Source of the DNA: Octopus sinensis
Taxonomy: Eukaryota
DNA: 64,000 bases
Direction of reading: 5' to 3'
Assembly: GCF_006345805.1 (NCBI RefSeq)
Contig: NC_043006.1
Span: 88,908,001 to 88,972,000 of the forward strand
The notes under the pieces were generated by a model. That model had not been told where the DNA came from and did not search any database. It worked only from the letters and a program-made list of their open reading frames with translations. Positions within the stretch are counted from its first letter, which is position 1, and every line of letters starts with the position of its first letter. A program made the position numbers and the translations under genes. This document shows, piece by piece, positions 1 through 64,000 of the stretch.

Positions 1-314
1 GTCAAAGGAGAAAGCGAAAGAGAATCTGATGTTTCGGGCATTACCCTTTGTCCACGAAAAGAAAAAGATTTAAGAGACAGGAGAAAAATATATATACTAT
101 ACCGAATATATAACGTGTGTTTATATGGCCACTCTGAACGCCGCTAATACTCGGATAGATCGTATCTACCATTATATACATCTACACATACACACACATA
201 CACGTTTTGTCCATGAGCATGGCACTTCACTTTAAGTTGCTCCCGTCAGTTTTTAATGAGTACTAGCCGAGTTCTGATGCATCTCACTCTTTCTTTCTTC
301 CTTTCTCTCTCTTA

Positions 315-317
<3 letters not shown>

Positions 318-383
<66 letters not shown>
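318..383. repeat. (CT)n microsatellite
   Basis: Perfect CT dinucleotide run. Confidence 0.95.
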
Positions 384-385
<2 letters not shown>

Positions 386-637
386 GCAGTTATATCATTG
401 ATATTCCGTTGGGTCAAAGGAGCGAGACATGAGGGTATCTACGTCAGCTCGAGACTACATGAGCACTTAAACCGGTTAAAGAGTAATACATACTATCAAG
501 CCATACCCGATTGCGAATGATGGCTGTAGTTTCTAAATTTGACATTAAGAAGGAGTAATCCACTATGAATATTATTGTTCCCTCAGTCATCTGGACATCC
601 AGAAATAGTAGAAACAGTACACAATTTCACTTTGTAG

Positions 638-814
638 ATTCTGAATTCAAAACTTTTAGAGATCATATCGGTGGCGGAACCAGCGGTGGTGGTGGTGGTG
701 GTGGTGGCGGCGGAAGTGGCGGCGGTGGCGGAGGCGGTGGCGGAGGCGGTGGCGGAGGCGGTGGCGGCGGTGGAACTGCATCGTTCAACGATGGAGATTC
801 AGTTGTTCGATCAA
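638..814 (+). CDS. Possible glycine-rich internal exon of an unidentified host gene
   Basis: TTTGTAG acceptor at 631-637 and GTGAGC donor at 815. The 177-nt interval is phase-1/phase-1, open, and encodes SEFKTFRDHIGGGTS(G)n-TASFNDGDSVVRS from mixed GGT/GGC/GGA codons. No partner exons found. Confidence 0.3.
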
Positions 815-1195
815 GTGAGCTTCCTGCTCCCAAATTAACGTGTGGCTACTTATTCCACAGACATGTATATCCTTGACTTAATTCTCAGACAAAATATAAC
901 ATGGTATACGACGAGGCTATACGTTTTGAATGGCTAATAGAATGTTACCGACATATTTCTATACAGCTTTCGTATACTCAATTTCAGTTACAAGACATAG
1001 CGATGATTTGATGCTATAGAAAATAACGATATTTACCGGAAATGCAGCACAGAAGGATAGAAATCCGGACTTTGTAGTTGAGAGGTGAACTTCTTAACCA
1101 TTAGGTCACTGCGTCTACAAAGGTTTCTAACTTTCGTACAAAGCCATATATTAGGGTCGAATGAAAATTTAAATGTTTCATCTACATAGGCGCAA

Positions 1196-1335
1196 GTGTG
1201 GCCGTGTGATAACCACAGGGTTCCGGGCTCAGTCCTACGGCGTGGCAATTTGGGTGTCTTCTACTTTACCCTCGAGTCGACCAAAGCCTTCTGATTTCAT
1301 TTGGCAGACGGAAACTGAAAAGAAGCCCGTCGTAC
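1196..1335 (+). mobile_element. tRNA-derived SINE, family 1 (5' part)
   Basis: ACCACAGGGTTCCGGGCTCAGTCC...GTCGACCAAAGCCTT...GACGGAAACTGAAAAGAAGCCCGTCGTA; the same motif recurs at 1830, 48650, 53775 and 62290. Confidence 0.8.
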
Positions 1336-1829
1336 ATATTTTATCCTACATTAGTTGTAAATTTAATAGTGTTCACTTCCGGATTCTCTCACTCTGTGAA
1401 AGTTTCTAGTTTGAATCACAAGTGTCTCGAGATGTGCCGAAGATTTTTTATTTTGGATATATTTGGGATACTTAGATCTGCTCAGGACTTAGTGCTTGCT
1501 TTTTTTCATGGGTATGAGTAAGTATTTCATTTATGTCTTACGTATTTATCGCTGACGAGGGGAAAATTCTTATGAATTAACCCCGAAATTGGGACCAAAA
1601 CGGTAATAACGGATTTTTTAGAAATTTCTATCGGCTTGTTTCGAGACATAAATTAAAATGGTTATTGACAATTTTGTCTTTTTTTCGGCATATTTGGCAT
1701 TAGAATTTTTCTTTTGCCCTTATTTTGTAAGTTATTTATAAATTTAACCTTTAAATGTATTTTTTTGATATGCTGGCCATTGATAAAATTTATTTTTTCG
1801 AAAATAATTTTATCCTACATTAGTTATAT

Positions 1830-1975
1830 ATATATATAAACGACGGACTTCTTTCTGTTTCCCTCTACCAAATCCACTCACAAGGCTTTGGTCGGCCCGA
1901 GAAGACACTTGCCCAAGGTGCCACGCAGTGGGAGTTAACCCAGAACCATGTTGTTGGTAAGCAATGTGCGTTGCA
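1830..1975 (-). mobile_element. SINE family 1 fragment
   Basis: Reverse complement of the 1196-1335 and 48650 motif (CACTTGCCCAAGGTGCCACGCAGTGGG). Confidence 0.8.
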
Positions 1976-3053
1976 TGTTTGGGTGACAATTTATTGAATA
2001 TACGATGAATATCTTCTCCAACATGAATACCACAAACAGCATGGCTGCTTTTGAACATTACTGTTAAACATCATGATTGTAAGAATGAATGATACCAGTT
2101 ATTTTGACTCAGCAAAATGATGTAGGTACGACGATGACTCTGGTAAGGCTTGAACGAACTTACAAAGCCTTTGACAATACAGATACGACATCGAATTTCC
2201 GGAAGCTTTGGTTCTAAAACCATTCCAGATTACTCATTTTTCCGAATCAGAAGTAGTCATCTTGGTCAACACATGAAAATATTGAATTTACTTAACTAAC
2301 TAAATGAAATACAGGTACCTGTACGTTAGTATTATTGATACCAGCTTATTCATACTGTCTGGCAGCTGCGGACATCTGAAGACCCTGCTCGTAATTTAGC
2401 GCAAATTATAAGAGGTTCTAGTTCATCAGTATCCGAAAGTCGATGCTGCATCTGTACCATCATTTACTATTCTCTAACTGCAAAACTTAACGTCATCTGC
2501 TAATTTAATAAATGCCCGCAAATATCGGAAGCAAAACCAGCAAATACCGTAAACACCCGAAATGTCTACAATTCAAATATGGCCTCTGCACATGTAAAAG
2601 TTATACATTAGAATGTTCCACTCTTAAGAGATTAACAATTAAAATGAAATTTGAAATTTTAATACCAAATGTAGCTTTTATATTGATTATAGAAATAAAT
2701 ATCTGACAAATATAACGAAAACATTTCTTCATGCATTAAAATGTATGTGTTGGTGTGTCGGTATATGTGTTTGTGCATGTATATGTGTTTGTGTTTGTGT
2801 GTATATGTGTGTGCATGCATATGTGTGCGCATGTATATGCGTGCGCATGTATATGTGTGTATAAACGTGCTTGTGTGTGTATATTTACAACACCTATTAA
2901 AAGCCTCCAAATTTCTTTTCGGTTCCTTTTATATATTTAGTTTTACCAAATATACCATTTCTGTAATTTTTTCTCTTAATCTCTCCTATTTCTCTCTCTC
3001 CCTCTCTCTCAAACTGTCACTCTTTACTCACCCTCTCTCAATCTTTCCCTCTG

Positions 3054-3095
<42 letters not shown>

Positions 3096-3894
3096 CTCTC
3101 TCACTCACTCACATGCAAATGCCCACCATTTCTTTTATTCTCATTCACTCTGTTACTATCTTAATCTGTTTCTTTCTTTCTCACTTATCCACTTTTCCGC
3201 TTTTTCACTTTCTTTTTTTTCCTTCTCCCACCCAATCTCTCTCTCTCTTTCTTTCTTTCTCTCCCGTGCTTTTTTCTTTTCCACCTTATTTCTCTTACTG
3301 CTTCACTTTTACGTCACTATTTCTCTTACTGCCTCGCTTTTATTCCCTCACTCTCCAAATCCCTCTCTCCCCATTCACTCTCTACTTCCCACCGTCTCCC
3401 TCCTCTCTCTCTCTCTCTATTTCTCTCTTCTCTTACTTCAAAAACAGCAAACCTTGCTATTAAAACTTTATTGATTTCGTCTCTGAATCGCATTAAGTTA
3501 GAACAACGTCTACTTACACACACAACACGCATACACATACATACATACATCCTCACACAAGCATACACATACATACCTACACACGTGCACTTACTCATAT
3601 ACGCATACACACATACATGAATACATACGTATATGCACGCATACAGGTTTGCATACATACATACATAAATACATACATATATATATATATATATATATTC
3701 ACATACATACGTGACTCCTGCTAATATCTAAATACCAATGAAAGTCTTATTTCTAGGCTAGAAACCGGCTCTTTTTCCATTGGTGAGATATTTGAAATGT
3801 GGAAACATATTCTGTGCCTGCAGTCATATACAGGAGCTCGTCTGCACATACACATGCACAACTCACACACACACACACACACACACTTACACAA

Positions 3895-3943
<49 letters not shown>

Positions 3944-4050
3944 ATATACTAACAATATAGGATGAAGTCCCTTTCTCTACAAAAAAGAATTCCATCAAAA
4001 AGCGTGGCAGTATATTAAAAAAAACCCATTACGGTTGAAGTATAAACATC

Positions 4051-4589
4051 TTATAATTAAGGGCTAAAGAAGGTTATTCTATACCCAATACACTGATTTA
4101 TCCACTTATAATTGTAACTATATTGTTAGTAGTAAACTCACTGCTTGTTACAAGGGGACCGGTAACCATTACAATATGTAGCGGCGATAGGTCAACACGT
4201 TGTTCTGAGACTGACCAAGGAATTTTTATTTTTAGATATAAATGATGTATTTAAATGTAGTTGTGTTTTTAGCTTCTGCTTTTTCCATGATCACATGTGA
4301 GTATTTTATTTATGTTCCCTCGAAAGCTCTACCGAAGAAGAATATATCCTTTATGGGATATATGAAAGCGGGCAACTAACCTTTAGAAAATTTAAATTTC
4401 GTTATCTCTATATTGAATCAATTTCGGAATATATATATATATATTCCGAAATTGATTCAATATAGAGATAACGAAATTTAAATTTTCTAAAGGTTAGTTG
4501 CCCGCTTTCAGTTCAATTTTCCTGTAACAAGTGGATTATAAGTGGATAAATCAGTGTATTGGCTATAGAATAACCTTCTTTAGCCCTTA

Positions 4590-4596
<7 letters not shown>
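4051..4596. repeat. Foldback/MITE-like element: 62-bp terminal inverted repeats enclosing a perfect 148-bp palindrome
   Basis: 4051-4112 and 4535-4596 are reverse complements with one mismatch; 4363-4510 is a perfect palindrome centred on an (AT)n run. Confidence 0.85.
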
Positions 4597-4668
<72 letters not shown>

Positions 4669-5289
4669 AAATAGATGTAGTACACAGTCATTAAACAACA
4701 ACACAACACACACAGAAATCACGCATCTCTGTACCTATTCACCTACCTACCTATCTATCTACCTACATGCATACAAATTCATATGAACATACATACATTA
4801 ATACATACGTGCATGTATGCATACGGATTTGCGATAGTGAAAAGAAAGTATGTACAGTTGTTGGGATGACTACAAGTTAGAATTAAACCCGTCGTTTTTT
4901 AAGTGCTTGGATAAACCGCCTGAGCATCAATCTTGAGGAATTAGGGTTTTCAAAACCAGAAAGGAGAAAGCTAATTAGAAGACTTCAGATACAAGTCATC
5001 AATGGAAGTTTAGCATATAAATCCGTCTGTATATGTCTAGACATTCGACCGTATGTATAAGTACACATACATAAAACAAAACATACAGATTTGTACGTGT
5101 ACTGACGCCTAACACTTCTGCATATACTCACATACATGCAGAACTGCCCTGCTGCCGTTGAAATTCTAACGCAGCCTTACATCTAGTTTAGAAACGGCTC
5201 TTTCTCTAGAAAAAAGTTAGAAATAAAACTAAACAAAAACTCATATACATACATATAAGAAAATCCCTACAAACGAAGTTTGCGAACGA

Positions 5290-5720
5290 TGAGGTCAAAA
5301 GAATATTGGTAGAACTTAAATATTAAAACAGCCACCAAGTTAAACCACAACCGTCCAGATATCGTTGTGTGGGACCACAAAGAAAAATATGTTCTGTTGT
5401 GGAAATCAGCTGCAAACTAGACACGAATGGGGTTAGAAAAATACAAGAGAAAGAGAACATCTATGGACCATTGATTAGGAGTTAACAAATCCAATGCGCA
5501 AGATACTCTTTCAGCTTCCTGCTTATTATTATTGGATCAGCAGGATACTTACCAACCCATCTGAAAAAAAGTATGGCTGAACTAGGGATCTTGAGGAGAG
5601 AATGCAAATCCTTAATTCATATGTTACAATTGATCACGATATCTGGGACTATAAAAATCTGTAAGATCTTTGGAATTTAAGGATGACGGTTAAAAGAAGA
5701 TACTTTCCTTAACAGCTTTG
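5290..5720 (+). mobile_element. Decayed 3' fragment of an RLE-type (R2/R4-group) non-LTR retrotransposon
   Basis: Manual translation gives NIKTATKLNHNRPDIVVWDH...VVEISC, the PD-(D/E)xK-type endonuclease signature; frameshifted. Confidence 0.6.
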
Positions 5721-5793
5721 CTACCTAGTAGGTGGTCGGTCAAAATTTACTCTAAAATTAAAAAGAGAAAGAGAACATACATACATAAGAAAG

Positions 5794-5845
<52 letters not shown>

Positions 5846-6149
5846 CTTTCTTATCTATATATATATCAAGAGACTCGACTAGAGCAGTTGCATTCATGAC
5901 AAAGGATACTTCATTGTATATTCGATGAATACGTCTCCAACTACCAGTCACGTTAATTAGCTGGTTATTCTTCTGATTATATTAGCTGACGTAATCATTT
6001 AGTAAAAACCGTGGTGATATTTGTTTCACATGCATGGATCTTCCAGAAAAAAAATGACTGAAAATGATGTCAACATTAACAGGTAATCGGAGGAAAACAT
6101 CATCGATAAAAGCAAATGAAAAAATATATATTGAAGTAGCTAAAGAAGA

Positions 6150-6420
6150 ATTGAAAAATCAAAACTATAACATATAAATCTGCTGCCCAGAAGATGTGAA
6201 CATAGTGTTAAAGGAAAGTAAAACAAAAAATGAAAGTATCTATGCAAAGCTGATGAGAAATTTGTCGCTAATTAATCCAGAGTGTAACTTCAGATTTGTG
6301 CCGACAATTATGGGAGTGCTTTACTACGAGACTAACCTCCTCATCTTCTAATTATGAGAAGCTAGAATTCACATAACCAAAAAGGACATTTCTAATCAGA
6401 AGATTATGCTTGATTCATAA
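6150..6420 (+). mobile_element. Second RLE-type LINE endonuclease fragment
   Basis: CPEDVNIVLKE...IYAKLMRNLSLINPECNFRFVPTIMG resembles the RLE segment downstream of the PD motif. Confidence 0.45.
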
Positions 6421-8742
6421 AGTTTAGTTTCTAATAGACACGCGAACATATGAATGTGTAAACATACGTAAGTATGCTGATAAATTTAGAAATAAACCAA
6501 ACGCTTATACATACATTCATACTTATATTCATTCATACATACATACATACATACATACATACATACATACATACATACATACATACATACAAAAATACAG
6601 GCTCGTCGCCATATTTTGGTGCCTGGAAGTGCTTCAAAATATTCTGGGTGGCATTAATTTGTAATAATGCTAAGATGTATCACTGTAAATCTGATGGTGA
6701 ACCATTGAATAGGATGGGACAGTGCCGTCCAGTGCAGCTCCTTAGCTGCGGTCAACATACATTCATACATACACGCATACATACATTAATATGTACATAT
6801 ATAGCTAGCTAGTTACCTATTAATCTACCTTGTCTACCTCCCTTTCTATAAACATAACCACCTACTTGTCTACTATTTACATGCATACATTAAGCACTTC
6901 CCAACATACTCACCTCTCTACCTTACCTTTCCCACCAACCCATTTACATTCTACATACCCGCCTAACAGCTCACCATACTACCCTACCTATCTATCTACT
7001 CTATCTTACCTACCTGCCAAAGTTTTCAACTTACACTCTATACTTACCTCACCCTACCACATACTTATCTACCTACCTACCCACCTACCTACATACCTGC
7101 CTACACACCTACCTAGACAGTCGAAAATCACAATCAACTAAATAACTAAAAGTTACTTTAATGAAGTTTTAGAAAACGTGTTTTCTCCAAAACAATAAAG
7201 AGTTTTCGGAGAAATGAGAAAGTTCTCTAAATCAATTGTTTTGTTATCAATGTATCTTAAGAATGTTGTTGCTCTTTGAAATATAGAAGCAGTGCTGCTA
7301 ATTTCGGTCTACTTTCGATAATGGGTGTTTTGTGTCAGTTAGACTAGATTCTTACACAGTCTGTGATGTTGAATCATTTTGGTAAGTTCTATGACTTATA
7401 TTGTGTCTGAGAATTTTCTTGTATTTTCTTCTATGCATGGTGGAGTAAGGAGCAGAAAGGAAATCGTGTGTCTTGCTACTTTGTGATAATGTCTGTGAAC
7501 ATGGATGTATATGTATGTCTGTGTTTGTTTTTATTCACTTTCTGTATGTGTGTATCAATCGTTTTGTGCGTGTACATGTGTATATGTGTCTGTATTTATA
7601 TGATTTTTTATGAGTATATATTATGTACTCTGTGTGAGTTAGTGTCTTTGTTTGGTATGTATGAATGTATATTATTTATACGAGTTACTTTACATGTATG
7701 TGTGACTGTGATGTATGTATGTATGTATGTACGTATGTACGTATGTATGTATATATGTATGTATGTATGTATGTATGTTTGTATGTATGTATGTTTGTAT
7801 GTATGTATGTATGTATGCGAGCAGATAAATGTGAGCAAGAAAAAGTAAAAACTGTACTCAATCTTAAAAGTAGAGTTGTATTTTATTTGATGTTGATCTT
7901 CGGACGATATTAAAAAGGAATGGACCATTTGGAAAATATTTAAAGGTAAATGTAGAATATATTTAAAAATCAACGCGAATATTTATTGGGCGAAATCTAT
8001 CCGCAAAACTTGAAACAAAAGTATCGTTTTGATTGATGAATATGATTGTTACGAAAAATGACGCAAATATTGTACTTACTGTCAATGAGTTGACCAACAC
8101 GGGTGGGTAACTATAATGAAAAAGTTTATAGGTTTTTCTCACTTAAAGAAATTGTAAACAGTCAAAATATAGTCTAGAGAAGTTGTGGTTGATAAAAAAA
8201 AAGATAGTCGATGAAATTAGCTGTTAAGATCCAATATTTCAATAATTCGAGTTGAAAGCATAAGGTTCTTGGTATGAAATGAGCAATATCTCACTTAACC
8301 ACATCACACACACATATAGACTACTGGTGGGAATCATATTTGTATGGGCTGACATGGACGACCTTTCTTCCAGATGTCTTAAAAGAATTCTTATGCAGTC
8401 TTTTCCGTCAATCTAGATTATATACTCTACAAGGAATTATAGTAAATTTGGCCTCTCGTACTGTAAGTTATCCCTTTAGCGAGACAATTTCTATGAAAAG
8501 AACAGTTGCTGTGACAAATGCAATTACATGTCAGAAGTGCAGTAAAATTCTTAGAGTTGAAGAGCCTTTTTTAAAATTAAAGTATTTAAAAAAGAAAACA
8601 CTGCTTCTGAATAATAATTACCTTTATGTGTCCCTCTGTTAAAGCTCTTGTGATATCTACATCCCATAGAAAAGTGGGAAAATATTAATTTATGGTATCT
8701 AATCCTTTTAGGATAGTAAAAAGACACTCAATTACTCAAATA

Positions 8743-8840
8743 CAGTAACACCCACCCTTAGTGGTTAGCCATGTTGAGATGGCTAGTATACTTTACGTTG
8801 TCGAGCAGTTACTGTTTACATCTCGTTCAGAGATTTATTA
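8743..8840 (+). mobile_element. 5'-truncated copy of hammerhead-repeat family A
   Basis: Matches ~19767-19862 (CAGTAACACCCACCC...GAGATGGCTAGT...CATCTCGTTCAGAGATTTATTA); flanked by CACTCAATTA at 8725-8734 and 8844-8853. Confidence 0.8.
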
Positions 8841-9482
8841 TTGCACTCAATTAAGAATTTTCTAGTTATGTTAATCTTGACATTTTCCGTCGTATGTTCA
8901 ATTAAACCAGAAAATCTTTGGTCTATTTCTATACCTTGAAATAATAAGGTCGACTATAAGCTGGATTTTATCTGAGAAATTTCTTTGCAAAACGCAGTAT
9001 TAAACGTAGCCCCATTCGTGCATGATGGCTTACTAATATTAGAAAGCAAATTCTGAAGAACATTGGGTAAGTGATTAGAATTCTTAAGAACTCAAAATAA
9101 TCTCATTTGCTTTTCAGCAAATGTTGAATCTGTTTGACTCTAAATTAAAACTAAAATAACTAAAATTAACAATACAAGGATTGGAATCCACCGGGGATTC
9201 CAAACGTATGGCACTGAATATCATTATAAGAGCTTTCTTAAATCACTCTGAGTCATGGTCATTTCTGTCGTCCCTTTAAAGCCTGCTTCTCACACTAGGA
9301 AATTCATTGTGTAGAATTTAACTCCACCAAATTAAAAAGACGTGTGTGCATTTTATATGTGCCAGCGTATATGTGTATGATTTGTTGTTGTTATTTTGAT
9401 TATATGCATAAACGCGGGTCTCTGCGGGTGTAATTCGTGAGCTTCTATATGCATGTAACAATGGAATGATATGTGCAATATA

Positions 9483-9520
<38 letters not shown>

Positions 9521-9522
<2 letters not shown>

Positions 9523-12500
9523 TATATAAGGGCTTAGTAAAATAAATTACTTTGCCACATACTGAACTCATTAGAAATAGCAGCTAAAGAAATTTCTTCA
9601 GCTATTTCTAATACTTAAAGAAGATCTCTCTCAGATAGTGTTTGCCTAAACTAACTCACAAAAGTATGGGGGAAAAAACATTAAAAAATCAAGTGCAAAG
9701 GTTATTTGAGAACGTACGTTTCTAGATTAGTCAATTCGACATTTCTTTCTTCAGCTCAGAATTCCTTGAATCGGATTTGGGAACACTGAAAGTCGGGAGC
9801 ATACCCTTTCGGCTTCTAATCACCTCTAGAATTCTGCTCGAACTAAAAGTGCTATCAAATTCGAATATGCAAGCGAAGAATTTCTGCTCTCCCCTTTCCA
9901 CCAGCGTGGGTTAAAATTGACAAACACCATGTATTAACGCAGAATTTAGCAGAGAGAGATGAATTATAATTTCAACAATTGAGGGTAAAATTAATTAATT
10001 ATTAATCAATTTCACCAAGTATTCAGTATGTAAAGGGACCATTATAGGCGAATTCAAAATATTACATTATATATAAGGGCTTAGTAAAATAAATTACTTT
10101 GCCACATACTGAACTCATTAGAAATAGCAGCTAAAGAAATTTCTTCAGCTATTTCTAATACTTAAAGAAGATCTCTCTCAGATAGTGTTTGCCTAAACTA
10201 ACTCACAAAAGTATGGGGGAAAAAACATTAAAAAATCAAGTGCAAAGGTTATTTGAGAACGTACGTTTCTAGATTAGTCAATTCGACATTTCTTTCTTCA
10301 GCTCAGAATTCCTTGAATCGGATTTGGGAACACTGAAAGTCGGGAGCATACCCTTTCGGCTTCTAATCACCTCTAGAATTCTGCTCGAACTAAAAGTGCT
10401 ATCAAATTCGAATATGCAAGCGAAGAATTTCTGCTCCCCTTTCCACCAGCGTGGGTTAAAATTGACAAACACCATGTATTAACGCAGAATTTAGCAGAGA
10501 GAGATGAATTATAATTTCAACAATTGAGGGTAAAATTAATTAATTATTAATCAATTTCACCAAGTATTCAGTATGTAAAGGGACCATTATAGGCGAATTC
10601 AAAATATTACATTATATATAAGGGCTTAGTAAAATAAATTACTTTGCCACATACTGAACTCATTAGAAATAGCAGCTAAAGAAATTTCTTCAGCTATTTC
10701 TAATACTTAAAGAAGATCTCTCTCAGATAGTGTTTGCCTAAACTAACTCACAAAAGTATGGGGGAAAAAACATTAAAAAATCAAGTGCAAAGGTTATTTG
10801 AGAACGTACGTTTCTAGATTAGTCAATTCGACATTTCTTTCTTCAGCTCAGAATTCCTTGAATCGGATTTGGGAACACTGAAAGTCGGGAGCATACCCTT
10901 TCGGCTTCTAATCACCTCAAGAATTCTGCTCGAACTAAAAGTGCTATCAAATTCGAATATGCATATTCGAATATGCATATGCCGAATTGACTATCTAGAA
11001 CGTACGTTCTCAATAACTTTGCACTTGATTTTTTAATGTTTTTTCCCCCATACTTTTGTGAGTTAGTTTAGGCAAACATATCTGAGAGAGATCTTCTTTA
11101 AGTATTAGAAATAGCTGAAGAAATTTCTTTAGCTGCTATTTCTAATGAGTTCAGTATGTGGCAAAGTAATTTATTTTACTAAGCCCTTTATATATGTAAA
11201 TTTGAATTCGCCTATAATGGTCCTTACATACTGAATACTTGGTGAAATTGATTATAATTAATTAATTTTACCCTCAATTGTTGAAATTATAATTCATCTC
11301 TCTCTGCTAAATTCTGCGTTAATACATGGTGTTTGTCAATTTTAACCCACGCTGGTGGTGGAAAGGGGAGAGCAGAAATTCTTCGCTTGCATATTCGAAT
11401 TTGATAGCACTTTTAGTTCGAGCAGAATTCTAGAGGTGATTAGAAGCCGAAAGGGTATGCTCCGATTCAGTGTTCCCAAATCCGATTCAAGGAATTCTGA
11501 GCTGAAGAAAGAAATGTCGAATTGACTAATCTAGAAACGTACGTTCTCAAATAACCTTTGCACTTGATTTTTAATGTTTCCCCCATACTTTTGTGAGTTA
11601 GTTTAGGCAAACACTATCTGAGAGAGATCTTCTTTAAGTATTAGAAATAGCTGAAGAAATTTCTTTAGCTGCTATTTCTAATGAGTTCAGTATGTGGCAA
11701 AGTAATTTATTTTACTAAGCCCTTATATATAATGTAATATTTTGAATTCGCCTATAATGGTCCCTTTACATACTGAATACTTGGTGAAATTGATTAATAA
11801 TTAATTAATTTTACCCTCAATTGTTGAAATTATAATTCATCTCTCTCTGCTAAATTCTGCGTTAATACATGGTGTTTGTCAATTTTAACCCACGCTGGTG
11901 GAAAGGGGAGAGCAGAAATTCTTCGCTTGCATATTCGAATTTGATAGCACTTTTAGTTCGAGCAGAATTCTAGAGGTGATTAGAAGCCGAAAGGGTATGC
12001 TCCCGACTTTCAGTGTTCCCAAATCCGATTCAAGGAATTCTGAGCTGAAGAAAGAAATGCCGAATTGACTAATCTAGAAACGTACGTTCTCAAATAACCT
12101 TTGCACTTGATTTTTTAATGTTTTTTCCCCCATACTTTTGTGAGTTAGTTTAGGCAAACACTATCTGAGAGAGATTCTTTAAGTATTAGAAATAGCTGAA
12201 GAAATTTCTTTAGCTGCTATTTCTAATGAGTTCAGTATGTGGCAAAGTAATTTATTTTACTAAGCTCTTATATATAATGTAATATTTTGAATTCGCCTAT
12301 AATGGTCCCTTTACATACTGAATACTTGGTGAAATTGATTAATAATTAATTAATTTTACCCTCAATTGTTGAAATTATAATTCATCTCTCTCTGCTAAAT
12401 TCTGCGTTAATACATGGTGTTTGTCAATTTTAACCCACGCTGGTGGAAAGGGGAGAGCAGAAATTCTTCGCTTGCATATTCGAATTTGATAGCACTTTTA

Positions 12501-14017
12501 GTTCGAGCAGAATTCTTGAGGTGATTAGAAGCCGAAAGGGTATGCTCCCGACTTTCAGTGTTCCCAAATCCGATTCAAGGAATTCTGAGCTGAAGAAAGA
12601 AATGCCGAATTGACTAATCTAGAAACGTACGTTCTCAAATAACCTTTGCACTTGATTTTTTAATGTTTTTTCCCCCATACTTTTGTGAGTTAGTTTAGGC
12701 AAACACTATCTGAGAGAGATCTTCTTTAAGTATTAGAAATAGCTGAAGAAATTTCTTTAGCTGCTATTTCTAATGAGTTCAGTATGTGGCAAAGTAATTT
12801 ATTTTACTAAGCCCTATATATAATGTAATATTTTGAATTCGCCTATAATGGTCCCTTTACATACTGAATACTTGGTGAAATTGATTAATAATTAATTAAT
12901 TTTACCCTCAATTGTTGAAATTATAATTCATCTCTCTCTGCTAAATTCTGCGTTAATACATGGTGTTTGTCAATTTTAACCCACGCTGGTGGAAAGGGGA
13001 GAGCAGAAATTCTTCGCTTGCATATTCGAATTTGATAGCACTTTTAGTTCGAGCAGAATTCTAGAGGTGATTAGAAGCCGAAAGGGTATGCTCCCGACTT
13101 TCAGTGTTCCCAAATCCGATTCAAGGAATTCTGAGCTGAAGAAAGAAATGTCGAATTGACTAATCTAGAAACGTACGTTCTCAAATAACCTTTGCACTTG
13201 ATTTTTTAATGTTTTTTCCCCCATACTTTTGTGAGTTAGTTTAGGCAAACACTATCTGAGAGAGATCTTCTTTAAGTATTAGAAATAGCTGAAGAAATTT
13301 CTTTAGCTGCTATTTCTAATGAGTTCAGTATGTGGCAAAGTAATTTATTTTACTAAGCCCTTATATATAATGTAATATTTTGAATTCGCCTATAATGGTC
13401 CCTTTACATACTGAATACTTGGTGAAATTGATTAATAATTAATTAATTTTACCCTCAATTGTTGAAATTATAATTCATCTCTCTCTGCTAAATTCTGCGT
13501 TAATACATGGTGTTTGTCAATTTTAACCCACGCTGGTGGAAAGGGGAGAGCAGAAATTCTTCGCTTGCATATTCGAATTTGATAGCACTTTTAGTTCGAG
13601 CAGAATTCTAGAGGTGATTAGAAGCCGAAAGGGTATGCTCCCGACTTTCAGTGTTCCCAAATCCGATTCAAGGAATTCTGAGCTGAAGAAAGAAATGTCG
13701 AATTGACTAATCTAGAAACGTACGTTCTCAAATAACCTTTGCACTTGATTTTTTAATGTTTTTTCCCCCATACTTTTGTGAGTTAGTTTAGGCAAACACT
13801 ATCTGAGAGAGATCTTCTTTAAGTATTAGAAATAGCTGAAGAAATTTCTTTAGCTGCTATTTCTAATGAGTTCAGTATGTGGCAAAGTAATTTATTTTAC
13901 TAAGCCCTTATATATAATGTAATATTTTGAATTCGCCTATAATGGTCCCTTTACATACTGAATACTTGGTGAAATTGATTAATAATTAATTAATTTTACC
14001 CTCAATTGTTGAAATTA
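9521..14017. repeat. ~546-bp satellite: ~2.6 forward units (9521-10962) followed by ~5.6 inverted units (10981-14017)
   Basis: AAGGGC unit starts at 9528, 10075 and 10620; reverse-complement units recur every ~545 bp to 14017; (TA)n on both flanks. Confidence 0.95.
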
Positions 14018-14279
14018 TATATATATATATATATATATATAAATACGTATGTATGTATGTATGTATGTATGTATGTATGTATGTATGTATGCATGTATAT
14101 ATATATATGGGGGCGGTAAATTAAGCAGAAATCGACAACAGATTGGCTCTACCATCGATTATCATTTTTTAATACAAAACTTTAAAATAATAATCGATGG
14201 TAGTCAATCAAGATTTCTCAATTTTTTGCTTAATTTAAATTTCAACCCCGTCAAAGATTACAATAGAAACGTCGAACAA

Positions 14280-15480
14280 TGATTGAGGGCCCTCCTTTGG
14301 TTTGTCTACTCATCGTTCGATGTAACTATGGTGAGCTTTGATGGAGCTGAAATCGCCGACTTCGTCGGGTTATATAACTTCGATACTCTCAAGAGACGTA
14401 CCCAAACACATATGTTGGTCCTCTATAGGACGATGGCCTGCGGCGATGAACAGGTTCAGGAAGCACTTGATAAAAATATTTAAGGAGTTCGGCTTGTCCA
14501 GAACGGTTACCACCAACCTAACTACGGTCGATTTCTTGGACATAACCTTAGACCTCAGACTGGAAAGTATTACCCATACAGGAAGTCCGACGAGGATACA
14601 GTATACATCCACAAAATCTCAAATTATCACTCCGCTATAATTAGAAACGTGGTTCCAGGTATTAGTAAACGACTGTCTAATATCTCGGCCAATAGAGAGA
14701 TCTTTAACATGGTCACTCCCACTACAACAATGCTTCGGCTAGGCGCGAATTTATTGAAAAGCTCACATATCTGACCAACCCGAAATGCCCTCTCCTCACC
14801 CTAAAAGCATTGGGAGAAAGAAATTATATGGTATAAACCCCTTTTAACGTAGAAGTTTCCACCAACGTAGCTAGGGTCTTCCTGTCGTTAATTAAGAAAC
14901 ACTTCTCCAGAGGCCATAAGTATTACAAACTCTTCACCCCACTCCCCATAATGTCAAGGTGAGCTAATCCTGCTTAGACAACATCGCATCTAACATCGCA
15001 CGCATCAACAGACGTAAAATTGCACCCACACCACCTTAACCCCAACCTGCAACTTCCGAAACCCCACTATGTGCCCTCTAGAAGGATCTTGTCTCTCAAG
15101 GACCGTAGTATACAGAGCCTCCTTATACCATCCGATGGCATTACTAGGAACTATACGGGTATGACTGCTAACGACTTCAAGAGAAGATACTTCCAGCATG
15201 TGCACTCGTTCAGATCCAGGGACAGAGAGAATTCTATTTCCCTGTCTCGTTTTCTCTGGAGATTCCGTGATCTCCGAGATGAAATACCCAGCATAAAATG
15301 GACTATTGTCGACATGGCGCTACGATATTCACCCGGCGCCCCCAACTGCCAGCCCTGCCTCCGCGAAAATCTGAATATCTTCCATCAACCTGCAGTATCC
15401 ATCGACAAGAAATACGATTTATCGTATTGCTCTCACCAGAGATATGCTCTTCAGGGACATTTCAGGCCGCTGACTGCCAT
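14280..15480 (+). mobile_element. Decayed Penelope-like element (RT C-terminal half plus GIY-YIG endonuclease)
   Basis: FDVTMVSFDGAEIADFVGLY, LYRTM(A) (degenerate YRDD), VDFLDITLDL, and NYTGMTANDFKRRYFQHVHSFR...IKWTIV...CQPCLRE; many frameshifts. Confidence 0.85.
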
Positions 15481-16210
15481 CAACCCGGATATACCACCTC
15501 AGCACCAGCTGCTACTCTACACCGCCTGCACCAACGTCACCGCTACCAACCAACCCTATGAGCAGGACTATCATTTACCAATCCCCAACGTTTACCAACC
15601 CCCAACGAATACAAGTCCCCAACGCTTCCCAATCCCCAACGCTTATTTTGCGCGTGTATACTCGCGCACGTGCGCTTGTGAATGCACATATGCACGAACA
15701 CACTGGTATGAATGAACACTCTGGTATGCATGCGTACATGCATGCGAATATACATATGCAAATATGAATGAATACGCCGCATGTGTGTGTATGAGTGTAA
15801 GTGTGCATGTGTGTGTATGCGTGTGTATGTTTGTGCGCATGCGTGCGAATATGCTCGTCCAAGTGTGTGTGCATATGTGTGTGCTGACGTGCGCGTGCGC
15901 ACCCATTTACAGATGCTCTCAATCGCATCGATATACACATGTGCTCAAAACTATATGGGTGCGTCTCACACCTACATATAGAACTCTATACTTGCACATG
16001 CTGCCCCTTCCTATTTCCACCCGAACAACCTGACCGATTTCTAATCCCCATGTGCTCTATTTCCTGTTCTCCACGTGGCAAATTCCCTGTTCGCCATGCG
16101 GTATTTTCTAACTAATTGTTGCGCATGAACCATCATCAAACCACGACACAGCGTGACCTTCCTCGACCAATCGCAGTCCACGGTATTAACAACCAACTTC
16201 TTTCATTCAA

Positions 16211-16265
16211 ATTCAAAATGGCTGACGACTAGAATCACGCTTGAAACTCAAGAGTACCAACGAAT
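16211..16265 (+). ncRNA. Degenerate type I hammerhead ribozyme downstream of the PLE
   Basis: CTGACGA (16222-16228), GAAAC (16243-16247), stem III ACTC-AA-GAGT, GTA site at 16254-16256, stem I TGG/CCA plus ATTC/GAAT; stem II poorly paired. Confidence 0.4.
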
Positions 16266-16282
16266 ATGAATCAAACGTTGAT

Positions 16283-16319
<37 letters not shown>

Positions 16320-16979
16320 AATTCAAGGAGGTTATCTACATTAATCATCAGTCATATGAGTGAAAGATATGTTTCTGCCAGTTCCATTTATATATTTGGC
16401 TCCAATTATACAACACCACCATAGACAAATTTTTATACTCATAAAGGACTACTACCAAATTCGTTGGGGTATGTTTTACCTTTGTCTCTCTACCTCTCCC
16501 TCCTCTCTCTCCCCCTCTCTATCGTAAGCACAATCAAACACAGAGACACAAACCTTTCACTTCACCACTAGTTGTTTTTGGCATCTACCCAACCACACAC
16601 ACAATCACGCACACACATACACACACACAGACACGAATGCAGTTATATACATACACACACATAGGCACTCAATCTCATTAACAAAAGCAAACAACAACAC
16701 ATCACCATTCATATGACTTGCACCCTGTCACCTTCCTATTCTTAGATCTCTCCCCTTCCAACCTTGTTTGAACTCTTGAACTTTCTAGAATCTTCTACAT
16801 TCAACCATTTTTGACGTCACTGCTTATAACGGAATATTTTAAAGAAACACTCATTATCGCTATGGACTCCGTGTGGGCAGTCATCTAAAAGGTTTTGTTC
16901 ATCATGATGCTGACATAAGTTCCTTGTCTTTCTTGATGAGAAGGCGGCATAATGCCTGTCGTATATATACGTACGTGTG

Positions 16980-17222
16980 TGTGTGTGTGTGTGTGTGTGT
17001 GCGGGCGCGTGTCTCTGCCTGTGTTTGTCCTTCACCACTGCTTGACAAGCGGTGTTGGTATGTTTCCGTCCCTGTACCTAGCGGTTCGGCAAAGAGACCG
17101 ATAGAATAAGTACTAGGCTTTAAAATAGTAAGTTCTAGAGTCGATTTGTTCGACTAAAACCCTTCAAGACGATGCACCAGCATCGCCACAGTCAAATGAC
17201 TGAAACAGGTAAAAGATTAAAG
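16980..17222 (+). mobile_element. SINE family 1, 3' half
   Basis: (GT)n, GGTTCGGCAAAGAGACCGATAGAATAAGTAC, GTCGATTTGTTCGACTAAA, CAGTCAAATGACTGAAAC tail. Confidence 0.8.
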
Positions 17223-17509
17223 ATAGCTGAAGGCAAGCAGGACTTCGCATAAGCTACATACAGCAATCACAAAATTACTCTGCAAACATGTGGGGGACGT
17301 GAACTCTGTGGCCTGACATGCTAGACATAACTTAGATCACACCCTACCGATTTTAAAATAGGATACATTCGATAATATGGCAACTAATGTGCAAAGACGG
17401 TATGGTTATGATTGGAAAAGCCTTCGATCTAGATACACACGATCAGAGTTGGGCTAGAGTTAAACAACAAGAACGAAAAATGGACGCGAGAAGTTTCCCA
17501 ACACATTAT

Positions 17510-17950
17510 TAGATCACATGTAACATTCGCAGATGATCTGGTACGTATACCTGATATCTAGGTGAACTGAGGTAATGCATTCCTACATGATCTGGTATTT
17601 GTAACTCACAACTTAATGAATGGCGACAATGTAAAATGTTCATATATCACAGGAAACATTCCCAGGTGGTCTGGTGCCTATCCCTAAAATGTAGGTGAAC
17701 TGGGGTAATGTTAATATTCCACAAGGAACATTCTCAGATGATCTGGTATCTATTATTGACAAGAAAGGAACTGAGATAATGTAGAATTTTGGTCTATCAT
17801 AGATTACATTAACTGATGAATTGGTACCTATTATTGATAGCTAAGTGAAATTAGACAATGTAGAATGCTGGTCTCATAGCTAATCTCATAGCTAATCTGG
17901 TACCTATGAACATTAACAGTTAAAAGAGAGTTGAGATTACATAGAACATA
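17510..17950. repeat. Degenerate ~55-80-bp tandem repeat
   Basis: An ATCTGGTAC-like motif recurs near 17537, 17590, 17669, 17741, 17820 and 17897 with similar flanks. Confidence 0.5.
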
Positions 17951-18151
17951 CTGAAGTTCACTCAGTAACATGAACAACTATGAGGACGTATCCAACAGTT
18001 GATATTTGTATGTGTATGTGTGTGTGTGTGTACCTGCGTTTATGTGTGCTGTCATGGGAACTGTGTAGATAGACGTTAAACAAGGTAAATTTTATTAACA
18101 CGCGGAAGGAGATTTATAAGATATAATAAATTGTATTCAGTTACTCTTTCT

Positions 18152-18191
<40 letters not shown>

Positions 18192-19205
18192 GAAATAACG
18201 ATTGTCCTCAATGACGCTTGTTATTAGAAATAGAGGAAACGCGATAAAGATAGTCGTCAGTGGTCCTTCTGGTAGCGAGAGAGAGAATGTGTAATAACGA
18301 TTGACCACAATGGTGCTTATTACTAGACATAAATATCCGATAAATATCGATAATATTCTGATCAAATCAAGCAATTCACAACATCAAAGAATGTTCCTAG
18401 GTGTATATTATCATGACCATGTGCTTTCTACACACACACAAAACAATCCACACACACATACACAAACACACACACACACATATATAAACAAACACACGCG
18501 CGTGCACATAAATTTGTATATATGTAGCGTGTGTTGTTATTTATCCATAGGCGAATAATGATTGAACAAACCTATGATTAAAGACGATCAAGCAACTATT
18601 AACCTGTCTTCTATTCAAGCAATGCGTTTTACACTGCTCTGTCCAGCGACTGTTTTTTTTTTAAACAGAATGGTGTGATTCGATGAAATTTAGCACCAAT
18701 TACTAGCAGGTCGAGTGACCGTTAAGATCCCTACTATACGATAACATATAAATGCACGTGTGCTATATTCTTTGAGATGGTATGGGTACGTATGCGTTTG
18801 CCATTGAGAAAATGTGTGTATTTAATTAAATTCCTTCACCATTTCTAGCTTCTTGGGCAAAATACGAAGCGAGTTAGAGTCTGTGACAGCAATAGTTAGA
18901 CTAGAGGTAAGTTCCTTATATTACCAAATTCGAAAAATATATTCAGAATGGGGGTAAAGGCATACTAGAATTACGAAAAGCAAATGCCTCTGTATATTTT
19001 AATTTGATATACACTTACTCACAGACATGTCCTTGTTTGTTTGTGTGTGTGTGTGTGTGTCAAATTAAAAGCAGAAAACAGGAAAGAGTCACAAAAGTCA
19101 ATTAGACATACACAGTGGAAATATTAAATTGACGCTCAGGAATTTCAGATAGAAAACTAGGAGAGAATATATATATATATGTATGTATGTATATATGTGT
19201 GTATG

Positions 19206-19254
<49 letters not shown>

Positions 19255-19434
19255 ATACATACAAAATTGAGAGGAATGACCACTAAAGTGGACTCCTAAT
19301 ATGCTAAATATAGACGTCAAATCGCCATTACCACGAAGAGCGTATTCTCAAGAAAAATAATTCAGCAAAACGCCAAAATGTAAAAATGAGCAAGACAAAT
19401 GAAAATATACGAAATAAAAAACGATTTTAGGATT

Positions 19435-19726
19435 AATAAATCTCCGAACGAGATGTAAACAGTAACCGCTCGACAACGTAAAGTGTACTAGCCATCTCAA
19501 TGTGGCTAGCCACTGGGGGTGGGTGTTACTGAAGCTTTTAGCCCCAGGAGATCATCGTCTCCAGCTGGCTTTAGACACACTTTCTGTGCCCTTCTGATAT
19601 TCGCAATGGGAGGTCATCCCCTCTCGAAAACCTAAGTGATACGCACGGACTATAGTTTCGAGGTTTTTGCCTCTCGTCAACGTACGGTAATCACCGGTTT
19701 TCGATTGGAGAGACCTGTTTGCGAAT
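19435..19726 (-). mobile_element. Hammerhead-repeat family A, inverted arm containing the empty Tx1 target site
   Basis: 19478-19709 is the reverse complement of 27049-27280 (4 mismatches in ~232 nt); empty site CAGGTCTC|TCCAATCGAAAACCG|GTGATT on the minus strand. Confidence 0.9.
19635..19695 (-). ncRNA. Type I hammerhead ribozyme (family A)
   Basis: Minus strand: CGTACG-TTGACGA-GAGG(CAAAAA)CCTC-GAAAC-TATA-GTC^CGTGCG; predicted cleavage between 19648 and 19647. Confidence 0.85.
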
Positions 19727-19934
19727 AAGCCAGCTGGAGACGATGATCTCCTGGGGCTAAAAGCTTCAGTAACACCCACCCACTGTGGCTAGCCACATTG
19801 AGATGGCTAGTACACTTTATGTTGTCGAGTGGTTACTGTTTACATCTCGTTCGGAGATTTATTAATGCTTTCAGACAGTTTTTCGAAATCAGTGACAGTA
19901 GTTGCTGGGAAAAACATTAAATAAATATTCGCAA
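19727..19934 (+). mobile_element. Hammerhead-repeat family A, forward arm upstream of the Tx1 insertion
   Basis: 19727-19821 is directly repeated at 27187-27281. The arm ends in ATTCGCAA, the sequence that lies 9 nt upstream of the target 15-mer in the empty copy. Confidence 0.75.
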
Positions 19935-20437
19935 CCGCCGCTTTTTGAATTTTTCCTCGGAGTATATCAAATATTTTTCTGTTGCTGCAAATCGTTGTGT
20001 GAGTTCGTTTCCGTTTGTCTACTTTGTTGTGTTACACGTATAATACTTGTTGAACTGTTTTTGACCCAGTAATTTTCGCCCTTCGGTGTAGAAATATTTC
20101 TGTGTGTGTGTGTTTTTTTTTGTGTGAACTCTTAACCTGTATAGGTTATTTTTGAAAAAATTCCCTTGTCATTTGTGACAAGTTTGTGTTGTCTAATATG
20201 GAATTAGACTTAAGTTCAAAAAAAGACTTTCCCGAGATGGGAGAAAGTACCCGAGATGGGAGAAAGTACAACAACTGTTAAACAAACGGAAACACAGGCA
20301 AAACCCAGTTTTTCAGACGCCGTAGGTGGCGAAGTGGAAGAAATTGAGGTGTCAATGGAAAGACTATTTAAGTTCAGACCGCTTGTGCAAAAAAGTGGTG
20401 AAGAAAAACGATTGGTACCGAGGCAATAAGGGGAAAA

Positions 20438-21706
20438 ATGGTCACCTATAAGGTGTACAATATAAAAGAAAAACGAATGACCGACGTAAAAAACGAAATG
20501 GTCGAAAAGTGTATGGCACCAATATGGAGCAAAGTTCGTCATGTCAACCGAGGTGCAAGAAGCGCTACAGTGGAGGCGCATTTCGAGGCGGCGGAAGAAG
20601 CAAGGCAAATTTCGACGCAAACGTTGAAAAACGAGAACATAATACTACTACCCTTATATTTGGGGTGCAGAATAGCAAAAGTGACACTGGAAGATATACT
20701 AAGGGGCTACGACGTGATGTGGGCGGCAACAGCGGTCATTTTTGATGTTGAATCAAAATTGACAATTTTTAGTATGAAGAGGAAAATAGCAAAACACTGG
20801 AGAGGCCAGCAGCTGGAGATGATTATCCAGGCGGAAAATGCGACGCTGGAAAGCCTACCAGACAGAGTCTTCGTGGGGGAGGGGCACTCCATACGAGTTT
20901 CGGTGGAAGGACGCAGGCCCAGATGTTTTAAGTGCGGGCAAAAGGGCCACGTTCGCTCCGTTTGCACAAAGAAAAATAATACGGGCAACGCCCCCCCCCC
21001 TCAAAACGCTGTGAAGAACGCAGAAAGCAGCAAAGTGGAGAACAAAGTAACGACTGGCGAAAGCAAGGAGGAAAAAAAAAACAGGTCGAACTCCAAAAAG
21101 GAGGAAGACAAGAACGGAATGCAAAATGAGAAAGGAAAGGAGGAAATTAATACAACAAAAACAAATATACAAGAAGAGATGGAATTCACGAACGTGCCGA
21201 ACAAAAGAAAAAAATCCATCACCCCTGACTCCCCATCCGTAACAAAAAAAAACAACGCAGACGAACAAATTAAAAATATCCTCCAATCCCACCCCGGCGA
21301 TACTACATTTATAGGCCAGCACTCTAACAAACCCCACCCCCCAACTGTAAAAGGGTTTAAACCCAATGAAAAATGTATAGCATACACCACAAGGAACGAG
21401 AGAGTAGTAAAATTTGTGCAAGCAAGTACGCAGATCAGTTGCTACAAAGCGACCGAAAAGGAAGCGGAGTGGCGATATGCAAGGGTCGGCGAAGAAGGAT
21501 GGAAAGGAAAAAACTTACAAGACCACGTAAAAGCCGGCTTCAGTAAGGATGTCACCCAGGAGGTGACAACTGGGAAATTATACGTCAGCCCGGCAGCCAC
21601 ACCAACCCAGGGCCCGGTGGCAACGCCGGTGAAACGCCCAGCAGCAACGGCGAGTGTGGGGGAGACAGGCAGAAGGAATCTGTCAGGCTCCCTCTCGCAA
21701 CCGTGA
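20438..21706 (+). CDS. T1 ORF1, gag-like nucleic-acid-binding protein (true start probably ~20198, broken by frameshifts)
   Basis: VEGRRPRCFKCGQKGHVRSVC (CX2CX4HX4C) and a basic/acidic low-complexity tail; homologous to the 25560 and 55329 ORF1s. Confidence 0.8.
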   Translation: MVTYKVYNIKEKRMTDVKNEMVEKCMAPIWSKVRHVNRGARSATVEAHFEAAEEARQISTQTLKNENIILLPLYLGCRIAKVTLEDILRGYDVMWAATAVIFDVESKLTIFSMKRKIAKHWRGQQLEMIIQAENATLESLPDRVFVGEGHSIRVSVEGRRPRCFKCGQKGHVRSVCTKKNNTGNAPPPQNAVKNAESSKVENKVTTGESKEEKKNRSNSKKEEDKNGMQNEKGKEEINTTKTNIQEEMEFTNVPNKRKKSITPDSPSVTKKNNADEQIKNILQSHPGDTTFIGQHSNKPHPPTVKGFKPNEKCIAYTTRNERVVKFVQASTQISCYKATEKEAEWRYARVGEEGWKGKNLQDHVKAGFSKDVTQEVTTGKLYVSPAATPTQGPVATPVKRPAATASVGETGRRNLSGSLSQP

Positions 21707-21728
21707 GTAAATAATTTTCTTTTTTTCG

Positions 21729-24700
21729 ATGATTAAGTTAGGTTGTATAAATGTGCGTGGAATGGCGTCGAAATGGAAACAGGCTTGTTTTCGGGACGAC
21801 CTCATTTCACATAGAATCGATGTAGCTATTGTTACCGAGTCCAAGATGAAAGGACCCCAAGCGTTCTCACCACTTCTTAATGGTTACGAGAAATTTATTT
21901 CTCCTAGCCGGGAGGGAGGTGCAGGCGTGGCAGTTCTTTTCAGGAAGAACTTGGACTTACAGGTAAGTACTGTCTTTCTGGACCCAGAAGGTAGGCTGGT
22001 TATCCTAGATGTGACGCACGTGAGTAAGCAGTCCTTCAGGTTGGTGGCTGTCTACGCTCCTAATGGACGTGGGCAGACCGGTTTTTTTCGGGAACTGGAG
22101 CACTTTCTAGTGACGTCCAAAACGGTAGTCTTGGTAGGGAATTTCAACACCATTCTCGATGCGCAGGTGGATGGTGTAGGCTCGAGCGATAGGAAGGGGA
22201 ATCCTGGCCTCAAGGCTCTACTAGCGAGCTTTAATCTAGTAAACCGTTTTCGACTGGATGAGCCGAACGTTCCACAGTGGACGTGGAGTAATAACGACGG
22301 CTCACGCAGATCGTACATAGATAGAGTATTTTGTTAAGGAACGAGATAGGAATAGTGTTAGCTGTCCACAATTCTCTGTTGTGCCTTACTCTGTTGTGCC
22401 TCTGTTGTGTCACAAACTTGTGACGTGTGAGGTACAGGTAGATAAATGCCATAGACAAGGTTCCGAGTACTGGAAAATGAACAAGTCTATTTTGACTTGT
22501 GAAGCTTTCCGTACCCGGATTAAGGAATTAGTACAGAGGGCATTATGTGGCACCATAATTAATAATAGATGGTGGCTCGCCCTCAAAAGAGCCATCTGTT
22601 TGGAGTCCATTAGATTTAGCAAGCCGCTAAGTTTAGATAGGACTAGAATAGAGGGCGAATTAGTTAAGAACTTAGACGAGGCTATGGAATCTGGCTGTGC
22701 ATCCGGAGTGTTGGCAGCGAGAGCGGTATTGTACCGTCACCTCAACGCCAAGCACGAGGGGTGTAGAGTCAGAGCTAAGTTACGAGAAGGTATTAACGTT
22801 GCTGGATGGACCCATCGTGAGGAGAGTCAGAAGGGCAAAAAGTCCTGTATTATGTCCTTAACTGACGAGCAGGACCGCAAGATCTATGGACAGGAGGAGA
22901 TGCAGAAGGTCCTTCACCAGCATTTCGCACGGCTGTTTGGGGACGGTGGTCCGCTCGAGCGTAGGGAGACCTTAAAGGACTTCCTAGCTGGTGGGCCTCG
23001 GCTCTCGGCAGGTGAGGCGGAGTGCTGTGAAGGATCGATCTCTCCCGCGGAGGTAAGAGGGGTTATGTGCGCCGGGGAAAAGTCGTCGGGATTGGATGGT
23101 CTGCCCTATGAATTTTATTGTTGTATGCCGGACTTGTTCGGGGACATACTGGCAAGCGTCTATGCAAACTGGCAATAGAATGGGAGGATTCCCAGCTCTG
23201 TGAGTCGGGGAGTTGTGACGCTTGTCCAGAAAGACCCGAGCAAGGGGGACAGTATTAGTAATTATAGGCCCATAACTCTACTTAATGTAAAGTTTAAGAT
23301 TTTGGCCAAGGTGTTAGCAAAAAGGCTGACGGCTGTCGTGGAGAAACTTGTCGGGAAGGCACAGACATGTGCTATCCCAGGCAGGTCGATCCAGGATAAT
23401 CTTCACCTTCTCCGCTACACTATAGATAGGGTCGGGAAATTAGACGGCAAAGGAGGGGCATTGGTCCATTTAGACCAAAGTAAAGCGTTTGATCGGGTAG
23501 ACCATCGGTACTTGGCGGCGGTCCTCGAAGCGGCTGGGCTGGGCTCTGGCTTCTGCGGGTGGATCTCAGCTATGTACAGCGGCATCAAGTCCACAGTCCA
23601 GATAAACGGTTACCTAACGGAGCCGTTTTCGATCAAGCGTTCAGTTCGTCAAGGGTGCCCCTTGTCCCCGCTCCTGTATGTTTTGGCTCTTGAGCCATTG
23701 CTGCGGAAGCTGGAGAAGTTGGGACGCAACCCTAATGAAATCGGATGCGGTAAGTCTATTTCTGCCTATGCGGATGACGTCACCCTCATCGTGTCCAACG
23801 GAACACAGCTACCTCGGGCAGCAGGTGCTCTCCATAGATACGAAGCGGTGGCAGGGGCAAAAGTTAACAGGGACAAGTCCATCGGTTTGCGCCTCGGCAC
23901 CTGGAGGAACAAGCCGATACCGTCCAGTGTTGTTGGACACTGGACGGATGGTTCTGTTAAATTGCTCGGAGTCTGGTTTGGTCCAGACTCCCAGACGGAG
24001 AAGAATTGGAGCGAGGTAACGAGCAAGGTGGATGCCATAGTACGGAAGTGGTCCGGAAGGCATCTTTCCTTGAAAGGGAGGGCGGAGGTGGCACAGATGT
24101 TTATAGCCTCTGTCGTCACCTACCACCTGACCGTCGTGCCTTGCCCCGATTCGTGGTTAAACAAGTTGGAACGACTCCTTTTCCGCTTTTTGTGGAAAGG
24201 AGGAAAGCCACTTGTGAGACGCTCCTTGTGTTGCCAGGAACAGCTAAAGGGTGGACTGGGGATGCCTTGGCTAATGATGCGCAAGCATGCGTTGAGGCTG
24301 AGACACCTGGTGTTACCTGGAGGATGATAAGGTGTGGAGTTCGCTGGCAGAGGAATCCTTCCCGCGAAGGATTTATGGAGGGATTTACACCCGGTCTCAT
24401 TAAAGGACGTAACCTGACTTCATGGCAGAAGGAGTGCCGACAGGCACTCTGGCTGATCCACAAGATGGGCAAGGCCGGCAGCGGGAATACCACCTCGGTG
24501 TTCTATAAATAGCTGGTAGAAGGAAAAAATGACGACGTCCTAGGAAGGGCTTTGGGGTTCGATGAAGATCAACTCTCCAACCTGTTTAAGAAGACTTTCA
24601 GGTCGGGGTATTTGGATAATTACCCAAAATCCCTGACCTGGCAGTGCTATAGGAATGCATTACCTGTTCGCGAGAAGTTATCCTGGCACGGAATGTCAGT

Positions 24701-25113
24701 GCCACCGACGTGTCCAAGATGTGGGTTGGACGATGAAACCGTTCAACACGCTTTTGTACAATGTCGAGAGCTGTCAGGCTTGATAAGTTACGTTGAACAC
24801 GTGTTGTCGCATCTGGGACGAGTACAGCTGTCGGCTGGATCTATGATTAAGATGATACCGCCAACTGGACTCTCAAAGGAAGGTAAGGCTTGTTTTTACT
24901 CTACGGTGGCAGTATTGAAAAGAGTGTGTATGGAGAACTAGATTGGAAGGTCTTGTGAAAGGGTCCTTTATCTCTGGCCCGGGTTTGTTAAAATACTTCG
25001 GATATCATCTGAAGAGCAAGATGGGGTTGGAGAAGAGGAGCCTGCCACAGAAAGAGTATATGGAACGTTGGAAGGATGTGATGAGAAAGGTGGGTGAGAG
25101 TAACCCAGCTTAA
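21729..25113 (+). pseudogene. T1 ORF2: apurinic endonuclease, reverse transcriptase and C-terminal zinc knuckle; interrupted
   Basis: LGCINVRG, IVTESK, VYAPN, GNFN, SYIDRVF; RPITLLN, LDQSKAFDRVDH, VRQGCPLSPLLY, YADD; CPRCGLDDETVQHAFVQC. Stops at 22335, 23176 and 24325, plus frameshifts. Confidence 0.92.
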
Positions 25114-25441
25114 TCATCGAGGAAAGGAAAAATCAGCTGCTGGGATTTATAGGCTGCCGGGTTCAAAATTGAAACTTGTACCTCCCATTCCCTTTCACTG
25201 TACATAACTGTTTAAAATAAAGAAATAATAATAAAAAAAAGAAAACATACGCACTAAAAGTTCTCGTGATAAAGGCAAAAGTAAGCCAAGTTTTCGTTCG
25301 AGTTACATAAAATTTTATTTTTGTAATTTTTATAATTTCATTCGAACTCGCATAGCATTTTTGTAATTGTTTTGTCCTGTAATGTCCCAATTCTATGTTA
25401 GATCACTTGATCATAATAAAGATAAATCCAATCGAAAACCG

Positions 25442-27048
25442 CTTTTTTTTTTGGTGTCGGAATTTTTGATTGCGTTATTGGTGTGTTGAGGTTGTGAGTT
25501 CGAGTTTGTTGGTGGAGGCCGTTGAGACGTGGTGAAATTTTTTTGGAGATTTTTCGAAAATGCAAGCCCAGACGTATGCGGGAGTGGCAGGCAGAAGCCT
25601 GACTGCGAGTGAACTAGAGCTGGAAGAAGTGGTAGTCGAGAAAGAGACTTTGGAAAAATATTTCGACAGCTTGAAGAAGGAAGGTGATTGTGTGAGAGTC
25701 ACACCGTCTGAAGAAGAAGCAACAGAAGCGGAGAAACGTATGATAACATACAGAACGTGGAGCGTGACTTCAAAGAAAATAGAAGTGGCAGGGACGGAGG
25801 AAATAGAGAAATATCTGCAGGGAATTGAGGGAGAACCTACTTTTTACAACAGAGGAAGAAAATACGCTACAGTGGTTGTCCATTTTAAAAATGAAAATGA
25901 AGCGAGAAGGAATGCCACGAAAATTTTGAAATCTGAAAGATGGACATTATTACCAGGTTACTGCGGAAAGAGGGCAGTAAGAATAAGAATCGGTAGGATT
26001 TCGCCGGAGCTTAATATAGAAAGGATTCTAGCGGCAGTGGTTTTCAACTGCAAGGAAAGCGTTGAGGTGTTGAAGGTGGAAAGGTCAACAGAAGTAAAGT
26101 GGTGGGGATATACGGTGCAGGTTCTGGTACATATAACCGTGCCAGACCTGTACAACATCCCGGAGAAGTTGGTGTTCCCTGATGAGACACGTCTTAGAGT
26201 CGTGGTGGAGGGGAGACCCCCAGTATGTTACAAATGCAAAATAAGAGGCCACATGAAGGATGTGTGTCCGCTGGGAGAAGTGCAGGACAAAACGATAGCA
26301 CTGAAGGCTTTAACGAAGGAGTGGAAAGATACGTGTGTGGAGGAGGAAATCATCACTACAGATAATGTGGAAAGTGGTGAAGAGTTGGAGAAAGAAAATA
26401 GAAAAAGAACGCGGGTGGAATCACTACTCAAAGAACAAAAAAAGAAGAAGAAAAAAGCGAAAAACAATATTACTGACGAGAGGAAAGACCGAACGTGCGA
26501 AGCAAAAGCAAGTGAACCAGCAAAATTAACAGCAGAGGAAGAATGGGACAGAAGAATGGAAGAGCAGTTGAAAGGTTGTAAGAGAGGAGGAAGACCCAAA
26601 GGAAAGAAACACAGAGTGGTAATGTTATATTTCAAGGACAAAAATACGGAAAAGATGTTGGCAGGTAGGAAAGGTTTAATTAGAGTAAAGTTGAACCCAG
26701 AAATATATGATGACCAGTGGAAGGCGGTAATCGTGGAGAGAGAGACATTGGAGAAAATGAGAGATGATTATAGTGTATGTGAATGGTTATATGTACGTTA
26801 TGACACTTTGCCAGCTATTGTGGATCAGGAGAGGTTGATAGAATACCTGACAGATGAACGACCAGTATAGCAGAACTGTGTTTTAAATGAAGCTGCGAGT
26901 TTTGGGGGGCTCGTAATCCGTTCCATCTAATCCATTATAAATATTCATTTCACTTCATATTTTTCGATTTTTTTATTATATGTACCCCATGTCCTGTTTT
27001 GTAATGTCCCCTCTTAATTCGGGCCTTAGTGCCTATAATAAAGATAAA
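25442..27048 (+). mobile_element. ORF1-only non-autonomous Tx1-related retroelement (element T2, 1607 bp) with a 15-bp target-site duplication
   Basis: Bounded by TCCAATCGAAAACCG at 25427-25441 and 27049-27063; T-rich 5' end like T1; same ATAATAAAGATAAA 3' end; no endonuclease or RT sequence. Confidence 0.88.
25560..26870 (+). CDS. T2 ORF1-like protein, 436 aa, uninterrupted
   Basis: VVVEGRPPVCYKCKIRGHMKDVC knuckle; N-terminal half aligns by eye with the T1 and T3 ORF1s; Lys/Glu-rich tail. Confidence 0.88.
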   Translation: MQAQTYAGVAGRSLTASELELEEVVVEKETLEKYFDSLKKEGDCVRVTPSEEEATEAEKRMITYRTWSVTSKKIEVAGTEEIEKYLQGIEGEPTFYNRGRKYATVVVHFKNENEARRNATKILKSERWTLLPGYCGKRAVRIRIGRISPELNIERILAAVVFNCKESVEVLKVERSTEVKWWGYTVQVLVHITVPDLYNIPEKLVFPDETRLRVVVEGRPPVCYKCKIRGHMKDVCPLGEVQDKTIALKALTKEWKDTCVEEEIITTDNVESGEELEKENRKRTRVESLLKEQKKKKKKAKNNITDERKDRTCEAKASEPAKLTAEEEWDRRMEEQLKGCKRGGRPKGKKHRVVMLYFKDKNTEKMLAGRKGLIRVKLNPEIYDDQWKAVIVERETLEKMRDDYSVCEWLYVRYDTLPAIVDQERLIEYLTDERPV

Positions 27049-27281
27049 TCCAATCGAAAACCGGTGATTACCGTACGTTGACGAGAGGCAAAAACCTCGA
27101 AACTATAGTCCGTGCGTATCACTTAGGTTTTGGAGAGGGGATGACCTCCCTTTGCGAATATCAGAAGGGCACAGAAGGTGTGTCTAAAGCCAGCTGGAGA
27201 CGATGATCTCCTGGGGCTAAAAGCTTCAGTAACACCCACTCCCAGTGGCTAGCCACATTGAGATGGCTAGTACACTTTACG
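27049..27281 (+). mobile_element. Hammerhead-repeat family A, downstream arm
   Basis: Continues from the target 15-mer through the ribozyme into a direct repeat of 19727-19821; followed by ATTTTAGGATT. Confidence 0.9.
27063..27123 (+). ncRNA. Type I hammerhead ribozyme (family A)
   Basis: Stem I CGTACG (27072-77)/CGTGCG (27111-16) extended by GGTGAT/ATCACT; core TTGACGA (27078-84); stem II GAGG/CCTC; GAAA (27099-102); palindromic stem III ACTATAGT; GTC cleavage after 27110. Confidence 0.85.
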
Positions 27282-27449
27282 ATTTTAGGATTGTTATTCA
27301 TTTGTTAGTGTTCACCTTTGTGTTTTAGTGGAAACTTGCGGTTTGGTCATTTTGACTGCTATACTTAGCATGCCAGTTCTGTTTGTTAGTACTCTTAATT
27401 ATTAAATCACTGATATTGTTATAAACAATAATACCCTAATATATATAGC

Positions 27450-27976
27450 ATGGATAAATTAGAAATGGAATCAAACGCAGGTGTTATCAAAATAGGCTAT
27501 ACTTCCATCATATGTTTCGCATGATATAAAACAATACAATTATCTCTTCATTTCCTATAAGTAATTTCTACTAATCTATAAAATTCTACCTTTAACAGTC
27601 TTCTTACATTACATTTCCACTACACATATTTATTTCCACACTTTTAAACTTAATTCCAATTCATCTGTCACACTATATTTTTCCACTCTTAATTTATTTT
27701 TCTCCGCCTTCTATATTTCTAAATTTCTTTGACGTTAAAACTATTAACGGTTTTTTACACGAGCGTTCCTCTTCATCATATACGCCGTAATCACATTCGG
27801 TTAAAATGGCTTATTGATGTGCTTTGTTTCTTTTTTTCTCCCTGGCGAGATGATTGCATTGTTTTGCACCATTTTTATTCTCTGTGGAATAATCTCAATG
27901 CTTTTTTCGAAATATGTTAAAAGTATAAATGATTTTAATAACACCTGCGTTTAACTCTATTTCTTAATTCATCCAT
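27450..27976. mobile_element. Old MITE-like element with ~45-bp diverged terminal inverted repeats
   Basis: 27450-27493 matches the reverse complement of 27932-27976 (core AAACGCAGGTGTTAT). Confidence 0.5.
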
Positions 27977-28123
27977 ATTGTACAAAAACATTTCACATAA
28001 CCCTGGAATTTCTACCGTTATGGTTAGGCTGTAATATCCTTGACACTTATGCGAATTTTTGCTACTCTGGTAACTATTTATTTTTTCCTTGTTATTTGTA
28101 CATATTAAAAACACACATACATT

Positions 28124-28210
<87 letters not shown>

Positions 28211-28252
28211 AACTTACTTGGAAATGGATGCGTGGCGTTCGATCAGATGGCC

Positions 28253-28315
28253 AGATAACCGAAGAGATGGTGTTGTGAATTTCCACTTCGGCATCTGAAA
28301 CTCAGAGTTTTATCT
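28253..28315 (+). ncRNA. Degenerate type I hammerhead-like motif
   Basis: Stem I AGATAA/TTATCT, core CCGAAGA, stem II AGATG/CATCT, GAAAC-TCAGA-GTT. The core has U4 changed to C and the register is off by one base. Confidence 0.35.
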
Positions 28316-29179
28316 TGACTATTGAGTAATTGTAACATATTATTTTATATATATATAATATATATATATATATATAGATCAATAAATGGTGGGGTTGTGT
28401 TGACCGCACGTGGAGAAATGATAAGCAAGGAAAAATTGTGAAAATGCAGAATGCTAAATTGAAAGAAAATTTTAATGAAATGAGAAATTGATAAAATATA
28501 TAAATATATATTTATTCAAACCCGTTTTCGTCATAGTTTGACTTATCAAGAATAGTTAGGTAAAAAAGTTTTTTAAAAATGAGAAAGGGGAAAAAAGTTG
28601 CATTGTTTTTTGCAAAAGAATAATAATAAATATGTATAAAAATTTAAAAATAAGTACTCCGATACATTGTGAGTTCGTTGTGTATCTTGAGTTTAATGAT
28701 TGTTCACGAAAAAATTACCTTGAGGTATTAGGATCCAATGGGATTAAGGCCATGTGTTGTTTGGTTTAATTTAGGATGTTGGCAAAACAGGAAGTAGTAG
28801 TAATTGTGGTTCTTCAGTTCCTGTGTTGTGAATAAGGGGAGACAACTCTTTTGAGTTCTTCAATAAAGGCTGCTGATAAACCCCAAATTATAAAATTATC
28901 ATTTTAGCTTCATTTGCATTGTCTTTTTTATATAATTGTTTGTTAACTTAACTTTCAGATTTTAACACTTTATTTATATTATTTTCTAATTATATAAATT
29001 TGCATAGACAATTACATTTCAGATTGTTATATCATATATAATAAAAATGATAGTAATAACAACAATAGTAAAAATGATATTTAAAGAATATAAGTTTTAG
29101 CTTGAAGTGATGAATGCATGGTATCCTTATATATTTGTGTTAGTCCATCCATGAAGAATGAGGTAGAAAAAGGAAGTTT

Positions 29180-29365
29180 GATCAACGAGGAGTTTGCATA
29201 TTAAGTTGTGTTTGGAATTTTTCAATAAAGAGATTCTCCTTGTTAATTCTCTACATTGGTAGAAAGGGAATATATAGAATTTGGGGTTTAAGTTTTTAGT
29301 ACATGAGTCTATGTGGCCACTCAGTGGAATTTGTCGGTATTCCGGGAGATTTAATTGTTCTGTGA
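29180..29365 (-). mobile_element. Inverted 3' end of a Penelope-like ORF (GIY-YIG C-terminus)
   Basis: RQIPLSGHIDSCTKNLNPKFYIFPFYQC and, in the next frame, LFIEKFQTQLN, typical of PLE ORF termini. Confidence 0.6.
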
Positions 29366-30540
29366 CATACAACAGGATAAAAACCTTACCATCAAAGAAG
29401 CTGACAAAGGGAGCGCTGTGGTCCTTATGGACACGGAATTTTATAAACACCTAGTACTTTCCATGCTTAACAACAACATTTTCTATGAGGTTATTAACAA
29501 CTATAAACAGCAAAAAACAATCAGAAACCTCACCACACTCATACGCCAACACGGTCAGGGACTCACAGAAAAAGAAAGGGATTATATCACCAATTTCAAA
29601 TGCAAGCCCAGCCTTTTTTATGGCCTTCCTAAAATCCATAAAAACAAATACATCACCGAAGCCTGCAAACTCTCCACTGACATCCACATCAACATCAAAG
29701 CACCGGAGGACCTAAAACTAAGGCCCATCGTGGCTGGTACCTCCTGTAAAACACACCGCCTGAGTAATTTCCTAGACATCCTTTTGAAACCTTTCCTTAC
29801 TCACATCAAAAGTTTCATTAGGGATGATCTGGACATGCTCAAACACCTCCCGAAAAGTCATCAACCTCTACACCAACATCACACATGAATATGGTATAGA
29901 GGCTATTGACTTCTGGCTAGAAAAACACCCAGAGACATTCCCTGACCGCATTAACAAGACTTTTATTACAGAATCTCTCAAGTTCATTCTGACTAACAAT
30001 TTTTTTCTCTTCGACGACACACACTACCGTCAAAAATGTGGTATTGCGATGGGTACCAAGGCTGCACCAGTCCTTGCGAACCTCATAATGGGTTTCTTCG
30101 AACTATCACTCTATGAAATATCACGCCAGAAATTTGGACATGTCTTCCACACCTACCTAATGGAAAACTGGAAAAGGTATTTCGATGATTGTTTCATCAT
30201 ATGGAAAGAACCTTATGAAAAACTCCTGGAATTCAAAACCACACTAAACAACATACATCCCAACATCCAATTCACTATGGAATTAAGCAAACATCATCTC
30301 CCATTCCTTGATTTCCTAATTATAAAAACACCTGAGAACCAAATCATAACAGACATCTACCACAAATCTACAGACTCACAACAATACCTCCTCTTTAGTT
30401 CATGCCACCCAAAACGCACCAAGACAAATATCCCTTTCAATTTAGCTAAAAGGGTATGCACCAGAAATACGCCTTCAAGACCTCAAAAAAACACTATTAC
30501 AACGCCAATATCCCTCCACCCTTATAGAGTATGGAATAAA
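29366..30540 (+). mobile_element. Penelope-like reverse transcriptase fragment
   Basis: IKEADKGSAVVLMD, YGLPKIHK, LRPIVAG, NLYTNI, GIAMGTKAAPVLANL, RYFDDCF, LPFLD, YLLFSSCHP; frameshifted and truncated at (TA)n. Confidence 0.9.
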
Positions 30541-30549
30541 ACGCGCATA

Positions 30550-30561
30550 TACATATATATG

Positions 30562-30609
<48 letters not shown>

Positions 30610-30627
30610 GTATATAATATATATATG

Positions 30628-30666
<39 letters not shown>

Positions 30667-30668
30667 TG

Positions 30669-30701
<33 letters not shown>

Positions 30702-30719
30702 GTATATATAATATATATG

Positions 30720-30752
<33 letters not shown>

Positions 30753-30753
30753 G

Positions 30754-30798
<45 letters not shown>

Positions 30799-31097
30799 GT
30801 ATATATATATATATGTATATATATATATGTATGTATATATATATGTATATATATATATATGTATGTATATATATATATGTATGTATATATATATATGTAT
30901 GTATATATATATATATATGTATGTATATATATATATATATGTATGTATATATATATATATATGTATGTATATATATATATATATATGTATGTATATATAT
31001 ATATGTATGTTATATATATATATATATATGTATGTATATATATATAATATGTATGTATATATATATATATATGTATGTATATATATATATATGTATG

Positions 31098-31134
<37 letters not shown>

Positions 31135-31398
31135 ATATATATATGTATGTATGTATATATATATATGTATGTATGTATATATATATATGTATGTATGTAT
31201 GTATATATATATATATGTATGTATATATATATATGTATGTATATATATAATATATGTATGTATATATATATATATATGTATGTATATATATATATATGTA
31301 TGTATATATATATATGTATGTATATATATATATATATGTATGTATATATATATATATATGTATGTATATATATATGTATGTATATATATGTATATATG

Positions 31399-31443
<45 letters not shown>

Positions 31444-31564
31444 GTATATATGTATATATATATATTATATATATATATGTATATGTATATATATATGTAT
31501 ATATATATATATGTATATATGTATATATATATATATGTATATATATATATAATATGTATATATG

Positions 31565-31624
<60 letters not shown>

Positions 31625-31639
31625 ATATATGTATATATC
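30550..31639. repeat. Compound (TA)n/(TATG)n microsatellite array
   Basis: About 1.1 kb of TA runs interrupted by TG. Confidence 0.95.
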
Positions 31640-34600
31640 CTTAAATCCTTAAAAATGTTTTAGCCCGAAGGCCGCGGCCATGCTGGGGCACCACCGCTGA
31701 ATGAGCTACACTAGTTTGTGAATCCACCTCTGATACGTGGCACTTGATCAACAAGGGAGTTCGATGCTGCTGCCCGCATCCGTGTCTCCTGTCGTGAGGT
31801 AGGTTCATCTGGGACTCCCAACAAGAAGAGATCCAGTTTAGTTTTAAAGAAACCCACATCCACACCATGTAAGTCTCTCAGGCATTTAGGGAGGATGTTA
31901 AAGAGCTGTGGTCCTCTGAAACCCAAGCTGTTGCAGTATCTGGACCTGTATTTTGATGGTGATGTTGGAATCCTTGGCACCACGCAGCGGCGCCCCGTTC
32001 TGCGGTTGGAGTAACTTTGAATGCCAAAGTTTGGGACAAGACCCTCCAGGATTTTCCAGATGTATATCACTGCATATCTCTCCCGCCTCCGCTCCAGGGA
32101 GAAGAGGTTTAATACCTTCAGTCTTTCCCAGTAGCTGACATTTTGCATTGAGACGATTTTCTTTGTGTAGCTTCTCTGAGTTGCTTCGAGTTCTGCTGTT
32201 TGTTTTATATTGTGTGGTGACCAAAGTTGGGAGCAGTAGTCCAAGCGGCTGAGGACAAATGTTTTCCATAGGACCATCAGTGTCTCCTTCTCTCTTGTTC
32301 TGAAAGTTCGGAGAATCCATCCAGCTAGCCGTCTGCATTTTATCACCAGATTAGCAATATGCATTTGGAAAGATGCATCATTGCTCATGTCAATGCCCAG
32401 GTCACGCACTGATTTTGACTCAGGGATTGCAATTCTTCCTGGGCCAGTGTATCCAGTCTTCACGTCATTTACCTTTGTGTGCCAGTAACGCAGGGCCTGG
32501 AACTTACCTGCATTAAACTGCATGTTGTTGTCCTCAGCCCACCTGTATATTGTGTCCAGCTCATGTTGCAGATGCGCAATATTTTCAGGGTTTTATATTG
32601 CGTGGGAGACTTTTGTGTCATCTGCATAGCTAGCAAGGGTGGTCATCGTAGCAACTGAAGGCATGTCTGAAAGGGCCACTATGAATATCAGTGGCCCCAA
32701 GACAGTGCCCTGTGGGACACCGCTTGTTATTTGCGTTTCCCTGGAGGTGGCTCCATTGCTCACAACTGCCTGTTTTCTGTCTTTTAGGAAGTTGTGCAGC
32801 CACTCTCCAAGTTTCCCGCCTATGCCGAGACCACGCAGTTTGTGACAGATCATACCATGGTCGACTTTATCAAAGGCTTTTGCAAAGTCAAGATATATTA
32901 CATCCACATTTGAGCCATTTAGTAGCTGTTTCAACACCCAGTCATACTGTTGCAGGAGCTGTGTTAGGCAGCCTCTACCTGGTCGAAATCCACGCTGGGT
33001 GTCAGACAGTAAGTCATTTTCTTCAAGGAACATGATTAGTTTCTTACGGACTTTGCTGATGTGTGAGGTCAGAGAGATAGGCCTATAATTTTTAGCATCT
33101 GCTCTGCTACCTCCCTTATGGATAGGGCATATTACCCTGGGAGCTTACCACTTGCAAGAAAGCTCTGAAAAAGAAGCTGTAGCGGTTTTGCAAGGGCTCG
33201 TTTGCACGATTTGAGAAGGATCGCTGGGAATCCATCAGGTCCAGCAGCTGAGTTTGTGTCAATCTCATCAAAGGCTAGTGTGATATCATCTTCTTCGATG
33301 TTGATGTACTCAATTTTTGTCTCTTTGGCCGCTGGTAAAGTGGCAAAGAATTCTTCTGGGTTGTTTATTTGCCTGTGTCCTAGAGGTGTAGTGAACACAC
33401 TTTGGAACTGTTCGTTCAGTATTTCACTTATCCTCGTGGGATTTCCTGTGAGAGAGCCATCTTTTTGGAAGAGAGGTCCTATTCTCTGGTGCACTGTGGC
33501 TGTCTCTTTGGCAAACTTAAAGAAAGCTTTAGGGTTTGATTTTATATTTTCTATTACCCAAGCTTCTTTATCTGCTCTCTCCTTTTCATGGGACTGATGT
33601 AGACTTTTCTCAGTTTCCATTAGCATTCTTTCGAGCCGAGACTTCTCACCACTTTTGGTGTGCTTGCTCAGGCGGTTTGCAATCCTTGTCCGTCGTCTCA
33701 TAAGAATCCTCCTTTCTCTAGGGATCCTGTTTTTGTTCTGTGTGTGCTGGCCCTGCACATTGGACATATTTGTCACATATGGCTTGTATATGGACATGAA
33801 GTGTTTGTGTTTCATGTTTATGTCCGGTGTGGAGAGACATTCAGGCCAATCCTGTTGAGGATCTCTTTCTCAATCGACTTCCAGTTGGCTTTATGAAAGT
33901 TTAAGTTGGAGAGATGGTAGGTGCTTCGTATAGGCTGTGTGTCTGCGGGGGCTTTTGTTCCATACATAGACAGCTCTATTATGTTGTGATCCGAGATCAT
34001 TGTCGGCATCACATTAACATTATGGATAATATCCATATTGTTTGTGAAGCAGAGATCCAGTATATTATCTGCCCTTGTTGGTTGCAGAACTATTTGCTCA
34101 TGAAAGAGGTATTTGTGAGATGGAGCAGGGACTCCACCTGTGCCTGCTGATGGTGTTGTCATCTCTGGGAGCATCTGCCCCCCAGGCCATTCCACATTGG
34201 GGAGGTTAAAGTCACCCATGAAGAATACACTGTTGTGCTGTTCAAGGTTGGTGAGGACTTCTCCTATTTTGTTAGGCAGTCTTCAAACATGCCTGAGTGT
34301 TTTGGGGCGTCTGTGGGCGATACGTAGTGCATATGACGATATTCAGTTGTCTTATGTGTACAATTTGAGTTTCACATACTGAGTTTGAATATGACAGCAG
34401 GACCTGGGGCGTGAGGTCATCTCGGATGTACATTGCAACTCCACCATGGCTCCTCCCTTTTCTATCTGTGCGTATGACTGCATATTGCGCATGTGTATTT
34501 CTGCATCACCTATATGGGGTTCAAGATGCGTTTCTGTGAGTGCCATGCATATAGCTTGATTGCATGTCACAAGGTCTCTCAGGAATGAAATTTTCTTTTT

Positions 34601-34985
34601 ACAGTTTCCGCGCAGCAGCCCTCCTACATTCAGTAGAAATATTTTTGTGGTGTGTGTGTTGGTGTTGGTGTCTGTGGTGGCCATCCTGCATCTGTTGGAG
34701 GTGGCCTTATGTGGTGGTAGTTCCAGCTTTGTGCTTGTAGCCAGGTCAGCTGCTGAACAATTTTTTGTGCCATGCACAAAAAGACTGCTGTTCAGCTGCC
34801 GCCCTTCTCACATCTGGGTGAAGCTGGCCACCTGTTGGGTTTCCGCGCACCACATCTGCATACCGTCTTTCAGTAGTGGTCAGTGCGCTTTTTTTTTCCC
34901 TTCTTTTAACTTTTTGTTTTTGTTTTTGTTCTCCCTGAGGGAGGGACCTCTGTCTCGCGTCCGTGCGGTTTTGGTAGGGCCTCCG

Positions 34986-35051
34986 ATGTGCAAAGCGACA
35001 GTTTGCACCTTCAACGCCGTACCAGCAGTCCCCCCTCAGGTAGAATTTGCA
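34986..35051 (-). CDS. LINE A CCCH zinc finger (in the -1 frame relative to the SANT ORF)
   Basis: Manual translation gives CKFYLRGDCWYGVEGANCRFAH. Confidence 0.65.
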
Positions 35052-35536
35052 GTGTTTTCTTTCCCTGCCCTTACAGTTTTTGCTGGGGTCCCTCTGCTTT
35101 CTCTGGACAGGGCTTCCTTTAGCCTTGATTCTGTCACCCTTACCTCCTGCTTCCCATCAATTCCAGGGTGCCTTTCCTTTCTTTCTTGCGGCCATCGCAC
35201 CTCTTTGGTCTTCAGTTGTGGTGTTGGAAGCTGGACATGTGTCATCGTTTCCCTGTGTTCCAGGCTTCTCCATTGGCTCTGTATGCTTTCCTCATCCTTT
35301 TGGCCCTCCCTGCTGCCGTCACCTCCCAGGATGATGTCCAGGGTGTCCACATGTTGCCTGATTAGAGCGTACGAACGGATAACTTCTCTCTTCTTTCGCT
35401 CTATCTGGGCGGTGGTTCTCGAAAAATTGTTGCTTTTCAGCGCCGCAGCAATAATGTCGTTCGGCGAGTCGTCCTCAGCGATCCTCCAAGCGCGGACGAA
35501 CAATTGCACCTCTCTCGCAGACCAGTTTCTTGCCAT
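35036..35536 (-). CDS. LINE A ORF1 N-terminal part, Myb/SANT-like (trihelix) domain
   Basis: WSAREVQLFVRAW...IAAALKSNNFSRTTAQIERKKREVIRSY fits the W-x4-E...W...IA-x2-L...RT-x2-Q-x3-K pattern; conserved in copy B. Confidence 0.65.
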   Translation of the reverse strand: MARNWSAREVQLFVRAWRIAEDDSPNDIIAAALKSNNFSRTTAQIERKKREVIRSYALIRQHVDTLDIILGGDGSREGQKDEESIQSQWRSLEHRETMTHVQLPTPQLKTKEVRWPQERKERHPGIDGKQEVRVTESRLKEALSRESRGTPAKTVRAGKENTANST

Positions 35537-36354
35537 TTTCTTCTAGTGAAATATAGGAACAGAGAGAGAGATAGAGAAGGAGAGATATGGAGAGGGAGAA
35601 GAGAAAGGAGAAAAGCCAGGGGGGATAGAGAGAGAGACGAGGGGATTGTCCTGAGAGAAGAGAGAAAGAGAGAAAATAAGAGGGAAAAAGAGAAAGGTGA
35701 AAGAATGGCAGGTCAGCAGGGGGAGAGTGAGCGGGATAGAGGTGTAGTAGAAAGGGACAGGGTGGAAAAGTGAGACAAGAGGGTGGACCCTAGGGGGGCA
35801 GGAGAAGAAAGGCGGAGAGATAAAATGGAGAAGAGAGAGATGAAATGGAGAGGGAGAGAGAGAGAGGGCAGGATAGAGGTACCAGGGAGTGAAGTAAAGG
35901 GACAGAGAAGGGTGGTGTGGAGGAAGGAGACAGAGAGAGGAAAAAAGACAGGGGGTGGTAGCCTTAGAGGGAACAGGAGAGGAAAGGTAGGAAGAAAAAA
36001 GGGGAAAGGAAGAGAGGGGGCGCAAAGAGTGTAGTAAAGGGACAGGGAGGGTGGTGTAGAGAAAGAAATAAGGGGACAGAAGGGGAAGAGGAAAAGGGGT
36101 TTGACCTGTGAAGGAGCGGAGAGGAAAGAGGCAGAGAGAGGGAGGGGGAGTAACAGAGAGAGAGAGAGAAAGAGGGCGGTATATAGATACAAGAGAGAAT
36201 GAGTGAAGTTGAGGAACTGAGAGAGGGGTGAGGTGAGAGAAAGTTGATCTGAGAGAGATGCAGAAAGAGAAACGATTGCAGAGGGAGAGATAGGGAGAGG
36301 AGAGTGAGAGCGGAAATAGAGGGTCTGGTGGATGGGGAGATAGATAAGGTATAA

Positions 36355-36655
36355 ACTGTATGAGAGAGATAGAAATAGAAATGTAAGAAAGAGAGGGAGA
36401 GATTATAAAGATAGAATAGCGCGTATTTTTTATCTTTTTAATTATTATTTTCTGTTTGAAAGAACACTAATGATAACAATAATAAATGTATGAGAGAGAT
36501 AGAAATAGAAATGTAAGAAAGAGAGAGTGCGTGGCAGGCACGGAGGACGAATTATAAAGATTATAAAGATAGAATACCGCGTATTTTTATATCTTTATAT
36601 CTTTTTTTTTTTTTTTTTATTATTTTCTGTTTGAAAGAACGCTAATGATAACAAA
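36355..36655. repeat. Local tandem duplication (two units)
   Basis: TGTATGAGAGAGATAGAAATAGAAATGTAAGAAAGAG and TTATTTTCTGTTTGAAAGAAC.CTAATGATAACAA each occur twice. Confidence 0.8.
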
Positions 36656-36799
36656 ATGAAAAATATCTTACCTTACCGGCTGAGAGAGTACTTACGTGAT
36701 TCCTTTTTATAAGAAAGGAAGATAGATAGACAAGACAGACCTTTATATTCATCCCCAAGCGCACTTTGTAAACAAAAGGGGTTTCAGTTTCGATTTAGC

Positions 36800-36806
36800 A
36801 CATATG

Positions 36807-36838
<32 letters not shown>

Positions 36839-37030
36839 ATATAATATATATAATATATATATATAATATGTATATATTATATATGTATATATATGTATGT
36901 GTATATTAAATATATATATATATGTTGTATATATATAGTATATATATATATGTATGTTATATATATATATGTGTATATATATATTATATAGTATGTATTA
37001 TATATATGTATGTATATATATATATTATGT

Positions 37031-37073
<43 letters not shown>

Positions 37074-37106
37074 GTTATATATATAATATGGTATTATATA
37101 TATATG

Positions 37107-37137
<31 letters not shown>

Positions 37138-37474
37138 GTAGTAATATATATATAGGTTTATTATATAGATATGTATTAATATATGTATATATATGATATA
37201 TATGTTTATATATATATATATTAATAGATATTATATGTATATATTATATATGTATATATATATATATATGTATATATATATGTATTATATATGTATATAT
37301 ATATATATGTATAATATATGTATATATATATGTATATATATATGTATATATATATATGTATATATATATGTATATATATAAGTATATATATATATATGTA
37401 TATATATATGTATATATATATGTATATATATATATGTATATATATATATGTATATATATGTATGTATATATATG

Positions 37475-37522
<48 letters not shown>

Positions 37523-37544
37523 TATATATATATTATATGTAATG

Positions 37545-37580
<36 letters not shown>

Positions 37581-37613
37581 TTATATATGTATGTAATATA
37601 TATATATATATGT

Positions 37614-37645
<32 letters not shown>
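36800..37645. repeat. (TA)n/(TATG)n array
   Basis: Simple-repeat composition. Confidence 0.95.
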
Positions 37646-37646
<1 letters not shown>

Positions 37647-40600
37647 TGATTGATTGATTCTAGTTTCAGCTATGAGCTGTGGCCATGCTGGGGCACCGCC
37701 ATTTGGTGTTGCTGCTTGGTTTCACTTCATGGAGGCTTTCTAGCAACTGCTATTTGGTGCATGAGAGAGTTCGATGCAGCTGCCCTCATCTGCCCCTCCT
37801 GCCGTGAAGTTGGTTCATCTGGGACACCTGACAGGAAGAGATCCAGCTTCATTTTAAAGACATCTGTATCCACCCCATGTAGGTCTCTCAGGTTTTTCGG
37901 GAGGATATTGAAGAGCTGTGGGCCTCGGAAGCCAGGCTATCACAGAATCTTGTCCTACATCTTGATGGCAGGTTTGGAGTCCTAGGCACCACGCAGTGGC
38001 GCCCAGTTCTGGCATTTGCGTAACTCTCGATGCCAAAGTTCAGGACACTTCCCTCCAGGATCTTCCAGATGTATATTATGGCATATCTTTCCCGCCTACG
38101 CTCCAGGGAATATAATTTTAATCTCTTGAGTCTTTCCCAGTAGCTTACATTCTGCATAGAGACTATCTTCTTCGTGTAGCTTCGTTGGATCGCCTCAAGT
38201 TCTGTGATCAACTTGACACTGGATGGTGACCATAGCTGAGAGCAATAGTCAAAGTGCTTAGGACAAGTGTCTTCCAGAGGACCATCATGGTTTCTTGTTC
38301 TCTTGTTCTAAAGGTTCTAAGAATCCATCCAGCCAGCCGTCTACATTTCATTGTCAGTTTAGCAACATGTACATGAAAGGTCGCGTCATCACTCATGTGA
38401 ATACCCAGGTCACGCACTGATTGTGCCTCTGGGATTGCAATCCCTCCGGGTCCAGTGTATTCATTGGGTATTGCATTCAGTTTTGCATGCTGATAGTATA
38501 AAGCTTGAAACTTTCCAGCATTGAACTGCATGCTATTCTTTTCAGCCCACTTGTATATTTCGTCCAACTCACATTGCAGGTGTTTAGTGTCCTCAGGGTT
38601 CTGTATTGCCTGTGAAACTTTTGTATCATCTGCATAACTTGTGATCGTGCTCTCTGCGTGGCTGAGGGCATGTCTGAGAGGGCCATTATGAACAGTAGTG
38701 GTCCCAGAACAGTGCCCTGCGGACACCGCCGCTCACTATTTGTGTGTTAATGAGGTGGCCCCATTGGCTACTACCACCTGACTTCTATCCTTCAGAAAGT
38801 CATGAAGCCATTCTCCCAGTTTTCCAACTATGTTGAGATCACGCAGTTTGTGACATATCATTCCATGATCGACTTTATCAAAGGCCTTTGCAAAGTCGAG
38901 ATATATCACTTCCACATTTGAGTGGTTGAGCAGCCGTTTCAGCACCCAGTCATAGTGTTGTAGGAGCTGAGTTAAACAGCTTCTCCCTGGTCGGAAACCA
39001 TGTTGGGTGTCGGGCAGCAAGTCATTCTCTTCAAGGAAGGTGATCAGCTTCCTTCTGACTATTCGTTCCATGACCTTGCTGATGTGTGAGGTCAGAGAGA
39101 TAGGTCTATAGTTCTTGGCTTCCTCCTTTATGAATGGGGCATATTTTACCTTCCTTCAGTTTTCCTGGAAGTTTGCCAGCTGCAAGGAAGCTCTGAAAGA
39201 GGAACTGCAGTGGTCTTGCTAGGACTCTCTTACATGCTTTTAGGAGGATTGCCGGGAATCCATCGGGGCCAGTAGCTGAGTCTGTTTTCATTTCATCTAT
39301 AGCCTTGGTTACATCTTCTTCCTTTATATCGATGTAATCTATCGTCGCCGCCTCTGATTTTATATCTGCAGTGGTAAAAAGTCAGTTGGATTGGTGATTT
39401 GGAGATGCCCAAGGGGTGGAGTGAAAACGCTCTTGAATGCTCATTCAGTATTTCACTTACCCTCATTGGTTTTCCTGTAAGTGTGCCATCCTTTTCGAGG
39501 AGTGGCCCTATTCTACAGTGCACTGTAGCTGTTTGTTTGGCATACCTGTAGAAAGCTCTGGGGTTAGATTTTGTTGTCTATAGCCCAGGCTTCTTTGTCT
39601 GCTCTTTCCTTTTCATGGGAGAGTTGCAGACATTTTTCGATTTCCAACAGTTTTATTTTTAGGCGGGACTTTTCACTGCTTTCAATCTGTTTGTTTAGGC
39701 GATTTGAAAATTTCGTACGCCGTCTCATTAAAATTTTCCTCTCTCTGGGGATTTTGTTCCCGTGTACAGTGGCCCTTCTCTCTGGGACACATTTGTAGCA
39801 TATGGTTTGCATTACAGACATGAATTGTTGAAGTTTCACGTCGATGTCTGGCGAGGAGAGACATTTAGGCCAGTTTTGTTTGAGGATCTCTTTCTCAATT
39901 TGTTTCCAGTTTGCCTTATGGTAGTTCAAGCTGGAAAGATTTTGAGGGTTTCTTGTAGGCTGCATGTCTGTGCTCTCTTTTGGCCCGTACATGGTCAGCT
40001 CTATCATGTTGTGATCCGAGAGTAGTGTCGGTGTCACTTTCACATTATGGATGAGATCCATGTCATTTGTGAAGCAGAGATCCAGTGTGTTACCTGCCCT
40101 GGTTGGTTGGAGTATTACCTGCTCCATGTACAGGGTGTTGATGAGGTTCAGGAGGGACCTCGCCTGTCCTCGTTCACATCCCGTCATTCCTGGGAGAGAA
40201 AGGCCCTCGGGCCATCTGACATTGGGCAGATTGAAGTCTCCCATAAGAAGCACACCCATGTGTTGTTCTAATGTGGTTAGAATTTCTTCTATTTTTATAA
40301 GGCAGTCTTCAAACTTGCCCACATGGCTTGGGGCATCTGGAGGGCGATATGTAGCACACACAACTACATCAAGTTGCCTAATATGTACAATTAGTGTGTC
40401 ACACACCGAGTTTGAGTATGACAAGAGGACCTGGGGTGTGAGGTCCTCACGGATGTACATAGCAACACCTCCATGACTCCTTTCTCTCCTGTCGGTCCGC
40501 AGCACAGCATACCGCGGTATGTGTAACTCCGCATCTGCTATGTCCGGTTTCAGGTGCGTTTCTGTAAGTGCTATGCATAAGGCTTGATTGCATGCAACAA

Positions 40601-40782
40601 AGTCTCTCAGGAACGGGATCTTTGTCCTGTTACTGAGTGTTTGCAGTCCTCTGATGTTCAGTAGGAGCATCGAGGTGAGGTGTACGTTGTTGCCGGCGGT
40701 GTCCATCCTGTGTCTGTTTGCTGTGGTGGTCTGGTATATAGTGGGTAGTCCCACCTGCGGGCTTGGGTTTGATGAAGCCAGG

Positions 40783-41049
40783 TCAGCTGCTGTACAATCT
40801 TTTGTGCCATGCACAAAAAAGTTGTTGCTCAGCAGCTGCTCTTTCGACAACATCATGTTGGCTGTTTGTGGCGCGCACAACATCTGCGTACCTCCGCTTT
40901 GGGGCAGGTGGTGCGTGGTCCATCCCTTTTTTTGTGTTGATGGTTTGTCCATCTGCCTCGTGTCTGTGGCAGGGTCCCCGATGTGCAAAGCGGCAGCCTG
41001 CACCTTCCTTTCCGTGCCAGCAGGTACCTCTCAGGTAGAACATACACAC
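40783..41049 (-). CDS. LINE B ORF1 C-terminal part with CCCH zinc finger
   Basis: CMFYLRGTCWHGKEGAGCRFAH...RRYADVVR...AAAEQQLFCAWHKRLYSS; copy A encodes the homologous RRYADVVR...AAAEQQSFCAWHKKLFSS. Confidence 0.6.
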   Translation of the reverse strand: MCMFYLRGTCWHGKEGAGCRFAHRGPCHRHEADGQTINTKKGMDHAPPAPKRRYADVVRATNSQHDVVERAAAEQQLFCAWHKRLYSS

Positions 41050-41564
41050 CCGTGTGCGCTGTTGGTTCCATCCTTTGCGGTTCCACTTCTATTCCTGGTT
41101 GTTTCACTCTTTGGTCCTGCTTGAGCTTTTTCTTTTCCTTTAGCTCTTCCAGTCCTTCTTTTAGTTCTTCTTCCTCCCTCTACCTCTTCACCGGGTTCTC
41201 CGTCTCCATGGCCCTTGCTGCCGGTTGGAGAACTTGCACCTGGGTTCACTTCCCGGGCAGGTTTCTCATTCAAAACCTCCTCCCGGGCGTCCACCAGGTG
41301 GGGGTGACTTCTTTCATCGTCTCCATTCTTGCCATCTTTGCCCCGCTCGTTCTCAAAGATGGCATCAAGTGCGCCAATGTGCGACCGTACAAGCGCATAT
41401 GAGCGCACGAATTCCTGTCTCTTTTGCTCCATCTGAGCCGCTGTCCTCTTGTAGCCTCTGCTCTTCAGCGCAGCCGCAATCACCTCGCTAGGGCTATCTC
41501 CGCCGGCGCACTCCCATGCTTGTACGAATAAATCCAGCTCGTCAGGTCTCCATGCTCTGGACAT
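41031..41564 (-). CDS. LINE B ORF1 N-terminal part, Myb/SANT-like domain
   Basis: WRPDELDLFVQAW...IAAALKSRGYKRTAAQMEQKRQEFVRSY. Confidence 0.65.
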   Translation of the reverse strand: MSRAWRPDELDLFVQAWECAGGDSPSEVIAAALKSRGYKRTAAQMEQKRQEFVRSYALVRSHIGALDAIFENERGKDGKNGDDERSHPHLVDAREEVLNEKPAREVNPGASSPTGSKGHGDGEPGEEVEGGRRTKRRTGRAKGKEKAQAGPKSETTRNRSGTAKDGTNSAHGCVCST

Positions 41565-41621
41565 GCTGGATAATCCGTCTATCCGTTTATCTATCTAATT
41601 ATGTTCGAGAGAAGACAGGAA

Positions 41622-42600
41622 GATATTAAGGCTAATTAGAAGATAGAGTACTTGAAAAAGAAATATTAACAATATTAAAGTTTGTGTAAAAACGTTATTT
41701 AATCTTAAGGCTAATTAGGGATAGAGTATCTGAAAATGTATAGCAATATTAATATTATATTAGAGTGTGGATAAAAACGTTGTTTAATCTTAAGGCTAAT
41801 TAGGATATAGAGTATCTGAAAATATATTAGCAATATTAATATTATATGGAGTGTGGGTAATATTAACGTTATTTAATTTATCTTAAGGCTAATTAGAAGA
41901 CAGTATCTGAAAAATTATATATACAATATTAAGCAATATTAACCGTTATTTAATTTAATTTTAAGGCTAATTAGACGGTATTAATATTAAACGTTATTTA
42001 ATTTAATCTTAAGGCTAATTAGAAGATATGTATCTGAAAATATATTAGCAATATTAATATTATATTAGAGTGTGGGTAAAAACGTTATTTAATCTTAAGG
42101 CTAATTAGGAGATAGAGTATCTGAAAATATATTAGCAATGTTAATATTATATTAGAGTGTGGGTAATATTAAACGTTATTTAATTTAATCTTAAGGCTAA
42201 TTAGAAGATAGAGTATCTGAAGAATTATTAACAATATTAAAACAATATTAAACGTTATTTAATTTAATCTTAAGGCTAATTAACAATAATTATTAACAAT
42301 ATTAAACATATTAACGTTTTTATTTAATTTAATCCTAAGGCTAATTAACAAATTATTAACAATATTTAACATAATTAAACGTTATTTAATTTAATCTTAA
42401 GGCTAATTAACAATAATTATTAACAATATTAAACAATATTAAACGTTATTTAATTTAATCTTAAGGCTAATTAACAATAATTATTAACAATATTAAACAA
42501 TATTAAACGTTATTTAATTTTATCCTAAGGCTAATTTGACGGTAATCATATTAAACGTTATTTAATTTAATCTTAAGGCTAATTAGAAGATAGAGTATCT
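41622..42600. repeat. AT-rich minisatellite, 40-90-bp units anchored on CTTAAGGCTAATTA
   Basis: More than 15 recurrences of (C)TTAAGGCTAATT and AACGTTATTTAAT. Confidence 0.9.
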
Positions 42601-43039
42601 GGAAAATTATTATATCGAGAACAGATATTGAAAATGTAAACAAACAAAATGACGATCGCAACTTAACTAAGATGTGGGCCTAAGTGAAGATAAAATAGAA
42701 TAATAAATAAAATATGAAATAGATGAAATTGATACTTAATCCAACAATGTGGTCTGGATTATTTTTTTGGTTTACGGGATTTTTTTTCAGGAGAGATGCT
42801 TCTTTCTTCTTTCTTGCAGGAGATAACTTGATTCAGTTATTTTTGCACCATGTGCGTTTCGGCGAAAATGAAAATTACTGTGTATATGTATATATTTATA
42901 TATATATTTTTTTTAATATTTTTAACCAAAGTGTTGCAGTGATCTCTATGACTTAGAGTTTTACGTTTTGCAACTACAGTGGGTTATTTCGCCGATCTAT
43001 GCAAACTTTTTCACAGAGAACAGGCAAACCGTCTCTCTC

Positions 43040-43151
43040 TCTTAAAAACGGAACCGGATATATATATGTATATATTATATGTATATATATATATGTATAT
43101 ATGTATATATTATTATATGTATATAATATATATAGTATATATGTATATAGA

Positions 43152-43186
<35 letters not shown>

Positions 43187-43414
43187 GTGTATATATATAT
43201 GTATAATATATATATGTATATATATATGTATATTATATATGTATATATATATATGTATATATATATATGTATATATATATATGTATATATATATGTATAT
43301 ATATATATATGTATATATATATGTATATATATATGTATATATATATGTATGTATATATATATGTATATATATATATATATGTATATATATATGTATATAT
43401 ATATGTATATATAT
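43040..43414. repeat. (TA)n/(TATG)n array
   Basis: Simple-repeat composition. Confidence 0.95.
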
Positions 43415-43819
43415 GTAATCTCTTTTATAGAGACTTAGTAATTTTAATATTTCTATTATTGAAAACAGTGGATGTATTCCACTGAAACTAGGTAAATAGA
43501 AACCTTCGAACAGAGACGTCAGTGGCGACACCTGCGGGTCTGACTGCGCTACATTGACAAGGGGCAATACCCAGAAACGCGTCTGTAGCTGTCGGACTGG
43601 CAGTGTGAAGCGGCTGACCTCCCTTGTTCGAAGGTTATAATGGATACAGATCGTGTATCAATAGCTATCTTGATGGCGGTGGCCTCATGGAGCTGACAAG
43701 CGGCAGCGATTATTCTTATATCTATAAGAATGCCATATTAATATGGCGATAACAATTAATTTCCAGTAAACGCTGCCGTAATCTCTTTTATAGAGACTTA
43801 GTAATTTTAATATTTCTAT

Positions 43820-43822
<3 letters not shown>
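43415..43822 (+). mobile_element. Hammerhead-repeat family B: 363-nt monomer plus 45-nt direct repeat (retrozyme-like)
   Basis: 43415-43459 is identical to 43778-43822; central hammerhead; many hairpins; second copy at 63871. Confidence 0.85.
43538..43597 (+). ncRNA. Type I hammerhead ribozyme (family B)
   Basis: Stem I GCTACA/TGTAGC extended by GTCTGAC/GTCGGAC; core TTGACAA (U3-A8); stem II GGGG-CAATA-CCCA (G-A mismatch at the base); GAAAC-GC-GTC, cleavage after 43583. Confidence 0.8.
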
Positions 43823-43850
<28 letters not shown>

Positions 43851-43928
43851 GTATAACATTTTATAAAGGGCTGACATATGTATATATATACGTATATATA
43901 TATGTATTATATATATATTATATATATG

Positions 43929-43961
<33 letters not shown>

Positions 43962-44005
43962 GTATATATATATATGTATATATATATAATGTATATATAT
44001 GTATG

Positions 44006-44056
<51 letters not shown>

Positions 44057-44104
44057 ATATATATATATATATAGATGTATATATATATATGTATTATATA
44101 TATG

Positions 44105-44155
<51 letters not shown>

Positions 44156-44271
44156 GTATATATATATGTATATATATATATTATATATATATGTATTATA
44201 TATATATGTATAATATATGTATTATATAATATGTATATATATATGTATATATATATATATGTATATATATG

Positions 44272-44302
<31 letters not shown>

Positions 44303-44365
44303 GTATATGTATATATATATGTATATATATATGTATATATGTATATATATGTATATATATATGTA

Positions 44366-44423
<58 letters not shown>

Positions 44424-44745
44424 CATATATGTATATATATATATATATATATGTATATTTATATGTATGTATATATATATTATATATATATTGTATATAT
44501 AATATATATATGTATATATATATGTATGGTATATATATATATGTAATATATATGTATGTATATATATATGTATATATATATATGTATATATATATGTATG
44601 TATATATATATGTATATATATATGTTATATATATATGTATGTATATATAATATGTATGTATATATATATGTATGTATATATATGTATATATTATATATGT
44701 ATATATGTATATATATATGTATGTATATATGTATGTATATATATG

Positions 44746-44776
<31 letters not shown>

Positions 44777-44933
44777 GTATATATGTATATATATATGTAT
44801 ATATATGTATATATATATATATGTATATATATATGTATTTATATATATGTATATATATATATGTATATATATGTATATATGTATATATACATATATATGT
44901 GTATATATATATGTATATATATTATATATATAG

Positions 44934-44967
<34 letters not shown>

Positions 44968-45200
44968 TATGTATATTATATTATATGTATATATATATAT
45001 ATTATTATATATATATATATGTATATATATATGTATATTATATATATGTATATATATATAATGTATATATATATATATGTATATATATACATATATATAC
45101 ATATAAATATCTATGCATACATGCCTTATATATATATAGAGAGAGAGATACACGCACATACACACATAATATATGCATATATATATATAAATATATATAT
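43823..45200. repeat. (TA)n/(TATG)n array
   Basis: About 1.4 kb of simple repeat. Confidence 0.95.
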
Positions 45201-45203
45201 ACA

Positions 45204-45582
45204 CTAGCAGTATCGCCCGGCGTTGCTCGGGTTTGTAAGGGAAATAACTATATAAGCATTTTTAGAGAGTTATAGCCAAAAAATAGCAAAAAAATGCATT
45301 AAAAATGGAAATAAAATTAAATCGTTGACACATCGTAGATATTTTTAGAGAGTTACTTCCCTTATATAATAGCGAAAAATGCATTAAAATGGAAAAATAT
45401 GATGGTAAATTTTTTTTAAATCGTAGACTCATCGTAGACGCGCGCTAATACCCAGAAGGGCTCGATATGAATCACGACTATAAGATACCCGGTTTTGGTT
45501 AAACTGCACCGCAAAATGTGGGAGTAGTTACGAATCTAAATCGTAGGAGACAGACACACAACTTCACTTTTATATATAAAGA
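45204..45582 (-). mobile_element. Non-autonomous Helitron (~380 bp)
   Basis: Minus strand begins A|TC and ends CTAG|T, with a CCCGAGC-AAC-GCCGGG hairpin (45216-45231) 8 nt before CTAG. Confidence 0.8.
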
Positions 45583-46129
45583 TATAAGCCACGTAGTTAT
45601 ATACACATACTTTGTTATATACACATTGTTAAAAGAAAATGTTATATTGAACACAACATTTATAAAGAATAAAATATTTTTTGGTTTTTCTTTTAAAAGT
45701 GTCGTCTGTTTATACATAAACGCTGTTTCATACTGCAATTATATATACATATATCTATATATAATATTATATAATAAAATATATACAGAATATGTGTATA
45801 TATTTATGTATGTATAAATATATACTGAAAGAAGCTCGGCTCGCCAATTAATACTACCAAAATTTAACGACAGAAAGTAAATTAAAAACCAATTTACCTT
45901 TTCTGTATTCGACCGTCGGTGTGTTTTTGCAAATGTGTTGGAATGAGAAGTGAGTTGTGTTTGGCGCCTTTTTTACTAATAACAAACACACACGTGTTTG
46001 TATGTAGTTGTTTGAAACGTTTGTGTTTGTCACTGTCATATATGTATGTGTATGCGTGTGTGTGAGGAATGACACACACACACTCACTCACGCACACATA
46101 TACATCAATGCTTTCGGAGTGAAATGTTA

Positions 46130-46676
46130 AAATATTGAGTTTTCTCGAATTTTGTCTTAATTGGGGGTGAAATTGAAAGAAATTTTGTATGGCATGACCG
46201 AATGGAAGTACTTTGAAAAATCATAGGTAAAGTCTAATTGAAGAAATTGTGTGAGGAGTAAATCCTTATGTATTTATTTGTTTCTGTTTGCTGTGTTTTT
46301 TTTTAGTAGTGGTTTAAGGTACACTTCTCTCGTTTTATAGAAATAGTTTCACTTTAATCGTTGCACACTTGCAAAGAGAAAGGAGTAGAAATTAGAGTGA
46401 TAGCGTGAGTGAAGCAGATCGCTCCGTTTTTGTGTGTGTGTGTGTGCGTGTGATGTAGCCCACACTAAGAAAAGCACTTGACTTACACACCACAATGTGA
46501 GTTTTCTCTAAATTTTGCTTAATTGGGGTTGAAATTTTAAAAACTGGACCTGGCACGACCCGATTTATTCTACTCTTAAAATTGCTAGGTAAATTGTAAT
46601 TGAAGAAATCCTATATTGTAGATTTCTATAAGAGACAAAGGGAGGCAGATAAAATCTGCCTTTTATTATAAGAGAT
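46130..46676 (-). mobile_element. Possible second Helitron-like relic with an internal diverged direct repeat
   Basis: Minus-strand start ATCTCTTATAATAAAAGGCAG; 46136-46250 resembles 46497-46610; no 3' CTRR end identified. Confidence 0.35.
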
Positions 46677-47253
46677 ATATATATACATACAAAAGATCAT
46701 TATAAATCCCTGTGCAGTTTTAAATATTAAGTCTTTATAACTTTAATTATTTTATATTGCACTGAATTAATCTGTAATGAACTTTTACAAGCTTGAAGCA
46801 CCTATTTCATCATCATCAATCAAAATATCTATTCTAATTGTTTATTATTATTTTTTTTTAATTTGTAAATCAATTTATTTTAGAAAGACATATAAGGACG
46901 ATTGTTTATTCAATTAAATCTCGTTCTCTAGATGACCTACGGGTAATAACAACAATTGTGGTTGAGCGTATAACTGAAAACCAATTCCAAAATGTATATC
47001 TTAAAATCGCATCATGGTTTGTATCAAAAACGGTGGCGGACTGCTTGGAAATGAACGAACTGAAGATAAATCTGCTTAAAAAGATGGTAAATTGTTTCGC
47101 ATAACCTTTTCACAGATTAATTCTAACGTATATAGAACAACAAGAGTTTATATTTGAACTTACACGACTTTATAATGGTTTCAAATTTTGGCACAAGGCT
47201 AGCAATTTGGGGGAGGGGCTAAGCCGATTACATCGACTATACTGTTTAACTGT

Positions 47254-47388
<135 letters not shown>

Positions 47389-47471
47389 CTGATATACATA
47401 TATACATATATTTTTCCTTGGATTTTTGTAAGTCTGTTCTGATCTATCTGCTTATTCTGTGGGGTATACTC

Positions 47472-47514
<43 letters not shown>

Positions 47515-47675
47515 ACAGACACATATATATACACATACATACATATATTAAAACATATACATACGTAACATATGCATACAGGATGTGACAGAAAAATCTT
47601 CCATAATTTATATATATATGTATATAAATATATATACATTTATTCATGCATGCATACTTACATGCATACAAACGT

Positions 47676-47782
47676 ACATACATACATACATACATACATA
47701 CATACATACATACATACATACATACATACATACATACATACATACATACATACATACATACATACATACATACATACATACA

Positions 47783-47810
<28 letters not shown>
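47676..47810. repeat. (CATA)n microsatellite
   Basis: Perfect tetranucleotide run. Confidence 0.95.
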
Positions 47811-47813
<3 letters not shown>

Positions 47814-48460
47814 TACTGCTAGGCATTAGCAGGAATATTTTCTTTTAAGAGATTTTTGTGTGTTTAAAAACAGAAGACTCGCTGTGACTGATTTCAACGA
47901 TTGTCAGACACCGGCCAGTGTTTTGGTATGACTTTGCCCTCTCTGTGACGAACTCTCTCAAACATTCTTAACAAAGTTGGAATCTTAGCCGCAAATAGAA
48001 ATCAGCAAAAATGTAATTCACTGATTGATACTAAAGCTGTCCGGGCTTAAATTTTTACATATCTATATGTTATAAATACTATACACATCATTATATTAAT
48101 CTAATATTTTTTTTAATTATTTTAGCCTTGCCATTTTTCAAACATATCTAATTTCTATCTTCGTAAAAAGTTAGCGATTTAGCTCTGAATGTAAGGCCCC
48201 AGTATTTTGACCAAATCAAGCCAAAACACCGACATCTGTTCGAGCTTTATGTTTTTAACACACAAAATCTCTGAAGAGAAACTCCTTTCAGATAAAATAT
48301 TACAGCTAGCTTCATACCACGTTTGTATATTCATTACAAATATTATACACCTCGTCTTATGAATACATATATATAATATAAATTAAATTAGAAATTTGAT
48401 TTAATTCTAAATCTAATTTTTCCCTGTAAGTTTGGATATACTCCCTAATATTATTATTAT

Positions 48461-48534
<74 letters not shown>

Positions 48535-48617
48535 CTCTTAACACAAACGAAAGTTGAAATAATACATTCTTTTGTGCAGATAAATAGACAGATAGAGAGA
48601 CATAGACAGACAGATAA

Positions 48618-49019
48618 AAGCGGCGCAGTGTGCCTTTGTGATAAGAATTTTTTCCCAACCACAGGGTTTCGGGTTCAGTCCTACTGCGTGGAGCCTTGGT
48701 CAAGTGTCTTCTACCATAGCCTCGGGCCGACCAGAATATTGTGAGCGGATTTGATAGACAGAAATAGAAAAGAAGCCCCTCATGTATATGTGTATTTATG
48801 TGAGTGACTTTGTGTCTGAGTTTACCCTACCCCACCATCACTTGACAACCGATGTTGGAGTGTTTACATCCCTGTAACTTAGTGGTTCAGGCAAAAGTGA
48901 GTGCTAGAATAAGTACCGGGCTTACAAAGAATAAATCCTGGAATCGATTACTTCGACTAAAAGGTGGTGCTCCAGCTTGGCTGCAGTCAAATGACTGAAA
49001 CAAGTAAAAGAATAAAAGA

Positions 49020-49020
<1 letters not shown>
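48618..49020 (+). mobile_element. SINE family 1, near full length
   Basis: tRNA-like head (GGTTCAGTCC, B-box-like), central body, and tail GGTGGTGCTCCAGC...CAGTCAAATGACTGAAACAAGTAAAAG. Confidence 0.85.
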
Positions 49021-49068
<48 letters not shown>

Positions 49069-50239
49069 CTCGTCTTAATACAAACTAAACGAGAAATACG
49101 CAATACGTATATTTGCATGTATGTATGTGTGTATGTGTGTGTGTGTGCGCGCGCGCGTATGAGCTTGTACCACAGTATTCTAAGCAGTTTTCTTCAGCTA
49201 CATTTCACGCGCTCACAAAATCTTGTTCCAACGGAAAGTATAGGAGAAAATATTTCCCCAAAGGACAGGGGACCACGCAAGGTGATCCGAGTTGGAACCC
49301 ATGTAGTCGGAGAACAAGTTTCTTAATCACGCAGCCAACGCTATTGCTTTTGCATTTTATTAGTCTTCACCCTGTTGGAATTACAATTTAACAAATATAA
49401 ATCAGTAGAATTTGCCGTCGGGAATATTCAGGAATTATCAATGCTTACTCGGTTAAATGATAGAAAATAATACGCGGTGGCAGCAGAGGGAGGGAAGCTT
49501 CGTTTAATCAGTTGATTAGAGATTGGAAGCGAAGGATTTTTCAAGCAATGTCATGCAGGAAATGCAATTTACTAAATTACGAAATGTATATATATATACA
49601 TTTTGTAATGTATATATATATATATATATATGAAATACACAGACATTTACGCGTATGCGTATATACATATATATTTGTGTGTATGTATACATATATGTAT
49701 TATGTGTAACTTAAGTTATATGTATGCAAATGAATATACATGTGTACCGTATAATTTGCATGCATTTGTTTGTAAATAAGTTTTTTGATTTTAGTTTTTT
49801 TTTTCTACCTTGTGTGTTTGAGCACACATTATGCATGCTCGTGCAAAACATTGATTTGTGGATGGTAGCTCCTGGTGTCGTTATCGCATTTCAATAGAGC
49901 TTAGAGTGAACAAAAAGAACTTAGAAATAACAATAGAACACGTAATATTACGTATTGATCTGTATACTGCAAGGATTACTGCGTTGGTGCACAGCTAGAT
50001 ATTTATTGCACTTTAACTTAGCATCGATGACATTGTTGCTGCCCAACACTGCAACCAAAAAATACCCGAAGAAATATCAACGAGTGATTAATTTACTCGA
50101 ATTTTACTTTCGTGTCTTTCGAATCATCGTAGATGGCGCTGGATCTGTTAAACATTTGACCTTATTTGGTTTTTGTTGCGGTTTGTTTTAAATTTCTTTT
50201 TGGGTTGGAAGGAAAATGAGAAAGAAGGAATCGTTTTTA

Positions 50240-50512
50240 TTGACGCTGTTGTTCTTGTTGTTGTTGTTCTTCTTCTTTATCATCATCATCATCTTCTTCT
50301 TCTTCTTCTTCTTCTTCTTCTTCTTCTTCTTCTTCTCTTCTTCTTCTCCTTCTTCTTCTTCTGCTTCTTCTTCTTCTGTTAATGTTGTTGATATTCTTTT
50401 AAAAGACACTCCTTATAGCGTTACATTATTACATCATAGATATAGGAGTTTTACGTCAAAATCTAATTCCTCAACGAAAACAAGAACAAAAATAGAAGCA
50501 AAATTAATAATG

Positions 50513-50550
<38 letters not shown>

Positions 50551-50696
50551 TATAATAATAACAACGATAATAATAATATCAACATCAGTAGTAGTAGTAG
50601 TAGTAGTAGTATAGTAGTAGTAGCAGCAGCAGCAGCAGCAGCAGTAGTAGGAGGAGGAGGAGGAGGACGGGGATTATTATTATTATTACTATTATG

Positions 50697-50735
<39 letters not shown>

Positions 50736-50740
50736 GTTAT
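50240..50740. repeat. Cluster of trinucleotide microsatellites (TTG, ATC, TTC, AAT, AGT, AGC, AGG, ATT)
   Basis: Consecutive triplet runs. Confidence 0.9.
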
Positions 50741-52049
50741 CATCCTAATTTAGTAGTCTCATTTTTATCACATGCTTTCACTGCACTACTGAACGCAGCT
50801 CTGTAAACCTTAGCTGTGTGCTGTAGTTTGTTCTGATGCTCTTAATTTTACTGTATTGAAAGTGTTTCATGTATGACTAGCTGACGTAATTCCCGGGAAA
50901 GCGGGGCTTATCCCTTGGTTCCGTTCTCATAATTGTTTTGCTAATCCAATAACGATACAAAGTATGTAGCCCTTAGAGCGATTTTTGTGCATTTACAGAG
51001 AATACTGAACTGTCTTACACAGGATCTTGTTTTTAGGAATTCCCAATAAATTATGAATACCCAAATTGTGAAGTCAGTTATGTAATAACATGAAATTAGT
51101 TACCCGATAGTAAGAATTTAAATAAAGTAGCTCCGAAAAGGGGTTTAATGCGTTCCCAGAGTTTATAGAACTTAGAAAGAAATCCTAATAAGATATGTAT
51201 ACTAATATCGTGAATCCTGTTACATAATAACAGGCTAATCAGATATGCGATAATAACAATTCAAAGTAAGTAACACTGAAAAGGCGCTGGTGTTAGTATA
51301 TTCATGATTAAGTCACTAACCGAAATAAGTGGATATTTATTGTTTAGGAAAATTCTATTTTCGTGTTTAAGGGTTGTACTGGATAAATTGCGAAAGTAGC
51401 TCTAACAGTTCAAATACTAAGAAGTAAGCATACTGAATTTGATTTGTACCAAATAATCTAGGAAAATGAATGGGTTATTTCCCTTGGCTATGTATAATGA
51501 TCCCTTCCAGGAGCGAATGGGTTATTTCATTTGGCTGTTAAAATGAAATATATTAGATATATATCAGGATCCCTTCCAGGAGCCCTATTATCGATTTTTA
51601 AACAATCTGAGTATACCATGAGGTTTCCAGACATGAGTTCTACTCACGTGTCAAGTTTCATTAAAATCGATAAAGTGATGTAGGAGAAGTTAGCTAACAA
51701 CTCCACAAACACACCCGCACGACAAAATTTCCTACATATGTAGTACATGTGTGTGGTGCTTAGTATTGCTATTTTCTGTAAGCCCTGGTGGGTTTTTTTA
51801 TGTATTTTTCTGAATATTATTTTATCATACGTAATGCGCCTACTATGATAGGACTTGTTTCTGTTTTTAGACTCCATATTCGAGTTACTTATATCTCCAG
51901 ATATTTGTATTTTGAAAGTTTACCGTTTCTTTTAGAGAAATATTGTCATCCGTTGGTATTGATATATCGATTAGAAAGCATTTGTTTTCTTAGTGATATC
52001 TGACAACTATATCCGGACTATTGGCCTTCATTTCTCTTTTCTGAGTGTA

Positions 52050-52370
52050 TTGGCATATCCCAGAGTATGGCTCCTTTCTCATAATCTGTGACCTTTTCTG
52101 ACGTGTGCCTTAATATCATTATTTTCTGTTATTATTCCATAGTGTTGGCATAGCTTCCAGTATATACAGGTCCCAACTCTCTCGTGTCTGTGTATATGTT
52201 CCTTCTTAACCAGGACTGGGCAGCCAGAGACAAAATGATTTATTGTTTTTCTCCATCTCCACATGTTCGACAGTTGCATTTCGTATTTCTTTTCAGTACA
52301 CGTTTTTGGTCATTTCTAGCGGGAAAGCTTTGATCTTGTGTTATTGTATTTCTTTTCATTACAAGTTTTT
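52050..52370 (-). mobile_element. RLE-type (R4/Dong-like) LINE fragment, CCHC region
   Basis: CRTCGDGE / TINHFVSGCPVLVKKEHIHRHERVGTCIYWKLCQHYGI. Confidence 0.7.
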
Positions 52371-52428
52371 GTATTATTATTATTATTACAATTATTATTA
52401 TTATCATTATTATTATTATTATTATTAA

Positions 52429-52467
<39 letters not shown>

Positions 52468-52690
52468 CATTATTATTATTATTATTATTATTGAGTGAGA
52501 GAGAAGTGCATGCCATCAAAATGACACTGGGGTAAAATATACGAAGCCCAGTATACCCATCATGACTACCCGTCTGATAAGGTTACACCAGGCACATTCA
52601 TCACAACTATATGTGCGCGACATGGTGATCTCATATCAAGATAAACAGCCCAGTTAGAATTTTCTTCTGGTCGAGTAGCCCATCCCGTTA

Positions 52691-52739
<49 letters not shown>

Positions 52740-53774
52740 CATTGCAATAATAATAATAGTTCTTTATTTCTCTCGCTAGTATAAAACATATGTAGTTACA
52801 AAACTTTTGTTAGTGAATTGTTGCGCTGTTATTTTTAGCCGTTAATATTGCTATTTCTATTATGTCTTCTTGTTATTTCTAATGGCATTCTGAAAATCGT
52901 CCTTATTAATATAAATATCCACAGAAAGATGACTACTTTACTTTTCAAAATGTATCCGCTGTTTTGTACAATATTTTTCCTTTCTTCTTCTGATTATTTT
53001 CTGCATAATTGTCAAAGTTTTCCATTAAAGGGGAGCTTTGCCTCTATCCCTAATAGTTCCTTTATACATATATTTGATCAAACAAAAATTGCCTAAAACG
53101 TACCTTATTTTCCTTGTGAACTCTTTCTGGGCAGATTTCCAAATTCTACGAAAGCATCCTGTTAGAAAATAAACCAAAATATAAGATAATTGTAGACAGC
53201 CATATTTGGCATAATCCAAATCTATGAAGAATTATTGGAGAACACATCTGAACAGGACAGCAGCGTCCGAGTTCCACCGTTTTTCCTAAAATACCCAAAC
53301 AATACTGCAGGCCGTAACACTTTCAATGGAGATAGGTTTGACCTTCGCTTTGAACAGGGTGCTTTCTAGTTGTTGTTTGAAAACTAATTGAAAGGCACAG
53401 CTACTTTTTAAAGTACAGAAATACATGAGTTCACTCTTTGTCTATTGTTGCACACACTGGTCGATCAACGAAACGCCGCTCTTTTTCTCGGGGACATGCC
53501 TCCAAATACCAAAGAACCCACTTCATTTTGTCGCGCGATCAAAACTACCTCGACATGCAAACGCTTTGTGGAAGAAAACGTGTATATATGCAATTGTTAT
53601 TACAAACAACATCCCTTACAATCTGTGTGGGGCCATCAAATAGTACATAATAACTTCCGATATAAATACTCGTCGTTTGATTGGTTGGTTGGTTGGTTTG
53701 TTGGTTGATTGGTTGACTTCTTCGGTCACGTTTTACACACACACCACACACACACATATATATATGATCGGCCT

Positions 53775-53865
53775 GGAGCTATAATAGAAGACACTTGCCC
53801 AGGGTGCCACGCAGTGGGACTGAACTCGGAAGCATGTGGTTGGCAAGCAAGCTACTTACCACACA
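53775..53865 (-). mobile_element. SINE family 1 head fragment
   Basis: GACACTTGCCCAGGGTGCCACGCAGTGGGACTGAACTCGG. Confidence 0.75.
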
Positions 53866-53925
53866 GCTATACATACATACATACATACATACATACATAC
53901 ATACATACATACATACATACATACA

Positions 53926-54480
53926 TAAGGTGCATTCCAGAAGTTTTGAAACATTCTCAGAGAAGACAGTCATTAATATTAATTTCAAAGAAATACAAAA
54001 ATCTAATATTCATCAAAGTAAGCGCTCCAGCTACTTCGAGAAGGTCCCATAAAAGTCCTCCAAACTGAAGGTATCCAGAACCCTTGCCAGAGCTTCCTTC
54101 ATCCTCTCCTTTAGCTTGGAGAACAACCAACAGTCCCAGAGACTGAAGGAAGGTTGTGGGACAATTTTGTTGCTCATCTCTATCAAGCAGCTGGTTACCA
54201 GAATGGAACTATGAACCGGTGTATAGACCAGGTGCAGGTGCCACTGATCCGAGTAGAAGAACCCAGGCCTTTTGCGATGAAATCTCTTCCTGAACTCCCT
54301 CAAGACCTCCGCTGGGTACTCTTTGTAGACCGTCTGGCCAAAGGAAACCCAGTAAATGATGCCCTAGCTGTCGAAAAAGGGGTCATCATGAGCTTCCCAG
54401 TGAATTTTCTTGGCCTGACTTCTTGTGTCAGCGAAAAACAGATGGGGTTTTGTCCGACTGCGTTGCATGTTGGGCAAATA
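53926..54480 (-). mobile_element. Decayed mariner transposase 3' fragment
   Basis: MMTPFFDS*GIIY...GQTVYKEY.AEVLREFRKRFHRKRP...QWHLH...HSSILVT...CWLFSKLKE...LEDFYGTF, which matches the DD34D C-terminal region. Confidence 0.8.
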
Positions 54481-55113
54481 TCTTTTGCTGTAGACTCAAC
54501 TTGTGCAATGCTTTGTGAGTTATGTAGAAGGAAACTTTGTAGAAGCCCGTCGCATAGGTGCATGTTTCTTTGCATCTATGTTTGTCCCTACCGCCACCAT
54601 CATTAGGTGTTTGTTTACATCCCGTAACTTAGTATTTCCGCAAAGAAATGATAGAATACTAGATTTGAAAAATATAAACAAAATACTGGGATTGATTTGT
54701 TTGACCAGAAATTATTCAAGGTGGTACCCCATGATGGTCACAGTCCAATAAATGGAAGAAATGAAACGTCAAAAAAAAACAAGATTGAATAGATTCGCTT
54801 TATGAAAGCGAAAAGTCGACTACACCGGGTGGACTTGAACTCAAAAAGTGGCAGATCAGAACTAATTATTGTAGGCTATTTCATCTAATGAGACGCCAAT
54901 GTGTCTGCTTCTCCACTTTCGTCTATGAAAACCATAAATATATAGATGGAAGCTAAAGGAATTGATTATTTCAATATCTTCGTGAGTCAGTCGAAACCTA
55001 TAAAGAAATATGAAGTTTTAACGATTAAATATAATTCTTCAGATTAAGGTAGAGTTAAAATATTGCTCTCTCTCTCTCTCTCCCTCTCTCTCTCTATCTA
55101 TCTATATCTATCT

Positions 55114-55164
<51 letters not shown>

Positions 55165-55328
55165 CGGTCGTGTTATTCTTTGCTCCGCAGTGAAAGATTG
55201 TTTTTGTGCTGAAAAGTTTGAAAATTTGCTGTTTTGGTCGTCGAGGCCACTTCTTTTCTGCTGTTGCAGCAGAGTTTTGCTGTTGTTTCCCCCTTGTTTC
55301 AAGGGGGAAGTGACGAAAAGACACGAAT

Positions 55329-56933
55329 TTGCAACCAGTCTCCTCCGAGTCGGAGGAAAACGTTGAAAATTTGTTTGAAGGCATGAAGGCGAAAATGCGG
55401 GAGGAGGAAGGTAGAAGTAAAGAGTCGTCTCACGCGAGCGTTACAAAAGCAGACGACAATATGTCTGGCGAAGCTAGTAAACGACAAGAAAAGGCAAAAA
55501 TAAATTTTGCGAGTGCAGCAACTCGCCCCTGTGAAAACATCGTTATTAACAAAGAAGGATTAAAGAAGTACAAAAGTTTATTAAAAAAAGGTGATAATGT
55601 GAAGTTGTTCCCTCCCAGTGAATTAATTTACGCGACGGAGAGAAAAACTGTCATATACAAGACTTATAATGTCAAAAATAAGAAAATTGACTTCGTACAG
55701 AGAGAAGCCATTGAAAAATGTTTGAGGCCGATATGGCAACAAACAAGTTATATAACAAGGGGTAGTCGCTTCGGCACGGTAGAGGTGCGTTTCCCTAGCG
55801 AAGAAATAGCTAGGGAACATTCAACAAGAACGTTGAAGTCGGAAGAGTAGTTCTTTTACCATTTTATTTAGGAATGAGAACTAGTAGAATAACGGTTACG
55901 GACATTCCGCCCGAAATAGATGTGGACTTCATAACAGCAGCGATTCTCTTAGGCAAAGAGGAAGAAATTGCCATTCTTCAGTCTAAAAGATATCGCCCCA
56001 CAACCTGGTATGGACAGGACTTAGAGCTTGTGATCCAAGCGAACCCCTCGGACTTGGAAAAATTGCCAAGCTCCCTCACCATTGGAGATACCACCTTGAT
56101 GGTAATAGTCGAGGGAAGAAAACCGAGATGCTATAAATGTGGCGAGAAAGGCCACATACGGTCGAGCTGTAAGAAGACAGCGAAGAAAATACTACAGAGG
56201 CAAGCACGACGCCGAAAACAACTTCACCGCTAGAAATAGCAGCCACGTCGCGCACCCCAATTGCCGAAATTCAGCCGACAACGGGAGAAAACAACGACAA
56301 CAACGATGACAACAACATCAACAACATCCAGGAGTGGGTCAACGTGGAAGCTTCAAAAAGAAGACGGAAACGGAAAAATCCACCCTCTTCGGATACACAG
56401 GACTATACTCTGACACAGACAAGCACACCCACACCCACAAATACAGTCGCAAACACACACGTAGCCAAAAAACACACCACACTGGAAAAAGCACACACAA
56501 ACACTCACACACCTACCACAAGCACGCACACACCTACAGACACCCACGCTTCTACAAGCACACACACAACCCACAAACACCACACACAGCCCCCTCCACA
56601 ATCACCTAACAAAAAAAAAGAAACACCTTCACGGTGATAAATAAAAACAATAACCCATTAAGGGAAAAAATTAATTTACTGAAATCGGCGAAAAAATATA
56701 TCGCAACAGATATAAATTGTATTATATCCGAAAATGTAGAATTTTATACGATAGATAACGAGGATTATTTTGAAATTAAAAAATCTTTTGCGGAGGATGT
56801 AGGCCCGTTACAGATGAACTTTTCAAGCCATCTGTACAAGCAATTCGCAAAAAAACTGACCTCGCAAAACACAACACTCACAGACAGAGAAGATAAGGGT
56901 GAAACTACACCCTCTCTTCCGTTAAAACAGTAA
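55329..56933 (+). pseudogene. T3 ORF1 (interrupted)
   Basis: Pieces at 55329-55850, 55874-56233 and 56634-56933; CCHC knuckle. Confidence 0.75.
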
Positions 56934-56959
56934 GTTTTAAACATTCAACTAAATTTTCA

Positions 56960-59900
56960 CATTCTCGTTTAAACTCGGTTGTATAAATATTCGCGGCCTG
57001 GGGTCGTATTGGAAGCAAGGCTACCTCCTTAACGACCTTAGGTCGCATCGTTTGGATGTAGTGGTAATTACCGAATCCAGACTGAGTGGGCTGCAGGCTT
57101 TTTCGCCCCTTCTAAACGGCTACGAGAAATACATTTCTCCCTGTCGACCTGGAGGGGGAGGAGGAGTGGCAGTGCTGGTCAGGAAAAACCGGATTTAGAG
57201 ATTAGAACTGTCTTTATAGATCCGGAAGGCAGGTTGGTCGTTTTGGATGTGACGCACAGCAGTGGTAAAGTGTTCAGGCTGGTCGCTGTCTATGCTCCCT
57301 GCGAAGGAAAAGCCGGGCAGAGAGAGTATTTCAAAAGCCTAGAGAATTTTCTTGGCACGTCGAACACGTTAGTATTGCTAGGTGACTTCAACATAATTTG
57401 CGATGCAAGCGTAGATTATGTTGGCTCAAGAAAGAATACGAGGGGATTACCTCACCTCAACGATATGCTAAGTCGTTTCGAATTGGCAGATAGATTCAGA
57501 CTGGACCATCCAGACATTCCAGAGTGGACATGGGCAAGAAACGACGGGTCGTCCAGATCTTATATCGATAGAATCATAACTATAAGGAAAGATAAGAAAA
57601 TACTTAGCTCTCCACAACACCATATCGTCAGCTACAGCGATCACAAATTAGTGACCTGTACGCTCGACATAGATAGCATGTGTAGACGAGGTACCGGCTA
57701 CTGGAAGCTAAACAAGTCACTATTGGACTGTGAAGCCTACAGGAATCGGATTAAGCAATTAGTAATGAGGGCGTTAACCGGATTCATTATCAACAATAAA
57801 TGGTGGTACGCCCTGAAAAGAGCCATCAAATTTGAGTCAATTAGGTTTAGCAAAGAACTAGCTAGTGCTAGAAACAAAGTAGAAAAGGAACTAGTTAAGG
57901 CTATAGAGGAGGCAATGAGGTCAGGCTGTGCATCGAAAGTGTTAGCGGCGAGGTTAGCACTAGACCAACATCTCCAGCTAAACATGAAGGGTGCATTATT
58001 AGGGCTAAGATCCGTGCAATGAGACAGGAAGGGATCAACGCAGCCGGATGGGCCCGGGTGGTAGAGGGCCAGCGTGGCAACAACTCAACCATTCGATCCT
58101 TGACGGGCCCAAATGGTCGATTAGTAACGAACCCGAGGAGATGTGCAAGGTGTTCATGATCATTTCGCCCAGCTATTCGGGAGGAGCGGCGAGCTGGAGC
58201 GCGGGGAGAAGCTCGCAGACTTCCTAGCCGGTTCGCCGCGTCTATCGGGGCCGGACGCGGAATCTTGTGAGGCGCGATCACAGCCAAAGAAGTCGAGGAT
58301 ATGTTGGCAGAATGCGGCGGGGACAAATCGCCGGGACTCGATGGTCTGCCTTACGAACTCTATAGTAGCATGCCAGACTTGTTTGGGCACCTACTTGCAT
58401 GCGTGTACACCAACTGGCAGCAGAACGGGAGAATTCCTAAGTCTGTGAGCAGAGGGTGGTAGCGTTGTTAAGAAAGGACCCAAACAAGGGGGATTTAATT
58501 GATAATTTCCGGCCTATCACTCTGCTTAACGCAGAGTTGAAGATCTTGGCCAAGGTCTTAGCAAAAAGGTTGGCGAGGGTCGTGGGTGAACTTGTTGGCG
58601 AGGCGCAAACTTGCGCCATCCTGGAAGGACCATCCACGACAATCTCCACTTTCTACGCTATGCCTTAGAAAGGGTAAATAGGATCCTGGCAAGGGTGGGG
58701 CTATGGTCCACTTGGACCAATCGAAAGTATTTGATAGGGTGGACCATCAGTATCTGGCGCGGTCCTCGCGGCGGCTGGCTTCGGCCCGACCTTCGCGGAT
58801 GGATCATCGCTTTATACAGCAACATCGAATCGGTAGTTCGGGTAAATGGTTTCCTTTCGGAGCCGTTCAGCATTGAACGTTCGGTACGTCAAGGGTGTCC
58901 TCTCTCCCCGCTTCTCTACGTTTTGGCCCTCGAGCCGTTGCTGAGGAGGTTGGAAACTATGAGAGGCACCCCGCAAGATCTAGGGTGCAGAAAGTCAGCT
59001 TCGGCGTATGCGGACGACATCACCGTCATCGTTTCCCGAGTCGAGCACCTACAGTGGGTGGGTGAGGCCTTAAGGGACTACGAAGCGGTGGCAGGAGCGA
59101 AAGTCAACCGGGATAAATCGGTCGGCTTGTAACTCGGCACCTGGAGGGGCAAGTCGATGTCTTCCGACAGCGTCGTAGGACGTTGGACGGAAGGACCGGT
59201 GAAAATGCTTGGGATCTGGTTAGGTCCAGATCTCCAGATAGAGAAGAACTGGAGCGAGGTGGCGAGAAAGGTGGCTCTCCTAACTCAGACATGGTCTGAG
59301 CGGAAGGGCGGAGGTTGCAGAAGTGTTTATCGCCTCTGTAATCACTTACCGCCTAACCGTAGTGCCTTGCCCCGATTCGTGGCTGAACAAACTGGAACGC
59401 ATGCTCTTTCGCTTTTTGTGGAGGGGCAGCAGACCTCTTGTAAGGCGCTCTATTTGCTGCCAAAAGCCGCTGAACGGTGGGTTAGGGATGCCGTGGCTAA
59501 AAATGCGCAGACATGCGCTCAGGCTTAGGCACCTCTGGATTACCTGGACGGTGAGCAGGTGTGGTCTCCGTTTGTCAAGCTGTTATTTCCACAGTTCACA
59601 TCGTTTAACGAACTGAACCCATGGATCAAGTGTAGACCGAGGTTGGGCATGTGGCATGCAGAGTGCTATCAGGCACTCGTGCTTCTCTCCCAGTCGGGCA
59701 ACGCCGGTGGCGGGGCTACTACCGCTTTCTTCTATAGAGGGTTAGTAGAGTTTAAGTGTGACGACATCCTAGGAGAAACTCTGGGCTTCGACGAAAATCA
59801 ACTGGCCAGCCTGTTCCAAAGAACATTCGGTCCGGGGCCTATGGATAATTACCAAAAGTCCCTGGCAATGTTACAGAGGAGCTTTACCGGTTCGAGATAA

Positions 59901-60336
59901 GCTCTTTAGACATGGGTGTGCACCTTCGCCGGTTTGTGCAAGATGTAAGAGGGACAGTGAAACTGTCCTGCACGCGATTGTGCAATGCCCCAAGGTGACT
60001 GAACTCTGGACTTATGTCGAACACCTGCTGTCGCATTCGAGAAGAGTACAACTGTCGAGCGAATCTGTAATTAAGATAGTTCCGCCGACCTTCCTGAATA
60101 GGGAGGAGCGAGCCTGTTTTCTTTCGGTAGTTGCTATGGCGAAAGAAAGTAGTGTGGAAGACGAGAGTAAAAGGAATTGCAACAGGCATGTTATCTCCAG
60201 TCTCGAGCTAATCGACTTTTTCGTTTTCCACATGAAACGGAAAATAAGGCTGGAGAAGAAATGCCTGTCGCAAAGTGTGTTTCGTAAAAGATGGAAGTCT
60301 ATAGCAAGTATGTTGCGAGTGAAAGAACCTGTTTAA
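56960..60336 (+). pseudogene. T3 ORF2 APE-RT (interrupted)
   Basis: LGCINIRG, VYAP, LGDFN, SYIDRI, NFRPITLLN, VRQGCPLSPLLY, YADD; multiple frameshifts. Confidence 0.88.
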
Positions 60337-61029
60337 TCGAGAATGTAAAAAAGGATAAAGAAAAGTCTTCAGTGTGAGTATGTGGTTTGTGGGGTCGACC
60401 GCGTCCTCCGCTTCATTTTTTGTTAATCACTCATTCTCATTTAATTGTATATATATTAATTGTTTGTTTATTCATATGTTTCGTCTCATTCGATACCCTG
60501 ACCCCAACGTTTGTTTTGTCCCCTCTTTTTCTCAACCTTATGGTGAATAAAGAAATACTCTCTCTCTCTTCTAGCCTACATACCTTACCCTCTCTCACTC
60601 TCTCTTTCTATTTTACAATAGTTCTGTCTCTCTTACCTTTTCTTTATCTCTATCTCTTTCCTTATATTCCTATTCATTTCTGTATCTTACCCTTCCCTAT
60701 CCCTCTTGAATAACAGATCAATAAAAGTTTATAGTTTATGTACCATATATTTATACAAATTTACATATACAAGGATTTATATAATGCGTGTGTATACATA
60801 CATACATACATCCATACATACATACAAATATTTGTATGTGTGTATGTCCATAGTTACGTTTATAAATGCATGTGTATACGTATGTATATACATATACATG
60901 TATATATATATTTATATATATATATATATAATAAAATATTAGGGAATAAATCCAAACTTACAGGGAAAATCAGATTTAGGATTGAATCCAATTTTATAGT
61001 AAAATATTATATTATATTAAATTAGAGAT

Positions 61030-61070
<41 letters not shown>

Positions 61071-61544
61071 TATATAAGTACAAGTATATATGTGCAAGTA
61101 TGTGTTACGTATTTCTAAGCTATAGACAGATATATAGATAGATAGATGCGCATACATATATTTATATATATATATACACACAGATATATCAATATATGTA
61201 CATATGCACACACTCACACACAAACACACACACACACATATATGCAAATTTATATGTATACATATGTAATTATGTGTGCTTGCACATGTGCATGTGTGTG
61301 TAGATGTACGCATATGTGAATTTATATGTGCTACATACATCTTAAACAGGTTGTTTATTGAAAAGATATGCATTATGAAAGTGTTTAATGATAAATTGTT
61401 ACTTATTTAATCATAATTACATCTTTCCATTTGTCATCGAGAATTGATTATGCACTCCCACTGTGATTTCTATTGCTGTGTGTGCTCCTGCTGTAAGTTC
61501 TGTTGAGTACTCCTGCTCTCAGCAGCTTCTATCGATATTATGTA

Positions 61545-61868
61545 CTAACTAACTGGCACTCCGTTGGTTACGAAGACGAGGTTGTCAGTTGATCCGATCA
61601 ACGGAACAGCCTGCTAGTGAAATTAACGTGCATGTGGCTGAGCACTCCAGAGACACGCGTACCCTTAACGTAGTTCTCGGGAAGGTAAATCGTGACACAG
61701 AGTGTAACACAGTTTGAAATACAGGTACTACTCACTTTTGCCAGCTGGGTGCACTGTAGCAATGTGGAATAAAATGTCTTATTCAAGGATACAAGGCGTC
61801 GCCAGGAATTGAACTCACGATCTTACGATCGGGAGTCGAATACGCTAACCACTAAGCCACGCACCTTC
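61545..61868 (-). mobile_element. tRNA-derived SINE, family 3
   Basis: Minus-strand head GAAGGTGCGTGGCTTAGTGG (A box)...GAGTTCAATTCC (B box). Confidence 0.75.
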
Positions 61869-62039
61869 ATTCATTGATACTATGTACCACCATTCTAAAT
61901 AACCCTCACTGATCAAGCCATTGAGAAAAATTCTGAGATTGCTCGGTTTATCAGAGATAACAGTCAAATTTCGCTTAAATCATACCCTACTCTCTTTAAA
62001 ATCTGAGCACAGTGAATCATATTTTCTCCTGGAAACATA

Positions 62040-62235
62040 AAGCCTCAAATTTTGGGGAAAGGATTAAGTCGATTACATCGACCCCAGTGCGTAACTGGTA
62101 CTTATTTAATCGAACCACGAAAGGATGAGAGGTAAAGTCGACCTCGGCAGAATTTGAACTCAGAATGTAGCGGCAGACGAAATACCTCTAAGCATTTCGC
62201 CCGGCGTGCAAACAATTCTGCCAGCTCCCCGCCTT
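62040..62235 (-). mobile_element. tRNA-derived SINE, family 2
   Basis: Minus strand AAGGCGGGGAGCTGGCAGAAT...GAGTTCAAATTCTGCCGAGGTCGAC...; homologous to 62900-63075 and the 47180-47250 fragment. Confidence 0.8.
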
Positions 62236-62269
62236 AGTATATTGAATGATATAGACAGAAGTACACCAT

Positions 62270-62590
62270 AGGCGCAGGCGTAACTCTGTGGTAAGATGCT
62301 TGCTTCCCGACCACATGGTCCCGGGTTCAGTCTTACTACGTGGCACCTTGGGCAAATGTCTTTTACTATAACCTCGGGCCGACCAAATCCTCCTCACTGC
62401 CTCTTAGCAATTGGTGTTGGTGTGTTTGCAGCCTTGTAACTTTCCGGTTCGACAAAAGCGACTGATAAAATAAGTGCAAAGCTTCCAAAAAGATAAGTTT
62501 GGGGTCGATTTGTTCGACTAAAAAACCCTTGAAGGCAGTGCCTCAGCATGACCACAGTCAGATGACTGAGACAAGTAAAAGAAGATAAAA
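62270..62590 (+). mobile_element. SINE family 1
   Basis: GGCGCAGGCGTAACTCTGTGG head, CCGGGTTCAGTC, and CAGTCAGATGACTGAGACAAGTAAAAG tail. Confidence 0.85.
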
Positions 62591-62899
62591 GACATTCCTG
62601 AAAAATATCGACGGGGTAGCCATGATTAAATTCCTTTTACTTCTAGATCTGCTCGATCAAGGCTAAGTTAGAAGCCAAACAACAAATTCCATTTGAATGT
62701 GTACTCCTACGGTGACTTGTATCTCTTTAGATATTTTCCATTACTTCGCTACTTCGCTTATTGTCATGTTTAGTTTATGCCGAGTAAGAAACCACAAGTG
62801 ATTTAAGTCCTTCATCAAGTGCTTTCATCCCCCGGTTCTTTCTTCTCCTATTTATTACAAGCATTATTATCAACATTATTATTAATATTGATTTCAAAT

Positions 62900-63075
62900 T
62901 TTGCCACAAGGCCAGTAATTCGGACCCAGTGCTCAGCTGGTGCTTATTTCATCGACCTCGAAAGAATGAAAGCAAAGTGGGCCGCTGCGGAATTTGAACC
63001 CTGAACGTAACGACGGACGAAATGCCGCTAAGCATTTTGCCCAGCGTGCTAAAGATTCTGCCTGCTCGACGCCTT
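62900..63075 (-). mobile_element. SINE family 2
   Basis: Homologous to 62040-62235. Confidence 0.75.
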
Positions 63076-63208
63076 CATTTATTGTTAATACTGGTATTGT
63101 AGTCTTCTGTTTCCTTTTACGTGTTTCAGCCATTGGACTGGAATTTCGTCAATAGCATTCATCCTAGTAATTAAACTAGTACTCCGCCTCTCTCTCTCTA
63201 CCCTTCTC

Positions 63209-63250
<42 letters not shown>

Positions 63251-63343
63251 CTCTCTCTCTCTCACTTTTCCTTCCCCTCTATCCTCTCTCTCTCTCTCAC
63301 TTTTCCTTTCCCCTCTATCCCCTCTCTCTCTCTATATATATAT

Positions 63344-63399
<56 letters not shown>

Positions 63400-63641
63400 C
63401 ATATTATATTATATTATTATTCAATTTTTGCAATTCTTAATCTTTGACAGCTTATTGTTATTTTAATGTTAATATTTCTAGGATATGTAATTTCTAGATG
63501 GTGTAATTTAATTGTTCATTTTGAATTGATAAAAGGTGTTTTTTTTCTATTTGTATATATTGTGTGAAATTTGATTTAGTATTTCTAAATTGAATTTTTT
63601 TCTTTGTAAGTTTTGGATTTTATCCCTGAAATATTAATAAT

Positions 63642-63715
<74 letters not shown>

Positions 63716-63718
63716 TTG

Positions 63719-63752
<34 letters not shown>

Positions 63753-63839
63753 GTATATATATGTGAGTGTGTGGTGTATATATATGTGTGTGTGTGTGTT
63801 GTATATATATATATATAGTGTATATATATATATATATAT

Positions 63840-63870
<31 letters not shown>

Positions 63871-63875
<5 letters not shown>

Positions 63876-64000
63876 TTGTTATCGCCATATTAATATGGCA
63901 TTCTTATAGATATAAGAATAATCGCTGCCGCTGGTCAGCTCCATGAGGCCACCGCCATCAAGATAGCTATTGATACACGATCTGTATCCATTATAACCTT
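63871..64000 (-). mobile_element. Second copy of hammerhead-repeat family B, running off the window end
   Basis: Reverse complement of 43631-43760 with one mismatch in 130 nt; abuts (TA)n. Confidence 0.9.

What the first reader, a model, noticed from the sequence alone, without database searches (positions are those of the whole stretch)
19421..27292. Tx1 retrotransposons targeting the site immediately 5' of a hammerhead ribozyme in a retrozyme-like repeat
Seen: T1 (ends 25426) and T2 (ends 27048) both end in ATAATAAAGATAAA followed by the same 15-mer TCCAATCGAAAACCG. The empty site is visible at 19695-19709 (minus strand) with a different upstream flank (CAGGTCTC), so the 15-mer is target sequence and not element tail. 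It abuts and base-pairs into the extended stem I of a type I hammerhead (27063-27123). T1's 5' junction keeps a remnant of it (ATTCGCAA-CCG, 19927-19937). Known: Tx1-clade endonucleases are sequence-specific (Keno for U2 snRNA, Mutsu for 5S rRNA, Dewa for tRNA spacers, Kibi and Koshi for microsatellites, Xenopus Tx1L/Tx2L for other transposons). I know of no family targeting a ribozyme repeat. Inference: a nested parasite system in which read-through transcripts would be cut 62 nt past the element end (after 27110), giving a defined, target-homologous 3' end for re-insertion into the same multicopy site.
Basis: partly seen in the sequence, partly recalled or inferred. Interest (0 to 1): 0.92.

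Follow-up and report, generated by a model that had tools for sequence, protein, structure and literature searches.

The report
LINEs inserted beside a hammerhead repeat
Two different LINE retrotransposons in what looks like an octopod genome sit at exactly the same base, at the 5' edge of a small hammerhead-ribozyme-bearing repeat, which fits the known habit of Tx1-type LINEs of targeting one sequence; that the ribozyme trims their transcripts is poorly supported.

Summary
The sequence facts hold. T1 (about 19941-25426) and T2 (25442-27048) both end in ATAATAAAGATAAA, followed by TCCAATCGAAAACCG. The same 15-mer heads a third, LINE-free copy of the repeat U.

T1 is a dead L1/Tx1-group LINE. 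T2 carries only an intact ORF1 and is flanked by a perfect 15-bp duplication of the 15-mer. Relatives with homologous tails abut (CT)n or (ATT)n, so the lineage looks target-specific. The best reading is therefore a sequence-specific LINE whose target is the 5' arm of helix I of U.

- The "empty site" is not independent. It lies at the head-to-head junction of one complex, Penelope-like-element (PLE)-type insertion (19435-27278, 14-bp duplication).
- The T1 5' "remnant" is no better than chance.
- The hammerhead scores below Rfam's threshold, has U3 instead of C3 with G8 unchanged, and has a 2-bp helix III of the kind that needs a dimer. This makes cleavage of read-through RNA doubtful.
- No further T1, T2 or U copy could be retrieved, so specificity rests on one locus.

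This is a new target for a known kind of element, not a new kind.

The parts
19421..19434 (+). Left copy of the 14-bp target-site duplication ACGATTTTAGGATT that flanks the whole composite block
   Evidence: exact at 19421-19434 and 27279-27292 only; 0 of 100 shuffles give 2 hits
19435..19709 (-). U(-): full copy of the hammerhead-bearing repeat (about 275 nt). It runs from the 15-mer (19709) to the 3' end ...GGAGATTTATT (19435). The hammerhead is at about 19626-19698.
   Evidence: the regex core scan finds the same hammerhead on the minus strand
19695..19709 (-). 15-mer TCCAATCGAAAACCG with no LINE next to it (the 'unoccupied' copy), at the head-to-head junction with the partial U(+) copy
19710..19870 (+). 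Partial U(+) copy, aligning to U positions about 86-283 with a 27-nt internal deletion and ending at the canonical U 3' end
19871..19940 (+). Unique spacer S between the partial U copy and the T1 5' end. It includes the claimed 15-mer remnant ATTCGCAACCG (19927-19937).
   Evidence: no other copy in the window; remnant not significant, 11.7% of random windows score as well
19941..25426 (+). T1: L1/Tx1-group LINE. ORF1 is at 20438-21706 (CCHC knuckle). ORF2 is in pieces: APE 21729-22337, 22381-23178, RT 23200-24327, zf-RVT 24552-24941, with the end at about 25112. ORF2 has at least 3 frameshifts and 2 in-frame stops. The tail ATAATAAAGATAAA is at 25413-25426.
   Evidence: 5' end set by homology to the T2 5' UTR
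25427..25441 (+). 15-mer, upstream copy of the T2 target-site duplication. It is also the 3' flank of T1.
25442..27048 (+). T2: ORF1-only LINE derivative. It has an intact 436-aa ORF at 25560-26870, homologous to T1 ORF1, no RT, and a 3' UTR homologous to relatives' tails that ends in ATAATAAAGATAAA (27035-27048).
27049..27278 (+). U(+): hammerhead repeat, positions 1-230, beginning with the 15-mer (27049-27063, downstream copy of the T2 duplication). It lacks the last 47 nt or so that the other copies have.
27060..27132 (+). Type I hammerhead-like motif. Helix I is CGUACG/CGUGCG plus GUGAU/AUCAC. The core is UUGACGA (U3 at 27078). Helix II is GAGG/CCUC with loop CAAAAA, then GAAA. Helix III is 2 bp with the palindromic ACUAUAGU. 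The cleavage site would be after C27110.
   Evidence: HH9, 37.5 bits, below gathering 52; fold
27279..27292 (+). Right copy of the 14-bp target-site duplication ACGATTTTAGGATT
8743..8839 (+). Independent, 5'-truncated solo U insertion with the same 3' end (GAGATTTATT). A probable 10-bp duplication CACTCAATTA lies at 8725-8734 and 8844-8853.
55162..60557 (+). T3: related, degraded LINE (67% nt identity to T1 ORF2) with a homologous tail ...GGTGAATAAAGAAATA, flanked on both sides by (CT)n

Best explanation
T1 and T2 belong to a lineage of APE-type LINEs of the L1/Tx1 group whose members insert at defined sequences. For the T1/T2 tail group, the target is the sequence TCCAATCGAAAACCG. This forms the 5' strand of the extended helix I at the 5' end of U, a roughly 275-nt hammerhead-bearing, non-autonomous retroposon of the Penelope-like-element (PLE)/animal-retrozyme type.

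Inferred order of events:
1. A complex U insertion formed, made of an inverted copy plus a partial tandem, with a 14-bp duplication.
2. T1 inserted with its 3' end at the bond just 5' of the 15-mer.
3. T2 inserted at the very same bond. T2 is an ORF1-only derivative that must be mobilised in trans by an ORF2 protein recognising the shared tail. The second-strand cut fell 15 nt downstream, which duplicated the 15-mer.

The upstream flank differed between the two events (the spacer S, then the T1 tail). So the recognised sequence must lie at or downstream of the nick, in U itself. Recognition could be by the endonuclease, by annealing of read-through RNA to the nicked target, or by both.

The ribozyme is most likely incidental to targeting. 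It makes this stretch a conserved, multicopy sequence, which is the kind of target such LINEs favour.

Shown: the junctions, the duplication, the domain content, the homologous tails, and the relatives' different flanks.
Inferred: the order of events, endonuclease specificity, trans-mobilisation of T2, and multicopy status of U in the genome.
For: - Identical junction (tail | 15-mer) for two elements that share only 29 nt by blastn. Their ORF1 proteins are only 24% identical.
- T2 is flanked by perfect 15-bp direct repeats.
- The 15-mer is contiguous with U in a copy that has no LINE, and it pairs into helix I of U.
- T1 has an Exo_endo_phos endonuclease, RVT_1 and zf-RVT domains, and ORF1 has a CCHC knuckle. 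The best solved relatives are human L1 ORF2p for the RT (E = 3.5e-37, against 1.9e-21 for R2) and L1-type endonuclease domains for the endonuclease.
- Tails of T1, T2, T3, L001, L014 and L016 are homologous and end at AATAAAGA plus 3-4 nt.
- T3 is flanked on both sides by (CT)n. L001 (68% aa identity to the T1 RT) abuts (ATT)n.
- Many Tx1-clade families show target preference, for small RNA genes, microsatellites, satellites and other transposons (PMC4494074).
- Octopus vulgaris has 13 recently active L1-Tx1 families and 30 recently active Penelope families (PMC13282606).
- U behaves as a retroposon. A solo 5'-truncated copy has the same 3' end and its own duplication. The block has the PLE-type layout of an inverted copy plus a partial tandem with an extension at one end (PMC8557442).
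Against: - Only one locus is available. No other T1, T2 or U copy could be retrieved, so the usual criterion cannot be applied (the same target at >20% of copies, PMC4494074).
- T1 has no convincing duplication at its 5' junction.
- The two events are not fully independent. T2 landed next to a T1 tail identical to its own, so the repeat flanking T2 is formally 29 bp.
- The unoccupied copy and the occupied copy come from the same insertion event.
- Both U copies begin exactly at the 15-mer. So the LINE 3' ends abut what may be the natural 5' end of U. Joining of RNA ends by template switching could also produce that arrangement.
- Placement in the Tx1 clade, as opposed to L1 proper, was not tested.
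Confidence: 0.6

Rival explanations
1. In addition to site-specific insertion, the hammerhead cleaves read-through LINE transcripts after C27110. This gives them a defined 3' end that is homologous to the target and promotes re-insertion into the same site.
For: - The LINE, the 15-mer and the hammerhead are on the same strand and in the order required.
- The motif matches the Rfam HH9 architecture over its full length and folds with a long helix I.
- From general knowledge of R1/R2-type elements, other site-specific LINEs use read-through target sequence, or a ribozyme (the HDV-like ribozyme of R2), for transcript processing.
Against: - The core has U3 with G8 unchanged. [quoted passage not shown]
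- The score is below Rfam's gathering threshold.
- Helix III is 2 bp with a palindromic loop. This is the architecture reported to cleave poorly as a monomer and to need a second copy (PMC4209133).
- The only other hammerhead in the window is on the opposite strand.
- Cleavage 62 nt downstream is not needed for priming at the 15-mer.
Confidence: 0.1
2. There is no specificity for U. T1 landed next to U by chance or through a loose preference. T2 then joined because of T1, either by insertion at the 3' junction of its own tail family or by tandem-array formation. The coincidence of position would then reflect homology to the resident LINE, not recognition of the ribozyme repeat.
For: - The repeat flanking T2 is formally 29 bp, made of the T1 tail plus the 15-mer.
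- T1 lacks a detectable duplication.
- Only one locus is available.
- L014 shows a related tail followed directly by another related LINE fragment, so tandem LINE-LINE junctions occur in this lineage.
Against: - Relatives T3, L001, L014 and L016 have the AATAAAGA-type tail after the same GGGCC..GTGGC motif without any T1 next to them. The 14 nt is therefore T2's own tail, and the duplication is 15 bp.
- In target-primed reverse transcription, the DNA primer is complementary to the 15-mer, not to the T1 tail.
- The T1 3' end coincides to the base with the 5' end of U seen in the other copy, which is unlikely for a random insertion.
Confidence: 0.15
3. The whole block 19435-27278 arose in one retrotransposition event. 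A reverse transcriptase switched templates between U, T2 and T1 RNAs. The tail-to-U junctions would then mark RNA ends rather than endonuclease cuts made at this locus.
For: - A single 14-bp duplication brackets everything.
- PLE-type insertions are known for complex tandem and inverted structures (PMC8557442).
- Both U copies start exactly at the 15-mer, as expected if that is the 5' end of a U RNA.
Against: - It needs a 7.8-kb product with several precise switches.
- The 15-mer between T1 and T2 would need a T1 read-through RNA that ends exactly after 15 nt of U, or a T2 RNA that starts in an upstream duplication. Either way, the source copies were already joined to the 15-mer.
- The nested perfect duplication around T2 is the ordinary signature of a separate insertion.
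Confidence: 0.1

Closest known systems
Tx1-clade target-specific LINEs: Tx1L in the piggyBac-type Tx1D, Tx1-Mar in Mariner-N4_AMi, Kibi in (TC)n, Koshi in (TTC)n, Keno in U2 snRNA genes (PMC4494074)
   Same: - APE+RT LINE of the L1 group with an ORF1 that carries a zinc knuckle.
- No poly(A); a short defined tail.
- A precise 3' junction with one sequence.
- The target is another multicopy element.
- Relatives in the same window and in other cephalopod-like contigs abut (CT)n and (ATT)n, as Kibi and Koshi abut their microsatellites.
- A non-autonomous partner shares the tail, as SINEU does with Tx1-Mar.
   Different: - The target here is a hammerhead-bearing PLE/retrozyme-type retroposon. None of the papers found reports such a target.
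- The non-autonomous partner T2 is an ORF1-only LINE derivative, not a SINE.
- Clade membership was not tested by RT phylogeny, and specificity is seen at one locus only.
Animal non-LTR retrozymes and PLE pseudo-LTR hammerheads (PMC7229834, PMC4209133, bioRxiv 10.64898/2026.07.22.740005)
   Same: - U is about 275 nt and AT-rich.
- It carries a type I hammerhead-like motif with a 6-bp helix I, a 4-bp helix II, the UUACC and CAAAAA loops, and a 2-bp helix III with a palindromic loop.
- Its insertions have duplications longer than 4 bp and are 5'-truncated.
- The block has the layout described for PLEs: an inverted copy, a partial tandem, and an extension at one end (PMC8557442).
   Different: - No two same-strand hammerheads are present, so no circular RNA could be excised from this locus.
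- The core has U3 with G8.
- The score is below the Rfam threshold.
- Expression and circularity are unknown.
R2 and other site-specific LINEs that use a ribozyme on co-transcripts (HDV-like ribozyme at the 5' junction; my own knowledge, not checked here)
   Same: A site-specific LINE lies next to a self-cleaving RNA motif in a multicopy target, transcribed in the same direction.
   Different: In R2 the ribozyme belongs to the LINE and processes its 5' end. Here the motif belongs to the target, lies 3' of the LINE, is of the hammerhead class, and probably has low activity.

Membership tests
Tx1 clade of non-LTR retrotransposons | ORF2 with an N-terminal APE-type endonuclease and an RT of the L1 group | tested here: met
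   Pfam Exo_endo_phos, RVT_1 and zf-RVT. The best solved relatives are human L1 ORF2p for the RT and L1-type endonuclease domains for the endonuclease.
Tx1 clade of non-LTR retrotransposons | RT-domain phylogeny places the element inside Tx1 rather than L1 proper (RTclass1/Repbase references) | not tested
Database hits are unnamed cephalopod proteins.
Tx1 clade of non-LTR retrotransposons | Target preference: the same sequence flanks more than 20% of the copies of the family (criterion of PMC4494074) | tested here: inconclusive
   2 of 2 junctions in the window. No further copies could be retrieved. Relatives abut (CT)n and (ATT)n.
Hammerhead ribozyme, type I (Rfam HH9-like) | Three helices around the core, with helix I open and loop 1/loop 2 motifs | tested here: met
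   Full-length alignment to RF02275 with UUACC and CAAAAA in place; fold.
Hammerhead ribozyme, type I (Rfam HH9-like) | Conserved core CUGANGA ... GAAA ... UH | tested here: not met
   The core reads UUGACGA. U3 is at 27078 with G8 retained. Known natural covariation is U3-A8 (PMC3088659, PMC4209133). GAAA and GUC are present.
Hammerhead ribozyme, type I (Rfam HH9-like) | Score at or above the family's gathering threshold | tested here: not met
   37.5 bits against 52. No hit at gathering threshold.
Hammerhead ribozyme, type I (Rfam HH9-like) | Self-cleavage after H17 | not testable with these tools
   Needs in vitro transcription of monomer and dimer constructs.
Animal non-LTR retrozyme | A 170-400-nt repeat that carries a type I hammerhead | tested here: met
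   U is about 275 nt and has the motif, subject to the core caveat above.
Animal non-LTR retrozyme | Tandem same-strand copies, so that two ribozymes excise a monomer | tested here: not met
   The only two hammerheads in the window are on opposite strands. The same-strand partial copy lacks the motif.
Animal non-LTR retrozyme | Expression as linear and circular RNA | not testable with these tools
   No transcript data.
PLE-type insertion architecture | 5'-truncated copies, a partial tandem, an adjacent inverted copy, an extension at one end only, and a target-site duplication | tested here: met
   The inverted U(-), the partial U(+) and U(+) lie inside a 14-bp duplication. The 47-nt 3' extension is present at the left end only. 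A solo 5'-truncated copy lies at 8743-8839 (PMC8557442).

The most novel reading that the evidence does not exclude
A Tx1-like LINE lineage has specialised on hammerhead retrozyme repeats and uses the host element's ribozyme, probably as an intermolecular or tandem dimer, to trim its read-through transcripts to a 3' end that is homologous to the target. This would be a three-layer parasitism: a LINE on a non-autonomous PLE derivative on a PLE.
Probability: 0.08. Interest if true: 0.8.

Novelty: new member of a known kind. Interest (0 to 1): 0.42.

Why it matters
If a genome-wide census confirms it, this adds a ribozyme-bearing PLE/retrozyme repeat to the known targets of sequence-specific LINEs. 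It would be a clean case of one retroelement family specialising on another in cephalopods, whose genomes are rich in recently active L1-Tx1 and Penelope elements. It would also provide a natural pair for studying tail recognition in trans: a full-length LINE and an ORF1-only derivative that share a tail and a target. The more striking idea, that the LINE co-opts the target's ribozyme, would matter for how site-specific LINEs define their RNA 3' ends, but the present evidence is against it.

Tried and rejected
1. Collecting more junctions failed.
- The T2 ORF is not in the contig index and has no word-sharing homologue. A full HMMER scan found only remote ORF1 relatives, at most 45% identity.
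- A 21-nt U pattern is absent from the metagenome and viral collections.
- A profile-based locus search in metagenomes gave only 24-42% identical LINEs.
- The closest T1-like protein, from Octopus bimaculoides, is not in the contig index.
- The Logan and Octopus sinensis loci that were fetched hold only about 70% identical, older relatives and no U.

2. The 15-mer as part of the LINE tail: rejected, because U(-) carries it with no LINE next to it.

3. A 29-bp duplication, with the T2 tail really belonging to T1: rejected, because T3, L001, L014 and L016 carry the homologous AATAAAGA tail on their own.

4. The T1 5' remnant as a degraded duplication: not significant.

5. U(-) as an independent empty site: rejected. 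It shares a 14-bp duplication with the occupied copy and sits at an inverted-repeat junction.

6. Looking for further hammerheads or LINE tails in the window: none found.

7. L003 (50% identical LINEs): two copies are followed by the same long sequence, but the boundaries could not be set, so it was not used.
Full report
**1. What is in the sequence**

- TCCAATCGAAAACCG occurs exactly three times: 19695-19709 on the minus strand, 25427-25441 and 27049-27063. A fourth site has two mismatches. No shuffle of the window gives four such hits.
- The 14-mer ATAATAAAGATAAA occurs exactly twice, each time directly before the 15-mer.
- By blastn, the two elements that end in it share nothing else.
- The repeat I call U is 98.3% identical between 27049-27292 and 19709-19477(-). 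A third, partial copy lies at 19727-19819, and a fragment at 8743-8797.

**2. The two LINEs**

T1:
- It has an intact ORF1 with a CCHC knuckle, followed by an ORF2 in pieces that carry Exo_endo_phos, RVT_1 and zf-RVT domains.
- The pieces lie in different frames and contain stops. T1 is therefore a dead copy, with at least three frameshifts and two in-frame stops.
- Its RT is closest to human L1 ORF2p among solved structures (E = 3.5e-37, against 1.9e-21 for R2). Its endonuclease is closest to L1-type endonuclease domains.
- This places T1 in the L1/Tx1 group. I could not run the RT phylogeny that would separate Tx1 from L1 proper.

T2:
- It has a 118-nt leader homologous to that of T1.
- It has an intact 436-aa ORF that is a divergent homologue of T1 ORF1 (24% identity, E = 1e-26).
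- It has a 178-nt 3' UTR and no RT.
- T2 is thus an ORF1-only derivative of a different subfamily that shares the last 14 nt with T1.

**3. The lineage is target-specific**

- A third related LINE in the window, T3 (55162-60557, 67% identical to T1 ORF2), is flanked on both sides by (CT)n.
- The closest database relative of the T1 RT (68% aa identity) lies on a JGI contig that ends ...GGCCAATAAAAGAAATC, followed by (ATT)n.
- The last 70 nt of T1, T2, T3, L001, L014 and an Octopus sinensis copy (L016) align. They share ...TGTCCCC...GGGCCCTTGTGGC-AATAAAGA plus three or four bases. What follows differs between families.
- This is the pattern of the Tx1 clade, in which many families show target preference for microsatellites, small RNA genes, satellites and other transposons (PMC4494074).
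- Database hits named Acanthosepion pharaonis, Argonauta hians, Octopus sinensis and O. bimaculoides suggest that the window is octopod. Octopus vulgaris has 13 recently active L1-Tx1 families and 30 recently active Penelope families (PMC13282606).

**4. What U is**

- U runs from the 15-mer to ...GGAGATTTATT, about 275 nt.
- A solo copy at 8743-8839 is 5'-truncated, ends at the same base, and has a probable 10-bp duplication. U is therefore a retroposon.
- The whole stretch 19435-27278 is bracketed by an exact 14-bp direct repeat, ACGATTTTAGGATT.
- With the LINEs set aside, the block consists of:
  - an inverted full copy, U(-);
  - a partial same-strand copy that ends at the canonical 3' end;
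  - a unique 56-70-nt spacer;
  - U(+), which lacks the last 47 nt.
- This layout is the one described for Penelope-like element (PLE) insertions: an inverted 5'-truncated copy, a partial tandem, and an extension at one end only (PMC8557442).
- Animal hammerhead repeats are regarded as non-autonomous PLE derivatives (PMC7229834; bioRxiv 10.64898/2026.07.22.740005). "Retrozyme-like" is therefore fair. However, no two same-strand ribozymes are present, so this locus could not yield a circular RNA.

**5. The hammerhead**

- Rfam gives no hit at gathering threshold or in an 8-kb scan. A 121-nt scan gives a full-length HH9 match of 37.5 bits, below the threshold of 52.
- The architecture is that of canonical metazoan type I hammerheads: a 6-bp helix I, the UUACC and CAAAAA loops, a 4-bp helix II, and a 2-bp helix III capped by a palindromic loop (ACUAUAGU).
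- Such motifs are reported to cleave poorly as monomers and to need a second copy (PMC4209133).
- The core reads UUGACGA. C3, which pairs with G8, is U here while G8 is kept. The natural covariation is U3-A8 (PMC3088659, PMC4209133).
- Both copies carry U3, but they come from one insertion event, so this counts as a single observation.

**6. Target or tail**

- The 15-mer is part of U, because U(-) has it with no LINE beside it.
- That copy is not an independent empty site. It lies at the head-to-head junction with the partial U(+) copy. The "different upstream flank" CAGGTCTC aligns to U positions of about 86-100 in the other orientation.
- Both U copies begin exactly at the 15-mer, so this may be the natural 5' end of U.
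- T2 is flanked by perfect copies of the 15-mer, the ordinary signature of target-primed insertion with a 15-bp stagger.
- Because the T1 tail equals the T2 tail, the repeat flanking T2 is formally 29 bp. The relatives' tails show that the 14 nt belongs to T2.
- The claimed remnant at the T1 5' junction is matched or beaten by 11.7% of random windows.

**7. Mechanism**

The most economical history has three steps:
1. The U block inserted.
2. T1 inserted at the bond 5' of the 15-mer.
3. T2 inserted at the same bond.

The upstream flank differed between the two LINE events, so recognition must lie in U. It could work through the endonuclease, through annealing of read-through RNA to the primer strand (which is complementary to the 15-mer), or through both.

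Two insertions of different elements at one bond cannot be chance, so some form of specificity is certain. What one locus cannot settle is whether the specificity is for U or for a resident LINE junction.

The ribozyme is probably incidental. It keeps this stretch conserved and multicopy. The 3'-processing idea is not excluded, but the core, helix III and the lack of a partner motif on the same strand all count against it.

**8. Novelty**

Searches found no report of a LINE that targets a hammerhead repeat. But Tx1 families that target DNA transposons, LTR elements and satellites are known (PMC4494074). This is therefore a new target within a known kind.

All attempts to obtain further T1, T2 or U copies failed. 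A census in the source genome is the decisive missing step.

Noticed in passing
window 9512-14106: A satellite of about 546 bp with 99-100% identical units, arranged as two arrays in opposite orientation. The switch is near 10963-11017, and the arrangement gives perfect inverted repeats of up to 928 nt. No hammerhead core was found in it.
   Followed up: partly
window 29355-30500 (+), then 30500-31650: ORFs with a weak RVT_1 match. By my reading, their motifs (LRPIV, YFDD, LPFLD, HKSTD..YL..S.HP) look like a Penelope-like element RT. The ORFs run into a long TATG/ATAC-type microsatellite. It lies 2 kb from the U block, but no sequence similarity to U was found.
   Followed up: partly
window 8706-8714 and 19425-19433 / 27283-27291: Both U insertion sites carry TTTTAGGAT. 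It lies inside the 14-bp duplication of the block, and 28 nt upstream of the solo copy. This may be a target preference of the element that moves U; n = 2.
   Followed up: no
window 55162-60557: T3, a degraded LINE related to T1, sits in a (CT)n microsatellite that is present on both sides, in the manner of the fish element Kibi.
   Followed up: yes
window 25442-27048: T2 keeps an intact 436-aa ORF1 but has no ORF2, like the ORF1-only 'half-LINE' elements of mammals. Its ORF1 has 360 remote homologues in the representative library, none above 45% identity.
   Followed up: partly
window 22244-22258 (-): A two-mismatch copy of the 15-mer (TCCAGTCGAAAACGG) lies inside the T1 endonuclease coding region on the opposite strand. 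It is probably chance (about 0.1 such hits expected).
   Followed up: no
L003 5560-6300 and 12535-13250: Two copies of a 50%-related LINE on an ENA contig are each followed by the same long sequence. This is either a long 3' UTR or another repeat-specific insertion.
   Followed up: no
window 39564-41003 (-), 31711-32523 (-): Further LINE fragments of other families: an endonuclease-bearing ORF and a C-terminal LINE-like ORF. No host gene was recognised among the ORFs examined.
   Followed up: no
window 61540-61870: By eye this stretch looks like a tRNA-derived SINE on the minus strand. ARAGORN finds no tRNA anywhere in the window.
   Followed up: partly
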